Origin: Phoronis australis
Lineage: Eukaryota; Animalia; Phoronida
Length of the DNA stretch: 64,000 nucleotides
Direction: 5' to 3'
Assembly: GCA_002633005.1 (NCBI GenBank)
Contig: NMRA01000125.1
Span: 839,566-903,565 of the forward strand
Below are positions 1 through 64,000 of the stretch, piece by piece. The notes beneath the pieces were generated by a model. That model saw nothing but the letters and a program-made list of their open reading frames with translations, did not search any database and was not told the origin of the DNA. Every line of letters begins with the position of its first letter. Position 1 is the first letter of the stretch. A program made the translations under genes and the position numbers.

Positions 1-236
1 AGTGGGAAATTTTAGGGGTGAATGTGAGATTTGTCCTCCCTCCGTCGTTATGTGGATAAGCAGGAACCATGTGCACACTTCTGATCACATATGATGTCAT
101 TATTGTTTCACATAATGCATTTCCTAGGTTTCTATCTCAATTGTCAGTCTTTTGTGTGGCTCCTGATGTCACAGTGGAGGATATTTTCCCTTTTCAACGT
201 CTAAAATTGGTTTTTAAGAGTAGGAGCCCTTATATT

Positions 237-390
237 CAGGGGCGGATCCATGATTTTGAAATAAGGGGGCCAGGCCAGTGTATTAGAAGGATTTTTCCTG
301 TCAGACGTTCGCCCTCACGACCTGCCAATTGGAATCTGGGAGAATTTTAGGGGGGCATGACCCCTTGGCCCCCCTCTAAATCCGCTTCTG
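237..390. mobile_element. Short non-autonomous TIR element (MITE-like), CAGGGGCGGATCC family
   Basis: Left end CAGGGGCGGATCC, right end AAATCCGCTTCTG (imperfect inverted repeat). Flanked on both sides by ATATT (232-236, 391-395). Related copies at ~6774-6934, ~43513-43808 and ~49053-gap. Confidence 0.6.
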
Positions 391-3300
391 ATATTACGCT
401 TTCCGTGTTATTGAAAATGTAAGTTACTGTGAATTCAGCGAGTTGCCAAAATGAAGTTTGGACGCCTCAAATTAAAACAAGGCCAGGTTCGACAATATTA
501 GCACGGAGTGGGGAATGGACTATCGTTTAATGCGTTATACAAAAGTTACTTGAATGACAATAGACTATTTTGTGATTCAAAGTGGAATTTCAAAGAACTC
601 TTTTGTTTTCAGCGGAGGTTTTTTCGATTTCAATAGAATTTTACCTGTCGTCGCCATCTCGGCAATAAGCTAAAGGTCGGGATATCGGTGTAGGCACTAG
701 AACCCCTATGGCCTAGAGCAAAAACGCATACCCTGTCTTCCATGTTGTTAAATTTCAAATTAGATTATCCACGATTAACGATTAACAGCGCCTAATGGCA
801 GCTTGTGCTCTTGAATTTCTTCGTAACTTAGTGTTCTTCCTGGCGTGTACCAGTACAGGGCAGGTCGGGCAGGGTTTGTTGCCTGGTTTTGACTGGTCAC
901 TTAGATCCGCCGTTTGATCCGCTAAGAGCAACCTTGTCCTCGAAGCAAACGGGATCTACCTTCACCATACGATTGAGGTGCCTACATACCACTGAGTGGT
1001 GTAATCTGTGGTTAGGCACTGTTCGGTCATGACAACCACAATATAAAAATTCGAACTTGGGTGGTGCACATTGCGTCATGTTATGCCAAGTGCTGCGACG
1101 TGCAGAATGTGGCTGACGCTTCCTTCTTCATCCTGTGGTTAATCTGTTTATTTTTTATGATTCCCAGTAGAAATTTTAGCCTACTTATAGAAGTTTGAAA
1201 GTTGTTTTTATCTTGTTTTGACGATTTCAGTTGCCTGCTTCATACAGTTTTGCAAGACACGCGCCAGTCACTTGAGGCGAGTAATCTTCGTTTAAGGGAT
1301 ATTATCAGAAAAAATTGATTTTATGAGACCAGCCTAAGCGCGGTCTCATAAAAACCTGGGACCCCTGCGTTCGTAGCTCAATTCTCTGCCATCGGAGAAG
1401 CTAAACCTCATATATATTGTACTGTATCTGATAAGGTCACCAGCCTTTCAGCGATTGTCAAAAGCCGTAACTGTTGAATTGTAATGATAAAATCTAACAG
1501 AATGGACGGATTTCGTTTATAGCTCCGGCAAAGCCAATACCTACAAGAAATCCATCTCATTTAAGAATAACCAAACATACATTTCGGTCTTAAAACCGAT
1601 AATGTGTCATCTTTAACGACGGATACAGTGACTTGGCTACAATAATTCCACATTCTAACCATGTTGATCAATCACTTTAGCAGTGCCGGACTAAACAACG
1701 GCCAATTAAACAACTCATAGCCCCTGCATAAAATAGGCGCCCTGCGTCGTAGTTACTCGGGCGGCCTCCGAACGTGGAGCGGGATGAAAACCGTGGCCAC
1801 CAGGAGGAGCTCGATACTTGTGGTAACCGGGGGAGGGAGGCCGATCGAAAGTTGTGGCAACCGGGGAGGGAGGCCGACCGATTTTATATTGATTGATTTA
1901 TTTAACGTCAGTTGATCATAAAAGTAATCCAATGCAACTCGATGAATGTAAAAATAAATTAAAATAGGACAATTGGTGTACGGGAGACACAAAAAGTAGT
2001 TACACTATTTCCATTGTGGTCCGTCCTATGCAGTGAGCTTAATACCTGAACCGTTTAGATAAAATTCATACATCAATAGATAAATAGATACAATAAATAA
2101 TTACGTAAGCAAATAATGTGAGGGTATTAAGTTAGGGTAACTATGTTGCGACCGAGTAGATAAAATATGTCATATATGGGGATCCCCAAGGTACGATGCG
2201 TTTAGAAATATAAAATGGGCGTTAGATTCATCCTTTGATAGTTTAAGAAATTAAACTTGTCTACATTTGGTGATGAAATTTGAGGGAACTTCTGTTTTTC
2301 CCAATTGGTTTAGTACAGTACACTGTTCCACGGCGTAAGACAGCTGACTCTAACTGTTGCTGTTGGCTGTTGAAATGATGAAGAAATATTGCGGGTCAGT
2401 GCCGTCTTTACCACAGGGCCAACCAGAGCACTTGCCCGCGAGCCCCACGACTCAGTACAGGGACCCCACGCCAATTCATGTCACTAAAAGTTAAATGATA
2501 CAACAGGCTTAGGGTCAGTGTGAAACATGAGTAAACAGTGTCCCCCTGTAATGTAACTTACCTGCACTAATGGAGCATCCAGGTAATTCACTGACTAACG
2601 GGCCCGTATTCTACATGTAGCATTCAAATACATGCAGGTAGGACACGTTTCTTTCCGTAGGGGGACATTCTACATGTACGCGGCGTACAATTAACGCTGT
2701 TCGTCAATTATTGAAATGCACTGCTGCTGGCGTAAGAGTAAGCTTACCGGTAAAAACAAATATTTTTGCTGGGTTACTATTTACGTTTTTATTGCTGTAA
2801 ACATCCGATTGGTATAACAGGGGTACCAGTGAACTAGTGCTGTACCCGGTGGTCCGTGACATCAATTAGACGACCCTGGTGAGGGTATTATGGCGATAAG
2901 AGCTATGTGTACCAATGGAATGAAGTTGTGAGGGACAAGTATTATTAAAGACTATCAGATATGACACTGTATTCGGCAATCAATAACTTTACCCTAGAGA
3001 ATTCGTTTGGCATAGACACGGTGGGTTACAGAGAAAAAGCGCAATTTTGTATAATGCCGACCAGGAGGCGAGGTAAAAATTTTGGAGACCGGGCACATTC
3101 ACTAAGGTGCGGAAAAACTTTGATGACCAGGGAATTCTCTAATCACTACGACCATCAGATTTAGTAGCTATTGAGGGCATAGCAAAGCTAAATACGGCAA
3201 ATTTGTGGACGCCATTTCCTTCAGCATTATGCTAGTAAAATCTTAAGCTAAAGTCGCAGAACATTGGCCTTTAATTAACGTAAGTTTCCGTGATAAGTGG

Positions 3301-6300
3301 GTAGAACATCAACATTGATGCTAAAGCCTTCACTTATATTCATTTTGTGCATGTATAATTTTTTCCATACAAGGATGTCGTACAGTCTATGGTCGACTGG
3401 TGTGACTTCTGACCAAGGCTTCCTCAGAGCTTCTTGCTTACACAAATCCCATCTCAGTGAAGCCCGGTACAATAGCGCACTGCTGCCCTTAATAAACCAA
3501 TCTCATTAATATAACTCAAAATTTCTAAAAATTAATCGATAATTTAATACCGTTATATTGATTACCCGTTTAAAGCTAACTAAAAATACACTCTTTAATT
3601 TCCATTCGAAAATCAAATTTTGACGAGTGGCGTTCAATGTTACAACGGTAGTTACAGCAGCATTCACCCACAGTTTCGATCAAATGCCACATTTAAGACA
3701 TAAATCGTGACAAAAGTGGTCTGGCGTCGCCAGCCTTACTCAATTTAAACGTGATCTCCCGCTAAGGAGAACACAATAAGCACAATATTTAAAACAACCC
3801 TGTGGTTACCTTGGCTTCGAAAAACCAATTTATACAAAGCACCTTATTGTCCAGCAAAAGCTTTCAAAACAAACCCTTGCTTTTGTTCCAGGAAGCGATG
3901 TAAGCTAATTGTTCCCGCTGATGACAATCAACGTTTTAGTTTTGACGGTGGTGTAACCCAAAGAATTTTTGTGCACCCAGTAGGGTGAGTTCGAGATGCA
4001 AAGGGACCCATTTCAGCAGCGAAAGCTTCTGTGAAGAAAGTTGTGTGTTTGTAGAGATTCTTTGGCGTGACCTACAGTAGCTTTTAATACAGGTAATTTA
4101 AAATTCAGTGAAAATTGGCGTAAAGGCTGTAATTAGACAAATCTACAGAAATTGAACACAAAACTCCTGGAAGATTGTTTAGCATTGCTAGCCAACTGAT
4201 GCACGCACACAGTGGTTCGTTTTGTTGGGAAGGCAAATACGTCACACAATTATGAACTGGCCGTGAAAACCCAGCAACGCACCGGAGCAGCATCTCCTGC
4301 AACCCAGCGGTGGGATCTACTTACGTCAACATTTTTGCACAAATCTCAGTCAGTCTTGAAAATCTGCCGAATTAAACATTTTAGAATATTTTGACTTGTG
4401 AACGCCATTGGGGGACCTGACCGTAACCATTGAATTAATAAGCTTCGGGACCCTTTGTGGTATCCTCTATATCACAAACGAAAGTGCGGCGATAACTTTT
4501 TTAAAGCTTCATGGTAGCCAAAATTGAAAACACCCGTGGCTTAGTAAATTTGAATCTTCAACCATTTTTTTTTCGGAAAGAGTTCATTGCAACTTTGAAT
4601 GACACAGCGAAGATATAAAGGAGCCGCTTGAAAGGAGCTTGTCAAAACAACTGAACACTTAGATATGAGTGGTGATCAAAAGTGTTCGCGTCTATACGAC
4701 CAAGAATACTGTAGACTAGACTTTTGATGAGTGTCTTCTCTTGGCCACGCAATATCTACGATTTTTTTAGAAATATGATCCGTATTTGCCATGGAAATGT
4801 TCGTAAAGGCTTATGACTACGGAATACCCAAATGCACAGCTCATTTTCCGATACTTTATTTTTCAAACCCAGCGCACATTTGTTTTATGCGGAGTCCTGT
4901 GAGAACTTAACTGTATACACCCATCCGCCCCGACATATAAGTTCATCTTTTTATCTTCCAACAGCTAATACGTTGCATTAATAGCTAAACTAAACACGAT
5001 TTCTGTCCTTCGAATATTGCCACATTGCATTACTTGAGAGAAGGCTCCGCAAATTGGCTTAGAACAGCGGGTCACTATGTATGATGGCAAGAAGCAAAAA
5101 GTTTTTCGCGAAACGCGTATTTAGACGTTCAGCTGCTGAAAAACACAATTGGTGCATCACACGTATTGCCGTCACGATACATGTAGTTGCGTTGACGTGT
5201 ACGTTTCCCACACTTGGTACAAAAAAATGCAACTGAACATGAAAGACGGCGTATCGTGCTGGGTTCAGGTTCACGCACTCCAGGTTTTAGAAATGCTAAA
5301 ATGTGCTATTGTTCTGCAAGACTTCTGCACCGTACCCAGTCGGACCAAAATGATGTCACACTACACTGGAAAACACGTGTCCCGACAATATTAAAAAGTG
5401 GGGGTGGTAGATTATTTTTAGATCAGCGTCACGGCTGTAGTGAAAAGGAGTGCTCTGACTTCGTCAGTTGAAGTTGTTTCGAGTTCTGGTCACTGATCAT
5501 TAAAGAGTCGTCGTGGTATACATTGACACTTGTTTTTATCCGGTGAATTAAACCTACGTTGTTGATATCGGAAACGATATTTATTTCGTACTCTTAACTA
5601 TGCCGGGTTAGTTCATGTGCACGGGGTCCGAGGGTCATTTGCTAGCACGGGTCGTTTTGTCCAAATATCTATGGACATTTCTCCTATTCCTCTGACGTAC
5701 ATGTAGGTGCAGCTGAATGAGTTGCTTTGGCATATCACCATCCTCACAAATTTCCATTGTCTTATCCCAATACGAGAGAGATTTCCAACAATCCTGCATG
5801 CACGCATGTTAGGGGGCGCCGCAAAAGGTCGCCAAAATGTAAAAACTTAGCTCGGTGAAGATTCAAAGCTTTCAGAAATGGTCGCTATGGTTACATATCG
5901 GGTGCAGGGCTAGCGAGAGCGGTTCATTGCCATACACACAAAAAAAACATCCATGGGGAACTGAAGCCAATTCGACCGCAATAAGTAGAGTATCTCCGCG
6001 TCATACAAGCAAGCCTTCTCCGATGTAACTGTACATGTAAATGCACGTTTGATAATTTGAGCTGGAAGCTGTTTAAAAACTAACTATTCTTCAGTTAATG
6101 ATTAAAGGGATTTTATCGATTTTAGGGACGAAAAGCTCATTTTGGGGGTTATTATTGAATAAGATAGAATTCCTGAAGTTATTAGATTTGACCAGCGCTA
6201 TAAAACAACACTGGTTGTGTTTTTATGATTTTGTCGTATATTGTTGCCAATATCTGTGAGACGTTTTTTGAAATCGAAGCCTGTGACTGAACAAGTTAAA

Positions 6301-6773
6301 CACGCTTACAATACTGTGCTATTTATCGCCGTATTGCTCTCGGCCCGCGCGAGCCCGAGCGTTCTGAAAGAGGGTTCCAGGATTGATTTCTATCTCAGAG
6401 AGACTAATTACAGAAAATCATTGTTGCCAATAACGCCACTTATTTAATATCGAATGAAATATTGACATTGGGAACTCAATAACTGGTTTGTAGTGATTCC
6501 CAGAAATCGGAAAAAAGATAAAAAACAAGAATGAGTTTGCAGCTGCTGCAATACAAAACAAGAATCGTTCATTGTCATGGTTTGACATGACCATGTTGTT
6601 CGTGAGAAAGATACATGTAGGTACAGTTAGGCGTAGGACTGGCGGAGCGGGGGATGATTAAGTTGGAGACGAAGTGTAACAAACTGGTTTTTTCACAGCA
6701 CAGCTTCCGTGATTTTGTCAGTACATTCCTGGTAATGGAAACTGTCCAGCTACGTGCAGAAGTGCCCAAGAAG

Positions 6774-6934
6774 CAGTGGCAAATTTAGGGGGGGGGGGGG
6801 CAAGGGGCCATGCCCCCATTAAAATTCGTCCAGGTTCCATTCGGAAGTTCGGGGTTTCGGGGTACGAATGTTTCAAAATCCTGGCTAATATTCCGCCCTG
6901 ACCCCCACCAACTCAAAACCCTGGATCCACCCTT
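6774..6934. mobile_element. MITE-like element, CAGGGGCGGATCC family, opposite orientation
   Basis: CAGTGGCAAATTTAGGGGGG...CTCAAAACCCTGGATCCACCCTT; reverse complement resembles 237-390 and 43513-43808. Confidence 0.5.
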
Positions 6935-8410
6935 CGAAAAAACTAGTTGAGGCTGGTCCGCCTCTCGGTGGACTTCAATGAAGCCAAAAAACGTACAGTT
7001 TTGAAAACAAAACACAAGTATACTGTTTTGCCTATTTTGAAAATACAAATAACAACAAAATCACTAGTTGTCGAGCGTGCAGCTTTACACCAGGTCAGTG
7101 TGCATACTGTCCGTGCTAGTTTCTAATCTCAATGTAAGAACTATAGACATTATGTAATCAATAGACGAAAACTGGGATTTTCATTTTTGTTTGTTTTTTA
7201 TACTGGAGGATAAAGGTCCATTTAATACCATATCGTATTTTCGTTTTACCTCTCCAGTTTCGACCTATAACATTTAATCATCATGGGCGTAGTTTGTGTT
7301 ACATAATATCTGGTTCTTGATTTTTGTGGAGATGATTCATTACGGGAAATTTATTGAATTCAAGTTTAAAGGACTTCGTATGTCAGAAAGAGAGATTTTT
7401 CTGAGGGGATGCGTTCGCCCCCAAGCTGAAAAAATTAGGCCGGGTTCCCGACCCGTGTCCGCCCACGCCTACCATTCCACTCCTGAATACCAACCCTTAA
7501 GTATTGGCCAATAAAATCTCGACTACCACAATTTCATTTTCAATTTTAGATTGAATGTTCAAATTTCAACTGGAAACCTGCCCACGGATGGTCAGTTGCA
7601 ATTCTTCAAACGTGTTAAGGATGATAACTCGCAACTGCATGGCTCTCGAACAATATATGTATCTGTGGACGCGTGTGGTCCTTAGTTTCCGCGCGTGCAC
7701 CTGGTGCCCCAGAAAACTTAGAACTAATGTAAGTAATGAAAACAAACTAAGTGCTGAAGATAAAAATCTTTTTGATTACTGGAATTTATACCACCAAACC
7801 AAGTTTTAAATCGACAAAAGACCACACGCATCGCCGAAATGCGCCAGAAAGGATCCCCCATGTAGTTAATTGAGTTTGATCTTTTTTGTTTGCTTGATTG
7901 CGTTACACGACTCGTTTGACGTCACCGTTGAGGCCTTCACGGGACAGTCACCAGATGGCGTGACCCTTGGGCTCGAGTCGAGCCGCCGCCGGTGTTGGCT
8001 TACGAAGTAACTAATGCTGCATGAGACACCAAATTATTTAACTTGAAATTTCACATCATCCAACACCTAAGCAAAAGTGTAACAGGCAAAGGTAGGATAT
8101 CGATAAAATGGCCCGTGTACACTTTTTGTGTTAGTGAATGGTGTATATTAGCATATTGGATCATTCGCCATCTTCAAATATATGATCGTTTAACCCATGA
8201 AAACAAACAGTTCGCGCTATGACGAAGAACTAGTTTACATTTATTTGTTATTTTGATTAACTTATTAAACTTAACTATTGACAGTCTCGGTAAAAATAAT
8301 TGCGACGACACAGAAAACACTCTTACCTTCAGGTAAAAAATAAAACCAATTGGATGTTTAAACAGTCAAATAGGTAACTGACAATGACCTGACCGCTTCC
8401 ATCCAGCAAC

Positions 8411-8412
<2 letters not shown>

Positions 8413-8477
<65 letters not shown>

Positions 8478-8488
8478 TATATATATAT
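8413..8488. repeat. (TA)n microsatellite
   Basis: Near-perfect AT dinucleotide run of ~76 bp. Confidence 0.97.
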
Positions 8489-8876
8489 GCCATCAATGCA
8501 TTAAATAAATAGAATTATCGAGAAAATCGCAACAAGTTAGTGGATTCCGGCTTTTGTTTTTACCAAAGAACGCCAGCTTCTATTAATAGTAGTGAACGTA
8601 CTAAGTGAATCAACGTATCCGGAACGGATGCGCAGACTTGACCTCTTTATAGTGAAGAGACAAATCTCAGTCATGGGTCAACCAATGTTCGTCCGCTCAC
8701 AGTCAGTGAAAAGCAAAAACCCTAAAACGCCGGGTACCCAATCGACGTATCGCCAATTCTTAGAACGGTCTACCGGCGATCACTTTGTTTACGGACTCCA
8801 CCAAGCTAGAGGTTACCAACAAACTTAAGTTTGTCAGTCATTTTCACTAAGGAGGTCCTATCATGCTGCATGCGAA

Positions 8877-9135
8877 ACATGCGCGCACCGGGGGAGGGGG
8901 CTCAGGGCCCCCCCGCCCCAATTTGGCGACATAGACGAAAAGCTCCGCCTCAGAGAAATGAAAACTCCGAAATAAAGTAGAAAAGGAAAAAAGTCCACTA
9001 AAATGCAGGAACTATCAAAAGGCGATGAATGCAAAATCCATAGCTCTGAACGCACCCCGTGAATCTTGGTAAAAGGTCCACATTCTCAAAAATTCGAGCC
9101 CCCCACTCAATTTTTAAGGCTGGGTGCGCGCATGT
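8877..9135. mobile_element. MITE-like element with 13-bp TIRs (ACATGCGCGCACC)
   Basis: ACATGCGCGCACC at 8877-8889 and GGTGCGCGCATGT at 9123-9135. The internal AAAAGGTCCA.ATTCTCAAAAATTCGAGCCCCCC recurs at ~33900-33932 and, reversed, at ~26686-26718. Confidence 0.7.
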
Positions 9136-12106
9136 GAAATGACGATCATTTTTGCCACTACTGAATCAGGCAAAATGATAAATAATGCACTCCAATGCAG
9201 TACGTGTAGATCAGTTGCCGAACACAACTAGTTGAAAGAGATTGTTAGAGTAGATTGTTAGCCAAACTCGCCGAAACATCACAAAATTCCACGTTTGGTC
9301 ATCTTTGCAAACTGAAGTTTGAAAGTTTTTGCCGACGGTAGACCTACTTTAATGTCTTGCTAATGGCAGCCCATTCTCAAAAACTTCTTTTGAACCTCTG
9401 ATAAACCCCCAGTCCAGCAACTGTCTATCATTATTGACATGCTGTCTGATGGATCTGAGTAGCAACGAGAAACCACGGAGGGCCATTGTTTAACTAATCT
9501 GACATTCGACATTTAGTGATGATCGGTGACTTATGTGAACGAGTACGCTGTTTCCGGTTGGAATGATACAAATCAACTGCCAAAGTATACATACTCAGGC
9601 GAACATGCCACAAAGATGAGACCCATGGTTGTTGTACTTTGTTCTTGAAAGCACGATCCAATAGGAATGATAACTACTGAACACTTGACAAGTAAATAGC
9701 TATACACTATTTTGTATCGTTTAATTCGTGGTTCAAAGAATTATAACAACGATGTCGAGTAACTACCCACTGAAATAGTGTGGTAGAGCTAAATACCCTA
9801 TTAGATTGGACGATGTGTCTTAACCACACAGCCTTGTCGCTCAATACACAATCAGTTATAAGGCGTGAACAATATCCTGAAAAGATCACTGGTGGTATCC
9901 CGGGGAAGATTAGGCCTAATTGTTATTAAAAACGACAATCGGCACGCGTCTCAATTGTCCTGAAGCAGACGGTTTTCTGGACTATTTGCGGTTGCGGTCA
10001 CACAAAATTGTAATGAATAGTTATCATGGTGTCGAATCGTTATGTAAGCGGAAGTCATTAGCTTTTTTGAGACGGTGAATCGGAAGCCATGGTAGTTCTT
10101 TGTAATTATTAAGTCATCACCTCGGGGGGACCACACATTCGTAGCCACCGCAGGCGCCTCCAGCCCAACCCATTTTCGTCAGGTACGCTTGAATAGAGCA
10201 TTGTCCGAAGAACGATCAGAGGTGTCTTCGAGAAAAAAAAACTAATAAACAATGGTATCCCTCAATTGAGCACTCCCAAGACGTATGCATAGCACACGGT
10301 ACCCAGATTTAAAAATTTAAAAATAAATTTCCGCAAGCCACACTCCACGGCGAAATAAACATAAAACGCAAGGTACATGTAACACCTACTTAAAGGCATA
10401 CCTGTATATTAACATATGGAACAGCTGATCGTTAAAATATAATATCACCTGCAGGAGTAGATTCGCCTCCACAGACGATGAACCAAAAAGTTGCAAACGG
10501 TGGTCTACGTCTAAACCAGAGGGTACACGGCTATATTTTTGACGGGGAAGCACCTTAAAATTTAGGACACGGTACCCGTTTAGAGAATTTACTACGGAAG
10601 AAAGGGGATCCATTTGTAGGTTCCATAAAAAATCTTCCAAATTTTGTCAAGCAATTTGTTCATACCACCCTTTTGAAGCGGTCATTCCACAAACCTAACC
10701 CCTTTGATAGGGTTTAGTTGGACTTAACAAAACAGTACAAGAACAGTTGTACATGACGTCTTTGGAGCACCACTCTTAGGGCCGGCGAAAAACGATCGCC
10801 TCCGTCCACTGAGCTTTTGGACTCAAATATCGCATTGAAGCCAAGTAGCACTATTTGAACACACGGCAAGGGAAATCATTGGGAGAATTTCAAGAAGCGA
10901 CTACCATAAATAACACTTGTCAAAGCTGTTGAATCTATTTGAGCAATATTTGGTTTCTTAGCAAAGTCAGGTTACTTTGCAATTGAAATATTGCACAAGA
11001 CGTCAAAGTTGTGTCAGCAAACGAAACTGGAATACTTGTGGCTAGTTTGACGTCATGTAGCGTTATGGTACATCAACAGCACTTAACACGAGGAAATTGC
11101 GAAAATTGCTTAGTGAGAGATTATGATGTAACCCAACGAGAAAATGTTCCTTTTTAGATTGTCAAGTCTCCATACAGAATTAATATAAATCGATTAAAAC
11201 ATTTGGTGAAATCGGTGACGTCACCTTGGGTACTTATAATTTTGCAATGAATCGTTCTGAAGAGCGAGTATATGGTGCCAATAGGTAAGCATGAGAGTCG
11301 AAAGATGTCAAAAACCGTTGCAGTGGTGGATTCAGGGGACTAAAGGGGCCATGCCCACTCCTCCTAACATTCTTGAAGTCCACTTAAAATTGACATTTTT
11401 GATTCCGTTAATTTAGGAATTACACTGTTCTCGTTCAGTTTACACGTTAACATGTTCTTCAACATAAGTCAAATAAACGCTTTTGGCATGATGACTTCGC
11501 GTCCATATTTAGCTATTGACTCAACACCTTGATCAAAGTTATGCAAATATCCTAGGAAGGACCAAGCACGACTGTGGCCTAACTTAAAAGAATAACTTCT
11601 ACCGGTATGGATTAGACAACATATTTGTAACGAGAAATAATAAGTTCTACACTGTGACCAAGCAAGGTAGCAAAATCGTCATTCTAATCACGTGGTGCAT
11701 GCCACGGCGGAATATGCAAAGATAAATAAAACTCATCTTTCGCAGAGTGTAACTGAAACAAATTCAAATGAACCACATGCTGTTGAAAAATCTGAATTAT
11801 TCTGATGAAGTCGACTGTGCAAACATTTGAGAGCGAGATTATGTGAAATCTCACCGTGACATAGGCCTACATGTACGTTCTTCCGAAGCAGCAGAAAAGC
11901 ATACCAGAGCGCTACCTATTGCCAAATTCGGTGTAGCATATGTGTACTCGGTAGCAATGCGATCGGCACTAGGTTACTAAAGAACATATGCAAGAACATT
12001 GGCATTACGATGTGAATCACTAGCTTCACGGAATTCCTCGTCTTTACACCTACAATTTGACATGTTGCTCAACAAGAGAACGAAAAATCTGTGTGGGATT
12101 GCAGCA

Positions 12107-12112
12107 TTTATT
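12107..12112 (-). terminator. Putative polyadenylation signal of RNF103
   Basis: AATAAA on the minus strand ~220 nt downstream of the RNF103 stop. Confidence 0.45.
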
Positions 12113-12329
12113 TCCATGAGTAGCTCTCAAGAAACAACAATGGTAAGTCACATGTCACTCTTGCCCATTTGAAAGTCAACTGGTTTACAAGAAACACGAT
12201 CAGGTCTCAGTCATAGCATCATTTTTTACAGCACAGTAATTTTCAAGGAACCCAAAGGCTTCATATTTCATTCAAGGGAAGAAATAAAAAATCCATCAAA
12301 AACTGCACCGGTCTTCATTGGGTAATCCA

Positions 12330-13971
12330 TTATTCGTAGTGAAGGCGTAGCTTACACTTAGATTTATAGCAAGGCCACCGACACACAGGACAACAATGAT
12401 TGTCTCGTATGATCCATCCCATTATGCAATTCTCGTGAAAGTTGTGACCACATGGCAAGCCACACAGCACATTCCCATGGCGATAACTATCCAAGCAAAT
12501 CACACACTCTTCAGCTGGCAGCATTCCATCTGGTAAGGTGCCACCTAAGGATGATCGACGTCCATTGCTCAGTTGCTCAGCATTTGAAGCTGAACAACAC
12601 TGGTTACATGCTCCTTTCATTTCTATATCCCTGTCTGTATTATTAGTGGCTTTGTTCTCACACATACATCTATAATCACTGTCCATTACGTACTCTATAC
12701 AGTCCTTTTCAGTACCATTATTGTGACTGCCAGATGTCGCATTACAATGCTGGCACACCAGCAATGAGCCAGCGTTATTACTACTACAAGAGGCCAACGT
12801 TCCAGTATCAGAGCCTTCTGAATCCGACCGCTTTCCATCTTCCTCACCAGATATCCCTGTATGTTCCGTATAAATCCATATAGGCAAATTTTTGACGTAG
12901 TCATTGGATATTATTGGCTGGAGCCACAAGTTAGGCACGGCCAGGCGTTCAATCAATAATTCCATCCCTTCTTCTAAGTCTTGAGCATGTGCGGGTCGGG
13001 TCAGCGAGTTCACCGGATGAAACAGGTAATTGGCCAAGTAACTATTGGCTGAAAATGACCACCAGTCGCTGCTGGTATTTGCAATGTCAGAGTCTGAACG
13101 AAACAGGCGACGACATAAGAAGTACCCGAGAAGTAAATACAACCCAAGAGAAGATGACACAAGTAATGGCTTGGAGAAATAAAATGTCACGTCTTGACGT
13201 GTATAGCCTGCCACATCCGTACAGCTAATAATCCGGATGAATTTGTGGGCATAGAACAAGAAGGAACTCATTTGGGGAATGTGAAACAGTCCGATAATTG
13301 GTAACCATAGCAGCATGAACAAGCAGTTGTATTTGATAAATCTCCAGATCAGACCGGTTAAATTTTGTAGGAACCCACCACCATCTGTGATGAGACCCAT
13401 AACACAAACGCAATTTGTTAAAAACATGCCGAGTTTAAAAAGATCATTTATATCAGGCGTCATTGTTCGCAAAAATAAATCAAAGCTAAAATAATTTAGA
13501 ACTTCACCTCTTCGCTTTCCATATGGCACCGTGCGTTCTGGTGTTATAATGATGTAGGAAGGTTTTATCACACTTTTCTGCAGGGACCTGAGCATTTTCT
13601 TTCCTTGATGAGTCCGGATATCCACCTTTCCAAATTTCACCCTCCCGGTGAATCGAACACTCAACACCGACAAAAACATGGGCGGTAACAGCAGTTTTGA
13701 CAACAATATCACATGAATTGGCCAATTGAGGGCGCTTGCAGCACTTGTTTGGTTATTCTCATTAAATTTCATCCAATCCTCCACAAACTCTTGATGAGAA
13801 CCAATTGCGTGTATCCTTGAGGCTAAGTGGAAGTTGACCCAGTCAAATACAGCCTGGTTACTCCTCAACCCTGAGTAGGTAAGTAACTTAACTTGGTCTT
13901 TGGTCTGCCAGTGGCCCTGGGGGATAGCCAGCATCAGCCGAGAGGAATGCCAAGATTTCTTTGCACAAAAT
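12330..13971 (-). CDS. RNF103: E3 ubiquitin-protein ligase RNF103, exon 3 of 3 (TM segments, C-terminal RING-H2)
   Basis: Acceptor TTTTGCAG, phase 2 (AG|A = Arg). Contains PPMFLSVLSVRFTGRVKFG and MELLIERLAVPNLWLQP (RNF103-type motifs) and the RING-H2 CVIC...CGHNFHENC...CPVC. The three exons join to 2121 nt (706 aa). Confidence 0.95.
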
Positions 13972-15615
13972 CTGCAAAACAAATTCAAGTCACAGTGTTT
14001 GTGTCCTAAAATTCAGCATGAAGCGAGTTCCTAACAGTGCTAAATGAATCTCGTGTGTCTCATAAAAGTACAGTACGAATGTTCCTATGATGAGGTCAGC
14101 AGCAGCTGCACTGACTCCCAAGGTTGCAAGAGGCTGCTAGACCAGGATAGAGTTTTGTTGACGCAAAACTCTCACTAAGGAAGCTAGTGTGATTGCATGC
14201 TTTAAGTGCAACACATGACGATATCTCACAGTCTTGCAAGTTCTTGCTTTTCTTGCACAGAAGTCTGGAAACAAGGTCTATGCAACACATGACTGACAAT
14301 GTGGTCTGGCAACTGGTCCGAATCAAAATGAAAGAAACAAAACCAGTGACGTCATTCGTTTTCTGACAGCATGAAAACAGTGTGCACTTTACACATAGTC
14401 TTAAATTACTGAGAAGAGGGTTTGTTTGTTTGTTTATTGCAGGAAGACAAAACAGTAGAGGCGGAACATCAAACAACCAATATTCACATCCAAGATGTGT
14501 GAAACCGCAATGTGTGGCAATTCTTCACGTATCAGCACACAATGATATGGCCGGCAAGTGAAATTCTATCTTGTCAAAACTTTTCACATACAAAATTCAA
14601 GACAATTTTAATCTATTTCTGACATGTTCGGTATTGCGTAGATGTCACAAAACAACATTTGGTAAAGCTGCCACTACTTATAGGAATGGAAATCAGCCTT
14701 TGAAGACAGTTTTGGAAAAGTGCCCAAATAGGTATTAGTGTAAGCTCTGTCTTCATATCATGTTTTTACGAATTACCAGTGGGACATAAACCAGTGCAGC
14801 TGCAGGCTGCCAATCTTCCTATTTTACAGTCCTCATGGATTTTCTCATGATCAGCCTCATTTTCTCCATTGTTCTTTCCTCATCCACTACTGTATGTTCA
14901 GTTCTTACTACATGTAACTCAAACCTCAGTGTTTTCATTTGAGTTACATTTTTTTTCTCATGAATGGCGTTCTTTTCTCCCGAACAATTATTATTTCATG
15001 GGACTTCTATGATTTTGTGTAGACGTGGACGCTGCTTTATTCGTGAACAAAACTGACATCAACTAAAATTTAGAAAGGTGTCACTTTAACAATACAGTGA
15101 ATCGTTATTAAAAGTGTTTAAAATGAGTAGGAGAATGGCAACGCCAGATTTCGCTCAATGGTATAATCACGAGTGTGGATTGAGTCCCACCTCAAAATGA
15201 ATCTATATTATTAATGGCATCAATATAAGCCATCTGAAAGTAGCAATGAAAGTAGCAATGAAAGTAGAAATGACATGAGGCGTAAAACATTATGTGGAAG
15301 AACAGCGTTTTGACTAAATATGGAAACTGTGGTATGTTGAAGCAGCAAATTTTAAACTTAAACTTTCCAACTTAGAGGTAGCGAATTTGCCTATTGAAGT
15401 ACTTTATGAACTCAAAAGTGTATAATGTTATAGTATGTAATTACGAATATCCAGTCCCTGCATTAAAATCAAAAACAAAAACAAAATGTTTTCACCAAGT
15501 CATGGACCAGAACAAGTTTTCAAAGATAGCAATGCATGGGGGTTTAATATTCATGATTTGCCACACTGGCAATTGGAACAAGGTTTATTAAGTCTTCAGT
15601 AACCCGCACATTTAC

Positions 15616-15868
15616 CTGTAGTCATTAGAGCAATCAAAAACACCAACATGAATTCCAAAGGGTGCAAGTTTTTGCACCAGCTCCTTCCATTTGGAGTCCG
15701 ACAGCACAGCACCACCTGGTGGATGTACAACATGAACTAGCCAAACGCTGTCCTTGTTGTCCTCGACCCGTTCATAGAAATGTGCTCCACATGTGAAGGT
15801 AGTTGGCTGTACCTGTGTAGCGTTTTCCACTTCACTGATTGAGTTAAGTTCACCTTCTGTTGTTTCAC
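15616..15868 (-). CDS. RNF103: RNF103 exon 2 of 3
   Basis: TTTCAG acceptor and GTAAAT donor, phase 1 in / phase 2 out. Encodes FTCGAHFYERVEDNKDSVWLVHV...VQKLAPFGIHVGVFDCSND (thioredoxin-like region). Confidence 0.93.
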
Positions 15869-16630
15869 CTGAAATAATCCAGAGGAACGCAAATGCATCA
15901 TAAGTCGATATTCTCTGTCTCCGTCACAACAATACTAGAACATCGTATGATTTCTGCCAACATACATCAATCCATTAAGAAAAAAAATCTGTGACCTAAG
16001 AATGCTTATTAATGGTTGAAATCAAAAGCTGATCAACAGTCACCCCCCAGGGCTACATGCCCCATTAGAAGGGAGTGTGACACTGTCACTATAATACAGC
16101 AGTAAAAGTCACTAACAAGGGTCCTACATTTTGACAACCAGTTTTCTTCACTGAATATCAGGCATCAAGCTGGTTCTCAAAATCCAGAAACCATGTTTTT
16201 GCCAACATATGTTAATGACAGACACTCACCGTCACCATTGGCATTTTTAAATGGTCATTTAAAAATGAACCAACCATAAAGTAGTATGCCAGAAGTTATC
16301 AGACAAAATATCATTACCCTTTCAAGATCGATATATTATTGGCTGGGAAACGGAAATAAATACTATTTTTTTAACAGTCAACTTTCATAAAAGCCTGCAT
16401 ATAACTCCTTTCTCAATTCACAAATATCCTGCAGCAAAAATAGTTGAGCAATTCTCTTGTTATTTTGTTTCGTTTAATTTTGTGCCATGACATTAGTGGC
16501 ATCATCTAACTTTGGGTATCAGCCATCTAGCATACTATAACGCACTTGATGTCAACTTCCTCCTTCTTCAGACTGAAAATGATCTGAGCTTGTGTAGAAT
16601 TAACAGCAAGTTCAAGGCTAAAGACCAGGT

Positions 16631-16775
16631 TACAAGTTGGTTTAACAAGGCTGGTACAAGTTGGTTTAACAAGGCTGGTACAAGTTGGTTTAACAAGGCT
16701 GGTACAAGTTGGTTTAACAAGGCTGGTACAAGTTGGTTTAACAAGGCTGGTACAAGTTGGTTTAACAAGGCTGGT
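16631..16775. repeat. Minisatellite, 6 x 24 bp (TACAAGTTGGTTTAACAAGGCTGG), in RNF103 intron 1
   Basis: Six perfect head-to-tail copies with no spacers. Confidence 0.95.
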
Positions 16776-17532
16776 CAGTAAGATTTAAGTGTAGCCTCAA
16801 GCAGTCATGAACCACCAATTTTTCCCAGGCTCTAACAGAGCAAACTGTCAAGGCCAGATATATAACATGACAAGAAGCCCAAGTCAACAATTATTATTTT
16901 TTTAGCAAAGCCGGGTTTATAGTGCATCCTTTAACTACTTTTGAAAACGGTACTGTCTACTGAAGTGGTACTTAACATCTCTAAAGTGCAGATTGTGAAC
17001 ACTGAATCATGACTGGCATGTTCTTATCAAAGGTTGTAAAATCAAAGGTCATGAGTTCAAAAGCTGATTTAATACACCCCAAGTGTGACTCAACATTCAC
17101 TAGCTAGGGATTAATGTACGAAGGTCCCACTTTTAACATCAGTGGGAGAAGAAAGCAGTATGGTGACATGTATGAGATAAGGATAATACGCACACATGCA
17201 TTAACAACTCGGTTTAACTACAGTGTAGGTGGGGGATCAAAGAATGATGGTCCCTCAGTCTAACATCAGAATAGACTTTGGCACTGTGGTGACATCTATG
17301 GGATTAAGGTAACATGATTAGATGCAGCATTCATAATGGGCAATTCCATTTGCACAAGACAGCATCTGTGACAAGGAATTCTGGGTTATTTTGTGTGATT
17401 ACTTTTGACATGTACTGTAACGAAATTTGTCAGTTGCACGTCACGACGAAAAATAATTGATCGTAATTCCACTGCAAAATTTCACATAAAGACGACAAAG
17501 TGCAGTATGAATCTAATCAAATAGACTGTTAC

Positions 17533-17758
17533 CAGAATCATCAACTAGAGTCGACAGCTCCGATTTCTCCACAACTCCAGCATAGCTCACTCCCCTTTGA
17601 TCCAGCAGTGACTTTAACTTCTTTACGCTCAAAGAGAACGGGTCAAGGAGTTGTTTCGACCAATAGCCATTCTCGTACCACGCCACAGTTTCCAAAAAGC
17701 GGGAGAGAAAGAACAAAACAACTCCGTATAAAATGAGTAAAACAAGCTTCAACCACAT
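17533..17758 (-). CDS. RNF103: RNF103 exon 1 of 3
   Basis: MWLKLVLLILYGVVLFFLSRFLE...DPFSLSVKKLKSLLDQRGVSYAGVVEKSEL matches the RNF103 N-terminus. GTAACA donor, phase 1. Confidence 0.93.
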
Positions 17759-19071
17759 CCTATGTTAGAATAAACTCAAGAGGCGACCTCCATCAAACGC
17801 ACAGGAATCCGCAGACTTTCTCGGCGACTTGAAAGTTCACTTCGGTTTCACAATAAGGCCACGTCAGCAGCTCACAAAATCAAGTTGCAAAGCTCAAGTG
17901 ACAATTACACAATCGAAGAAGATGCAGAGTCTGCAATGACAAAACTGCTTTCACTGCTTTAAGTAATCCAGTGATGGAATCAACCGAACATTATCCATTA
18001 AAGGAATCGTGAGAAAATTCTGCGAACAGACGTCAGACATTTAAAAATGGCGACGGTCATGTGACCATAACAAAGGGAGCATTCGTTTACCCAATTTGTT
18101 CATGCGAGGAGAACAGAATATGCAATACTATCTCAGATAATAATAATGAGAAAGTGGTGCCGAAATTTTGCGAAATAACGTCTGCAAAACAGAATTACCG
18201 ACATGTTACTTACTGGCCTTCTACAGGCCCATTGCAGCAGGCACTGTGGATTATATCACTGCAAGGGGCCAACAGAGGCGATGGTCATTGCCTAGCCTCG
18301 ACCACGCTGTTCGAGGATTCCAATAGTGTTTCAATGTTTTTTTTTGTTAGCTATGACAGTTTTCACTGAAACTGCTTTACTTTCATAGCATTCTTTTCTA
18401 ATGCTTTGGTAAGCGAAACACCTCGCCGACATATGGTGTTCTGATGTTTCATCTTCCACCCATAATTTCGGGCAACAAGAGACCTGACTCGACCTCAGTG
18501 TTGTCGCGGCTATTTATATTAGCGTATCCTCAGATTCAATTGAAGATTCAAGAAGCTTTATTTAACGTCGTTCGGAGAACAGATTAACATTAGCCAGTTG
18601 GGCTATTACTACGACAGCTATTTGTATTAGCGTATGCTCAGGCCACTGTTCTGGGGGTGTATCTGATTATGACACAACATTACAATTTCTTTCATTTCAC
18701 GCTGCAGGCCACGTACGTGCACATAACACTTTTCAATACAATTTCTACTAGGTAAGAAGTATCCACAAACTCGTAGCCGCCAGCATGCCCTGAACGTTAG
18801 GTGTACTAAGTAAAAACATGACCTTGAAAGATACGTTATTCAACTTATAAGACACGGACATGATCGAGGCATAGCAAACAGCGCGATGTATATCAATGCC
18901 CCGACACCCCCACGAGGCATAGTCGCTAATCACGCCATGTAAACACTAAAGCTGGTGATAACGAGACATGCAGGTCAAAGTGTCACAGTAATCATACGTT
19001 GAAATTCAGTTTTACCGGGTCGACTCGTAGGGTGCGTAACAGTTGAGACGTGACTTGACATTTCCGGCGGT
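17759..19071. promoter_or_regulatory. Divergent (head-to-head) promoter region between RNF103 and the DyP peroxidase gene
   Basis: Start codons lie 1.3 kb apart on opposite strands. YY1-like AAAATGGCG at ~18044-18052 and ETS-like TTCCGG at ~19062-19067. Confidence 0.5.
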
Positions 19072-19123
19072 ATGGCTTTTCGTTACACAGCTAGGCTCTT
19101 TCGAGGTGCGAGGAGATTGCACG
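19072..19123 (+). CDS. DyP-type (YfeX-like) peroxidase, exon 1 of 7, mitochondrial-type presequence
   Basis: ATG...CAC G|GTATGT encodes MAFRYTARLFRGARRLH(G), Arg-rich with no acidic residues. The phase-1 donor fits the phase-1 acceptor at 22769. Confidence 0.75.
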
Positions 19124-19859
19124 GTATGTCGATGTATTCTGAGCTAAAATATCTTTGAACAATGTCTCAACTTAATAACGGGTTTCTCCCGGCTAACGAC
19201 CGAGTGGGCTTACAGAATAGACGGACTGACCTATATCTTGTTATACAAAATTCACAACAACGCATTGCCATTGGGCAGAGTGAGGCTGGCCGCTGATTTT
19301 TTTCCGAAAATGAACCGATGATGGTGCATACATGCATATGCACCATCATCGCATCAATCAATGAAATGCTTAGTCACTGAGACACGCAGCACTGGTGTCC
19401 ATGATAAGTAGACCTATATACTGACGCATAAATTTGTCCCGACGTTTCGAGTGTCGAACTTCATGGAAACGTTCCAAGTTTGTTAGTTACTAGTAGGCGC
19501 ATGTGCAACTGATGAAGTTTTCTTCTGAGCCGAATGAGCGTGCCACACTCACCGGCGTTTACGGAGCAATAATAATCTAGGACCAACATCAGTACGTTAT
19601 CACTCCTTGGTTCTAACTTGTTGCCCTTTCACTAGAGAACAACTATCCGAGATTATATATGCTCACTCAAGCCTTAATTTCTTTGCCGTGCTTTTTACCA
19701 TTTACCGGCACCTCTGTTATTTGCCGTCTTGCTTTGAAAAATGGGTTGTCCACCGTATTTGTTCAGCTTACAACCTTTTCTTGAGTCAACATTATGCAGT
19801 ATTAGAGCTATGGGTTTTCTTGTTGGCCGGATACTGCCATAGTCATTTTAGTGTAACTG

Positions 19860-20107
19860 GTGCCCGTTCCAACAAAATTGACTTAGCTAAGACAAATCTT
19901 AAATTTTAGTAAATTTTTAGATAAAACTTAAATTTGTCTCGAGACTGTTTTTAGAAAGAGATCTTAAGTTTGAATTAAGTTTTTGATAAAACTGTCATCT
20001 TCATTTTAACTATTTGACCGGATGTGGAAGTTTCAAAGAATGGAAGAGAAGACAAATCTTAGACTTAAGTCAAAAATGAACTTAAGTCAGCTTCTTGGAA
20101 CGGGCCC
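19860..20107. mobile_element. PIF/Harbinger-like MITE in DyP intron 1
   Basis: Imperfect TIRs GTGCCCGTTCCAACAA / TTCTTGGAACGGGCCC, flanked by CTG on both sides (3-bp TSD); AT-rich interior. Confidence 0.65.
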
Positions 20108-20804
20108 CTGGTCCCCAGGTCCCAGCCACATTGGCAGTGTTGACGAGTGTAGACCAACTGCAGTCTCCCTCTTGTTCATAAACCCGTTTGGAAACAGCCT
20201 CTACATGTATATTATCTTGCTGCAGATGCTCTGCGGGTCTACAGATGTACATAACAGCCTATTATTTCCAATGACTGCCTGCAGTGAAATAACGATACGA
20301 ATGGACGCTATTGAGGGCGCATATCAACAAGTGAATACGACATTTGATGCCATGTTTTGTGACAATAGGTCTACCTTGAAAACGGAATGAAAAGACGATG
20401 GCACGGTAAAGACGATTCGTGAATTGTCATTCGGCGCCGCCGCAGAGCTTCCGAAATAGTATCAATAATCATTCTCTTCTTAAGAGATTGATGCTAATTT
20501 TGAGGTCATTGTTAGCAATCGCATAGGGCGTCGTATGCGATTGAAAATAGTGAATTCCTCAGTATTAAATTGTAACATTGCATATTGTGTGATTGTGAAT
20601 TCGAATATTCAGCAGACTGCCGATAAGGGTCTCATTTTATTATCTGAGCAGATATATTCATATTGTAGCTGTTTATCTGCACCAGGGCTACTACATGTCG
20701 GACTACCGAGACAGTGGGTGCCGGGACATGCTGCTATGATGGGTGTTTTTATTTTCTACTCCCACGTTCCATTTAGTTCCGATTTAATATCCCGTGAACA
20801 TTAG

Positions 20805-20961
20805 GACTACAAAAATGCACAAAACCGCATGTCCTCACTTGCATTCTCTTACAATTACCCCGGTTCAAAAGTTTTTTGAGGTACCTCTGTTAAGGCTAAT
20901 TTTTAACGATTATTGTAGGGAATGCAAGGACGCGTGGCTTTGGGTGTATTTCGTATAATCT
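20805..20961. repeat. Degenerate ~50-bp inverted repeat (decayed MITE)
   Basis: Left arm ...GTCCTCACTTGCATTCTCTTACAAT pairs imperfectly with right arm ATTGTAGGGAATGCAAGGAC... Confidence 0.45.
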
Positions 20962-21160
20962 GGATCAAAAATCTTGATTCATTTTGGTGTATAGAATACA
21001 AAAAAATTCGGTTAAATTTCAATTTAGCATGGAAATTTCAGACTCCGTGTTGATCCTGTTCCGACTTTATTTGACATGTGATAAATTTTCGGTTCCGCTG
21101 CCGCGGTATATTTTCAATCCTGTTAAATTTTAGTCACGACGTGACTAGTTATGGGTCCTG

Positions 21161-21518
21161 TGCCTGGTTGCATGAAACAGTCCCAAATTGTGACTCGGCT
21201 AAGTTCCCTACTCTTGTGCGTGTTTTTGTCGTTCTTTATTCACAGACGGGTCCTTTCACTATGACTTTATCGCTGTTACATGTATAAGCTTCTCTTTGAC
21301 AAGTTACATTTTCTAATTATATAACTAAAATCTGAGCCCTCGGTTTCATGAAAATAAATAGGGACTTGGTCTTCAGATTTGCATCAAAGCCAAAATTGAC
21401 TTAATAATGAAATTAAGGCAGCATAAGTAAGGACAATGAGTGTTTTCACTAGTCTACAAATACACTGTAGATTTACGGAAATTAGTCCTTGTTTGGGACT
21501 GTTTTATGCAACCAGGCA
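21161..21518. mobile_element. MITE with 27-bp TIRs in DyP intron 1
   Basis: TGCCTGGTTGCATGAAACAGTCCCAAA at the left; the reverse complement of the right end is TGCCTGGTTGCATAAAACAGTCCCAAA (26/27 match). No ORF inside. Confidence 0.75.
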
Positions 21519-22121
21519 TTGGCGTGACCAATTCTGGTTTTGAGCTTTTTTTGATTTCAGAGATTTTAATTCTTGAATAGAAAATGTCCTGGGATTTTTC
21601 CGCTTCGGCTTTCCATAGTCTCAGACCTATTATGTGCAGTGGTGGCCAAGGTGTCCTCTAGCCTATCAACTCTTTATACACAACTGATCAGACCTGGCAA
21701 TACCAACGAATGTCGGTAGCCTGGGACTTGGATAAAATTTACTATCGATATGCAAACCGCATGTACATGTAAACATGCAAGTAGCCCGCTGCGTACAGTG
21801 AATGGAAACTAGTTTCACTTCGCTGCTCTGCAGACATGATCGAATAATTATGCAGTATTTTAGTTACCTTTCACACCGATTGCCGGTTGTAAAAATAGTA
21901 CAGGCATCTGCGTTCCCAAGTGACACTACTCATGCCGTACACTACATTTAGCCTGCTGGTCGCTGATGACAGTCGGATCCCGCCATCTGGTGGCTGGCAT
22001 GCCGAGCCTGGGTTCTCTTTACTTACCCAACCCAACGTGTGCTTCTGGAGTTGGTGGAGTAACAATACGATTATAATTTCTAATTTCTTCAAAAACAAGT
22101 TTATGCAGCAATTTCCTAACC

Positions 22122-22242
22122 GATGAACTCTCACGATTTATATTTTCATAGGATTGCCTTTGTAAGATCGTTAAATTTCCCAGCGGATGAACTCTCACGA
22201 TTCATTTCATACGTTTTCCTGTGTAAGATCGCTAAATTTCCC
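22122..22242. repeat. Degenerate ~65-bp tandem duplication
   Basis: GATGAACTCTCACGATTT...GTAAGATCG.TAAATTTCCC occurs twice. Confidence 0.7.
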
Positions 22243-22768
22243 GCAAAAAATCTGAAAATACACGTCGGTATACCTGGAAGGAAATCTGATGATCTCTTCA
22301 GTGGTCTAAGAAATGGTAAATGTTCTTTGAAGGCAAAGTCCGGGAATTTTTAATATTGTGGGATGTGCCAGGATTTACAGTGACGTACCGGATGTCTGAA
22401 TTTATTTTTTGGAAACCAATTAGTCGAAATTCGAACATTCCTGAAACCGAAAGGGGAGGTCACAATCGATCTCGATTGTTGTATATGCTTTCATTACCCA
22501 TAATGCCTTGTTTCAGCCGGCATTATTAGTGTCAAATCTAACGCAGTCTCTCATTGGCTCATTCGGCATGTCACACAAACTCAAAAACAAGTAATGGACA
22601 TCTAACTCGACAACCCCACCTTCGTTTTTGAAGCGGGAATGTTCCGTACAAAAAGCGATCTTTTGATTTAGACTATTTACTGCTGTGAAATTGGTCTCAA
22701 ATTGTATCTTATACGTTGTCTTTATCGGTGTCTAAGCTCGGTATTTGTGATATTAACTTGTTTTCAAG

Positions 22769-22941
22769 GTGCGGGACGAAGTATAAGCACGAAAACACCC
22801 GAAGCGCGCTTCGCCGCCTTTCGCCCTCTTCTCGTCGGAGGAATAGCTGCAGGTTACCTTGGTTACAAACTCTTCACTGAAGAGGTGCCTCCCATCGTCA
22901 GCCAGGTTCATGCCGCAGAAGCTGCTTCGCCTCAGCCTTCA
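22769..22941 (+). CDS. DyP-type peroxidase, exon 2 of 7 (rest of presequence and hydrophobic segment)
   Basis: TTTTCAAG acceptor and GTAAGT donor, phase 1 in / 0 out. Encodes AGRSISTKTPEARFAAFRPLLVGGIAAGYLGYKLFTEEVPPIVSQVHAAEAASPQPS. Confidence 0.85.
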
Positions 22942-22974
22942 GTAAGTTGCTTGCCATCATGATAACACTTGAGT

Positions 22975-23066
22975 CAGTGCTTGATTTGGCGACCTGCAGG
23001 TCGCCAATATGACTTCAGATTGTGTTTGGCGACCTGGAAAAAATTTCAAGTCGCCACGAACCACTG
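22975..23066. mobile_element. Small CAGTG...CACTG element containing a perfect 22-bp palindrome
   Basis: Termini CAGTG/CACTG; TTGGCGACCTGCAGGTCGCCAA at 22986-23007; a second TTTGGCGAC...GTCGCCA hairpin follows. Confidence 0.5.
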
Positions 23067-24019
23067 CAAGTATCATTGTCAGACAATTATTCCCTCTAAA
23101 TTCGTTTCAAAGTTGTAATTCACTTTCAAAGTTTAATTTACTACCAGTTTTCTTAGATTCATTACTTTTGATTCACAATTGTTCCGTTTATTTCGTGAAA
23201 TCAGCGCATTTGTCACCACGTTTAAATTACAAAGGGAGTAGTAAACAGACGGAAGTCGGAATTGTTCGGCAAATGTCGGACAAGATCGACGATATTCGCC
23301 AACAACCCCTGCAGTCTTCTGCGTGCTATGTTGACTACCCGTCGATGGGAGGAATTGAGTTAGAGAATTAAGGTGATTTAGGCATATACGGGGGAAATTG
23401 GAAAAGCGCAAGAGAATGGGCGGCGGACAACCGTAGGCCGCGTTTTTGGTCGACGACCTGTTACGCTGGATAGGAATCCTCGCCTGAGGTCTTCACTTTT
23501 GATGACCTCAGCAAAATGCAACTTGGCTTTAGCTAAGCGTCGAGCGCCGTAAGTGTAGGTTTCTCCCTAAGAAATTCGATGAACTCGGTGTGTAAAATGT
23601 TAGTGTTACCAATCTACTCGTTTTAAGTGCACTTAGTTTGGATCTTGGTGAGGAGAGACATGTTTGCACACTACGGGCTTGCTGTAACGCGGTTCGGCTA
23701 GCCTACATTACATACGTTGTGCCATTTTCGCGTGATCACTTCGTGTAACCCTCTTGTGAATTCACGGGACGCCAGATTCCATGTGGGACAGGTCCCAACT
23801 AGACAAGAGATTCCTATCCGTGTATGCCCTAACTGACTAATAATCAAATGGCGCTATGCCGAAATTTCTGCAATGAAGATGTGCTTCTTTGTTTTATCGA
23901 TTCCAAAAAAACACTTTAAAAGCTATTGGTAACATGATTTTCAGTTTGCTGGTGAGTACAAACACTGTTTCTATCACAATCATTCCAATGAGCTCATTTA
24001 TCACTCAAACAACTCACAG

Positions 24020-24214
24020 GTGATCTCTGGCACAAAGGATCACGCCTTGTACCTAACCATCTACCTTAAGCCAACCGCGGACGTGAAAGCTTGTGTGAAA
24101 GTCCTGGCAAACCTGCAGAAGTCGGTGAGCTCTCTCTTCGACCCGAGCACCCCTCCCGATGATGACGACGAAGTTTTGGCCGGTGTCGGGTTTGGTCCCA
24201 ACACCTGGTCACAG
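24020..24214 (+). CDS. DyP-type peroxidase, exon 3 of 7 (copy 1)
   Basis: CTCACAG acceptor and GTAGGT donor, 195 nt, phase 0/0. Encodes VISGTKDHALYLTIYL...VLAGVGFGPNTWSQ (DyP N-terminal domain). Confidence 0.88.
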
Positions 24215-25200
24215 GTAGGTCTTGGAACAACCAATTTATTTAAACTTTTACACAAACCCGCCTCAGTCGTCAAAGGTAACTTTTGATTNCGTTTCAAAGT
24301 TGGTATTCACTTTCAAAGTTTGAGTTACTACCAGTTTTCTTAGATTCATTACCTTTGATTCACAATTGTTCCGTTTATTTCGTGAAATCAGCGCATTTGT
24401 CACCACGTTTAAATTACAATAGGGAATAGTAAACAGACGGAAGTCGGAATTGTTCGGCAAATGTCAGACAAAATCGACGAAATTCGCCAACGACCCCTGC
24501 AGTCTTCTGTGTTGACTACCCGTCGATGGGAGGAATTGAGTTAGAGAATTAAGGTGATTTAGGCATATACGGGGGAAATTGGAGAAGCGCAAGAGATTGG
24601 GCGGCGGACAGCCGTGGGCCGTTTTTTTGGTCGACGACCTGTTACGCTGGATAGGAATCCTGCCTGAGGTCTTCACTTTTGATGAGCTCAGCAAAATGCA
24701 ACTTGGCTTTAGCTAAGCGTCGAGCGCCGTAAGTGTAGGTTTCTCCCAAAGAAATTCGACGAACTCAGTGTGTAAAATGTTTAGTGTTACCAATCTACTC
24801 GCTTTAAGTGCACTTAGCTTGGATCTTGGTGAGGAGAGACATGTTTGCACACTACGGGCTTGCTGTAACGCGGTTCGGCTAGCCTAAATTACATACGTTG
24901 TACCATTTTCGCGTGATCACTTCGTGTAACCCTCTTGTGAATTCACGGGACGCCAGATTCCATGTGGGACAGGTCCCAACTAGACAAGAGATTCCTATCC
25001 GTGTATGCCCTAACTGACTAATAATCAAATGGCGCTATGCCGAAATTTCTGCAATGAAGATGTGCTTCTTTGTTTTATCGATTCCAAAAAAACACTTTAA
25101 AAGCTATTGGTAACATGATTTTCAGTTTGCTGGTGAGTACAAACACTGTTTCTATCACAATCATTCCAATGAGCTCATTTATCACTCAAACAACTCACAG

Positions 25201-25395
25201 GTGATCTCTGGCACAAAGGATCACGCCTTGTACCTAACCATCTACCTTAAGCCAACCGCGGACGTGAAAGCTTGTGTGAAAGTCCTGGCAAACCTGCAGA
25301 AGTCGGTGAGCTCTCTCTTCGACCCGAGCACCCCTCCCGATGATGACGACGAAGTTTTGGCCGGTGTCGGGTTTGGTCCCAACACCTGGTCACAG
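25201..25395 (+). CDS. DyP-type peroxidase, exon 3 (copy 2, likely assembly duplicate)
   Basis: Identical to 24020-24214, including splice sites. Confidence 0.8.
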
Positions 25396-26659
25396 GTAGG
25401 TCTTGGAACAACCAATTTATTTAAACTTTTACACAAACCCGCCTCAGTCGTCAAAGGTAACTTTTGATTTAGGTCCTGGCACAGCAACACGTCCATATTG
25501 CGGTATTTACCCACAATGCTAAAACATCTATCAAGCAATTTTCTACCCTCATTTTCGCGCCATTGGAGTTTCGTATGTTAATTATTGGTGCCTAGCTTTT
25601 TTCAAACTTTTCTAGACTGCTTATAACGGTATTCGTTGTTCCAATAACAGAGACGCTTTACTCCTGTGCTGCCGGCTGCAACTTCGACTGCAGGAAGTTG
25701 GATAAACTTGAGAATATCCGTGGATGCGATATTTTCCCACGACGGTGATTACTAGAATTAGTTAAACGTTTTTAAAACGAGTCCAATGTAACTATGCGTG
25801 TTCTTGCCTCCAGGTGAAAAGAGATTTCTATCGGGGCCGTCCTATGCTCAGCCTTGAGCTCATTTCTGGACTTGTAGTGCGTACATGTGGTGTCAAAACC
25901 AGCTGGGTAGTTACACGGTCGTTACGCTTCATACACGGAACATAGCCGGCCTGAAAGAACTCAACAGGCTGTTGTGACAAAATAAGTTGAGAGCAAAATT
26001 TCAACGGTAAATGGAAGTACTATAAAACAAACGTTCTTTGACAAAATGTAGGTTTGCAGCGAGCTGCCTTAAGTAGTGTTGACTGCGCACCTTAAAGTTA
26101 TGGAGGACCTGGAAAAACTGTCCGATTTTGGCCAACTTCGGAACATCATATCTCAGAAATGGCTGATAGATTTACTTGAAACTTTCAAAAATTATACTGT
26201 AGTTTGCCTTGGCGGCAGATTTTCTTGTCCACAAACAGTAAATAAGCTATTTTGATCGGAAGAATTGCTTTCAATCTACCTACGTGAATACCAGACAGGA
26301 ATTTGAGTCGCCAATTGGAAAGAACGCAACTGGAGCTGGTCAAAAACACCACTAGTCGTTTATTCAATATGATTGTTTTTAAAATATTGGACTTCAATGA
26401 AAAAACGTTAAAGTTGTAGAAAACGAAAACGATATGGCATTTGAGAAATTTAACTGTAACGACGTTTTTAAGATATTACTTTGAACATCATGTTATTGAT
26501 TCTGTTGTTTTGCTCAGTTATCAATGTGCATTTTGCCAAAGACATAGTCACGTGACCCAATTAATGGCATATTGGTAGAAAGCCAAAAGTCAAGTATGAC
26601 AGACTTTCTGTTTTCAAAAAATAGATACTTTTACTGTATTAAAATTTATAGTTTTTCAT

Positions 26660-26896
26660 AAGCGCACCGGCCAAGCCTAAAAAATGGGGGCTCGAATTTT
26701 TGAGAAAGTGGACCTTTTACTAAGATTAACAGAGTAGAGCTATGAATTGTGCATTCGCGGAATTTTGGTAGTTCCTGACTTTAGCGGACTTTTGTATCGT
26801 TTTCTGCTTTTTTCGGAGGTTTTGTTTCTCTGAGGCCGACTTTCTCCCCCCTTCGCCAATGGGGAGGGGGCTCGAGAGCCCCTGATTGCGGGCATG
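26660..26896. mobile_element. Degenerate copy of the CATGCGCGCACC MITE family, reverse orientation
   Basis: GGGGGCTCGAATTTTTGAGAAAGTGGACCTTTTAC is the reverse complement of the 8877-9135 core. Confidence 0.6.
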
Positions 26897-27882
26897 TTTT
26901 TAGCTATTAGGTTAAATGCAATTCTATGCCTTACATAACATTATTGAACAGGGCTGCAAGCACCGTTATGCCGTGGTACTGAGTAAAGCTGTCCCTTGCC
27001 CTCACAGAACGTACGGCCGCACTTAAAATGATAAAGATGATCTCGTATTGTTCGTCCTACATTCTCCCCGCATTGCCAAACCAAACTTTCAACAGAAGAG
27101 TTTTTGAAAGTATTGATTTGCTTTTATAACTATATACCACGTGTATTTCACGTGGATAATGTGCCGATATGATACAGTATGTCCTTCAAACACTACATGG
27201 TCGAATAATGGGTAATCACAGCCTAATGTGGCCAGGCTGCGCTGTTCTTATGTTGAATTTGATTCAACACCAGAACAGATGGTCAAAAAAACAAGAAAAC
27301 TGCTATCCACAAGCTGCACGAGGTCTTCTGCTCCAATTAGGCCCCCTACTGTGTGCAGCGATACCAACAGGGGACAGACCTACACGTATGAATTATTAGC
27401 TAAATATGTGTCTCACACTTGAGATTTGAGTCTTCGTTAGCCGTGCTATTCACTTTCCAAGAAGTTTTGCCTACGTCATAGACCTGAGACTCGTGTAGAA
27501 TTCTCATTCTCTATGTCTAAGCCTTTTTCACCAATTGTGAAGTGAGAACGTAAGATCAAGTACTTGTCTTGAGCAGTAAGTCATTCCTCAGAAGCGGACC
27601 ACAGAGCAAGGAAACCTTAACGGTGCATATGTTCGACCGTAAATTGTTCTAAAAATTCCGTTTCTCAACACTACTGCGTGTGCGTATACGCACTTGTTTT
27701 AAAATGCACAAACCACATGTAAGTTTTTAAGATTTATTCTTTCCTTGAAGCAGAGTGCGTGCATCTTGGAAGTGGTAGAATTTGCATTTATTTTTGCAAA
27801 TACAGGCACTTGCCCCACAGTGCTGAAGTCGTGACTCCTCTGCTCTTTCCATTGCTGTTCAAGTACGCGAAACTTTTGACAG

Positions 27883-28120
27883 GTTGTTGGTAAAAAGACC
27901 CTGAAGAACTACACCTATCCCCACCGCAAGGGTGCACTTGGGGACATGCCGAGCACTGGCGGAGATTTGTTTGTGCACGCCAAGTGCCATAAGAAAAGCA
28001 AACTGTTCGAGCTGACGCAAAAACTAATGAAAGAGTTGCCAGCCGGAAGTGTAGACCGATTCGAGGATGTCTACGGCTGGGTGTACCAGGAGGGTCGTGA
28101 CTTGTCCGGCTTTATTGATG
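27883..28120 (+). CDS. DyP-type peroxidase, exon 4 of 7 (distal Asp motif)
   Basis: TTTTGACAG acceptor and GTAGGT donor, phase 0/1. Encodes VVGKKTLKNYTYPHRKGALGDMPSTGGDLFVHAK...GRDLSGFID(G), containing the DyP GXXDG motif. Confidence 0.93.
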
Positions 28121-29164
28121 GTAGGTAGTTTCTTCTTATATATATCGGGCTTAAACTGGCTTGAAGTTGCCTGGGGTTCTTTATTCAATTCCCCGTTTGG
28201 GCCTCTAAAAGTAGAATTCCCAGGGTGTTCTGTTCCAAGCCACCCCTCAGTTAGTTGACAACCCCATTAAAAGTAAAAGCCTCGCCCGGTAAAGTGATGT
28301 AGGACCTTATCGACCAGTCGGTGCAAATATGTATATGCACATCCAACTGTGGGATATAACACAGTGAGAGTACGGTATATATTTTTATGAAAGTAGAAAG
28401 CCTGCAGAACTTGTTTTTTTTTTGAATTTTAACAAATTCTGCAATCACTGTCGAGGAAACATGTCTTTTAATAAGTGAAGCAAACCAAGAAAGGAACATC
28501 CATAACAAAATAATCGTATCAATGACATGGCCATGTGGTCGTAAATTTTATATGATAGTTCAAAAACCCTGGTACAGTTTTCTAAAATATCATTTATTTA
28601 TTGCAACTTTTGATTTATTCATAAAAATCATAAAAGTCCTATTTTCATATCTCCTGTTCCAGAAGCGGAACATTTTAAAAACATTTCGTATTATGGTTTG
28701 TTGTAGAAGGGTATATGAAATCCTAAGTATGTGAAAGTTTCATATGGTTCCGATGAGTAATTTCTGAGCTATGATGTTGCGAAGTTAGCCTTATTTGGAC
28801 ATTTTTCCTACATAAGCTGAAGTTTGGTGCAGTTGACTGAATTTTCATGTTACATGTATAACGTGGTCAGGCTACTGTGTTCACATGTTGAAATTGTTCC
28901 AGTTGCCTAGGTGTCAGTGCTGTGCATCTACGTTTAAACCCGCTTGAAAAGTGTTCCATTGCTTTTAGGGGTTACACTGTCTTTCGTGTTGGTTTAAAAC
29001 AGCGGTTTAACTTGAAAACCAGAGTAAATAACATCCGTGGCATAAGTGTGGGATTCATGTCGTTAAGTGGAGACTGGGTGCGAAATCCATCGTTGTTTCA
29101 TCGTTGATGCGCCATTAGAAGTGGTGAGATTACTCCCAATGTTTATCTTGATTTCACAATTTAG

Positions 29165-29238
29165 GTACCGAGAACCCAGCGGACGAGGAACTGCGCTATA
29201 ACGTTGCCGTGGAGAAAGAAACTGGTGGAAGTTATGTG
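29165..29238 (+). CDS. DyP-type peroxidase, exon 5 of 7
   Basis: TTTTAG acceptor and GTAAGC donor, phase 1/0. Encodes (G)TENPADEELRYNVAVEKETGGSYV, completing DGTENP and GGSY. Confidence 0.92.
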
Positions 29239-29538
29239 GTAAGCCTGCTAAAATAGACATTAACATGTTGATCTTTGAGTTAAGAAACGACAAGATTTCC
29301 TCTAGCAATGTGCTACATCCGGGACAACATGATGGAGGACACTTTCCTTACCAGAGACTCTCGAGTGCAAAAATGATCAATTGCATGGTTTAAGTTTTCA
29401 GGCCACGCGACTAGTCTTGAGTCAAATGTCGAGGTTGGTGGCATGGGATCCAAGAGTTTTCAAAAGATTATGATGGTTTGAATTGAGAGGGAACCTGTTT
29501 GGAATGTTTGTCATCAGATCAATTGGCGTTTTCTTTAG

Positions 29539-29683
29539 ATCACGCAGAAATGGATACATGATTTCAACGTCATCAACAAGACACCAACCAAACAACTGGA
29601 GCAGTTTGTTGGAAGATCTAAAGAAGACAGCGTGGAACTGAGACGGAAAGCTGCGTCGGCGCATGTGGCCCGCATGACCGGAG
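29539..29683 (+). CDS. DyP-type peroxidase, exon 6 of 7 (proximal His)
   Basis: TTCTTTAG acceptor and GTAAGT donor, phase 0/1. Encodes ITQKWIHDF...EQFVGRSKEDSVELRRKAASAHVARMTG. Confidence 0.92.
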
Positions 29684-29974
29684 GTAAGTTAAAGTTTCCT
29701 GATGCCATTCTAAGTGAGAGACAACCGTTTCACAATGTCAGTATGCGAACCCTCATTTATCGTAGGGCACTTAGCTTCAATTATTAGTGCCCTGGACCTT
29801 GTATTCAACTACAAAAGTGTAAAAATCAAGTTTCCCGCATAATGTGTGCGTTTACTTGATTGAGCGAATGCTGACAGCATCACCATCGCCGACTCACTAT
29901 TGAACCGTATTTGCAACCACTTCAACACTTTCCACTGCTTTCTCTTCATATCGACTTTTCTATTATCCATACAG

Positions 29975-30225
29975 GTACCAATTTCGTGCAGAAGAAAGCG
30001 TTTCAAATCGTCCGCCAATCCCAGCCGTACGGCACGGTTAACGGGGAAGCGGGTCTGTTCTTCATCGGATACGCTGCGTCTCCGGAGAACTTCGAATTCA
30101 TGCTCGATCGCATGGTAGGTGCTGGCGGTGACGGCCACAACGATGACATCATGAAACTCACGGTTTGCGTGAAAGGAACCTATTGGTACTTTCCCAGCCT
30201 TCAGCAGTTGAGAAGTATGGCGTAG
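29975..30225 (+). CDS. DyP-type peroxidase, exon 7 of 7 (distal Arg, C-terminus)
   Basis: CATACAG acceptor, phase 1. Encodes IVRQSQPYG...GLFFIGYA...MLDRMVG...DDIMKLT...GTYWYFPS, then TAG. Joined CDS is 1128 nt (375 aa). Confidence 0.93.
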
Positions 30226-30423
30226 AGAGTTGGGAAATTAGCAATGCACATGGCCAGGATGTCCCCAGACAGGGTTAATTATATGAAAATTTTTATGGAT
30301 GTTAATTGTTCTAATCATTTGTATATCGTTTTCATTATTGGCTGCAGCATTTGTTATGAAAACTTCTCATTACTTTGTTATCGTAACAAATTCGTTGTTT
30401 CTAGGCATACTAATCCAGAGAAA

Positions 30424-30502
30424 TGTGGTCCAGCGTATTATGTACAGTGTTGTCCCAAGTACATGTGCTCCAGCGTAGTGTGTACAGTGTAGTCCCAAGT
30501 AG
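30424..30502. repeat. Degenerate ~39-bp tandem duplication in the DyP 3' UTR
   Basis: TCCAGCGTA...TGTACAGTGT.GTCCCAAGTA occurs twice. Confidence 0.6.
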
Positions 30503-30666
30503 GTACAATGTCCAATGTCTGGTATCACTAGTCCATGTGCAAACGGCTTACGTGCAGTGCTGTTTAAGTCCAACTTCACGAAACGTAATATCGTTATATT
30601 CTATAACATTGAATGTGTTGCGCACCTTTCTGTCCTCTGTATTGTGTTTAATAGACAACGTTCCAA

Positions 30667-30672
30667 AATAAA
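30667..30672 (+). terminator. Putative polyadenylation signal of the DyP gene
   Basis: AATAAA ~440 nt after the stop codon. Confidence 0.5.
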
Positions 30673-32162
30673 GGGAACTTTTGAATAAGTTTCCGCGTTG
30701 TTCCTAACTTGGAGTCCTACATACAATGCTCTCTCTCCGTTTACAACAATGCACCATGTCATGCACCATCAGTCCTGTAGTCCATCGAATACGCTCTTGA
30801 TGAACGCCAATAAGGAAACTGTAATTTAAATTGCCTATACTCATCCCGAACATCTCCGATATTTTCGTATACTCAAATATCCCCTCGGAGTTGAACGTTA
30901 TCTCCTCATGTGCTGATTAAATTGTCAAACCTTTCCTTGGTGAATGATTGAAGGTACAGTATGAGTGAACTAGCTCGTATACGAACAGATAATTTTCATC
31001 TTCGAGAGGAATGAATACGGGGCTGCAGAAATATCCGAAGTGTTCCGGATGTCCCATGGAGTTACTCCTAAACGACCCATTTTTGCTGATGGGCCCAGAC
31101 CACCTAAACTTTCCATAGACTGTAAAAATTGGCAAGTCACGTGTCATGCTTTGAGTGAAGGTTCACATCCCTAGCAACTTTATGATTGGTCAATTTTCGA
31201 CTAGTCTAGTATGGTGTAGCCTGAAGTTAAGTTGTCGCGGTCACGGGTCCAGCAGCAGCTAACATGTCAAAACACACATAAGAAGAACAATAACAATGTT
31301 TTACTCGAGACCAAAGTTGTAACATGCACACAATTCGATATTTTACACACTGCTGTGTTAAAGGAAACAGTCATGCTCGCTGTATGAGATAGATATATAA
31401 ACGAAAATCAACAGGCGAGGGTCATTCTAGATTTTTTCTGTCGCCATTGGGGGCGTGTGAAAACAAATTTCTCACAAATTCTCACCGTCTCCCGAATCCC
31501 CCGTTGATTGTACAAGAACGCATACAACTGAATTAACTTGAGGTTGTTTGTTACATGTATATGCTTTAACGCCACAACACAATAATTATTGGGTCATAGT
31601 CCGGGGCGGGGGGGGGGNGGTTGGCAATCCCACCGCCGATTCTGGCAAAACCGAAAGAAAAAAAACTTGGCGTCGGAGCATCTAGTGAGAAAATACGGTG
31701 AAATTGGTAACGGGGGCGAAGTTGGTAGCGACCGGGGTAGGGGTGAAATTCTTCCACTGCTCTTGGGCAGTACTATTCTATAGGCGGACGAAAAGCCAAG
31801 AGCAGATACGTTCGAGTGGAAACATTACACGTTTCGACCCTGGCCAGATAAGTTGTGTCCTTATAGATGTATCTCCTCCGCTCCGCTCTTCTGTTCTAAT
31901 AATCTCTTTGAGTAGCTAGTATTGAAACTCTGTATTGTTTAACACCGGACTTTCGACCATAGCCAGCTCATACAAACGGTGTATAACGCATACTGATTAT
32001 CCACGGTACTACGATCAATACATGGAGTCGACAAAATCAAGAACTTAATCTGCTGCAACGATGCTGCAAAACCAATAGGATGTGCCCAGATATAACTTTC
32101 CATAACTATCATATCAATGTTGACTTTACTAAGTTCAGCTGCGCTCACGTGCTCATTCAATA

Positions 32163-32701
32163 CTAGTCAACTTTATGTTCGTCAAGTTTGTTTATGTCTG
32201 TTTGCATTTTGGCGCGCAAAGCGAATGCCTGCCTGCCAATCTCCATATTCGTCTGCGAAAAGTCAATAACGTCACCGCCGTCAATGTCCTCCTCAAACAC
32301 TTCAGCAGTGAGGACACTAGAGAGATCTTTTTCTCCAACTCCCTGTTTGTCCACAGCATTTGCTATTGAACCATTTATGTTATATTGAGAATAAAATATG
32401 CCTATAATATCACCGCGTTTCACTTTAATTCTATCCGCCGTGTTGAGTTCCACGTATTGAGTCTGAAGCGCGTGAGCAGGTGGAAGTTCATTTTCACCCA
32501 CAAGCTTGAAACCATAGGTTTGCTCACCGGTTTTCCTCCACACGCTTACGTTGGCGCAGACTTTTGTATCGCGTGGAAAGTACTCCCATGCTATGACTTC
32601 GCCATCTGTCGGAAATGTCCATTCCAACATCAATCTCAGCCAATTGTTTCCTAAATTGGGCAGAAACTCCGGCGCCCTCCCGACGTAGATTGTCTTCATT
32701 T
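32163..32701 (-). CDS. Uncharacterised protein, terminal exon encoding a ~180-aa beta-rich domain; 5' exons unresolved
   Basis: Long protein-like ORF (MKTIYVGRAP...LEWTFPTDGEVIAWEYF...VSVWRK...FKLVGENEL...DRIKVKRGDIIGIFY) preceded by a good acceptor TATGTGTTTTAG. ATG at 32699. Confidence 0.7.
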
Positions 32702-33404
32702 CTAAAACACATAAATGAACACGTCGCATTACATAACTTTGGATTACTGGTAACATTTGCCATCTAATACATCGACATTTATGTCAACACGACACACGAG
32801 GAGTGTAAGCTTTATGCAAAGTGCAAGTTTTTGGTTTTGTAACTTTTTCAAACAGCGCACACGGATTTCATTGAACCGACTTCGAGCGTGAAGTGCATGC
32901 TCGGTATGATTTATCACTAACAGCAGCGCCAATAGGGGGTGCACATATCGCATAATTTGTAATTCCTGAGCATGATCCACTCGCAAATGAAAAGCAAAAT
33001 GGTACATCGCCGTGGCTGTCATACCCTGTGTCCTCATCTGTTGTAGCCGGTTTTGAAATTAATCTGAGTGTGATGACTATGAAGCATGTGACATGTCGTA
33101 AGATTAAATCTGCTGTAAATGGAAGGCAAGGTTGGGTACTCCGTGTATTATAGTCTAGGGTGCCAGCGAACACATTCGAAGGAGGGTATTTACCCCCAAT
33201 ACACTTAAACTGTGAATATGTGCATGAAATTCCCCGAATGAGTAAAATCGAGGCGCGATTTTTAAAATATCAAGTGAATGAGATCTGATTTAGCCTTTAC
33301 AAATTTACTGTTGAAAAGTATTTTTAAATATGAAGAAAGCCGTACCGCACACAAAGAGGATTGTCCTGTGAAACTCAGTTAGATGTATGCAAAACATACT
33401 TTGT

Positions 33405-33515
33405 CATGGGCGGCACACCATAGGGGGCTAGGGGGGGTATAGCCCCCCAATTTTTTCAGTGCAAAACATGGTCTATAGGCGGTGCACCACATGGGGACTG
33501 AGGGCGCCGCCCATG
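33405..33515. mobile_element. Short element with CATGGGCGGC TIRs
   Basis: CATGGGCGGC...GCCGCCCATG. Related CCATAGGGGG...GCCCCCC...TTTCAGTG copies at ~39995-40043, 47372-47445, 50976-51041 and 51248-51322. Confidence 0.6.
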
Positions 33516-33765
33516 TTTGTAAGGTGCGGGGCATGGGCTTGCTCGTATACAATAGTAAACTTGTCAAGAGTTTCGTGTGATGAAAGAACTTTTCGTTAAA
33601 ATATGACTTACAAAAATAGTTTTGGGGTTCAAATCGAGACTCGCAGTATTAATGTAGGGCAGCTACTATGCGCATGTCCGCCGTTTCTGCAATGAGGAGC
33701 CCCTTGTGATCGCTTCAGTGTTGGTTGGCCTGTGACAGGGGCAAGTGTAATCGTGACGATATAGT

Positions 33766-33955
33766 ATGCGCGCACCCGTGGAGGGAGGGGACGGGCGTTG
33801 GGGGCTCTAACGAGCCTCCATCCACTAAAAAGTCAGGAACTGCCAAAATTCGGCGAATGCACAGTTCATAGTTCTGAACGTACCCCTTAAATCTCAGTAA
33901 AAGGTCCATATTCTCAAAAATTCGAGCCCCCCATTTTTAGCCTGGGTGTGCGCAT
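33766..33955. mobile_element. CATGCGCGCACC-family MITE copy
   Basis: ATGCGCGCACCC...GGGTGTGCGCAT termini and a core shared with 8877-9135. Confidence 0.6.
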
Positions 33956-35763
33956 TTACAGGGAGTCCTGAGCCGAACCGTCTCAACGGCAGATGGACTG
34001 TGGGGTTTGACAGAACACCCCCACATCTGTGTCCAGGCATTGTCCATCTAAAATAATACTGTTTGACCTACTGATGGAAATAAGCATTACCAAGGAGTAA
34101 AAAGTATAATTCTGACCATTCGCCACGTAAGATTCACATCTTTCTGAGACGGATGTAAAATTTATAGCTTTCATTTACGTTTGATCAGTCACATATATCA
34201 CTTACCACCACCGATTGTTTTTCAGAAAGAAACAATGCTTTCAATTCAAATGCAAAGGCGATGGTAATAAAGAACAGATTCAAGTTCATAACTCCATACA
34301 AATCTCACACTACCCTTCCAAGCCAGTTGGAACAGAGCCATCGATATCCTGCGACTACTTAACCCCAGTTACAAACGTGCAATTACTGGAAAAACGATTT
34401 TCAAGTAAAGACTACCAAAGACCCTTAATCATCGCGAAGTTCAAGTGCCGACCTGGATCAACTGCAGCCATCTACATGTACAGTGGGTGGCACTGAGCAG
34501 TTAGGTTGCGGCCGCGGCCAATTTGCAGTGCCAAAAAAACTAAATTCTTAGAACAGGTCAGGCTTGGGGCAGTTTTTAGATAGGCGTTGCATGCAGGCTC
34601 AGGGAGCCTGGTTTATTTGCATTTTTGAACTTGTTAGGAATGAGGAAAGACCACTTGCTTGGCTGTAGTTGCATTCTTCTTCAAGATGACGCCCCCTGTT
34701 GGATTTGTTCGCTGCATGGTAGCGACTGAGAGAAATGGGCTGCGATTTTAGGCAGGCCTCAAACAAGTCACATTTGCAAAAAATAGTTGGTTGACTTTAC
34801 CTTTGAACCACATTTCTGGATTCTGGAAGAAATTTGTTTTCAGAATCTATTGTTGGTTTATGTCGCCCATCGGCAGAGGAGTGACGGTTTTGGCCGGGGT
34901 GAAAAGTGACATTTTTTGTGTTTTCTTTTCCCCATTTTAACCTACCTTGCTTTTCGGTAGGAGTGAAAGGACCAAAAGTACAAGACGGAATAAAGTTTCC
35001 GTGCTCATCTGTAGGGCTTGTGATGTGAAATGACTCAAAACTGTCATGTCGGTTTTCGACAGAATGGAGAAAGGGACAACTGATTCCATCGATATAGGCG
35101 GATTTAGGGTGGGGCCAGGAGGCCCCCCCTTGGCTCCCACAAAAAATAAAACAGCAAGAGCGTGAGAAAATATTGAGTTAATAATTAATCCCGGTAATTA
35201 ACATGCGGCTGAGGGGTGACTTAGTGTACATACAGACCGCCGGCTACAGACCGTCGGCGCAATCGTTTTCCCATTTTTTTTTACTCCGATTGTTTTAGTA
35301 GTACGTCCACATCCTCAGAACTCAGAAATTCCACCCCCCCCCCATCTTTTAGGCTAGGTGCGCGCATGCAATCGTGCTTTTCGCGTTTGCCCGAGACAGA
35401 ATGTTGGGCCCCTTTATGACATCCTAGATCCGCTATTGATTGTCGTGTGTTATGCTGAGCAAAACCCAGTGATAACTATTCTGTGCCCTCCGTGTGTACG
35501 CAACTGGGGTTTGCTGGCAAAACCGTCTCGTCACCGATTCGGATAACCTGAAACTAAGTGCCAAACAACGTGCCGTGAAAATCCACGGTATTTTGTGAGT
35601 CTGACTGAAAATAGCTCGGCAAATGGACAGTTTACGAAACGAGAAGAGGAAGAAACAAGCGGACGGAAGTAGTCTCTTGGCATTACTGTTGATGTCCGAT
35701 AGTACGAGACACTGTTGTGCTTTTTCGTCTGATAATCGGACCGAATCTAAGTAAGATAATTAA

Positions 35764-36053
35764 TGTGACGGGACGTTCGTAACTACGCTTATTGTTATTC
35801 TTATTTAGTTGCAAATGTTCAGTTATTCTTATGCTAATGTCTTTGTTGCGTCTCTGTTCGCCTTTGTTACGGGGGCATGTGGGCGCGACTGTATGTGTCG
35901 GGCACTTCGCTAGCGACAGGCTTAGGAGAAGGGTGTTTCCTTCTTTTGCTTTCATGGAAAGTTGATCGTTATCATGTGCAAATTGAACTGAAACGAATGC
36001 CTGATGAGAGAAAATACATATTCTGAAGTCCAGTGGAGACTTACTCTGTTACA
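35764..36053 (+). repeat. 5' LTR
   Basis: TGTGAC...GTTACA, 290 bp; matches 38771-39060 base for base by eye. Confidence 0.95.
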
Positions 36054-36055
36054 TT

Positions 36056-36068
36056 TGGCGCCCAACGT
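36056..36068 (+). other. Primer binding site (tRNA-Lys CUU type)
   Basis: TGGCGCCCAACGT starts 2 nt after the LTR and matches the first 13 nt of the canonical Lys1,2 PBS TGGCGCCCAACGTGGGGC. Confidence 0.85.
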
Positions 36069-36522
36069 AAATCGAACAAACCAGAACTTTTCTCTGACGA
36101 CGTCTGTAAAATTATGACCGTGCTACGGCCTTGCATGGAAAGTTGAACTGCTTGCTGACTTTACAAGACTTATGTCGCGACTCGGGTAAGAATTTTCTGG
36201 AAAGGACAATGTCTTAATTTGCTACTGTGGTCACAAGTTCGTGGTGGTGTCTGGAACGGATCCTCGTGCTCGCCAAGAACGGAACTTTCTGGACTATGTG
36301 TTTGACGACGCCCTATCCTGCAGGAAACTGGACTCAGTTGCATTTTGTGTCACTGAAAATGTTTTGTGTTACTGTTGTTTGACATAAGTTCACTTGATGT
36401 GCCGGGTATTGAGAGTTCTTTAATTTCTTAAGCTAGTGTATTTTCATGCTGTAGGTCGAGTTATCTCACATTATTGGGGTGATTCTAAGTTTGTTCATGT
36501 TCCGTATATTTCATCCTTTGTC

Positions 36523-37467
36523 ATGGATTCGCTGTGTGACAAATGTGTGATTGTTGGTGACGTACCAGAGTGTGAGGATGGTGAGTTGTTGAATTTTCTG
36601 CCCGCTGAAATTCGCAATGGCGTTAAGCATGCTTGGCGAGTTAACTTATCCTTTTATATCGTCTTTGATTCTGAAAAAATGGTTAACAAGTGTGTTAATT
36701 TTGTACGTAAGAACCATTTCAAGGATTTCAAATTGAAAATTTCAAAAGCTACTGTTACTGATGAGTCATTTCTCCGTGAATGTGCCGGTAAAAGTGATGA
36801 AAATATGTCATCGTTGATTTCATTGATAGGGGAGCTGTCTCCTGTTCAAAAGAAAATTGTGTCATCTGTTGTTGGGTCCGACGACCCTAGCAGTGTTGAG
36901 AGTAAACATGCGTCTTCAAGTGTGAACTCATGGGGTAATGTTTTTCATAGTGACCTTGTTCGCTTACCCGCATTTTCAGGTAGTGAGAGCTCGGGTGTTT
37001 CCTTTCAGCAGTGGTTAGGCGAAGTTCAGTGTTTGCAGGTTACGTTGCAAAACGATGGTTTTCTGAAACAAGCTATCAGACGCTCATTGAGGGGCAGTGC
37101 GGCTGAATTGCTTGAATGTGATTTGTCTGTAAACGAATTGCTTAGTAAGTTAAAGTCTAGATACGGTGATGTGTTACCTGTTGGAAAAATTGTTGAAAAA
37201 TTCTACAGTTCTAGACAGGATAAAAATGAAAGCGTTACCCAATGGGCTGGGCGCTTAGAGAAATTAGTAGTTCAAATGAAAATGTCTGAATCATGTCCCA
37301 TTCCGAAAGAGGCGCTGCCATCTGTGCTAAAATCACATTTTGTGTCTGGTTTGCTGTCAAATGACGTCAGACTTGGTCTAAAGCATTTTGTGGAACACAA
37401 TAGTGAAGAATCATTTGACGAGCTACTGATTTACGCCCGTCGTTTAGACATTGAGTTCAGCAGAAAA
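36523..37467 (+). CDS. gag: Retrotransposon Gag, PNMA-like capsid (truncated by gap)
   Basis: LPAFSG...SFQQW...AIRRSLRGSAAELL...LKSRYG...FYSSRQDKNESVTQWAGRLE is a Gypsy/PNMA-type capsid with a major-homology-like region. Open frame up to the N-gap. Confidence 0.88.
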
Positions 37468-38425
37468 NNNNNNNNNNNNNNNNNNNNNNNNNNNNNNNNN
37501 NNNNNNNNNNNNNNNNNNNNNNNNNNNNNNNNNNNNNNNNNNNNNNNNNNNNNNNNNNNNNNNNNNNNNNNNNNNNNNNNNNNNNNNNNNNNNNNNNNNN
37601 NNNNNNNNNNNNNNNNNNNNNNNNNNNNNNNNNNNNNNNNNNNNNNNNNNNNNNNNNNNNNNNNNNNNNNNNNNNNNNNNNNNNNNNNNNNNNNNNNNNN
37701 NNNNNNNNNNNNNNNNNNNNNNNNNNNNNNNNNNNNNNNNNNNNNNNNNNNNNNNNNNNNNNNNNNNNNNNNNNNNNNNNNNNNNNNNNNNNNNNNNNNN
37801 NNNNNNNNNNNNNNNNNNNNNNNNNNNNNNNNNNNNNNNNNNNNNNNNNNNNNNNNNNNNNNNNNNNNNNNNNNNNNNNNNNNNNNNNNNNNNNNNNNNN
37901 NNNNNNNNNNNNNNNNNNNNNNNNNNNNNNNNNNNNNNNNNNNNNNNNNNNNNNNNNNNNNNNNNNNNNNNNNNNNNNNNNNNNNNNNNNNNNNNNNNNN
38001 NNNNNNNNNNNNNNNNNNNNNNNNNNNNNNNNNNNNNNNNNNNNNNNNNNNNNNNNNNNNNNNNNNNNNNNNNNNNNNNNNNNNNNNNNNNNNNNNNNNN
38101 NNNNNNNNNNNNNNNNNNNNNNNNNNNNNNNNNNNNNNNNNNNNNNNNNNNNNNNNNNNNNNNNNNNNNNNNNNNNNNNNNNNNNNNNNNNNNNNNNNNN
38201 NNNNNNNNNNNNNNNNNNNNNNNNNNNNNNNNNNNNNNNNNNNNNNNNNNNNNNNNNNNNNNNNNNNNNNNNNNNNNNNNNNNNNNNNNNNNNNNNNNNN
38301 NNNNNNNNNNNNNNNNNNNNNNNNNNNNNNNNNNNNNNNNNNNNNNNNNNNNNNNNNNNNNNNNNNNNNNNNNNNNNNNNNNNNNNNNNNNNNNNNNNNN
38401 NNNNNNNNNNNNNNNNNNNNNNNNN
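37468..38425. other. Assembly gap (958 N)
   Basis: Run of N. Confidence 1.
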
Positions 38426-38593
38426 AGTATCATAGGGAGGAATAAAATTCAGAATGCATTTGGTTCAGTTCCTTATCACATTGTCTCTCGGAGAAATAAT
38501 GTGTATTCTGTGCGGGCGGCAGATGGTGCCGGACCGATTAAAACTGTAAATAGGTCGGAGATCTTGGATGGTAGGGACTTGGTAGGTCTGTAG
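38426..38593 (+). CDS. pol: Retrotransposon pol C-terminus (integrase GPY/F-like tail), partial
   Basis: GRNKIQNAFGSVPYHIVSRRNNVYSVRAADGAGPIKTVNRSEIL resembles the Gypsy integrase C-terminal module and lies just upstream of the PPT and 3' LTR. Confidence 0.7.
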   Translation, partial: SIIGRNKIQNAFGSVPYHIVSRRNNVYSVRAADGAGPIKTVNRSEILDGRDLVGL

Positions 38594-38759
38594 TATTTTG
38601 AGTTTTGCTGCTGTTGCGAGCGCGCCAGGCGTTGCCGTGCTGAAAGTGGAATGTGCGTTGTGATGTCTGTAGCCAGTACGAGGAGACTGAATGATTTCCA
38701 TTTCACTGCGCTTTGTTTTCATATTGTATGTTAATGATGTCGGGACGACATTTTTTGTT

Positions 38760-38770
38760 AGGGGGGAGAA
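38760..38770 (+). other. Polypurine tract
   Basis: AGGGGGGAGAA directly before the 3' LTR. Confidence 0.85.
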
Positions 38771-39060
38771 TGTGACGGGACGTTCGTAACTACGCTTATT
38801 GTTATTCTTATTTAGTTGCAAATGTTCAGTTATTCTTATGCTAATGTCTTTGTTGCGTCTCTGTTCGCCTTTGTTACGGGGGCATGTGGGCGCGACTGTA
38901 TGTGTCGGGCACTTCGCTAGCGACAGGCTTAGGAGAAGGGTGTTTCCTTCTTTTGCTTTCATGGAAAGTTGATCGTTATCATGTGCAAATTGAACTGAAA
39001 CGAATGCCTGATGAGAGAAAATACATATTCTGAAGTCCAGTGGAGACTTACTCTGTTACA
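38771..39060 (+). repeat. 3' LTR
   Basis: Copy of 35764-36053, followed by the TTAA TSD. Confidence 0.95.
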
Positions 39061-39343
39061 TTAATACAAGCTATAGCGTGTGACCTTACTTTGTAAATGA
39101 CCTCATGCGACTACTTCACCAGTTGCATTGGTACAGCACTCCGACACGTGAGGAGTAGTCTTGATCACCTCCTCAGTTCACAAAAAATCGTTTGCTTTGT
39201 GCATTGTTACATTATAGTCTGGGAACGACATGTATATCACACGATTTCAATTCGTTCGTGTAAATCTTCAACGATGGATATTGATTTGTAATGCAAAATC
39301 AGGGATGAATGTCTGTTGTGCGGTAAACACTTTTTGTGCGACA

Positions 39344-39415
39344 TTCCCTCGGGGGTCGTTCCCTCGGGGGTCGTTCCCTCGGGAGTCGTTCCCTCGGGAG
39401 TTCTTCCCTCGGAGG
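39344..39415. repeat. Minisatellite, ~4.8 x 15 bp (TTCCCTCGGGRGTCG)
   Basis: Direct tandem copies with progressive divergence. Confidence 0.9.
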
Positions 39416-40553
39416 TTGACAAGTTTCCAGCCACCTACCCGCAGCATCGCGATCGACGCGAAATGTCGACGGTGGTTGCTCTGTTGGACACATTTTGTGA
39501 GACCCAACATTTACTCGCCAGCGGATCTCACTTGGATGATGCATGCGGACGTGGCGCTCAGTTTGGTGATTTTTTAATGACCAGTTTACTAGCAGGAAAG
39601 CGGTGCCTTTCCTTATTAAAGTCCAAAAACATTCACTTTTTGTATTGTGAATGTTCAATAGGGGTCCATTTTCCAGCAAAATTCTGTTTAAAAGAATTCA
39701 GTACAAAGTTTTTTTTTCAATTTCATTCAATAAGCAAACATTATATAGAATTTCAGACCCGACAAAAAGAATTATGTCTTAAGAAAGAATGAAAATGATG
39801 TTTTCATAGAATCCAAATGTTCAAGTCCCTCATAATCGTGTTAGAAAGGCACGGTTTTGTTTTGTTTGATGACTCTGAAAGAGTGGGTACCCTAATTTTC
39901 ATTGCGTTCCACGCACGTGACGAAAAATACGCTCTCCCGTGAGTTATCCTTCGGACTTGATAGATTTTGCAACTATATTTGTGAGGTGACCCAGGGGCTG
40001 GAGGGCTATAGCCCCCCACTTATTTCAGTGCTGCGCCGCCCCTAGAATATGTTGGTGATGAGACGCCTCCTCAAATTTGGGTGAACACAGAACTTAGTAC
40101 ATGCAGTACTCAACTATCTCACAACATCTGACTTTATCATTAGGGCGTAATTATAAACACCACGTTTAACTTGTAATTTGAAGAGACACGTGTGCGAGCA
40201 CTTATAAATTAAGCCCGCTCGTCTTTAATTTCAATAATTCATCTTGTTGACTTTAAAATAAGCGAGCGAACTGTTTGATATCGACACGGGGATCAGTTTC
40301 ACGGGTGCAGATGCTTCAGTATAACACCGAGCAAATGTCCATCATTGCGGTAGCCGGCATACTTGTGGTCAGATCGGGGTCTATCATTTTACGCAAATTA
40401 ATTTAATACGAAAACAAACGCCGGAAATCCCACTCAGTCCAGGTGGCAGTAAACACGTGCAATACACGTTTATACATTGATACTTCTATCCCTGGGCCTA
40501 TTTTCCTGTTTATTCCCCGACGTAGGGTCGTTGTTTATTTATCCACTAATCGG

Positions 40554-40708
40554 CAGTACTGCAGTGGGGCATAGGCGCACGTAGGCGCAGCCAACAACTT
40601 TTGGCATTTGAACGTAGCGCCTACGCACCGAAAGTTACGTTCAGTGCTGAAGGTGATACGGTAGGCTTTGGGCGCCTACTTACCTTTAATTTTACCATTA
40701 CAGCACTG
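40554..40708. mobile_element. Short TIR element (CAGTRCTGYARTGG termini)
   Basis: CAGTACTGCAGTGG at the left and CCATTACAGCACTG at the right; internal TAGGCGC/GCGCCTA inverted motifs. Confidence 0.5.
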
Positions 40709-43512
40709 CTAATCGGACCTCCATAAGAAACATTACGCTGATTGCCGTCTGAACAAGTCGCGTGGGGGCAATGCTAGACAATGCAGTAACAACATCGCAC
40801 GTTATGTTGGACCCTAGAAAAATCTCCATATTTGGCAAACTTTGTCGCATCACGTATCAGAAATGGTGGGTGATCGGATTCATTTTGGAACGTTCATATG
40901 CTATGCTTTATGCAACTGTTCTCCAGATAGTGTAAGGAGTTAAAAATGTTCCACTTTTACGAGGTACTAAACAGTAGGACTTCTACGATATGATTTCGTA
41001 GAGTTCCATAACACAAACGATATAATAGCTTGCAAAATCGTAACAGCGTTTTGAGATTTCATGCTAAAAATTTACATCAAAGGAAATTTGGTCATGTCGT
41101 TAATACATGTACCGTCGTTTTGCTATAAAAGCAGTTTTCTATTTTCGCTAAATTTTACTCGAAAGAAATGGACATGTGGCCAAATTAAAGACAGGTTGGC
41201 ATTTGGCAAAAATTAATTCTACAGGCTTTCTACGTTCTCGAAATAGATATTTTATTTAGTTAAAATCTAGTTTTTATAGGTATTATAGGCTAAATACACG
41301 TACATGTTGATAAGGGTCTATATAACCTCTATGGCCGTGTGGTTCAATTACTTCAAAAATGCAAAGCGGAAGTCGTCGAATAATCAGTTTTGAACTATAG
41401 ACCGGTAACCAAGTGCACCAGTAATGAAAAACACACCAAAAAGAATAAACAGCAGGTTTACAACATTCTGATGAAAACGTACATGTTTGAGGCATGGAAG
41501 TATCGCACTTGAAAAATGAATATTACAAACGTAAGCAGTTATAGTTGACGTGTGATTAGATTCAAAGAGGGAGATTGTGTTAACAGAAAATACACTTCTA
41601 TTAATAACCTTTCACAGACGGCGAAAATCGACGCGTGTGCATGTAGTCGAGGAACATAAAATGTGTGGCGTACAGGGTATGAGTGCCTCCTATCCAGAAA
41701 CCCGGTAAAATGTCTGTTTTAGATAGATGCTACATATTTACTCTTTCTAGATTATAAAATTTCAGCTGTTCATGAACTTATATCTATATAACGCTATATA
41801 TGCCTGAGCCTATGCTCTGCTCGAGGATACCCCCCCCCCCTCTTCATCCATCCTCAGTTCGTCTACAGAAACCAACACTGCTAAGGCCACCAAAATCGTT
41901 AATTACTGTTTATTTCCATATGTATTTTGCTGCCTCATTAGACAAAATACGAAACGTAACTCCATTGAACAAAATATCAGACTCTACAAAATTTGGCTAT
42001 TGGTAAATTAAGAATATGTAAACAGTCAATGTTTTGATAACTGGCATGTAGTGCTTTTCAAGACTGCGGCGTCATGTGATCACTGTGTTCTTGGTGGTTG
42101 AACAGAACCGTTCAGTACGTTAGAAAGTCTCGTTACGGCATCGGGAGCCTTGATTTACTATCCACGTTCTATTTGCGGGCTAATCAACTGCGGGAGCTTG
42201 TTGACGAATGTCAATAGTGGAATGCAGGCCGAGTTGAAATTCGCAACCCTGGCCTATGAAAACCTAGTATACACAAGTCAGTCATAGAATACTTATGTTT
42301 ATTACTATACAATCCACATAACAATATTTTTTTAAAGAAGTTACACTATAGACTCTATTCACGCGGCGGCCATTAAAATCCAAAGCGAGGCTCACTGCGA
42401 TAAACAAAGCGAAAGTAGACATTGCGTGAGTTAAATAGCCGGTCTTTCGAGTCCAACCTGGATACTGAATTTTAATGATGTGTCGACAATTAAACACAGA
42501 GACGCAGAAAATTACATTAGAGAACAAGTTAAGACGCCAAAGAGTTGTCTGACGAAAGGGTTTAATTTTTTTTCGGAAAACTAGGTTCGAAACATGAAAA
42601 GTAAATATGACCAAATTGCAGCAATCGTGGTGTTAAGGATTAGGTATTATGGTGAATGCAGGGTTACGTTTTTTCTTGTAAATAAAATACTTTCTACGCG
42701 GACCAGGTCATCTGCTCGTATTGTTGACGAGTTGCAGACATATTCGACAGTGGTGGCTGTCATGTGCAATTAGTCACATCTGGTTTAATTTGTTGATCAA
42801 GAATATTAACATCAAGCATATAGGATGATCCTATGCACTCACTGGGACTAACAGTTGATTTGTCATTGATCTGAAAGAATAGTTGATGTTATTAAATACA
42901 TTTTTTATTAAAATAATAAACCAGACTCGTAATTGAAAATAAAAATGATTTGACCATCAATTCTGCTTTCATGGTTGTAATAATTCTTACGTCTATTTTA
43001 TGTGTTAGATTTCAAATATCAATCTGGACCAAGTTGAATTTTAAATTAAAACACCTAATTCGTTCGTCCAAAACATAACCTCGTTTTAGAACTCAATTTC
43101 AGTTAACTGGACAATGCAATCATAGTTATCATGTTTCTTCAGGAACCTCGTTCATCCGAGGGGAAAGGTGCCAGTGCCTACTGAGAGGCGATTTTTTCGC
43201 CGAGTGAGGGCGGGAACAATCTACCTCCCGATCACCATCAATAGCACCCCCGCCATGTTGCAAGCTCTCATAGGCTCTGTCTCAATTTAAAGTAGCCTTT
43301 TGTGCTTTTAAAAATTGTCACCTGTGTGGTTACAAATGACGTGAACTCAGAGAGATTTTTCACTAGGGGAATTTTTATACCTCGTGGGGGGAATTTCGCT
43401 TGATATTTCAATATTTTTGAGAGGGGAATAGGACCGATATTGGGCCCCAGATTTGAGGGATTGAGGGCCCTGTTCTTTTTGGAAAGAAGAATTATAATGT
43501 TTCAACCCTTAG

Positions 43513-43808
43513 CAGGGGCGGATCCAGGATTTTGAGTTTGGGGGGCAGGGCACAGGAATAAGCAGCATTTCGGCAGGTGCGCGCGCCCAGCCTAAAATCT
43601 GGGGATGCAGGGGTCTTGAGTTCTTGGGTTTGCAGACCTGTTGACTAAAAAAAAATGGTAAACGGGGTAGTCATTCAGCGCCTATGCGTTGTTTATTCAC
43701 CCCCCAAGACCCCCTGGTTGCGCTCGTGTGCTAGTCAGCAATTCGCACCCGAACTCAAAAATGGGATTTGATACAATTTTAGGGGGGCACCCCCTCCCCC
43801 AAATCCGT
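43513..43808. mobile_element. CAGGGGCGGATCC-family element with a probable nested GCGCGC-family insert
   Basis: CAGGGGCGGATCCAGGATTTTGAG...CCCCCAAATCCG; internal GTGCGCGCGCCCAGCCTAAAA...CTGGTTGCGCTCG at ~43576-43727. Confidence 0.5.
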
Positions 43809-45031
43809 AGTCATGAAAATACAGCCTGGCATTCTCCGGTCGTTACTACATGATGCTTGACAACTGACCAAGATACGCGACAACATATGATCTACTCATT
43901 TCGAAAACATTTATTTTACACGGACATATTTTGCTTCGTCGCGGCGTATGGCAACGACCCAACGCTTCCGAATCTCACGTCTTTAGAGATTGTAAAGCAA
44001 ACAGTTGCGTGTCAGTATTTTTTCTAGCCGTTCGCGGAACAACACGGACGGAAACACAGACTCTTATGCCGATAAGCTAACAGAGCTATCGTAGCGAGCC
44101 TCGTTTTGGAACGCGCCTCCTATCGGCGTGAATAGGGTCTATACATGTATAGTGGAGATCAACTGATTTTCACAACTATACAAGGACGAATATCCTAACT
44201 ATGGGCCGCTGATGGATACAGAATGTCCAGAGGGGGCCCCAAAATTACATCCCGGCAATTCTGTTTTGTTCATCCCCACAGGGAAAGGGCGGCCCTAAGA
44301 CCCCTACACTGTAAGTATGCCAACGTGGTGCACGTCACGATCAATTCGAAGAATAATCTGCCTCCATTGAATAGACAATGCTTCAGATGTGGCAAGGTAG
44401 ACAAGACATCTCGAGCTCCCATATCACAAAGTTACCAAACATGATGGCGCGATATGTGTCCGCCCGGTACAATTGTCTCCTGAACAAAGTGAGATTTTTT
44501 TGTGCAGATGCTCAAACTATCGCATCAAAAAGTATGGCAGCAATTGGAAATTATTGGAGCATACTACGTGTGCGTATTATCAAGCAGGCTACCAACTCTA
44601 CAAGAACTATATTGATTCGCTATTCTATCTACATGTGTAGACTTCGGTGTACTTACCAATACAATTGTCAATATGTTCATCGCGCTTATTTTTATCAGTA
44701 GTCATTCGCACTGAGACGTCTTCTTATCGAGACTGGGCAGTATGCGTAGAAAGCACGATACTACATTTACAGTCAAAGGATAGAGAGTGAATCACATCCA
44801 CGTACGCGCCTCTTAATTCCGGCTACGGACTAGCGACGCGCTTATGGAAACTTGTCCCCCTGCCTAGGTGCGTTTGGTCACCGCGATAACACGGGTGAGA
44901 AACAACATGACAGCCGGTCCTCTAAACAGGACCTCCGGGGATCAAATGGGACCGCCGCACCAGAAAATGGGACTGACGCACCTAAAAACAAGTAGAGCAT
45001 TTTCGGCGCTGTTTTGGAACTGAAGCCGCCG

Positions 45032-45100
45032 GGTCGTGCATGTGCAGGCCTGAAGGTCGTGCATGTGTGGTCTGAAGGCAGTGCATGTGCCGGTGTGAAG
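45032..45100. repeat. Degenerate ~22-23 bp x3 tandem repeat (GTCGTGCATGTG..GG.CTGAAG)
   Basis: Three related units. Confidence 0.7.
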
Positions 45101-46041
45101 ATTTTTACCGCGGATTTGGTGTCTGTGAGGGGCTGGGATTTATCTGGAATTTAGAGGCGCTGCCATAAAATTGTTTCCACCCTGTATGTTGTCAAATGCG
45201 ATGAAAATCAGATTATCAGTCTCTGAGGACGAAAAGATGAAAGTTTGTCCTTTTTAACCTATGCGGGCAGCACGTCCCAGTACGGGTTCACGACCGCATA
45301 CTACATCTATGGTTACGCAATCATGACCTAGGCATCGGGTATTACATAGGGTTCGTGCATGTGGGTCGCGTGCAGTTGGAGAGTGCACTCTGGCTGTAGT
45401 CGCAGCATTTCGACTCTGTCGTTACTCAGAGATTTGGCGGCTGCAACACGACTATTGCCACCTAGCGTTGTCCACAAAAAGTCAACAATGGCACTCGTAA
45501 CATTTACGCTCTACAAGACGACATGGATTTTTGGTATGCTTGGGTAATAAATAAAGCATTGGTTCCGATTAATAGGCGAGTACTCATATTTTTAGAATAT
45601 TTTAGTAGTATTTTTGGAAACCCTGCATACATGTACATGTATAGGTGGGTGCCACATTTGCAAAAGGACTCGGTCTGCGATCGAGCCTGGGAAATATAGG
45701 GACAACCGAGTGGTGGGCACTGGCAGTGACGGCCACTCACTGCAGCCTAGCTTCCCTCAAATGTCGCAATTCTGGTCATAAACACAACGTATCAAATGTT
45801 ACATTCTCAAAAATATTTGTATAGCTACACGTAGGCTCTATTAAACACATGGGTTATTCACGTAAACGTGATTTTACGCTTATCATGATGCGCCCTGGAG
45901 TGAAACTTGAAAAAACGCATTTTGCCGCTTCCTAACTTAATGCAGAGCCCGCATGAGTGACCGACAAGGTTGCGGCTGCAATCGTCTCTACACTAAAAAA
46001 AACTCCCTTCAGCATTAACTTTCACTACAACGTGTTCCTAC

Positions 46042-46150
46042 CGTGTGTCAGTTTATCTTGGGGTTCATCAGTCTGCGAATCCTCGCTGCTGATGCCAACT
46101 TCGTTTATCAATTCCCTGTTGTCTAAGGACACGCGTTGGCAGTCAGATTC
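46042..46150 (-). CDS. Candidate exon of an unidentified minus-strand gene
   Basis: Acceptor TTTGTATTTGTTTTTGAAG and donor GTAGGA; open frame ESDCQRVSLDNRELINEVGISSEDSQTDEPQDKLTH. No homology recognised. Confidence 0.35.
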
Positions 46151-46851
46151 CTTCAAAAACAAATACAAATAAACGTCACGCGTTGGCAGTTAACTCATCC
46201 CTCAAAAGCCAATGAAAACCAACCTAATAGCAAGCGTTTGGAAACTAAATACACGTAACAAAAGTGAATCGATCCAAACCTAAACATACACCTGTATAAC
46301 GTGGAGAACTTAATGAGCAAGTGTGCGCGGACGAGCGTTGCACAAAAATATGGAAATTTCATTTGCTAAAAAAGCAGACGTTCATTTCAGTACGTTAGTA
46401 TTTCAGACGCCAACAGACTACATTATACCGAAAGCGACTTAATGTATTCAGATGCTTTCCATTCATCACACTTATTTCGGCAATAAGTGGTCCAAAAATA
46501 TGCATTTCAAAAACGAGCCTCTGTGTAATACAAATCCATTACTGCAATTAGCTATGTAATTTGTGAAACAAGTTACAGAAGCCCTCCTGGTTTGTCGTGG
46601 ATGAACGGGAAACGAAGATAATCGGCTAAATATACTCGGCCACCAGCCAACAGATTGCTGTTCTATAATTAGGATGGTGGACGTGTCCGGTCATTTTTGT
46701 TTGTTTACTTTCATTCGTCCACTGTTTAGCAATACGATGAGTAAGGGAAAAGATTAAATTTCGTATCAAAAACTATCAGAGTGAACAACCCGTAACTCAA
46801 AACGCAGCATTAATTAGATTCGGATCAAACGACGATGAAGAAAATTTGTGA

Positions 46852-46984
46852 CACAGGCGGATTTAGGTTGTCGTAAGGGGACCCAATCACAATATTTGAA
46901 GGCCAAAAGTATCTGCGTGAGATTTAAGAATGGCACGCTGGTGGTCATACTTTGGTCTTACCCTTCACCCTAGATACGCCTGTG
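46852..46984. mobile_element. Short TIR element
   Basis: CACAGGCGGATTTAGG versus the right-end reverse complement CACAGGCGTATCTAGG (14/16). Confidence 0.55.
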
Positions 46985-49194
46985 AAGCAATTCACATTAC
47001 ACATGGTTCACCACCTTACAGTCTCATATTAAGTACATACGTACATGCACATGTAGTTCAAAATTTTCAACTGAAGAATTCAACTGTGTTTTGACGCAAA
47101 GTATCGTTTACTTTTCACAACAAGTTAAGTAGCCTCAACTGGAGTTTTGTAGAGCTCAGGGATGTCCATATGATACAATTATTCCATAAAGTACATGTGA
47201 AGGCAATCGAAAATTTTGCCTCTCACACATCGTTATGTGCATATTTGAACGAAATTACTGTAATTATAATGACTGCCGCAAAAGTAATCTTACTGGCCCT
47301 GATTTACAAGTGTACATGCATATTCAATCGCAGAGTTTTCTCAAACACACGCTGGTTAGCAAAGTATACAGCATGTGCGGCGCACCCTATGGGGGGGGGC
47401 TGAGGAGCTACAGGCCACCCACTTATTTCAGTTCTGCTCCGCCCATACAGCGCGGGATAACCATGACAAGGCGATATTTGATGGACAGCTTGTTCCTGGT
47501 GAGCGGCACATAAACGATATTACCAAAAATCGTGACCTAATTATGAAAGAGGCACTGGATTCAGTCGCAAAGTTGACAGGGGTCCTTTGCAGACGCTCCG
47601 GGGAGTGTACTCTATCCATAACAACGGACAGAGAAAAAGAGGCACAGCCACTCAAAATTCAAGCCAACGTGAAGCTTGGGCAACCAAGGAATGGGTATCC
47701 GAGGCAATGCGAAATGATGAAAACCCCTACTCGATACTAATCACCGACCCTCTTTTTCATCGCCATCTCTTCCCGTGACCCTGCCGAAGATGCCAGTCTT
47801 ACCGATATCACACAAGGTCAGAGCACCGACCAGAAAAATCTGCTAACCCGATACAATTGCGCCAAATCACCGGTACAAGTCATGTGCCCATCTGTAATGG
47901 CACTTGAAGTAAAATACCAATCTGAGTTGGCAGCACCTCTCTATAACTACGCCTTCTAGGGAACCCCACCCTCTCTCCCCGACCTGTTACTCAGCATTAT
48001 GAAAACTTATTTTCGAAACCGCGAATTGACAGTTCACACACATGTAGTCATCGATTAGCACACATACAACTGCAATTATTCAAGTTTATGCATGTTGTGC
48101 ACCAATACTGGTGCTAGTCGCAACGATGAAGAGCACACGAATTCTCAAACCGCTCAACTTGCGAAGAAATTAACAACGCCCTTGTTCAGTCGTGAAGTAC
48201 GTTGGAGTTCAGCAGCATACACCAACAGCCGACAATACTTCGAGTTTTCCTAGTCGAACACGTTCACCTCCGCCGAGTTCCGATGCAGAACCCCACATAA
48301 CCTCCTGAATTCAATATGTTATACAATGATTCCGAATTTCCATATTTAATGAGACACAAATCGCAGTGTATGCAAATATACGTTACCATGACCTCATCCA
48401 ACGTCACTGAAGGAGTCGCGGACAGCGCTTCCACTGGTGGAGAAATACGTTATCAATATTTTTTCAACCTAGTAATCTGAACAGCAATATCCCCGCCTTT
48501 CGCTTCCATATGGATTCTAATTGGTGAAGGCAAATACTAATGGCTAAGTGATTAGCTAGCGTCTTTAGCAGAAGGTTCTGGAATTCACGCCAACACTCCT
48601 AAACGCTTCAAATCGTCTGTGTACTTGCATACAACGTGCAGACGGTCGCGAGTAGACTGATTTTTTGTGAGTGCAGACTTTTTAAGTGGAGGCAAGCTGA
48701 CTGACAGGATTCTCTTAACATATTTTTTAGATAATTTGATGACTCAGTCCTCGTGATCGACTTACACAAACATGTTCATCACTCGTGCAACATTAATCGA
48801 CCGAGAACAATAGATTTGCTTACGGATTAATGCAACGACTCGACCAGAATGCAGTCTCTTTTCAGGGTTTTATTTGGAAATATTCACGCGATGTATTAAG
48901 GAAAAATAAAATTTGGTTCAATACTTTTCTGTCGATATCACTACTTCACGGTAAGTAAAACAGTTTGAAATTCTAACCAAATAAACGAATGAAGTGTAAC
49001 GGAAGTTGATATCGCGTTCTAATACACAGATCTCCCTCCTAGGAGAAACCTGCAGGAGCGGATCCAGTATATTTTTAAAAGGGGAGGGGTCGAATCAAGG
49101 ATTTTTCAAAAAGGGAGGCCCGAATCAACAATTTGATAATTATAGATTTGATATCACTAAAATCCGCCCGCGCGAGGGGTAAAAAGGAGGCCCG

Positions 49195-49596
49195 NNNNNN
49201 NNNNNNNNNNNNNNNNNNNNNNNNNNNNNNNNNNNNNNNNNNNNNNNNNNNNNNNNNNNNNNNNNNNNNNNNNNNNNNNNNNNNNNNNNNNNNNNNNNNN
49301 NNNNNNNNNNNNNNNNNNNNNNNNNNNNNNNNNNNNNNNNNNNNNNNNNNNNNNNNNNNNNNNNNNNNNNNNNNNNNNNNNNNNNNNNNNNNNNNNNNNN
49401 NNNNNNNNNNNNNNNNNNNNNNNNNNNNNNNNNNNNNNNNNNNNNNNNNNNNNNNNNNNNNNNNNNNNNNNNNNNNNNNNNNNNNNNNNNNNNNNNNNNN
49501 NNNNNNNNNNNNNNNNNNNNNNNNNNNNNNNNNNNNNNNNNNNNNNNNNNNNNNNNNNNNNNNNNNNNNNNNNNNNNNNNNNNNNNNNNNNNNNNN
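49195..49596. other. Assembly gap (402 N)
   Basis: Run of N adjacent to a simple repeat. Confidence 1.
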
Positions 49597-49599
49597 GCT

Positions 49600-49669
<70 letters not shown>

Positions 49670-49917
49670 GTGTGGTGACGGTGATGGTGATGGTGATGAT
49701 GATGATGATGACGATGATGGTGTGGTGACGGTGATGATGAAGGCGATGACGATGATGATGTGGCGATGGTGATGGTGAAGATAATCGTGGTGGTAATTGT
49801 GGGTGATGATGGTGAGTGACGACAACCATGATTCTGATGATGGAGGTGATGATGACGATGGTGATGACGACGATAATGATTAAAGTGACGATGGTCATGA
49901 TGACGATGATGATGGTG
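49597..49917. repeat. (CTG)n/(GAT)n trinucleotide repeat and degenerate GAT/GGT/GAC low-complexity tract
   Basis: Direct inspection. Confidence 0.95.
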
Positions 49918-52900
49918 GAATGTACAAAATGCGTCAGTACCTGTATGTTCTGCAATGGTTTCCACAGTCTCAGTGACAAACACAGTTACCCTAGCGATCT
50001 ACATGTATTTATATCCACGGACAGCACACTGATCTCATAATCGAACATGTGCACAAGCACATGTACAACCTACATGTATCAATTCATATCCACCTCTCAA
50101 ACACAAGTCGCCCAAGCTTGTCTACGAACAATAGGGTTAATTCACAAAACGCTTATTCATTTGCGCTTCCGGTAGATTTTCGTTATCGTAAACAGCAGAT
50201 CACATTTTAATTACGGATAACACTCGGGGATGCTATGTAAAAATACTGAAACAATACAGGTAAGACCTCACGTGTTTGAATGTGGAGATAGGTTGTATCA
50301 AAAAGACCACGAATGTATTGTACCGCAATGACGTCTAAAGTAATCTCGTGTCAGCAAAATTTAATTTGGTTTATGTGTACCTGTCAATTCAACATTATAT
50401 TGTAGCTGAAATTACATTATCGGTTTAAATCAATCCAACCATAGTTTCACTGAACAATTTCACAACAATTACATTGGCCAAACACTGAATGGTTGTAGAC
50501 TGCAGCTGTTTTGCACAAGGGAAATTCACTACGTGTATTGGAACAGGTTGTGCGTGCACTGCAGCCACATTGCAGGGAAACGTCCGGAGGAAAGTACGAA
50601 AGGATAGGCCCAATGTAAATTTAGTCTATAAATGTTACCTAACAGAGACTAGGCGGTTCCGCGATCCTGGATCATAAAAATGACATCGAGTAACTTTGCA
50701 ACAAGGACAAGATTGATCAACTCATCGCAATAGTTTTCTTTTAACATTAATTCCATTTTGATGTCCCGTGAGTAACTTCACAACATTGGTTCTGTACTCA
50801 CTAAGTTTGTCGTGAAATGCTCAGTACCGATCAGCTTCACCTATTTTGTAACTCTTCTAATAAGAAGTGAAAGCATCAGTCAGGGACTTGACTGCCGGTA
50901 CAGGTATTTTCGACTTGCACGAAACCGACTGCGCGCAGGTTGGTGGGATCAGGTTCATATTGTAAAGAATAATACATGGGCGGCGCACCTTAAGGGGGCT
51001 GAGGATATAGCAGTGAAAGTTTCAGTGCTGTGCCGCCTATGGTTACATATAGGCAGCGCACCATAAGGGGTTGAGGGTTATCATAGCTCGATCCACACTT
51101 ATTGCAGTCAGTGCCCATGTAATATAGCTACCAATATCGATGAGCATGATCAGGCACGAGAATTTCGCGACGTGTCTCATATTTCCCAAAGTGTTGTGCT
51201 TTCTTAAATTTCATATTTGTGTCTACGAATTTCCGTCCAGACATATCATGGGCGCCATAGGGGGCTGGGAGGGCGTGGGCTATGCCCCCCCCACTTATTT
51301 CAGTGCCGCTGCGCCGCCAATGCTTATTACAAAATGTACAATATCCGCAGCGTTTTGTATTAATAGCAGGTACGGGTGCAGCAATGTCGCGATTTAACTC
51401 AGCTGCATACAGGTCGACCTATGAACGCTGGGCCGACTTGATCTTCTGAGCAGCGCCAGCCTATATATATAGAGACATGCGTCATCAGCTGAACCTGGTT
51501 GCTTTAGAAGCCGGTGGAGTGCAACAATTAACGACATCACATTACTGATCAGTGCCCAAGCACGTTGCCATGGTTGGTGACCGAATGCACCAGATGACGT
51601 GCAACAATCAGGAATCGAGCATACTCGAAAAAAAAATTATCTCGAAATTATTTTTGACATTTTCCATTGACCCTTAGCACACAATCGAGACACTGCGTTT
51701 AGTTTCCAGTGCTCGATACGGTTAATGATAATGGGTGTTTAGACCACGTGCGCACTTGATGACCCCTACAATGAGATTCCGCGGGCTACAAACCCGAGTA
51801 AAGAATTAAGATTTCGAGTTGACTCAAACATCTACGGTGTTATAACACTGGGGTAATCATGTGCAAGCCATGGTTACACAGTCATCTAACTAAACGTGAA
51901 CTCGAGACCAGAATAATAGACACTTAGTTTGAGTCCGCACATAAGTAGAACTGAAAAGGTAAACATAATTTCTAGTACAATTAAACTTAGACCCCGGCCG
52001 ACGAGCCCTGAGATGTCTTCATAAAAAGTGACTCAGGACTTTAGAAATTTGAGCTGACACTCCACACAACACTTTCAGAAAAATAATAAAATCTCACTGT
52101 AGGAAAATACAAAGTCTCTGCTCGTTATCGAGCTTATTCGAATGAATTATTCCAAAGGTTGTAATGTATAAATAATAACACGGTTGAATCTGTCTTTAGT
52201 AACTGTGTGGCGGCGTACATGTAAGACCACACTTCTGCCTTAGTCAATTTTCACCAGACTCCTGAGCTGTTGCGTGAAGTGAGTTTCTTGCGAGAAAAGT
52301 GAGACCGTACGAGAGATCGCCACGCATTAACAGCGAAGCACATGGGATTGATCTACTAGATCAAGTTTACTCGCGAGTGTCTTGCGACCACGGAACGTAG
52401 GCCTACCTCAGATTTGCAACGCAGTCATGCAAGTTTTTTAAACACTACAGCCCATACATGGACATTCAAGTTCATATGAGAGCATACAACACTCCTTGTC
52501 GGCATAAAATGAGCAGGAACAATTACACATTACCCCATTAATCACAACACTGTGTATAGCCACTTGGTCGGCGTAATGGCAGTCATTCCAAGACTGCGCA
52601 TAAACTTATAATTTTCTCATTGAAATATAAACATGTATATGCCATACGGTATAGCCTTGACTTGTAAGTTTCTTTATAACCATGTTTGAACTTCGAAATG
52701 CTAACGAGAAGACCAGACTTAAAAATGGGAATGAGGGACGATAAAGGGAAAGGGCAGGAAGGCCGAAAACAAGAGGACAGGGGAGATTATATGGGAAAAA
52801 CGGGGTTGTGACGTACTTGTATCTCTTACTTCACTTTACGGGTGTTACCTGAGCTGTATGTTGGCACTTGCTGTCCTTTGTAAATAATTATCCTGATGAT

Positions 52901-53865
52901 GTCTAATGAATAGACGGAACGCTGATTGAACATGAACTTTTTTATTTGTGCGGCGATCGTCCATTTTTTAATGGAAAGAGTTATTAAGTGCCACTGTTTT
53001 GTTGCGTGTCTAACGTTAGCCGTCACCACTGCCCTTTAAACATGTACGCTTTCACGAATAACAACAAATCAAATTTCAGTTAAAAGTAACTTTTCTCCAC
53101 TGAGAAAATGTGGATTAATCGTTATTCGACGCAGTTGCTCAGCGGTATAGTGAACGATACTTCTCACTAAGTTGATGCTCACTGCAGTTTTAATGGCCGC
53201 ATACTAATAAATCACTAGGCTGAATCGAAGATGTCACATGTACTTTTACAACCCGGTCGTCCTTACACTGCTCGTCCTTTCCTCACTTCGATTTTTCTGG
53301 TGTGGCGTTTTCATCGTCCTAGCTTCACGTCATATTGGACGATGAAGCCTCATGATCACTGTATAAAACAATTTTGCGCTGAAGGAATCGATACACCCAC
53401 CTACAGTGAAATGCGCAGTATTCACTTTTTATACTACGCCAACAGCACGTGTCGTTATTCCTTATTGAAAGTAAGTTGAATTGTCCATAGCAATGCACTA
53501 TTAGGGTTTCTCGTAGCCTTGTTCTTTTGTGTTCGTATTGTCTATTGTTTAATGAATGCAGTGAAGGTGTAACATAATTTTTTGATATTTTTCTGTGTTG
53601 GCCTCGGATTTTCATGTGCCGGGTTATTTTATTAACCCTTTTTACAACGTTTGTGTTTTACTGAATGTGTTTTTTTTAGTTTTACAGGAGGCCTTTCTCA
53701 AAAGATCTATCAACTTATCCACCATCTGAAGCCCAGCTCAGAAATCTAAGTCACGTTCAATTTGACGCCAGCTGGAGAGCAGAGCAAAACCAAACTACGA
53801 TTATTCCAGCAAGACTTGAAAAAGCTTAGCGTAATACACCCTTACGGCCAAGTCGTGATCTTAGG

Positions 53866-53875
53866 CACACACTCA

Positions 53876-53910
<35 letters not shown>
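53866..53910. repeat. (CT)n/(CA)n microsatellite
   Basis: Direct inspection. Confidence 0.9.
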
Positions 53911-53911
<1 letters not shown>

Positions 53912-56900
53912 GCAGCAGAACACATCAATCACCTTATCGTGGTTTCAGCAAGACTTCTTACCTGAACATTCACGTGTTTACCGGGCCAAATTAGTCCGTG
54001 AACGTCTCCCTCCCACACACTTTGCTCCTGGAACGGTTTAACTTCAAGATTGATCACCTAGACTCTTCACCGCGATCAGATTCCGTCATTGTTTCACATT
54101 AGATTCCAGTTAAAACACAGACTGGACTCGGCTGCATTTCATTAATGCGGGATCAGCTGCTTCGTGTGACGTCACGTCTTGGAGAAAATCTATTAATGAG
54201 CTAACAACCGGGCGGACGGTAAACTCAGGCATAACAGGATGGCTGAGATGTTAACAGTTTTATCGACCCGTCCATCGTCATTTCTAATGTACAACAGGCT
54301 TTGGGGTACTAGGGTGAGGCTATTTTTTCAAATTTGATGAGTATTTGACGAAAAATAGTTTACACAATTGAACTGCTGGATAAAGACTGCAAACAGAAAA
54401 AAAAAAAAAATGTTAACTCCACTCGGCAGTAGAGTTCAACAATTAGGTAAAACTATAGGCCTCCACAATAAGAAACAGTGCAAACATTTAATATGCATTT
54501 CATTTCGTCCTAAGCGCAGATATTAATTTCCTGCCTCAAGGAAAAAATATATTAGCTGCGCTTTGCACGTCTTGTACTTGAAATCAATAAAACAAAAAGG
54601 TCACAAAGGAAGTGATCTGGGAATCGAAAGACCAAGCTCGTAGCTGGGGTTTCCGTGCGCCTGCACTTCGCGAGACTACTAGTCAGTCAGCGCGCCATGC
54701 GGCAATTAAGTGCTGAATACAACCCGGCGTATCTCGTGTGTCCGGCGAGCTATACACTATATAGTGACGCGGACTGGCCATCCGGCTTTTCACAGAATAA
54801 ATCGCAACCAAGCCATACATGTCTCGTTGTTGAAATAGGCCCATGAGCTGACTTCAAACACACATGCATTTTGGGGTAGAATGCTGATAAGCCAAGCAAA
54901 GTGCTTCTATTGTGGTAGTGAAACAATTAAGGGAAGGCTCTAGAGTTCCGCTCGAGATACATACTCATTGTCTGACGGAAATATTCACTGAGCTGTTTAA
55001 CAGTGGCAATATTGTTTATGCTGTAAGGGGCTTTGCGAATGCAGAACGGAGATAACTTAGATGACAATTTGTTTGGGGTGAAGGAAGCCAGACTACCGGG
55101 GTAAAAAAATATGTTTACAGAAAGTATTCTAGAATTAGTATTTGGCGTTCACCAGTGGTAAAAATTTTAATTATCTTTACCACCACGAGGAAACCAATGC
55201 ATTCTCCGCTTTGATATCATGCGGTATTGACGTAAACGTCATTGATTAGGCCTCGCGCGCCGGTACATTTACCTCAGTGGCTCAGATGCCATGAGCGAGT
55301 CCAGCAAGTTAAGTTGGACGCCGGCATGACAATGACCGAAAGCAAAGACAGGCACTGTGCGACACCTTCCCAAAACTTACTGAAAAGGGAATGTAGGCGC
55401 CACGTTGTCCGCTTATTTTTTAGCTAGGTAGATACGTCCCACTGAAGAAAATACTAAATCTCAGGCTCTAGGTGCCTTTCATCATAGCACATTGACGTAA
55501 GACTTGAAGTTCGATTTGTAGGCTTTAGAAAATATTGTTACTGCAGTACGTATTACATCTGTACATTTATGTATACAAACACTGAGTACTGGTGGATGTC
55601 ATCTTCAAAGCGCCGCACAGTCAGTTTACCGAAGTCTCGAGGAGATACGCCGCCCGCGCACAAAGGCAATAATATGCGCATACATGTGCTGGTAACTTGC
55701 TCGATCGCGGGTTCTGATGGCTCACCATTGAACTAATCAACCTATTTGTTTCCATAGAGGGGGCAAAACTTTCCTCTGAATCAAGTCCGTAGTAATTAGC
55801 TTCGACATGTTTTTGAACTCAACGGAGAAAATTCATGCATAACTATACACTCAGTGTAGTTTTTTACTTACTAACGTTGTAACCTAAAAGCCCGAGTGTA
55901 TTCCTAAAGTCGCGTCACCAGAGGGCAGTCGAATCCGGCCACACCGCCAGTATAGTCGGTATCGCATCGAACTGACCACCCGTTCAGTTTTTACACAACA
56001 AGCTTTCCCCATAACAAATTTTGAAGTACTCTTAAGATTCTTCCGGTGGAAATTTCAACTAATTTTGCCATAATCACAACTTTGAATACAGTTAGTCTTC
56101 AAGCGTGCCGATCAAAGCTGTTATTATTGTACGGGAGTCATTTCTCGCATCCTGTCACAAGTGGGGACATGTGTCTTGATATCATTGCGACGATTTCATG
56201 AAAACGTGAGGATTTATTGGACAACTGTGTGCCTTCCCACGTGGATATAATTTACCTCTCTGCTATAAACATGAATGTTTCGTTGTTGATGCAGCGCTTC
56301 CGTAATCACCGACTATTTACCATCGGATGCTGCACTGCCACAAATTTGTACATGTTAATGTGCCAAATTCTATGGGTTCTGAGTGGGGCTTGAATCGCAC
56401 CACATAATACATGTACGTCTGTGTTTTTATTATCAATGCAACTACATTATTCTCCCCGGCAGATGCACATGTTCATCGTATTCTATGACCTGTCTGTCAC
56501 ACACTGACTGTCAGTCTTCTACAAACTACATGTAGACGTGACGTGACAGTACAAGTCACCTGTGATTTCTGAAACTCCGTCAATCATTTTGAAAAGCAAA
56601 TTATTTCATAGTATAATATGCCAGGTAATAGATTAGTATTTTATTGACCAACGTGCACAAAACTGTTCAACTGCTTCAGCTCCATACTTGAATGAGACCA
56701 CCATGGAAACAGGTTTCTAGCGTTATGGTGATTTCCCGTTTTATTCATGTGGTTGTGTGTCGCACCCGCTCTACATGCGTTTAACAGAATATAGCGAATT
56801 AAACCAAAATTGAATGTAAGCACTGACCTATAAGATCCCGGCACTCGGATTTCAAATGCAGTCAGTTCACGCGTGTCCGTGAGACCCACGTTGGTGTCGT

Positions 56901-58734
56901 CCTCTACCTGGCCCACGTCCGTGAACATATGTTGCACACCTGGCAGACCAATTAGGAGGAACAAATTTTGATTTGAATTCAACCCAGCTTAAGACACAAG
57001 CTATCTACCTTAAGAAGGACATCTTGTGATCTTGGATTAACCTAATACTTACATGTACATGTAAAGCAATAAGCGACAGTGCCATCGTTGAAAACCTTTT
57101 TTACTTCATTGGTGTGGAACTTTCATTTGCTTTTCAACTATAAGGTGTTAGCGTCCCTAATTACACATGGTGAAATCATGGACGGATTAGAGTTGATTGG
57201 ATTGATTACTTCAAAGGGAACACTTTCCGCCGCCAACTAGATTTACTCCAAGCAATCACAATGGTCTACATTAACTATGGCATTTTTCAACACCAGAAAT
57301 TGGGTCAAACAGAGGTCAGTTCTGTGTTCCCACTCACACCACTAAAGAGTTGCACATCGTATATTTCAAATGATATAACGCTCTGCATATTAAGAGAAAA
57401 AAAAACAAGCAAGAAATATATTTTTGGAGATAGCACAGTTTGCAGCTGAAAGAAGATACCCACGCCCAGCTCTAGAAAAATAAACTCTGAGTGGTGTAGA
57501 CAAGAGCAGGAACTCACTGAGTGACACAACAACACATTGTAGTTACTCCCGTATTATTGTCAGGTTGGTACACCTCTTATACGCCAAAGGTAGATATCTG
57601 TGGATCATTTGTACAATGTCAGATTTTAGCCAAACCATCTAATACACAAAAGATAAAGAAAAAAGTCCATGATGAAATTCATATTATCATATTAAGTTTA
57701 GGTCTCCATACATTCGGACATGCTTTGAAGAGCACCACCAGCTGTGTTAAGAAAACAAACCAAGAGAACAAGGCTACAAAACAACATCTCATCTTCTCAG
57801 TATAGAATGCCAATTAGATGCCAAGCATACAAGATATATCAAGGTGCAGATGGGTTGAAGTATTGTGCTTGTTGTTGAGCTAGAGTTACTGGGCTGCATA
57901 AAGGTTGAAAGACAATGGAACTCAAGACAGCCTGCCAGAGTTGGGTTTTGATTAATGGCAAAATATGAATGTGGATGCCATCATTCGCCAAAATAGTGAA
58001 CACAGGTGGCAATTGTATTTGACATTGAAGCCATTCTGATAACATTCCTTAGTTTTGGCCTCAGCAAAACCCAATGCAGAGCCTATCATTTACGATAAAC
58101 CCAGCGTATACTATGTGCCTGCATACAATGGAAGGTTAATTTCTATACAGCTCATTTCACATATCATTTCTTCAAAATGGCCGGTGTTGAGAGGCTGAGA
58201 CTAAGCGTCACACTTGGCAAATAATAATTTCATTGAACACGGGATGTAACACTTGACACAGACATCGCAATTAACTTCATCAAAATTGGGGAAGCTTAAA
58301 TACTACCAAAGTGTACAACTACTGCAAGAACTTGGAATCTCACCAGTGAACAATATATTTCACTAAAAATTAGGTTGTCTCACCCGATGTGTGACCACTC
58401 TATCTCATTCCCAAAGTTACAAGGGCAACTTATGTGAAATCACACAACATCATGCTAATAAAGGCGAGATCTCACAAGGGTTTCACTAGCAACCATGTCA
58501 CCTTACTGACAAACTCTAACAAACTGACCACCATTGAAAGTGATTGGACCACAATACGGGAATGTTGCATCAGGACAATTTTCTCACTAGAAGTGTCTTG
58601 AGCATGACCAGCACTGAATGACCCATGTGAGTGCATAGACAAGACGGGCGCAGACTGGCATCACTGGTATGTGAGAAGCCTCACCGTGGCCAATGCCAGA
58701 ATGAAGGTCAGCTAAACACAACATTCCTATGTTA

Positions 58735-59072
58735 CTATTTTTCTAGTTCTGATGTCTTTCCAACTTCATCACTCTTCTCGATAATGCTTAAATTTTTTGC
58801 GGCCTCAAACATTTCCAGCAACTGTTCCGTGCCAGTGACCTCCAGCTTAGGGGCTTTGAAACGTTCAAAATCGGGAAACTCAATAAGGTTCAACGAGGTG
58901 TCCTTATTCGTGAATGGGGTCCAGGTCCCTTGAATACTGGGTGTCTCTGTTCGCCAGTACTTGCGTAGTCTCACAGTTTTAACTCCTGACTGTGTGCGTA
59001 AAAGCTCAACCCATTTACAAATGTCCTCCATGTTATAATTGCGACACTGCACAGCGTGAGTATTGCCATTCA
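58735..59072 (-). CDS. MRPL43: 39S mitochondrial ribosomal protein L43, last coding exon
   Basis: TTTTGCAG acceptor, phase 1. LNGNTHAVQCRNYNMEDICKWVELLRTQSG...RLRKYWRTETPSIQGTWTPFTN contains the mL43 signature T..PSIQG.W.PF. Stop TAG. Confidence 0.93.
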
Positions 59073-59353
59073 CTGCAAAAGAAAAAAACATACCGGTAGT
59101 CCATGATCACAAGCCAAACAAAACTATGAAAAATACTATAGTTTGGGACACAATGTCAGTTCAGACTGGTATCATAGCAGAGACTACACAGATCCAATCA
59201 ATTCTGGCTTATTACTTGTCATAGAAATGAATTTGAGTAACTTAGACTGGCTCTCCCAACAAGAGCACTCATTGGTTTCTTGATCACAATAATTTTCTTT
59301 TGCTTCCAATTTCATGGTGATGTCAGCTGGGTAATGACAGAAGTTATAATCTC

Positions 59354-59633
59354 AGTGTCTGTGTATACGGCTATTGTGTTTAGTACATGCACAGCACTGA
59401 CATGACACTTACACGTATCACACTAGTCAATGTCTGTGTATACTGCGTTGATGGTTAGTTCACAGTATTAAATAGACAGCACTGACATGACACTATAGCA
59501 CTAGTCAGTGTCTGTGTATACTGCACTGATGGTTATTTCATAGTGAATGCACAGCACTGACATGACACTATCACACTATTCAGTGTCTGTGTATACTGCA
59601 CTGGTGGATATTTCATAGTAAATGCACAGCACT
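59354..59633. repeat. ~75-bp x ~3.7 tandem repeat in MRPL43 intron
   Basis: Recurring CAGTGTCTGTGTATAC...ACAGCACTGACATGACACT units. Confidence 0.85.
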
Positions 59634-60033
59634 TCACGTGACACCAATCACACCAGTCAACTCAAGTGACTATCCAAATAAGGAAGTCAACACAGGAACT
59701 TTCAACTCACATGAAGCAGACAGGAGACGGGAACAATGCTACATGGTAGACAAGAGGAATTCTAAATTGAACTTCTTTAAAAATAACTCCTTAAGGAAGT
59801 GCTGGGATATGCAATACGGGTTTCTAAAGGAGTACCGGAACATTTTTCTGAAAGAATCCCAAGGGCACTTTTTGGATGCAGTCAGTTTGGAAAAATGAAA
59901 ATCCCTGGCACCAGAACTTTCCGGAACCAGTGTGGTGCTTTAATTCTTATTGAAATGGCATATTAACTTTTTTAGTTCATTCACTATCAATATCATGCAG
60001 CCCTATTTATTATCAAAACATAACATAACTTAC

Positions 60034-60140
60034 AATAGTCACCAACGAGCCGAGGGTCTCGGTGGCGCCGGGGTTGAAGATAAACTGCAATACCAGGGTT
60101 CCGTCTGGCAAAGTCCAGCAATTCATTTTCGATGAAATCT
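60034..60140 (-). CDS. MRPL43: MRPL43 internal exon (copy 1); first exon lies beyond the window
   Basis: TTTCCAG acceptor and GTAAGT donor, 107 nt, phase 2/1. Encodes (R)DFIENELLDFARRNPGIAVYLQPRRHRDPRLVGDY(L). Confidence 0.9.
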
Positions 60141-60284
60141 CTGGAAATAGAATATTCAGGGTATTTATTAAACAGAATTGAAGAAGTTACCCACAGTTCC
60201 TGTGGCGATTTTACCGAAGCAAAAGACGTGATGTGCAGCTTTCTCATCAGTGCTATCTGTTGCCAAGAGCATATAAAAGAAGCG

Positions 60285-60357
60285 ATTGCAGACGTCCACA
60301 TATTGCAGACGTCCACATATTGCAGACGTCCACATATTGCAGACGTCCACATATTGC
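60285..60357. repeat. 17-bp VNTR (ATTGCAGACGTCCACAT) x4
   Basis: Four copies here; three copies in the duplicate near 61549-61604. Confidence 0.9.
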
Positions 60358-61297
60358 CAATATGAATAAATATAACAAGCGAAAGCATGGGTACCAGCTG
60401 ATCGCAAGATGAACTATTCATGGAGACTAATGCACCCATAACTTATAGAGCAGTGGTGAGAAAGTGTACTTATGTTTGATTTTTTGGCTCAAAAGAAAGG
60501 GGAAAACGCCATGCAAGTCAGTAAAACAGACATAGTGACTATTTTATTGTAGGTTGAAAAACATAAAAGTTAGCAATGCACTCGGAAACCATTGTTTGTT
60601 TGTAAACAGTGAAGTCTTGTACTAAGGCGTAATGAATGGTTTGTAAACATTACGTTGTCCCCATGTAAGATCATGTAGAAACAGACAATAAAGAGTGCAC
60701 AAATTCTCTCATAACAAAACACGAATGACATGAGACAAAACATAGGGGATAACTGCTGTGAAGCCAAGTAAGTAAGAAGTGTGGCAGCGACAGGTCTGAA
60801 GAATTATATTATGTGATGGAAGCCAGAAGGAGAGAAATTTAACAAATGGACTGACGTCACCCAGGCTATTAAGTCGATGGATTGACGTCACCAAGGCCGG
60901 CCAAAAGCCAGTACGAAACTGGCCAGTCTCCTTCCGCATCTGTAAAAAGGTGGCCCGCGAGGAAAAAAGAACACTTCAAATCTAAATAAAGGGGTGGTGC
61001 ATTACCTGGTGCCGAAATGGGCGCAACGAATGTCTGAAGTGGGGCAAGAGAGACGGAATTTGTGTGAACTATCCGGCAAAGGCCAACAAAAACAACGTTG
61101 GTTCCTGGTATTTACATCTGCTCATTTNCTTTTTGGATGCAAAGTCAGTTTTGAAAAATGAAAATCCCTGGCATCAGAACTTTCCGGGACCAGTGTGGTG
61201 CTTTAATTCTTATTGAACTGGCATATTAACTCTTTTAAGTTCATTCACTATCAATATCATGCAGCCCTATTTATCATCAAAACATAACATAACTTAC

Positions 61298-61404
61298 AAT
61301 AGTCACCAACGAGCCGAGGGTCTCGGTGGCGCCGGGGTTGAAGATAAACTGCAATACCAGGGTTCCGTCTGGCAAAGTCCAGCAATTCATTTTCGATGAA
61401 ATCT
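61298..61404 (-). CDS. MRPL43: MRPL43 internal exon (copy 2, likely assembly duplicate)
   Basis: Identical 107-nt exon and splice sites. Confidence 0.75.
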
Positions 61405-63511
61405 CTGGAAATAGAGTATTTAGGGTATTTATTAAACAGAATTGAAGAAGTTACTCACAGTTCCTGGGGCGATTATACTGAAGCAAGAGACGTGATGTGC
61501 AGCTTTCTCATCAGTGCTATCTATTATCATGAGCATATAAAAGAAGCGATTGCAGACGTCCACATATTGCAGACGTCCACATATTGCAGACGTCCACATA
61601 TTGCCAATATGAATAAATATAACAAGCAAAAGCATGGGTACCAGCTGATCGCAAGATGAACTATTCATGAAGACTAATGCACCCATAACTTATAGAGCAG
61701 TGGAGAGAAAGTGTGTACTTATGTTTGATTTTTTGGCTCAAAAGAAAGGGGAAAACGCCATGCAAGTCAGTAAAACAGACATAGTGACTATTTTATTGTA
61801 GGTTGTAAAACATAAAAGTTAGCAAGGCACTCGGAAACCATTGTTTGTTTGTAAACAGTGAAGTCTTGTACTAAGGCGTAATGAATGGTTTGTAAACATT
61901 ACGTTGTCCCCATGTAAGATCATGTAGAAACAGACAATAAAGAGTGCACAAATTCTCTCATAACAAAACACGAATGACATGAGACAAAACATAGGGGATA
62001 ACTGCTGTGAAGCCAAGTAAGTAAGAAGTGTGGCAGCGACAGGTCTGAAGAATTATATTATGTGATGGAAGCCAGAAGGAGAGAAATTTAACAAATGGAC
62101 CGACGTCACCCAGGCTATTAAGTCGATGGATTGACGTCACCAAGGCCGGCCAAAAGCCAGTACGAAACTGGCCAGTCTCCTTCCGCATCTGTAAAAAGGT
62201 GGCCCGCGAGGAAAAAAGAACACTTCAAATCTAAATAAAGGGGTGGTGCATTACCTGGTGCCGAAATGGGCGCAACGAATGTCTGAAGTGGGGCAAGAGA
62301 GACGGAATTTGTGTGAACTATCCGGCAAAGGCCAACAAAAACAACGTTGGTTCCTGGTATTTACATCTGCTCATTTCGAAGCCTGTGCTCAGGAACTAAA
62401 ATTTAAAAAAAAATCTGCCTGTATCAATTTTAGTCAAGGTTTTCCATACATTTTTGAAAAGCTGCACAAGGGCATGTAAAGTCAGGGTTGAACAAAGTTC
62501 GAAATGACATGATTTGACAAGCAATGAGTAAAAAAAATCCCACCTCATTTTTGCTCTTAGGATTTTTTAGAAAAAGTGAGCTAAAAAATACCACAACAGC
62601 AACTGGATTTTCAGAAACACAAAAGACCAGAACCAATTAAGGGTTTTTGTGCTATTCTATAATAAAAATTCCTAAATTCCTCTCAGGCTCTTCAGTGCAA
62701 GCACTCAAATGTGATAATCAAGATTTAAGCAGTTCTGGGCACTAATAACCAACAAGGCAAACGTTAAAGAAAAGATTAGTTTCAAAAATCATTTTTATAG
62801 AAAGTCAACACGTAATCCTTGTCAAGGCCTAATTTTACTATCAATTTTTCTGACTACAAAATAATACATCTTGCTTAGACAGATCACATTTTACAGTCTA
62901 CTGCCAAGACCTCAATTTAGAAGCTGACAACTAGGTATTTTCAAGATTGTGCCAATTTATCCTTCTACACTGCCCGACTCTGTACTGTATTGTACTAGTA
63001 CACCTGCTACGAAGAATTTGTTAAAACAGCAATACACCTGCCTTCCACCATGTAGTATTAGCTCTGTAATGTAGTGTCATCTTTTGGAGAACTTTAGTAC
63101 TTCGTCTGTCTGTTCTGACTCCAGTAATATAAGTGTGTTATATTTCGTCGGCTTGTGAAATCTATCAGATCAATACATAGTGAAAAATTTAATTGACAGC
63201 ACCTAAAGTAAATGTAGTTAGTCTCCAAATGTTTGTTTCATAGTCATATTCTTTGGTAGTGATTCTGGACGTGGAGGGGGCCTCCAAAAACTGATACTTT
63301 GTTATAACTAGAGATCAGGCTTTACAAGTTAGTAATTTATGTGCTGAGCATGTGCTCTGCCAAAACAAACTATCAGTGCATTGCAAACCCTGCAAGGAAC
63401 AACATGAGGACATTTTTATTGCTCAGGATGTGGTAAAAATGCAAAAATTCTTTGACAAAAACACAGGTTTGTAGTCGCTTCAACCAAGTTCTCAAGTGTT
63501 TTGAAGAGGCT

Positions 63512-63616
63512 TAGTTTGGACTATGATTCTAAAATCAGGGCTCTACATAACGAGCTGTTTTGAATAGGTCTAGTCTGGACTATGATTCTGAAGCAGGGCT
63601 CAACATAATGAGCTGC
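63512..63616. repeat. Degenerate ~58-bp tandem duplication
   Basis: TAGT.TGGACTATGATTCT.AA..CAGGGCTC.ACATAA.GAGCTG occurs twice. Confidence 0.7.
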
Positions 63617-64000
63617 AGATAGTGGTTAAAATATGAAATTGAGAATGTGAGCTGAAATTTTGGGCCAACTCGCATTTTGTCGCATGTGTTTAACTTGAAC
63701 ATTCCATTCCTGCCAGACGAGTCACATAACAGCATTTTTTTAGTCAAACAGGAAAATGCAGATGCCGCAACATTGAAAATAATTTGTCCACAACAGTATT
63801 TTCTTTTTTGGTTGCAAGTTGAAATTCCAAAAAATTGCAACCTGGAATTCTGGCTTCGTTGAAAATGACAAGCTGGTAATTTTAATTCAGTCGAGAATTG
63901 TGAAGGACCTGTGACCTGGCAATATGAATGAAGCACTGAGAAATAAAATATCATTTGGGAGAGCCAAGCAAAGGTCAAAGCAAAAGGCACTCTGGCAATT

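What the first reader, a model, noticed from the sequence alone, without database searches (positions are those of the whole stretch)
19072..30225. Intact, 7-exon YfeX-like DyP haem peroxidase embedded in an animal genome
Seen: exons 19072-19123, 22769-22941, 24020-24214, 27883-28120, 29165-29238, 29539-29683 and 29975-30225 join through six GT-AG introns with matching phases into a stop-free 375-aa protein. It has all DyP hallmarks: RDLSGFIDGTENP (distal Asp), GGSYV.QKW.H, VGRSK, SAHVAR (proximal His), IVRQSQPYG (distal Arg) and GTYWYFPS. Established: these motifs closely parallel E. coli YfeX (class B/P DyP); DyPs are characterised in bacteria, fungi and Dictyostelium and are absent from vertebrate and insect models. 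Introns and the flanking RNF103 and MRPL43 genes argue against contamination. Inference: an essentially uncharacterised animal peroxidase or porphyrinogen-oxidase system, from old horizontal transfer or patchy retention. Automated YfeX-like annotations probably exist in other invertebrates, so the novelty is functional rather than first sighting.
Basis: partly seen in the sequence, partly recalled or inferred. Interest (0 to 1): 0.85.

Follow-up and report, generated by a model that had tools for sequence, protein, structure and literature searches.

The report
Invertebrate mitochondrial DyP haem peroxidase
This spliced, expressed gene encodes a bacterial-type haem peroxidase of a family already known from many invertebrates, and its conserved leader peptide is predicted to send it into the space between the two mitochondrial membranes, where it likely removes hydrogen peroxide.

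Summary
Seven exons join through six GT-AG introns into 375 codons, and RNA reads cross all six joints. All DyP haem-site residues align with E. coli YfeX (34.7% identical).

It is not a first sighting. Animal DyPs are the published subclass P1 (PMC9719856). A tapeworm member has been shown to bind haem and to have peroxidase and catalase activity (bioRxiv 2022.11.07.515413).

They encode an Arg-rich, acid-free presequence, a Gly/Ala-rich hydrophobic stretch and a V-H-A|A site: the layout of a two-part signal for the mitochondrial intermembrane space. The pattern recurs across invertebrate phyla and some protists. A published mussel gel spot fits the cut form.

Animal sequences nest among protist DyPs, and grouping them with YfeX is rejected. 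Old eukaryotic inheritance with losses is therefore likelier than transfer into animals.

Location is predicted, not shown: the Naegleria counterpart is missing from a published mitochondrial proteome list. Searches of this scan's notes found no earlier report of this gene type, only DyP-PFL fusions elsewhere in this genome.

The parts
19016..19071 (+). 5' UTR; transcript start about 19016-19024, no upstream ATG in it
   Evidence: 15 molecules end at 19024 in X4; X1 contig starts at 19016; sequence
19072..19123 (+). Exon 1 (aa 1-17): Arg-rich, acid-free start of the predicted mitochondrial presequence
22769..22941 (+). Exon 2 (aa 18-75): predicted MPP-type site R21-S-I-S, Gly/Ala-rich hydrophobic stretch (about aa 37-52), predicted second cut V64-H-A66|A67; the DyP domain starts at aa 73
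   Evidence: cut sites are inferred
24020..24214 (+). Exon 3 (aa 76-140): start of the first ferredoxin-like domain, with acidic loop D122-E126
25201..25395 (+). Identical second copy of exon 3 in a 97%-identical block (24286-25469); likely assembly duplicate
27883..28120 (+). Exon 4 (aa 141-220): ends in GFID, distal Asp219 of GXXDG
29165..29238 (+). Exon 5 (aa 220-244)
29539..29683 (+). Exon 6 (aa 245-293): proximal His286 and Arg289
29975..30225 (+). Exon 7 coding part (aa 293-375): distal Arg306, Ser308, Leu320, Phe322, proximal Asp349; stop
30226..30685 (+). 3' UTR with AATAAA at 30667

Best explanation
A spliced and transcribed host gene encodes an intact class P (subclass P1) DyP haem peroxidase whose 72-residue leader is predicted to be a two-part mitochondrial signal, so the enzyme likely sits in the intermembrane space and likely removes hydrogen peroxide there. 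Steps: (1) shown: splicing, expression and all haem-site residues. (2) Inferred from a relative: haem binding, peroxidase and catalase-like turnover, as measured for EmDyp; Asp219 and Arg306 would form Compound I on a His286-bound haem. (3) Inferred from sequence: import through TOM/TIM23, a matrix peptidase cut near R21, arrest of the hydrophobic stretch in the inner membrane, and release of a 309-aa, 34.1-kDa enzyme by an IMP-type cut at A66|A67. (4) Speculative: the electron donor. I favour a second H2O2 or reduced cytochrome c (the conserved acidic loop D122-E126 could dock it) over porphyrinogens. (5) Inferred from trees: inherited from a single-celled eukaryote ancestor and lost in several lineages. 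Odds by step: active DyP 0.95, mitochondrial 0.85, released into the intermembrane space 0.7, peroxide removal as main job 0.7.
For: Residues: one search aligns D219/H286/R306/S308/L320/F322/D349 with YfeX D143/H215/R232/S234/L246/F248/D274; among 125 aligned sequences D219, H286 and R306 are each kept in 124. Fold: a model of a 61%-identical relative (P0007) has low confidence over residues 1-70, then a confident domain that matches class P DyP crystal structures, best E 9.5e-27, target TM-score about 0.85. Leader, in 92 of 125 sequences with a Met start and a 45-110 aa extension: 79 of 92 have no Asp/Glu in the first 25 residues (2.45% of 25,479 domain 25-mers do). R-x-[FLYI]-[ST] occurs in 43 of 92 (1000 shuffles: mean 15.7, max 27). 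The hydrophobic stretch starts at median residue 36, at or after 19 in 89 of 92. [VLI]-x-A-A occurs just before the domain in 70 of 92 (shuffles: mean 4.8, max 15). A combined rule, set after seeing the data, is met by 16 of 17 named animal rows from six named phyla plus the window and by 5 of 9 protist rows. 15 of 15 bacterial-type rows have extensions of 0-10 aa. These features match the published description of two-part presequences, MPP Arg at -2/-3 and IMP sites with a hydrophobic -3 residue (PMC8835746, passages). Processing: the Mytilus protein P0066 computes to 42.1 kDa, pI 8.86 uncut and 33.9 kDa, pI 6.03 after the A|A cut; a DyP spot in Mytilus edulis gill was observed at 30.4 kDa, pI 6.00 (PMC5302490). 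Only one 5' joint is seen, so the leader is on the main transcript. Origin: animals are one clade (SH-aLRT 99) whose nearest rows are protist sequences; forcing animals with the YfeX/Vibrio group is rejected, p-AU 3.4e-07, and with a second bacterial group, 3.9e-06.
Against: No localisation experiment exists in what I could read. The leader-bearing Naegleria gruberi DyP (XP_002676075) is in neither sheet of the published N. gruberi organelle proteome table (946 mitochondrial, 78 peroxisomal; PMC8134430 supplement 5); the full 4198-protein list was not in what I searched, so non-detection cannot be told from another location. No TargetP/MitoFates-type predictor and no set of known intermembrane-space proteins was available as a positive control. 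The 92 sequences are related, so the counts are not independent, and 33 rows were dropped, among them schistosome paralogues with short, more hydrophobic N-ends. The mussel spot was identified by two peptides against a Trichoplax entry, runs 3.5 kDa below the computed mass, and a cut right after the hydrophobic stretch gives the same pI (36.6 kDa, 6.04); an ER signal-peptidase cut at the same site would give the same spot. EmDyp's authors read the N-terminal helix as a secretion signal. The 33 leader-clade eukaryote rows have only 82 support as one group, the careful tree did not finish, and many deep rows are unnamed.
Confidence: 0.6

Rival explanations
1. The leader is an ER signal or signal-anchor and the enzyme is secreted or on the cell surface, defending against outside peroxide (the reading proposed for EmDyp).
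For: One N-terminal hydrophobic helix and a V-x-A|A site that signal peptidases of this family also accept (recalled); EmDyp authors' interpretation; Naegleria counterpart absent from the mitochondrial list; the mussel spot fits either route.
Against: The hydrophobic stretch starts at median residue 36, within the first 12 residues in only 3 of 92, is 46% Gly+Ala, and follows an Arg-rich acid-free stretch with an MPP-type motif. Other DyPs in the set do look like classic secreted proteins (P0125, P0132: hydrophobic from residue 3-4, extension 21-24 aa) and differ clearly. The EmDyp claim rested on a predicted helix only.
Confidence: 0.1
2. Mitochondrial, but in the matrix or left anchored in the inner membrane, with no release into the intermembrane space.
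For: The hydrophobic stretch is weak (best 15-residue Kyte-Doolittle mean 1.45 in the window protein) and might pass TIM23; the second site is only a motif.
Against: The [VLI]xAA motif is far above shuffles and lies 6 residues before the domain in 54 of 79 cases. An MPP-only cut of the mussel protein computes to about 39.4 kDa, pI 6.9-7.2, unlike the observed 30.4 kDa, pI 6.00.
Confidence: 0.15
3. Same location, but the main job is oxidising protoporphyrinogen or coproporphyrinogen, as a peroxide-driven side route of haem synthesis.
For: YfeX oxidises both porphyrinogens in vitro (PMC3215433, passages); the late haem steps of animals take place at the intermembrane space and inner membrane (recalled).
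Against: Animals have a dedicated protoporphyrinogen oxidase (recalled). A Trichinella sequence is in the animal clade although nematodes are described as haem auxotrophs (recalled, not checked for this species). Not assayed for EmDyp in the text I read.
Confidence: 0.12
4. A recent transfer from bacteria into this lineage, or a contaminant or chimeric scaffold.
For: Best solved relatives are bacterial; coding GC is higher than in the RNF103 last exon (0.53 against 0.43).
Against: Six spliced introns used in RNA of the same species label; 50-66% identity to DyPs of many invertebrate phyla against about 35% to YfeX; AU tests; the best bacterial loci found are 26-37% identical to the query's first sequence (10 loci).
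Confidence: 0.02

Closest known systems
DyP subclass P1 (Yoshida and Sugano, PMC9719856; read parts 1-3 of 4, all of the main text)
   Same: Animal plus Amoebozoa, Excavata and SAR members; class P domain of about 300 aa; conserved haem residues. My trees recover an animal clade among protist rows.
   Different: That study cut out the DyP domain before analysis and says nothing in the text I read about leaders or location; it calls P1 unexplored.
EmDyp of Echinococcus multilocularis (bioRxiv 10.1101/2022.11.07.515413; whole text read, supplements not seen)
   Same: Flatworm member; about 36% identical to YfeX; longer isoform has an N-terminal hydrophobic helix; haem-binding, peroxidase and catalase activity.
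   Different: Has two 5' splice forms, whereas one 5' joint is seen here. Its helix was read as a secretion signal. I did not have the EmDyp sequence; the cestode Rodentolepis protein shows the presequence-type leader.
E. coli YfeX and Klebsiella KpDyP (class P/B)
   Same: 34.7% identity over 291 aa, E 1.4e-45; same seven haem-site residues; same fold.
   Different: Cytoplasmic, no leader, no introns; lacks the acidic loop; YfeX is reported to have no catalase activity; not the direct source of the animal genes.
Dictyostelium DyPA (PMC8230527, passages)
   Same: Eukaryotic class P DyP with the same catalytic set.
   Different: Intronless, no leader, cytoplasmic, subclass P4 rather than P1.
Yeast cytochrome c peroxidase Ccp1 (analogy; location and role recalled, processing listed in PMC8847149)
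   Same: Works like: a haem peroxidase with a two-part signal in the intermembrane space that removes H2O2.
   Different: Unrelated fold and superfamily; matured by m-AAA and Pcp1 rather than IMP; cytochrome c as donor is untested here. Not a member of that family.

Membership tests
DyP-type peroxidases | Pfam Dyp_perox domains | tested here: met
   exons 6 and 7 each pass the PF20628 cut-off; exon 4 hits PF04261 below cut-off; 4 of 4 full-length relatives pass PF20628.
DyP-type peroxidases | GXXDG with distal Asp | tested here: met
   G216-F-I-D219-G220 aligns with YfeX G140-D143-G144.
DyP-type peroxidases | Proximal His with partner Asp and Arg; distal Arg and two hydrophobic residues | tested here: met
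   H286, D349, R289, R306, L320, F322; numbering checked against DyPA residues and KpDyP variant titles.
DyP-type peroxidases | Two ferredoxin-like folds | tested here: met
   By proxy: model of P0007 (61% identical), mean pLDDT 77, matches class P DyP structures. The window's own joined protein was not folded.
DyP-type peroxidases | Haem binding and H2O2-dependent oxidation | not testable with these tools
   Shown only for EmDyp.
DyP subclass P1 | Placement in the animal/protist clade apart from bacterial P subclasses | tested here: met
   The paper's own reference set was not used; the match is by taxon content.
Intermembrane-space proteins with two-part signals | Positively charged, acid-free presequence with Arg at -2/-3 | tested here: met
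   6 Arg/Lys and 0 Asp/Glu in the first 25 aa; family counts against shuffles.
Intermembrane-space proteins with two-part signals | Hydrophobic sorting stretch followed by an IMP-type site | tested here: inconclusive
   Stretch and V-H-A|A present and conserved; fits the hydrophobic -3 rule but not the yeast Imp1 N|D/E motif; no known substrates available as control.
Intermembrane-space proteins with two-part signals | Experimental location in mitochondria | tested here: inconclusive
   Only a literature check: the Naegleria counterpart is not in the published list; nothing found for animals.
Cytochrome c peroxidases (Ccp1) | Peroxidase-catalase superfamily fold | tested here: not met
   All listed fold matches are DyPs.

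The most novel reading that the evidence does not exclude
Subclass P1 DyPs are an overlooked, ancient peroxidase of the mitochondrial intermembrane space, present before animals split from amoebae and Naegleria-like protists, kept in most invertebrate phyla and lost in vertebrates and insects. They would do for these animals what cytochrome c peroxidase does for yeast, and have a sister branch aimed at peroxisomes.
Probability: 0.45. Interest if true: 0.72.

Novelty: new member of a known kind. Interest (0 to 1): 0.5.

Why it matters
The gene as such is one more member of a published subclass. The leader reading is what would matter. It would place a haem peroxidase in a compartment where animal mitochondria are not described as having one (recalled), in molluscs, annelids and flatworms, many of which face swings in oxygen. 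It would correct the 'secreted' reading of the one studied animal DyP, and it would turn a supposed bacterial import into an old mitochondrial component that vertebrates lost. It can be tested with a GFP fusion and an import assay.

Tried and rejected
No whole genome is held for this window, so copy number, haem-pathway genes and IMP genes were not checked, and intron positions could not be compared with other animals.

One search listed no indexed RNA holder; the reads came from runs added by species label.

The identity of the animal is not settled. The nearest named protein is from the bryozoan Watersipora (68% over the domain; sister, unresolved under the mixture model), so 'probably a lophotrochozoan' is as far as it goes.

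Exon-3 tandem duplication as a real feature: rejected. An alternative first exon without the leader: none among the joints listed.

Literature: ten searches. The six that paired a DyP/YfeX or bivalve term with a mitochondrial term listed no paper whose title, abstract start or read passages place a DyP in mitochondria; the four papers listed were not opened, and subscription journals are mostly missing from the library. The Andalucia predicted mitoproteome paper has no 'DyP' in its main text (supplements not searched). One Naegleria oxidative-stress paper is not held. Dreissena and Rapana proteome papers list a YfeX-like protein with no location (one passage each); the Dreissena entry gives 27.0 kDa, pI 5.7, lower than the predicted mature form, and I did not check whether those values are observed.

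The taxon number on one MMETSP record resolves to a land fungus, so I left that row unassigned. No complex prediction was run: no cytochrome c sequence was on hand. The careful tree did not finish and was not resumed; 28 of 77 rows were left out of it, mostly long branches, paralogues and near-duplicates.
Full report
Observation. The seven exons join as stated into 375 codons with six GT-AG introns. Raw RNA reads from three runs of one study cross all six joints on the expected strand, and one assembled contig from another study spans all exons and both UTRs. The transcript starts near 19016-19024, about 1.3 kb from the start codon of the RNF103-like gene, which points the other way. Expression varies: depth at 27930 is 52, 56 and 268 in runs of similar size. 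Exon 3 is present twice, in a 97%-identical block that meets its twin at a single N; the MRPL43 region shows the same pattern at N 61128, and no read joins the two copies. I treat it as an assembly duplicate.

What it is. Exons 6 and 7 pass the Pfam Dyp_perox_C cut-off on their own. The joined protein is 34.7% identical to E. coli YfeX over 291 residues and keeps D219, H286, R289, R306, S308, L320, F322 and D349. A model of a 61%-identical relative matches class P DyP crystal structures, with residues 1-70 outside the folded domain. A profile search gave 608 proteins at E up to 1e-20, of which 120 were listed; named ones come from molluscs, annelids, a brachiopod, a nemertean, bryozoans, flatworms, hemichordates, a priapulid and a placozoan. 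Trichinella, acanthocephalans and a partial sponge entry came up. No vertebrate or insect name is among the listed rows, which agrees with PMC9719856, but the lists are capped.

What is already in print. PMC9719856 (main text read) defines subclass P1, mostly animals with Amoebozoa, Excavata and SAR, and finds none in tunicates or vertebrates. PMC4420034 (passages) proposed that Schistosoma gained its DyPs by transfer from lower eukaryotes. The Echinococcus preprint (whole text) shows haem binding, DAB and luminol oxidation, catalase activity, no RB19 activity, and more than 150-fold higher expression in host liver; it reads the N-terminal helix as a secretion signal without testing it. So the family is known in animals and one member has been assayed.

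The leader. Bacterial-type rows start at the domain (15 of 15 have 0-10 extra residues). The window protein has 72 extra residues on exons 1-2. Of 125 aligned sequences, 92 had a Met start and a 45-110 residue extension; 33 were dropped as partial, shorter or longer. In the 92, residues 2-26 are 15.2% Arg and 0.8% Asp+Glu, against 4.6% and 13.4% in the domain; 79 have no acid in the first 25 residues; an MPP-type R-x-[FLYI]-[ST] motif occurs in 43 (shuffle mean 15.7, max 27); a Gly/Ala-rich hydrophobic stretch starts at median residue 36; and [VLI]-x-A-A lies just before the domain in 70 (shuffle mean 4.8, max 15). This is the layout described for two-part signals cut first by MPP and then by the inner membrane peptidase (PMC8835746 and PMC8847149, passages). 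A rule set after the fact is met by 16 of 17 named animal rows and 5 of 9 protist rows; all 26 have at least two basic and at most one acidic residue in the first 25 residues or before the hydrophobic stretch. Computed values for the Mytilus protein are 42.1 kDa, pI 8.86 uncut, about 39.4 kDa, pI 7 after an MPP-only cut, and 33.9 kDa, pI 6.03 after the A|A cut. A mussel gill DyP spot was observed at 30.4 kDa, pI 6.00 (PMC5302490, passages). That supports removal of the leader but does not name the compartment.

Against. The leader-bearing Naegleria gruberi protein is not in either sheet of the published organelle proteome table. A different N. gruberi DyP, ending in -SRL, is in the 83-row sheet that matches the 78 peroxisomal proteins. 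No trained predictor or positive-control set was available. The sequences are related, so the counts overstate independence. Some schistosome paralogues and a few other rows have other N-ends, including classic signal peptides, so the family is not uniform.

Origin. In a 77-row tree (LG+G4, quick) 25 animal rows form one clade (99), joined first by a EukProt row (96), within a 53-row group (98) that holds all 10 named protist rows and none of the 10 named bacterial rows. A 49-row mixture-model tree agrees on the animal clade (99) and its protist neighbour (97) (quick search, careful one unfinished). Constrained trees joining animals to either of two bacterial groups are rejected. The wider leader-bearing group has only 82 support. 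Inheritance from a single-celled ancestor with losses is the simplest reading; transfer from a protist into early animals is not excluded, and the ultimate source is presumably bacterial.

Mechanism, committed. The precursor is likely imported, cut twice and released as a soluble 34-kDa haem enzyme between the mitochondrial membranes, where it reduces H2O2 through Compound I. The donor is open. Catalase-like turnover has precedent in EmDyp. Cytochrome c is a guess based on location and an acidic loop (D122, E/D123 and D125 acidic in 101 or more of 125 rows) that YfeX lacks. Porphyrinogen oxidation has precedent in YfeX.

Verdict. The mitochondrial reading was not found in the searches listed under Tried and rejected and is cheap to test. 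Interest 0.5.

Noticed in passing
window 23100-25469 and 59868-62376: Two tandem blocks (1.19 kb at 97%, 1.26 kb at 96%), each meeting its twin at a single N (24289, 61128); they duplicate DyP exon 3 and part of the MRPL43-like gene. Likely allelic assembly duplicates.
   Followed up: partly
P0159, P0162, P0178, P0181, P0306: DyPs near the base of the eukaryotic group end in peroxisomal-type tripeptides (-SKL, -SRL, -CKL, -SHL). A Naegleria gruberi DyP nearly identical in its N-end to P0159 is in the peroxisome-sized sheet of PMC8134430. Suggests a peroxisomal sister branch.
   Followed up: partly
P0125, P0132, P0140, P0192: Some DyPs near or in this group have classic secretion-type signal peptides instead of the presequence.
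   Followed up: no
P0017, with P0128, P0130, P0131: A divergent animal paralogue group (P0131 is from Plakobranchus), three of the four with about 110-residue leaders; P0017 has lost the distal Asp of GXXDG.
   Followed up: no
window 12330-17758 (-): RNF103-like RING E3 gene head-to-head with the DyP gene, start codons about 1.3 kb apart; expressed in the same runs. Synteny in other animals not testable here.
   Followed up: partly
window 35762-39062: Identical 294-bp direct repeats (35762-36055, 38769-39062) flank an ORF with a weak PNMA (gag-like) hit just under the Pfam cut-off, and a 958-base N gap: probably a recent LTR element.
   Followed up: no
window 32163-32783 (-): 206-codon open frame with protein-like make-up and no Pfam hit; probably an exon of an unidentified gene.
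   Followed up: no
window 16631-16775: Short tandem repeat in an RNF103 intron, 24-base unit judged from the repeated translation.
   Followed up: no
P0129, P0240, P0221: Long entries carrying a DyP domain: a Trichinella model named as a phosphate transporter (likely two genes merged), a 655-aa protein with an actin-like N-end (recalled likeness), and an 817-aa protein that groups with the YfeX side.
   Followed up: no
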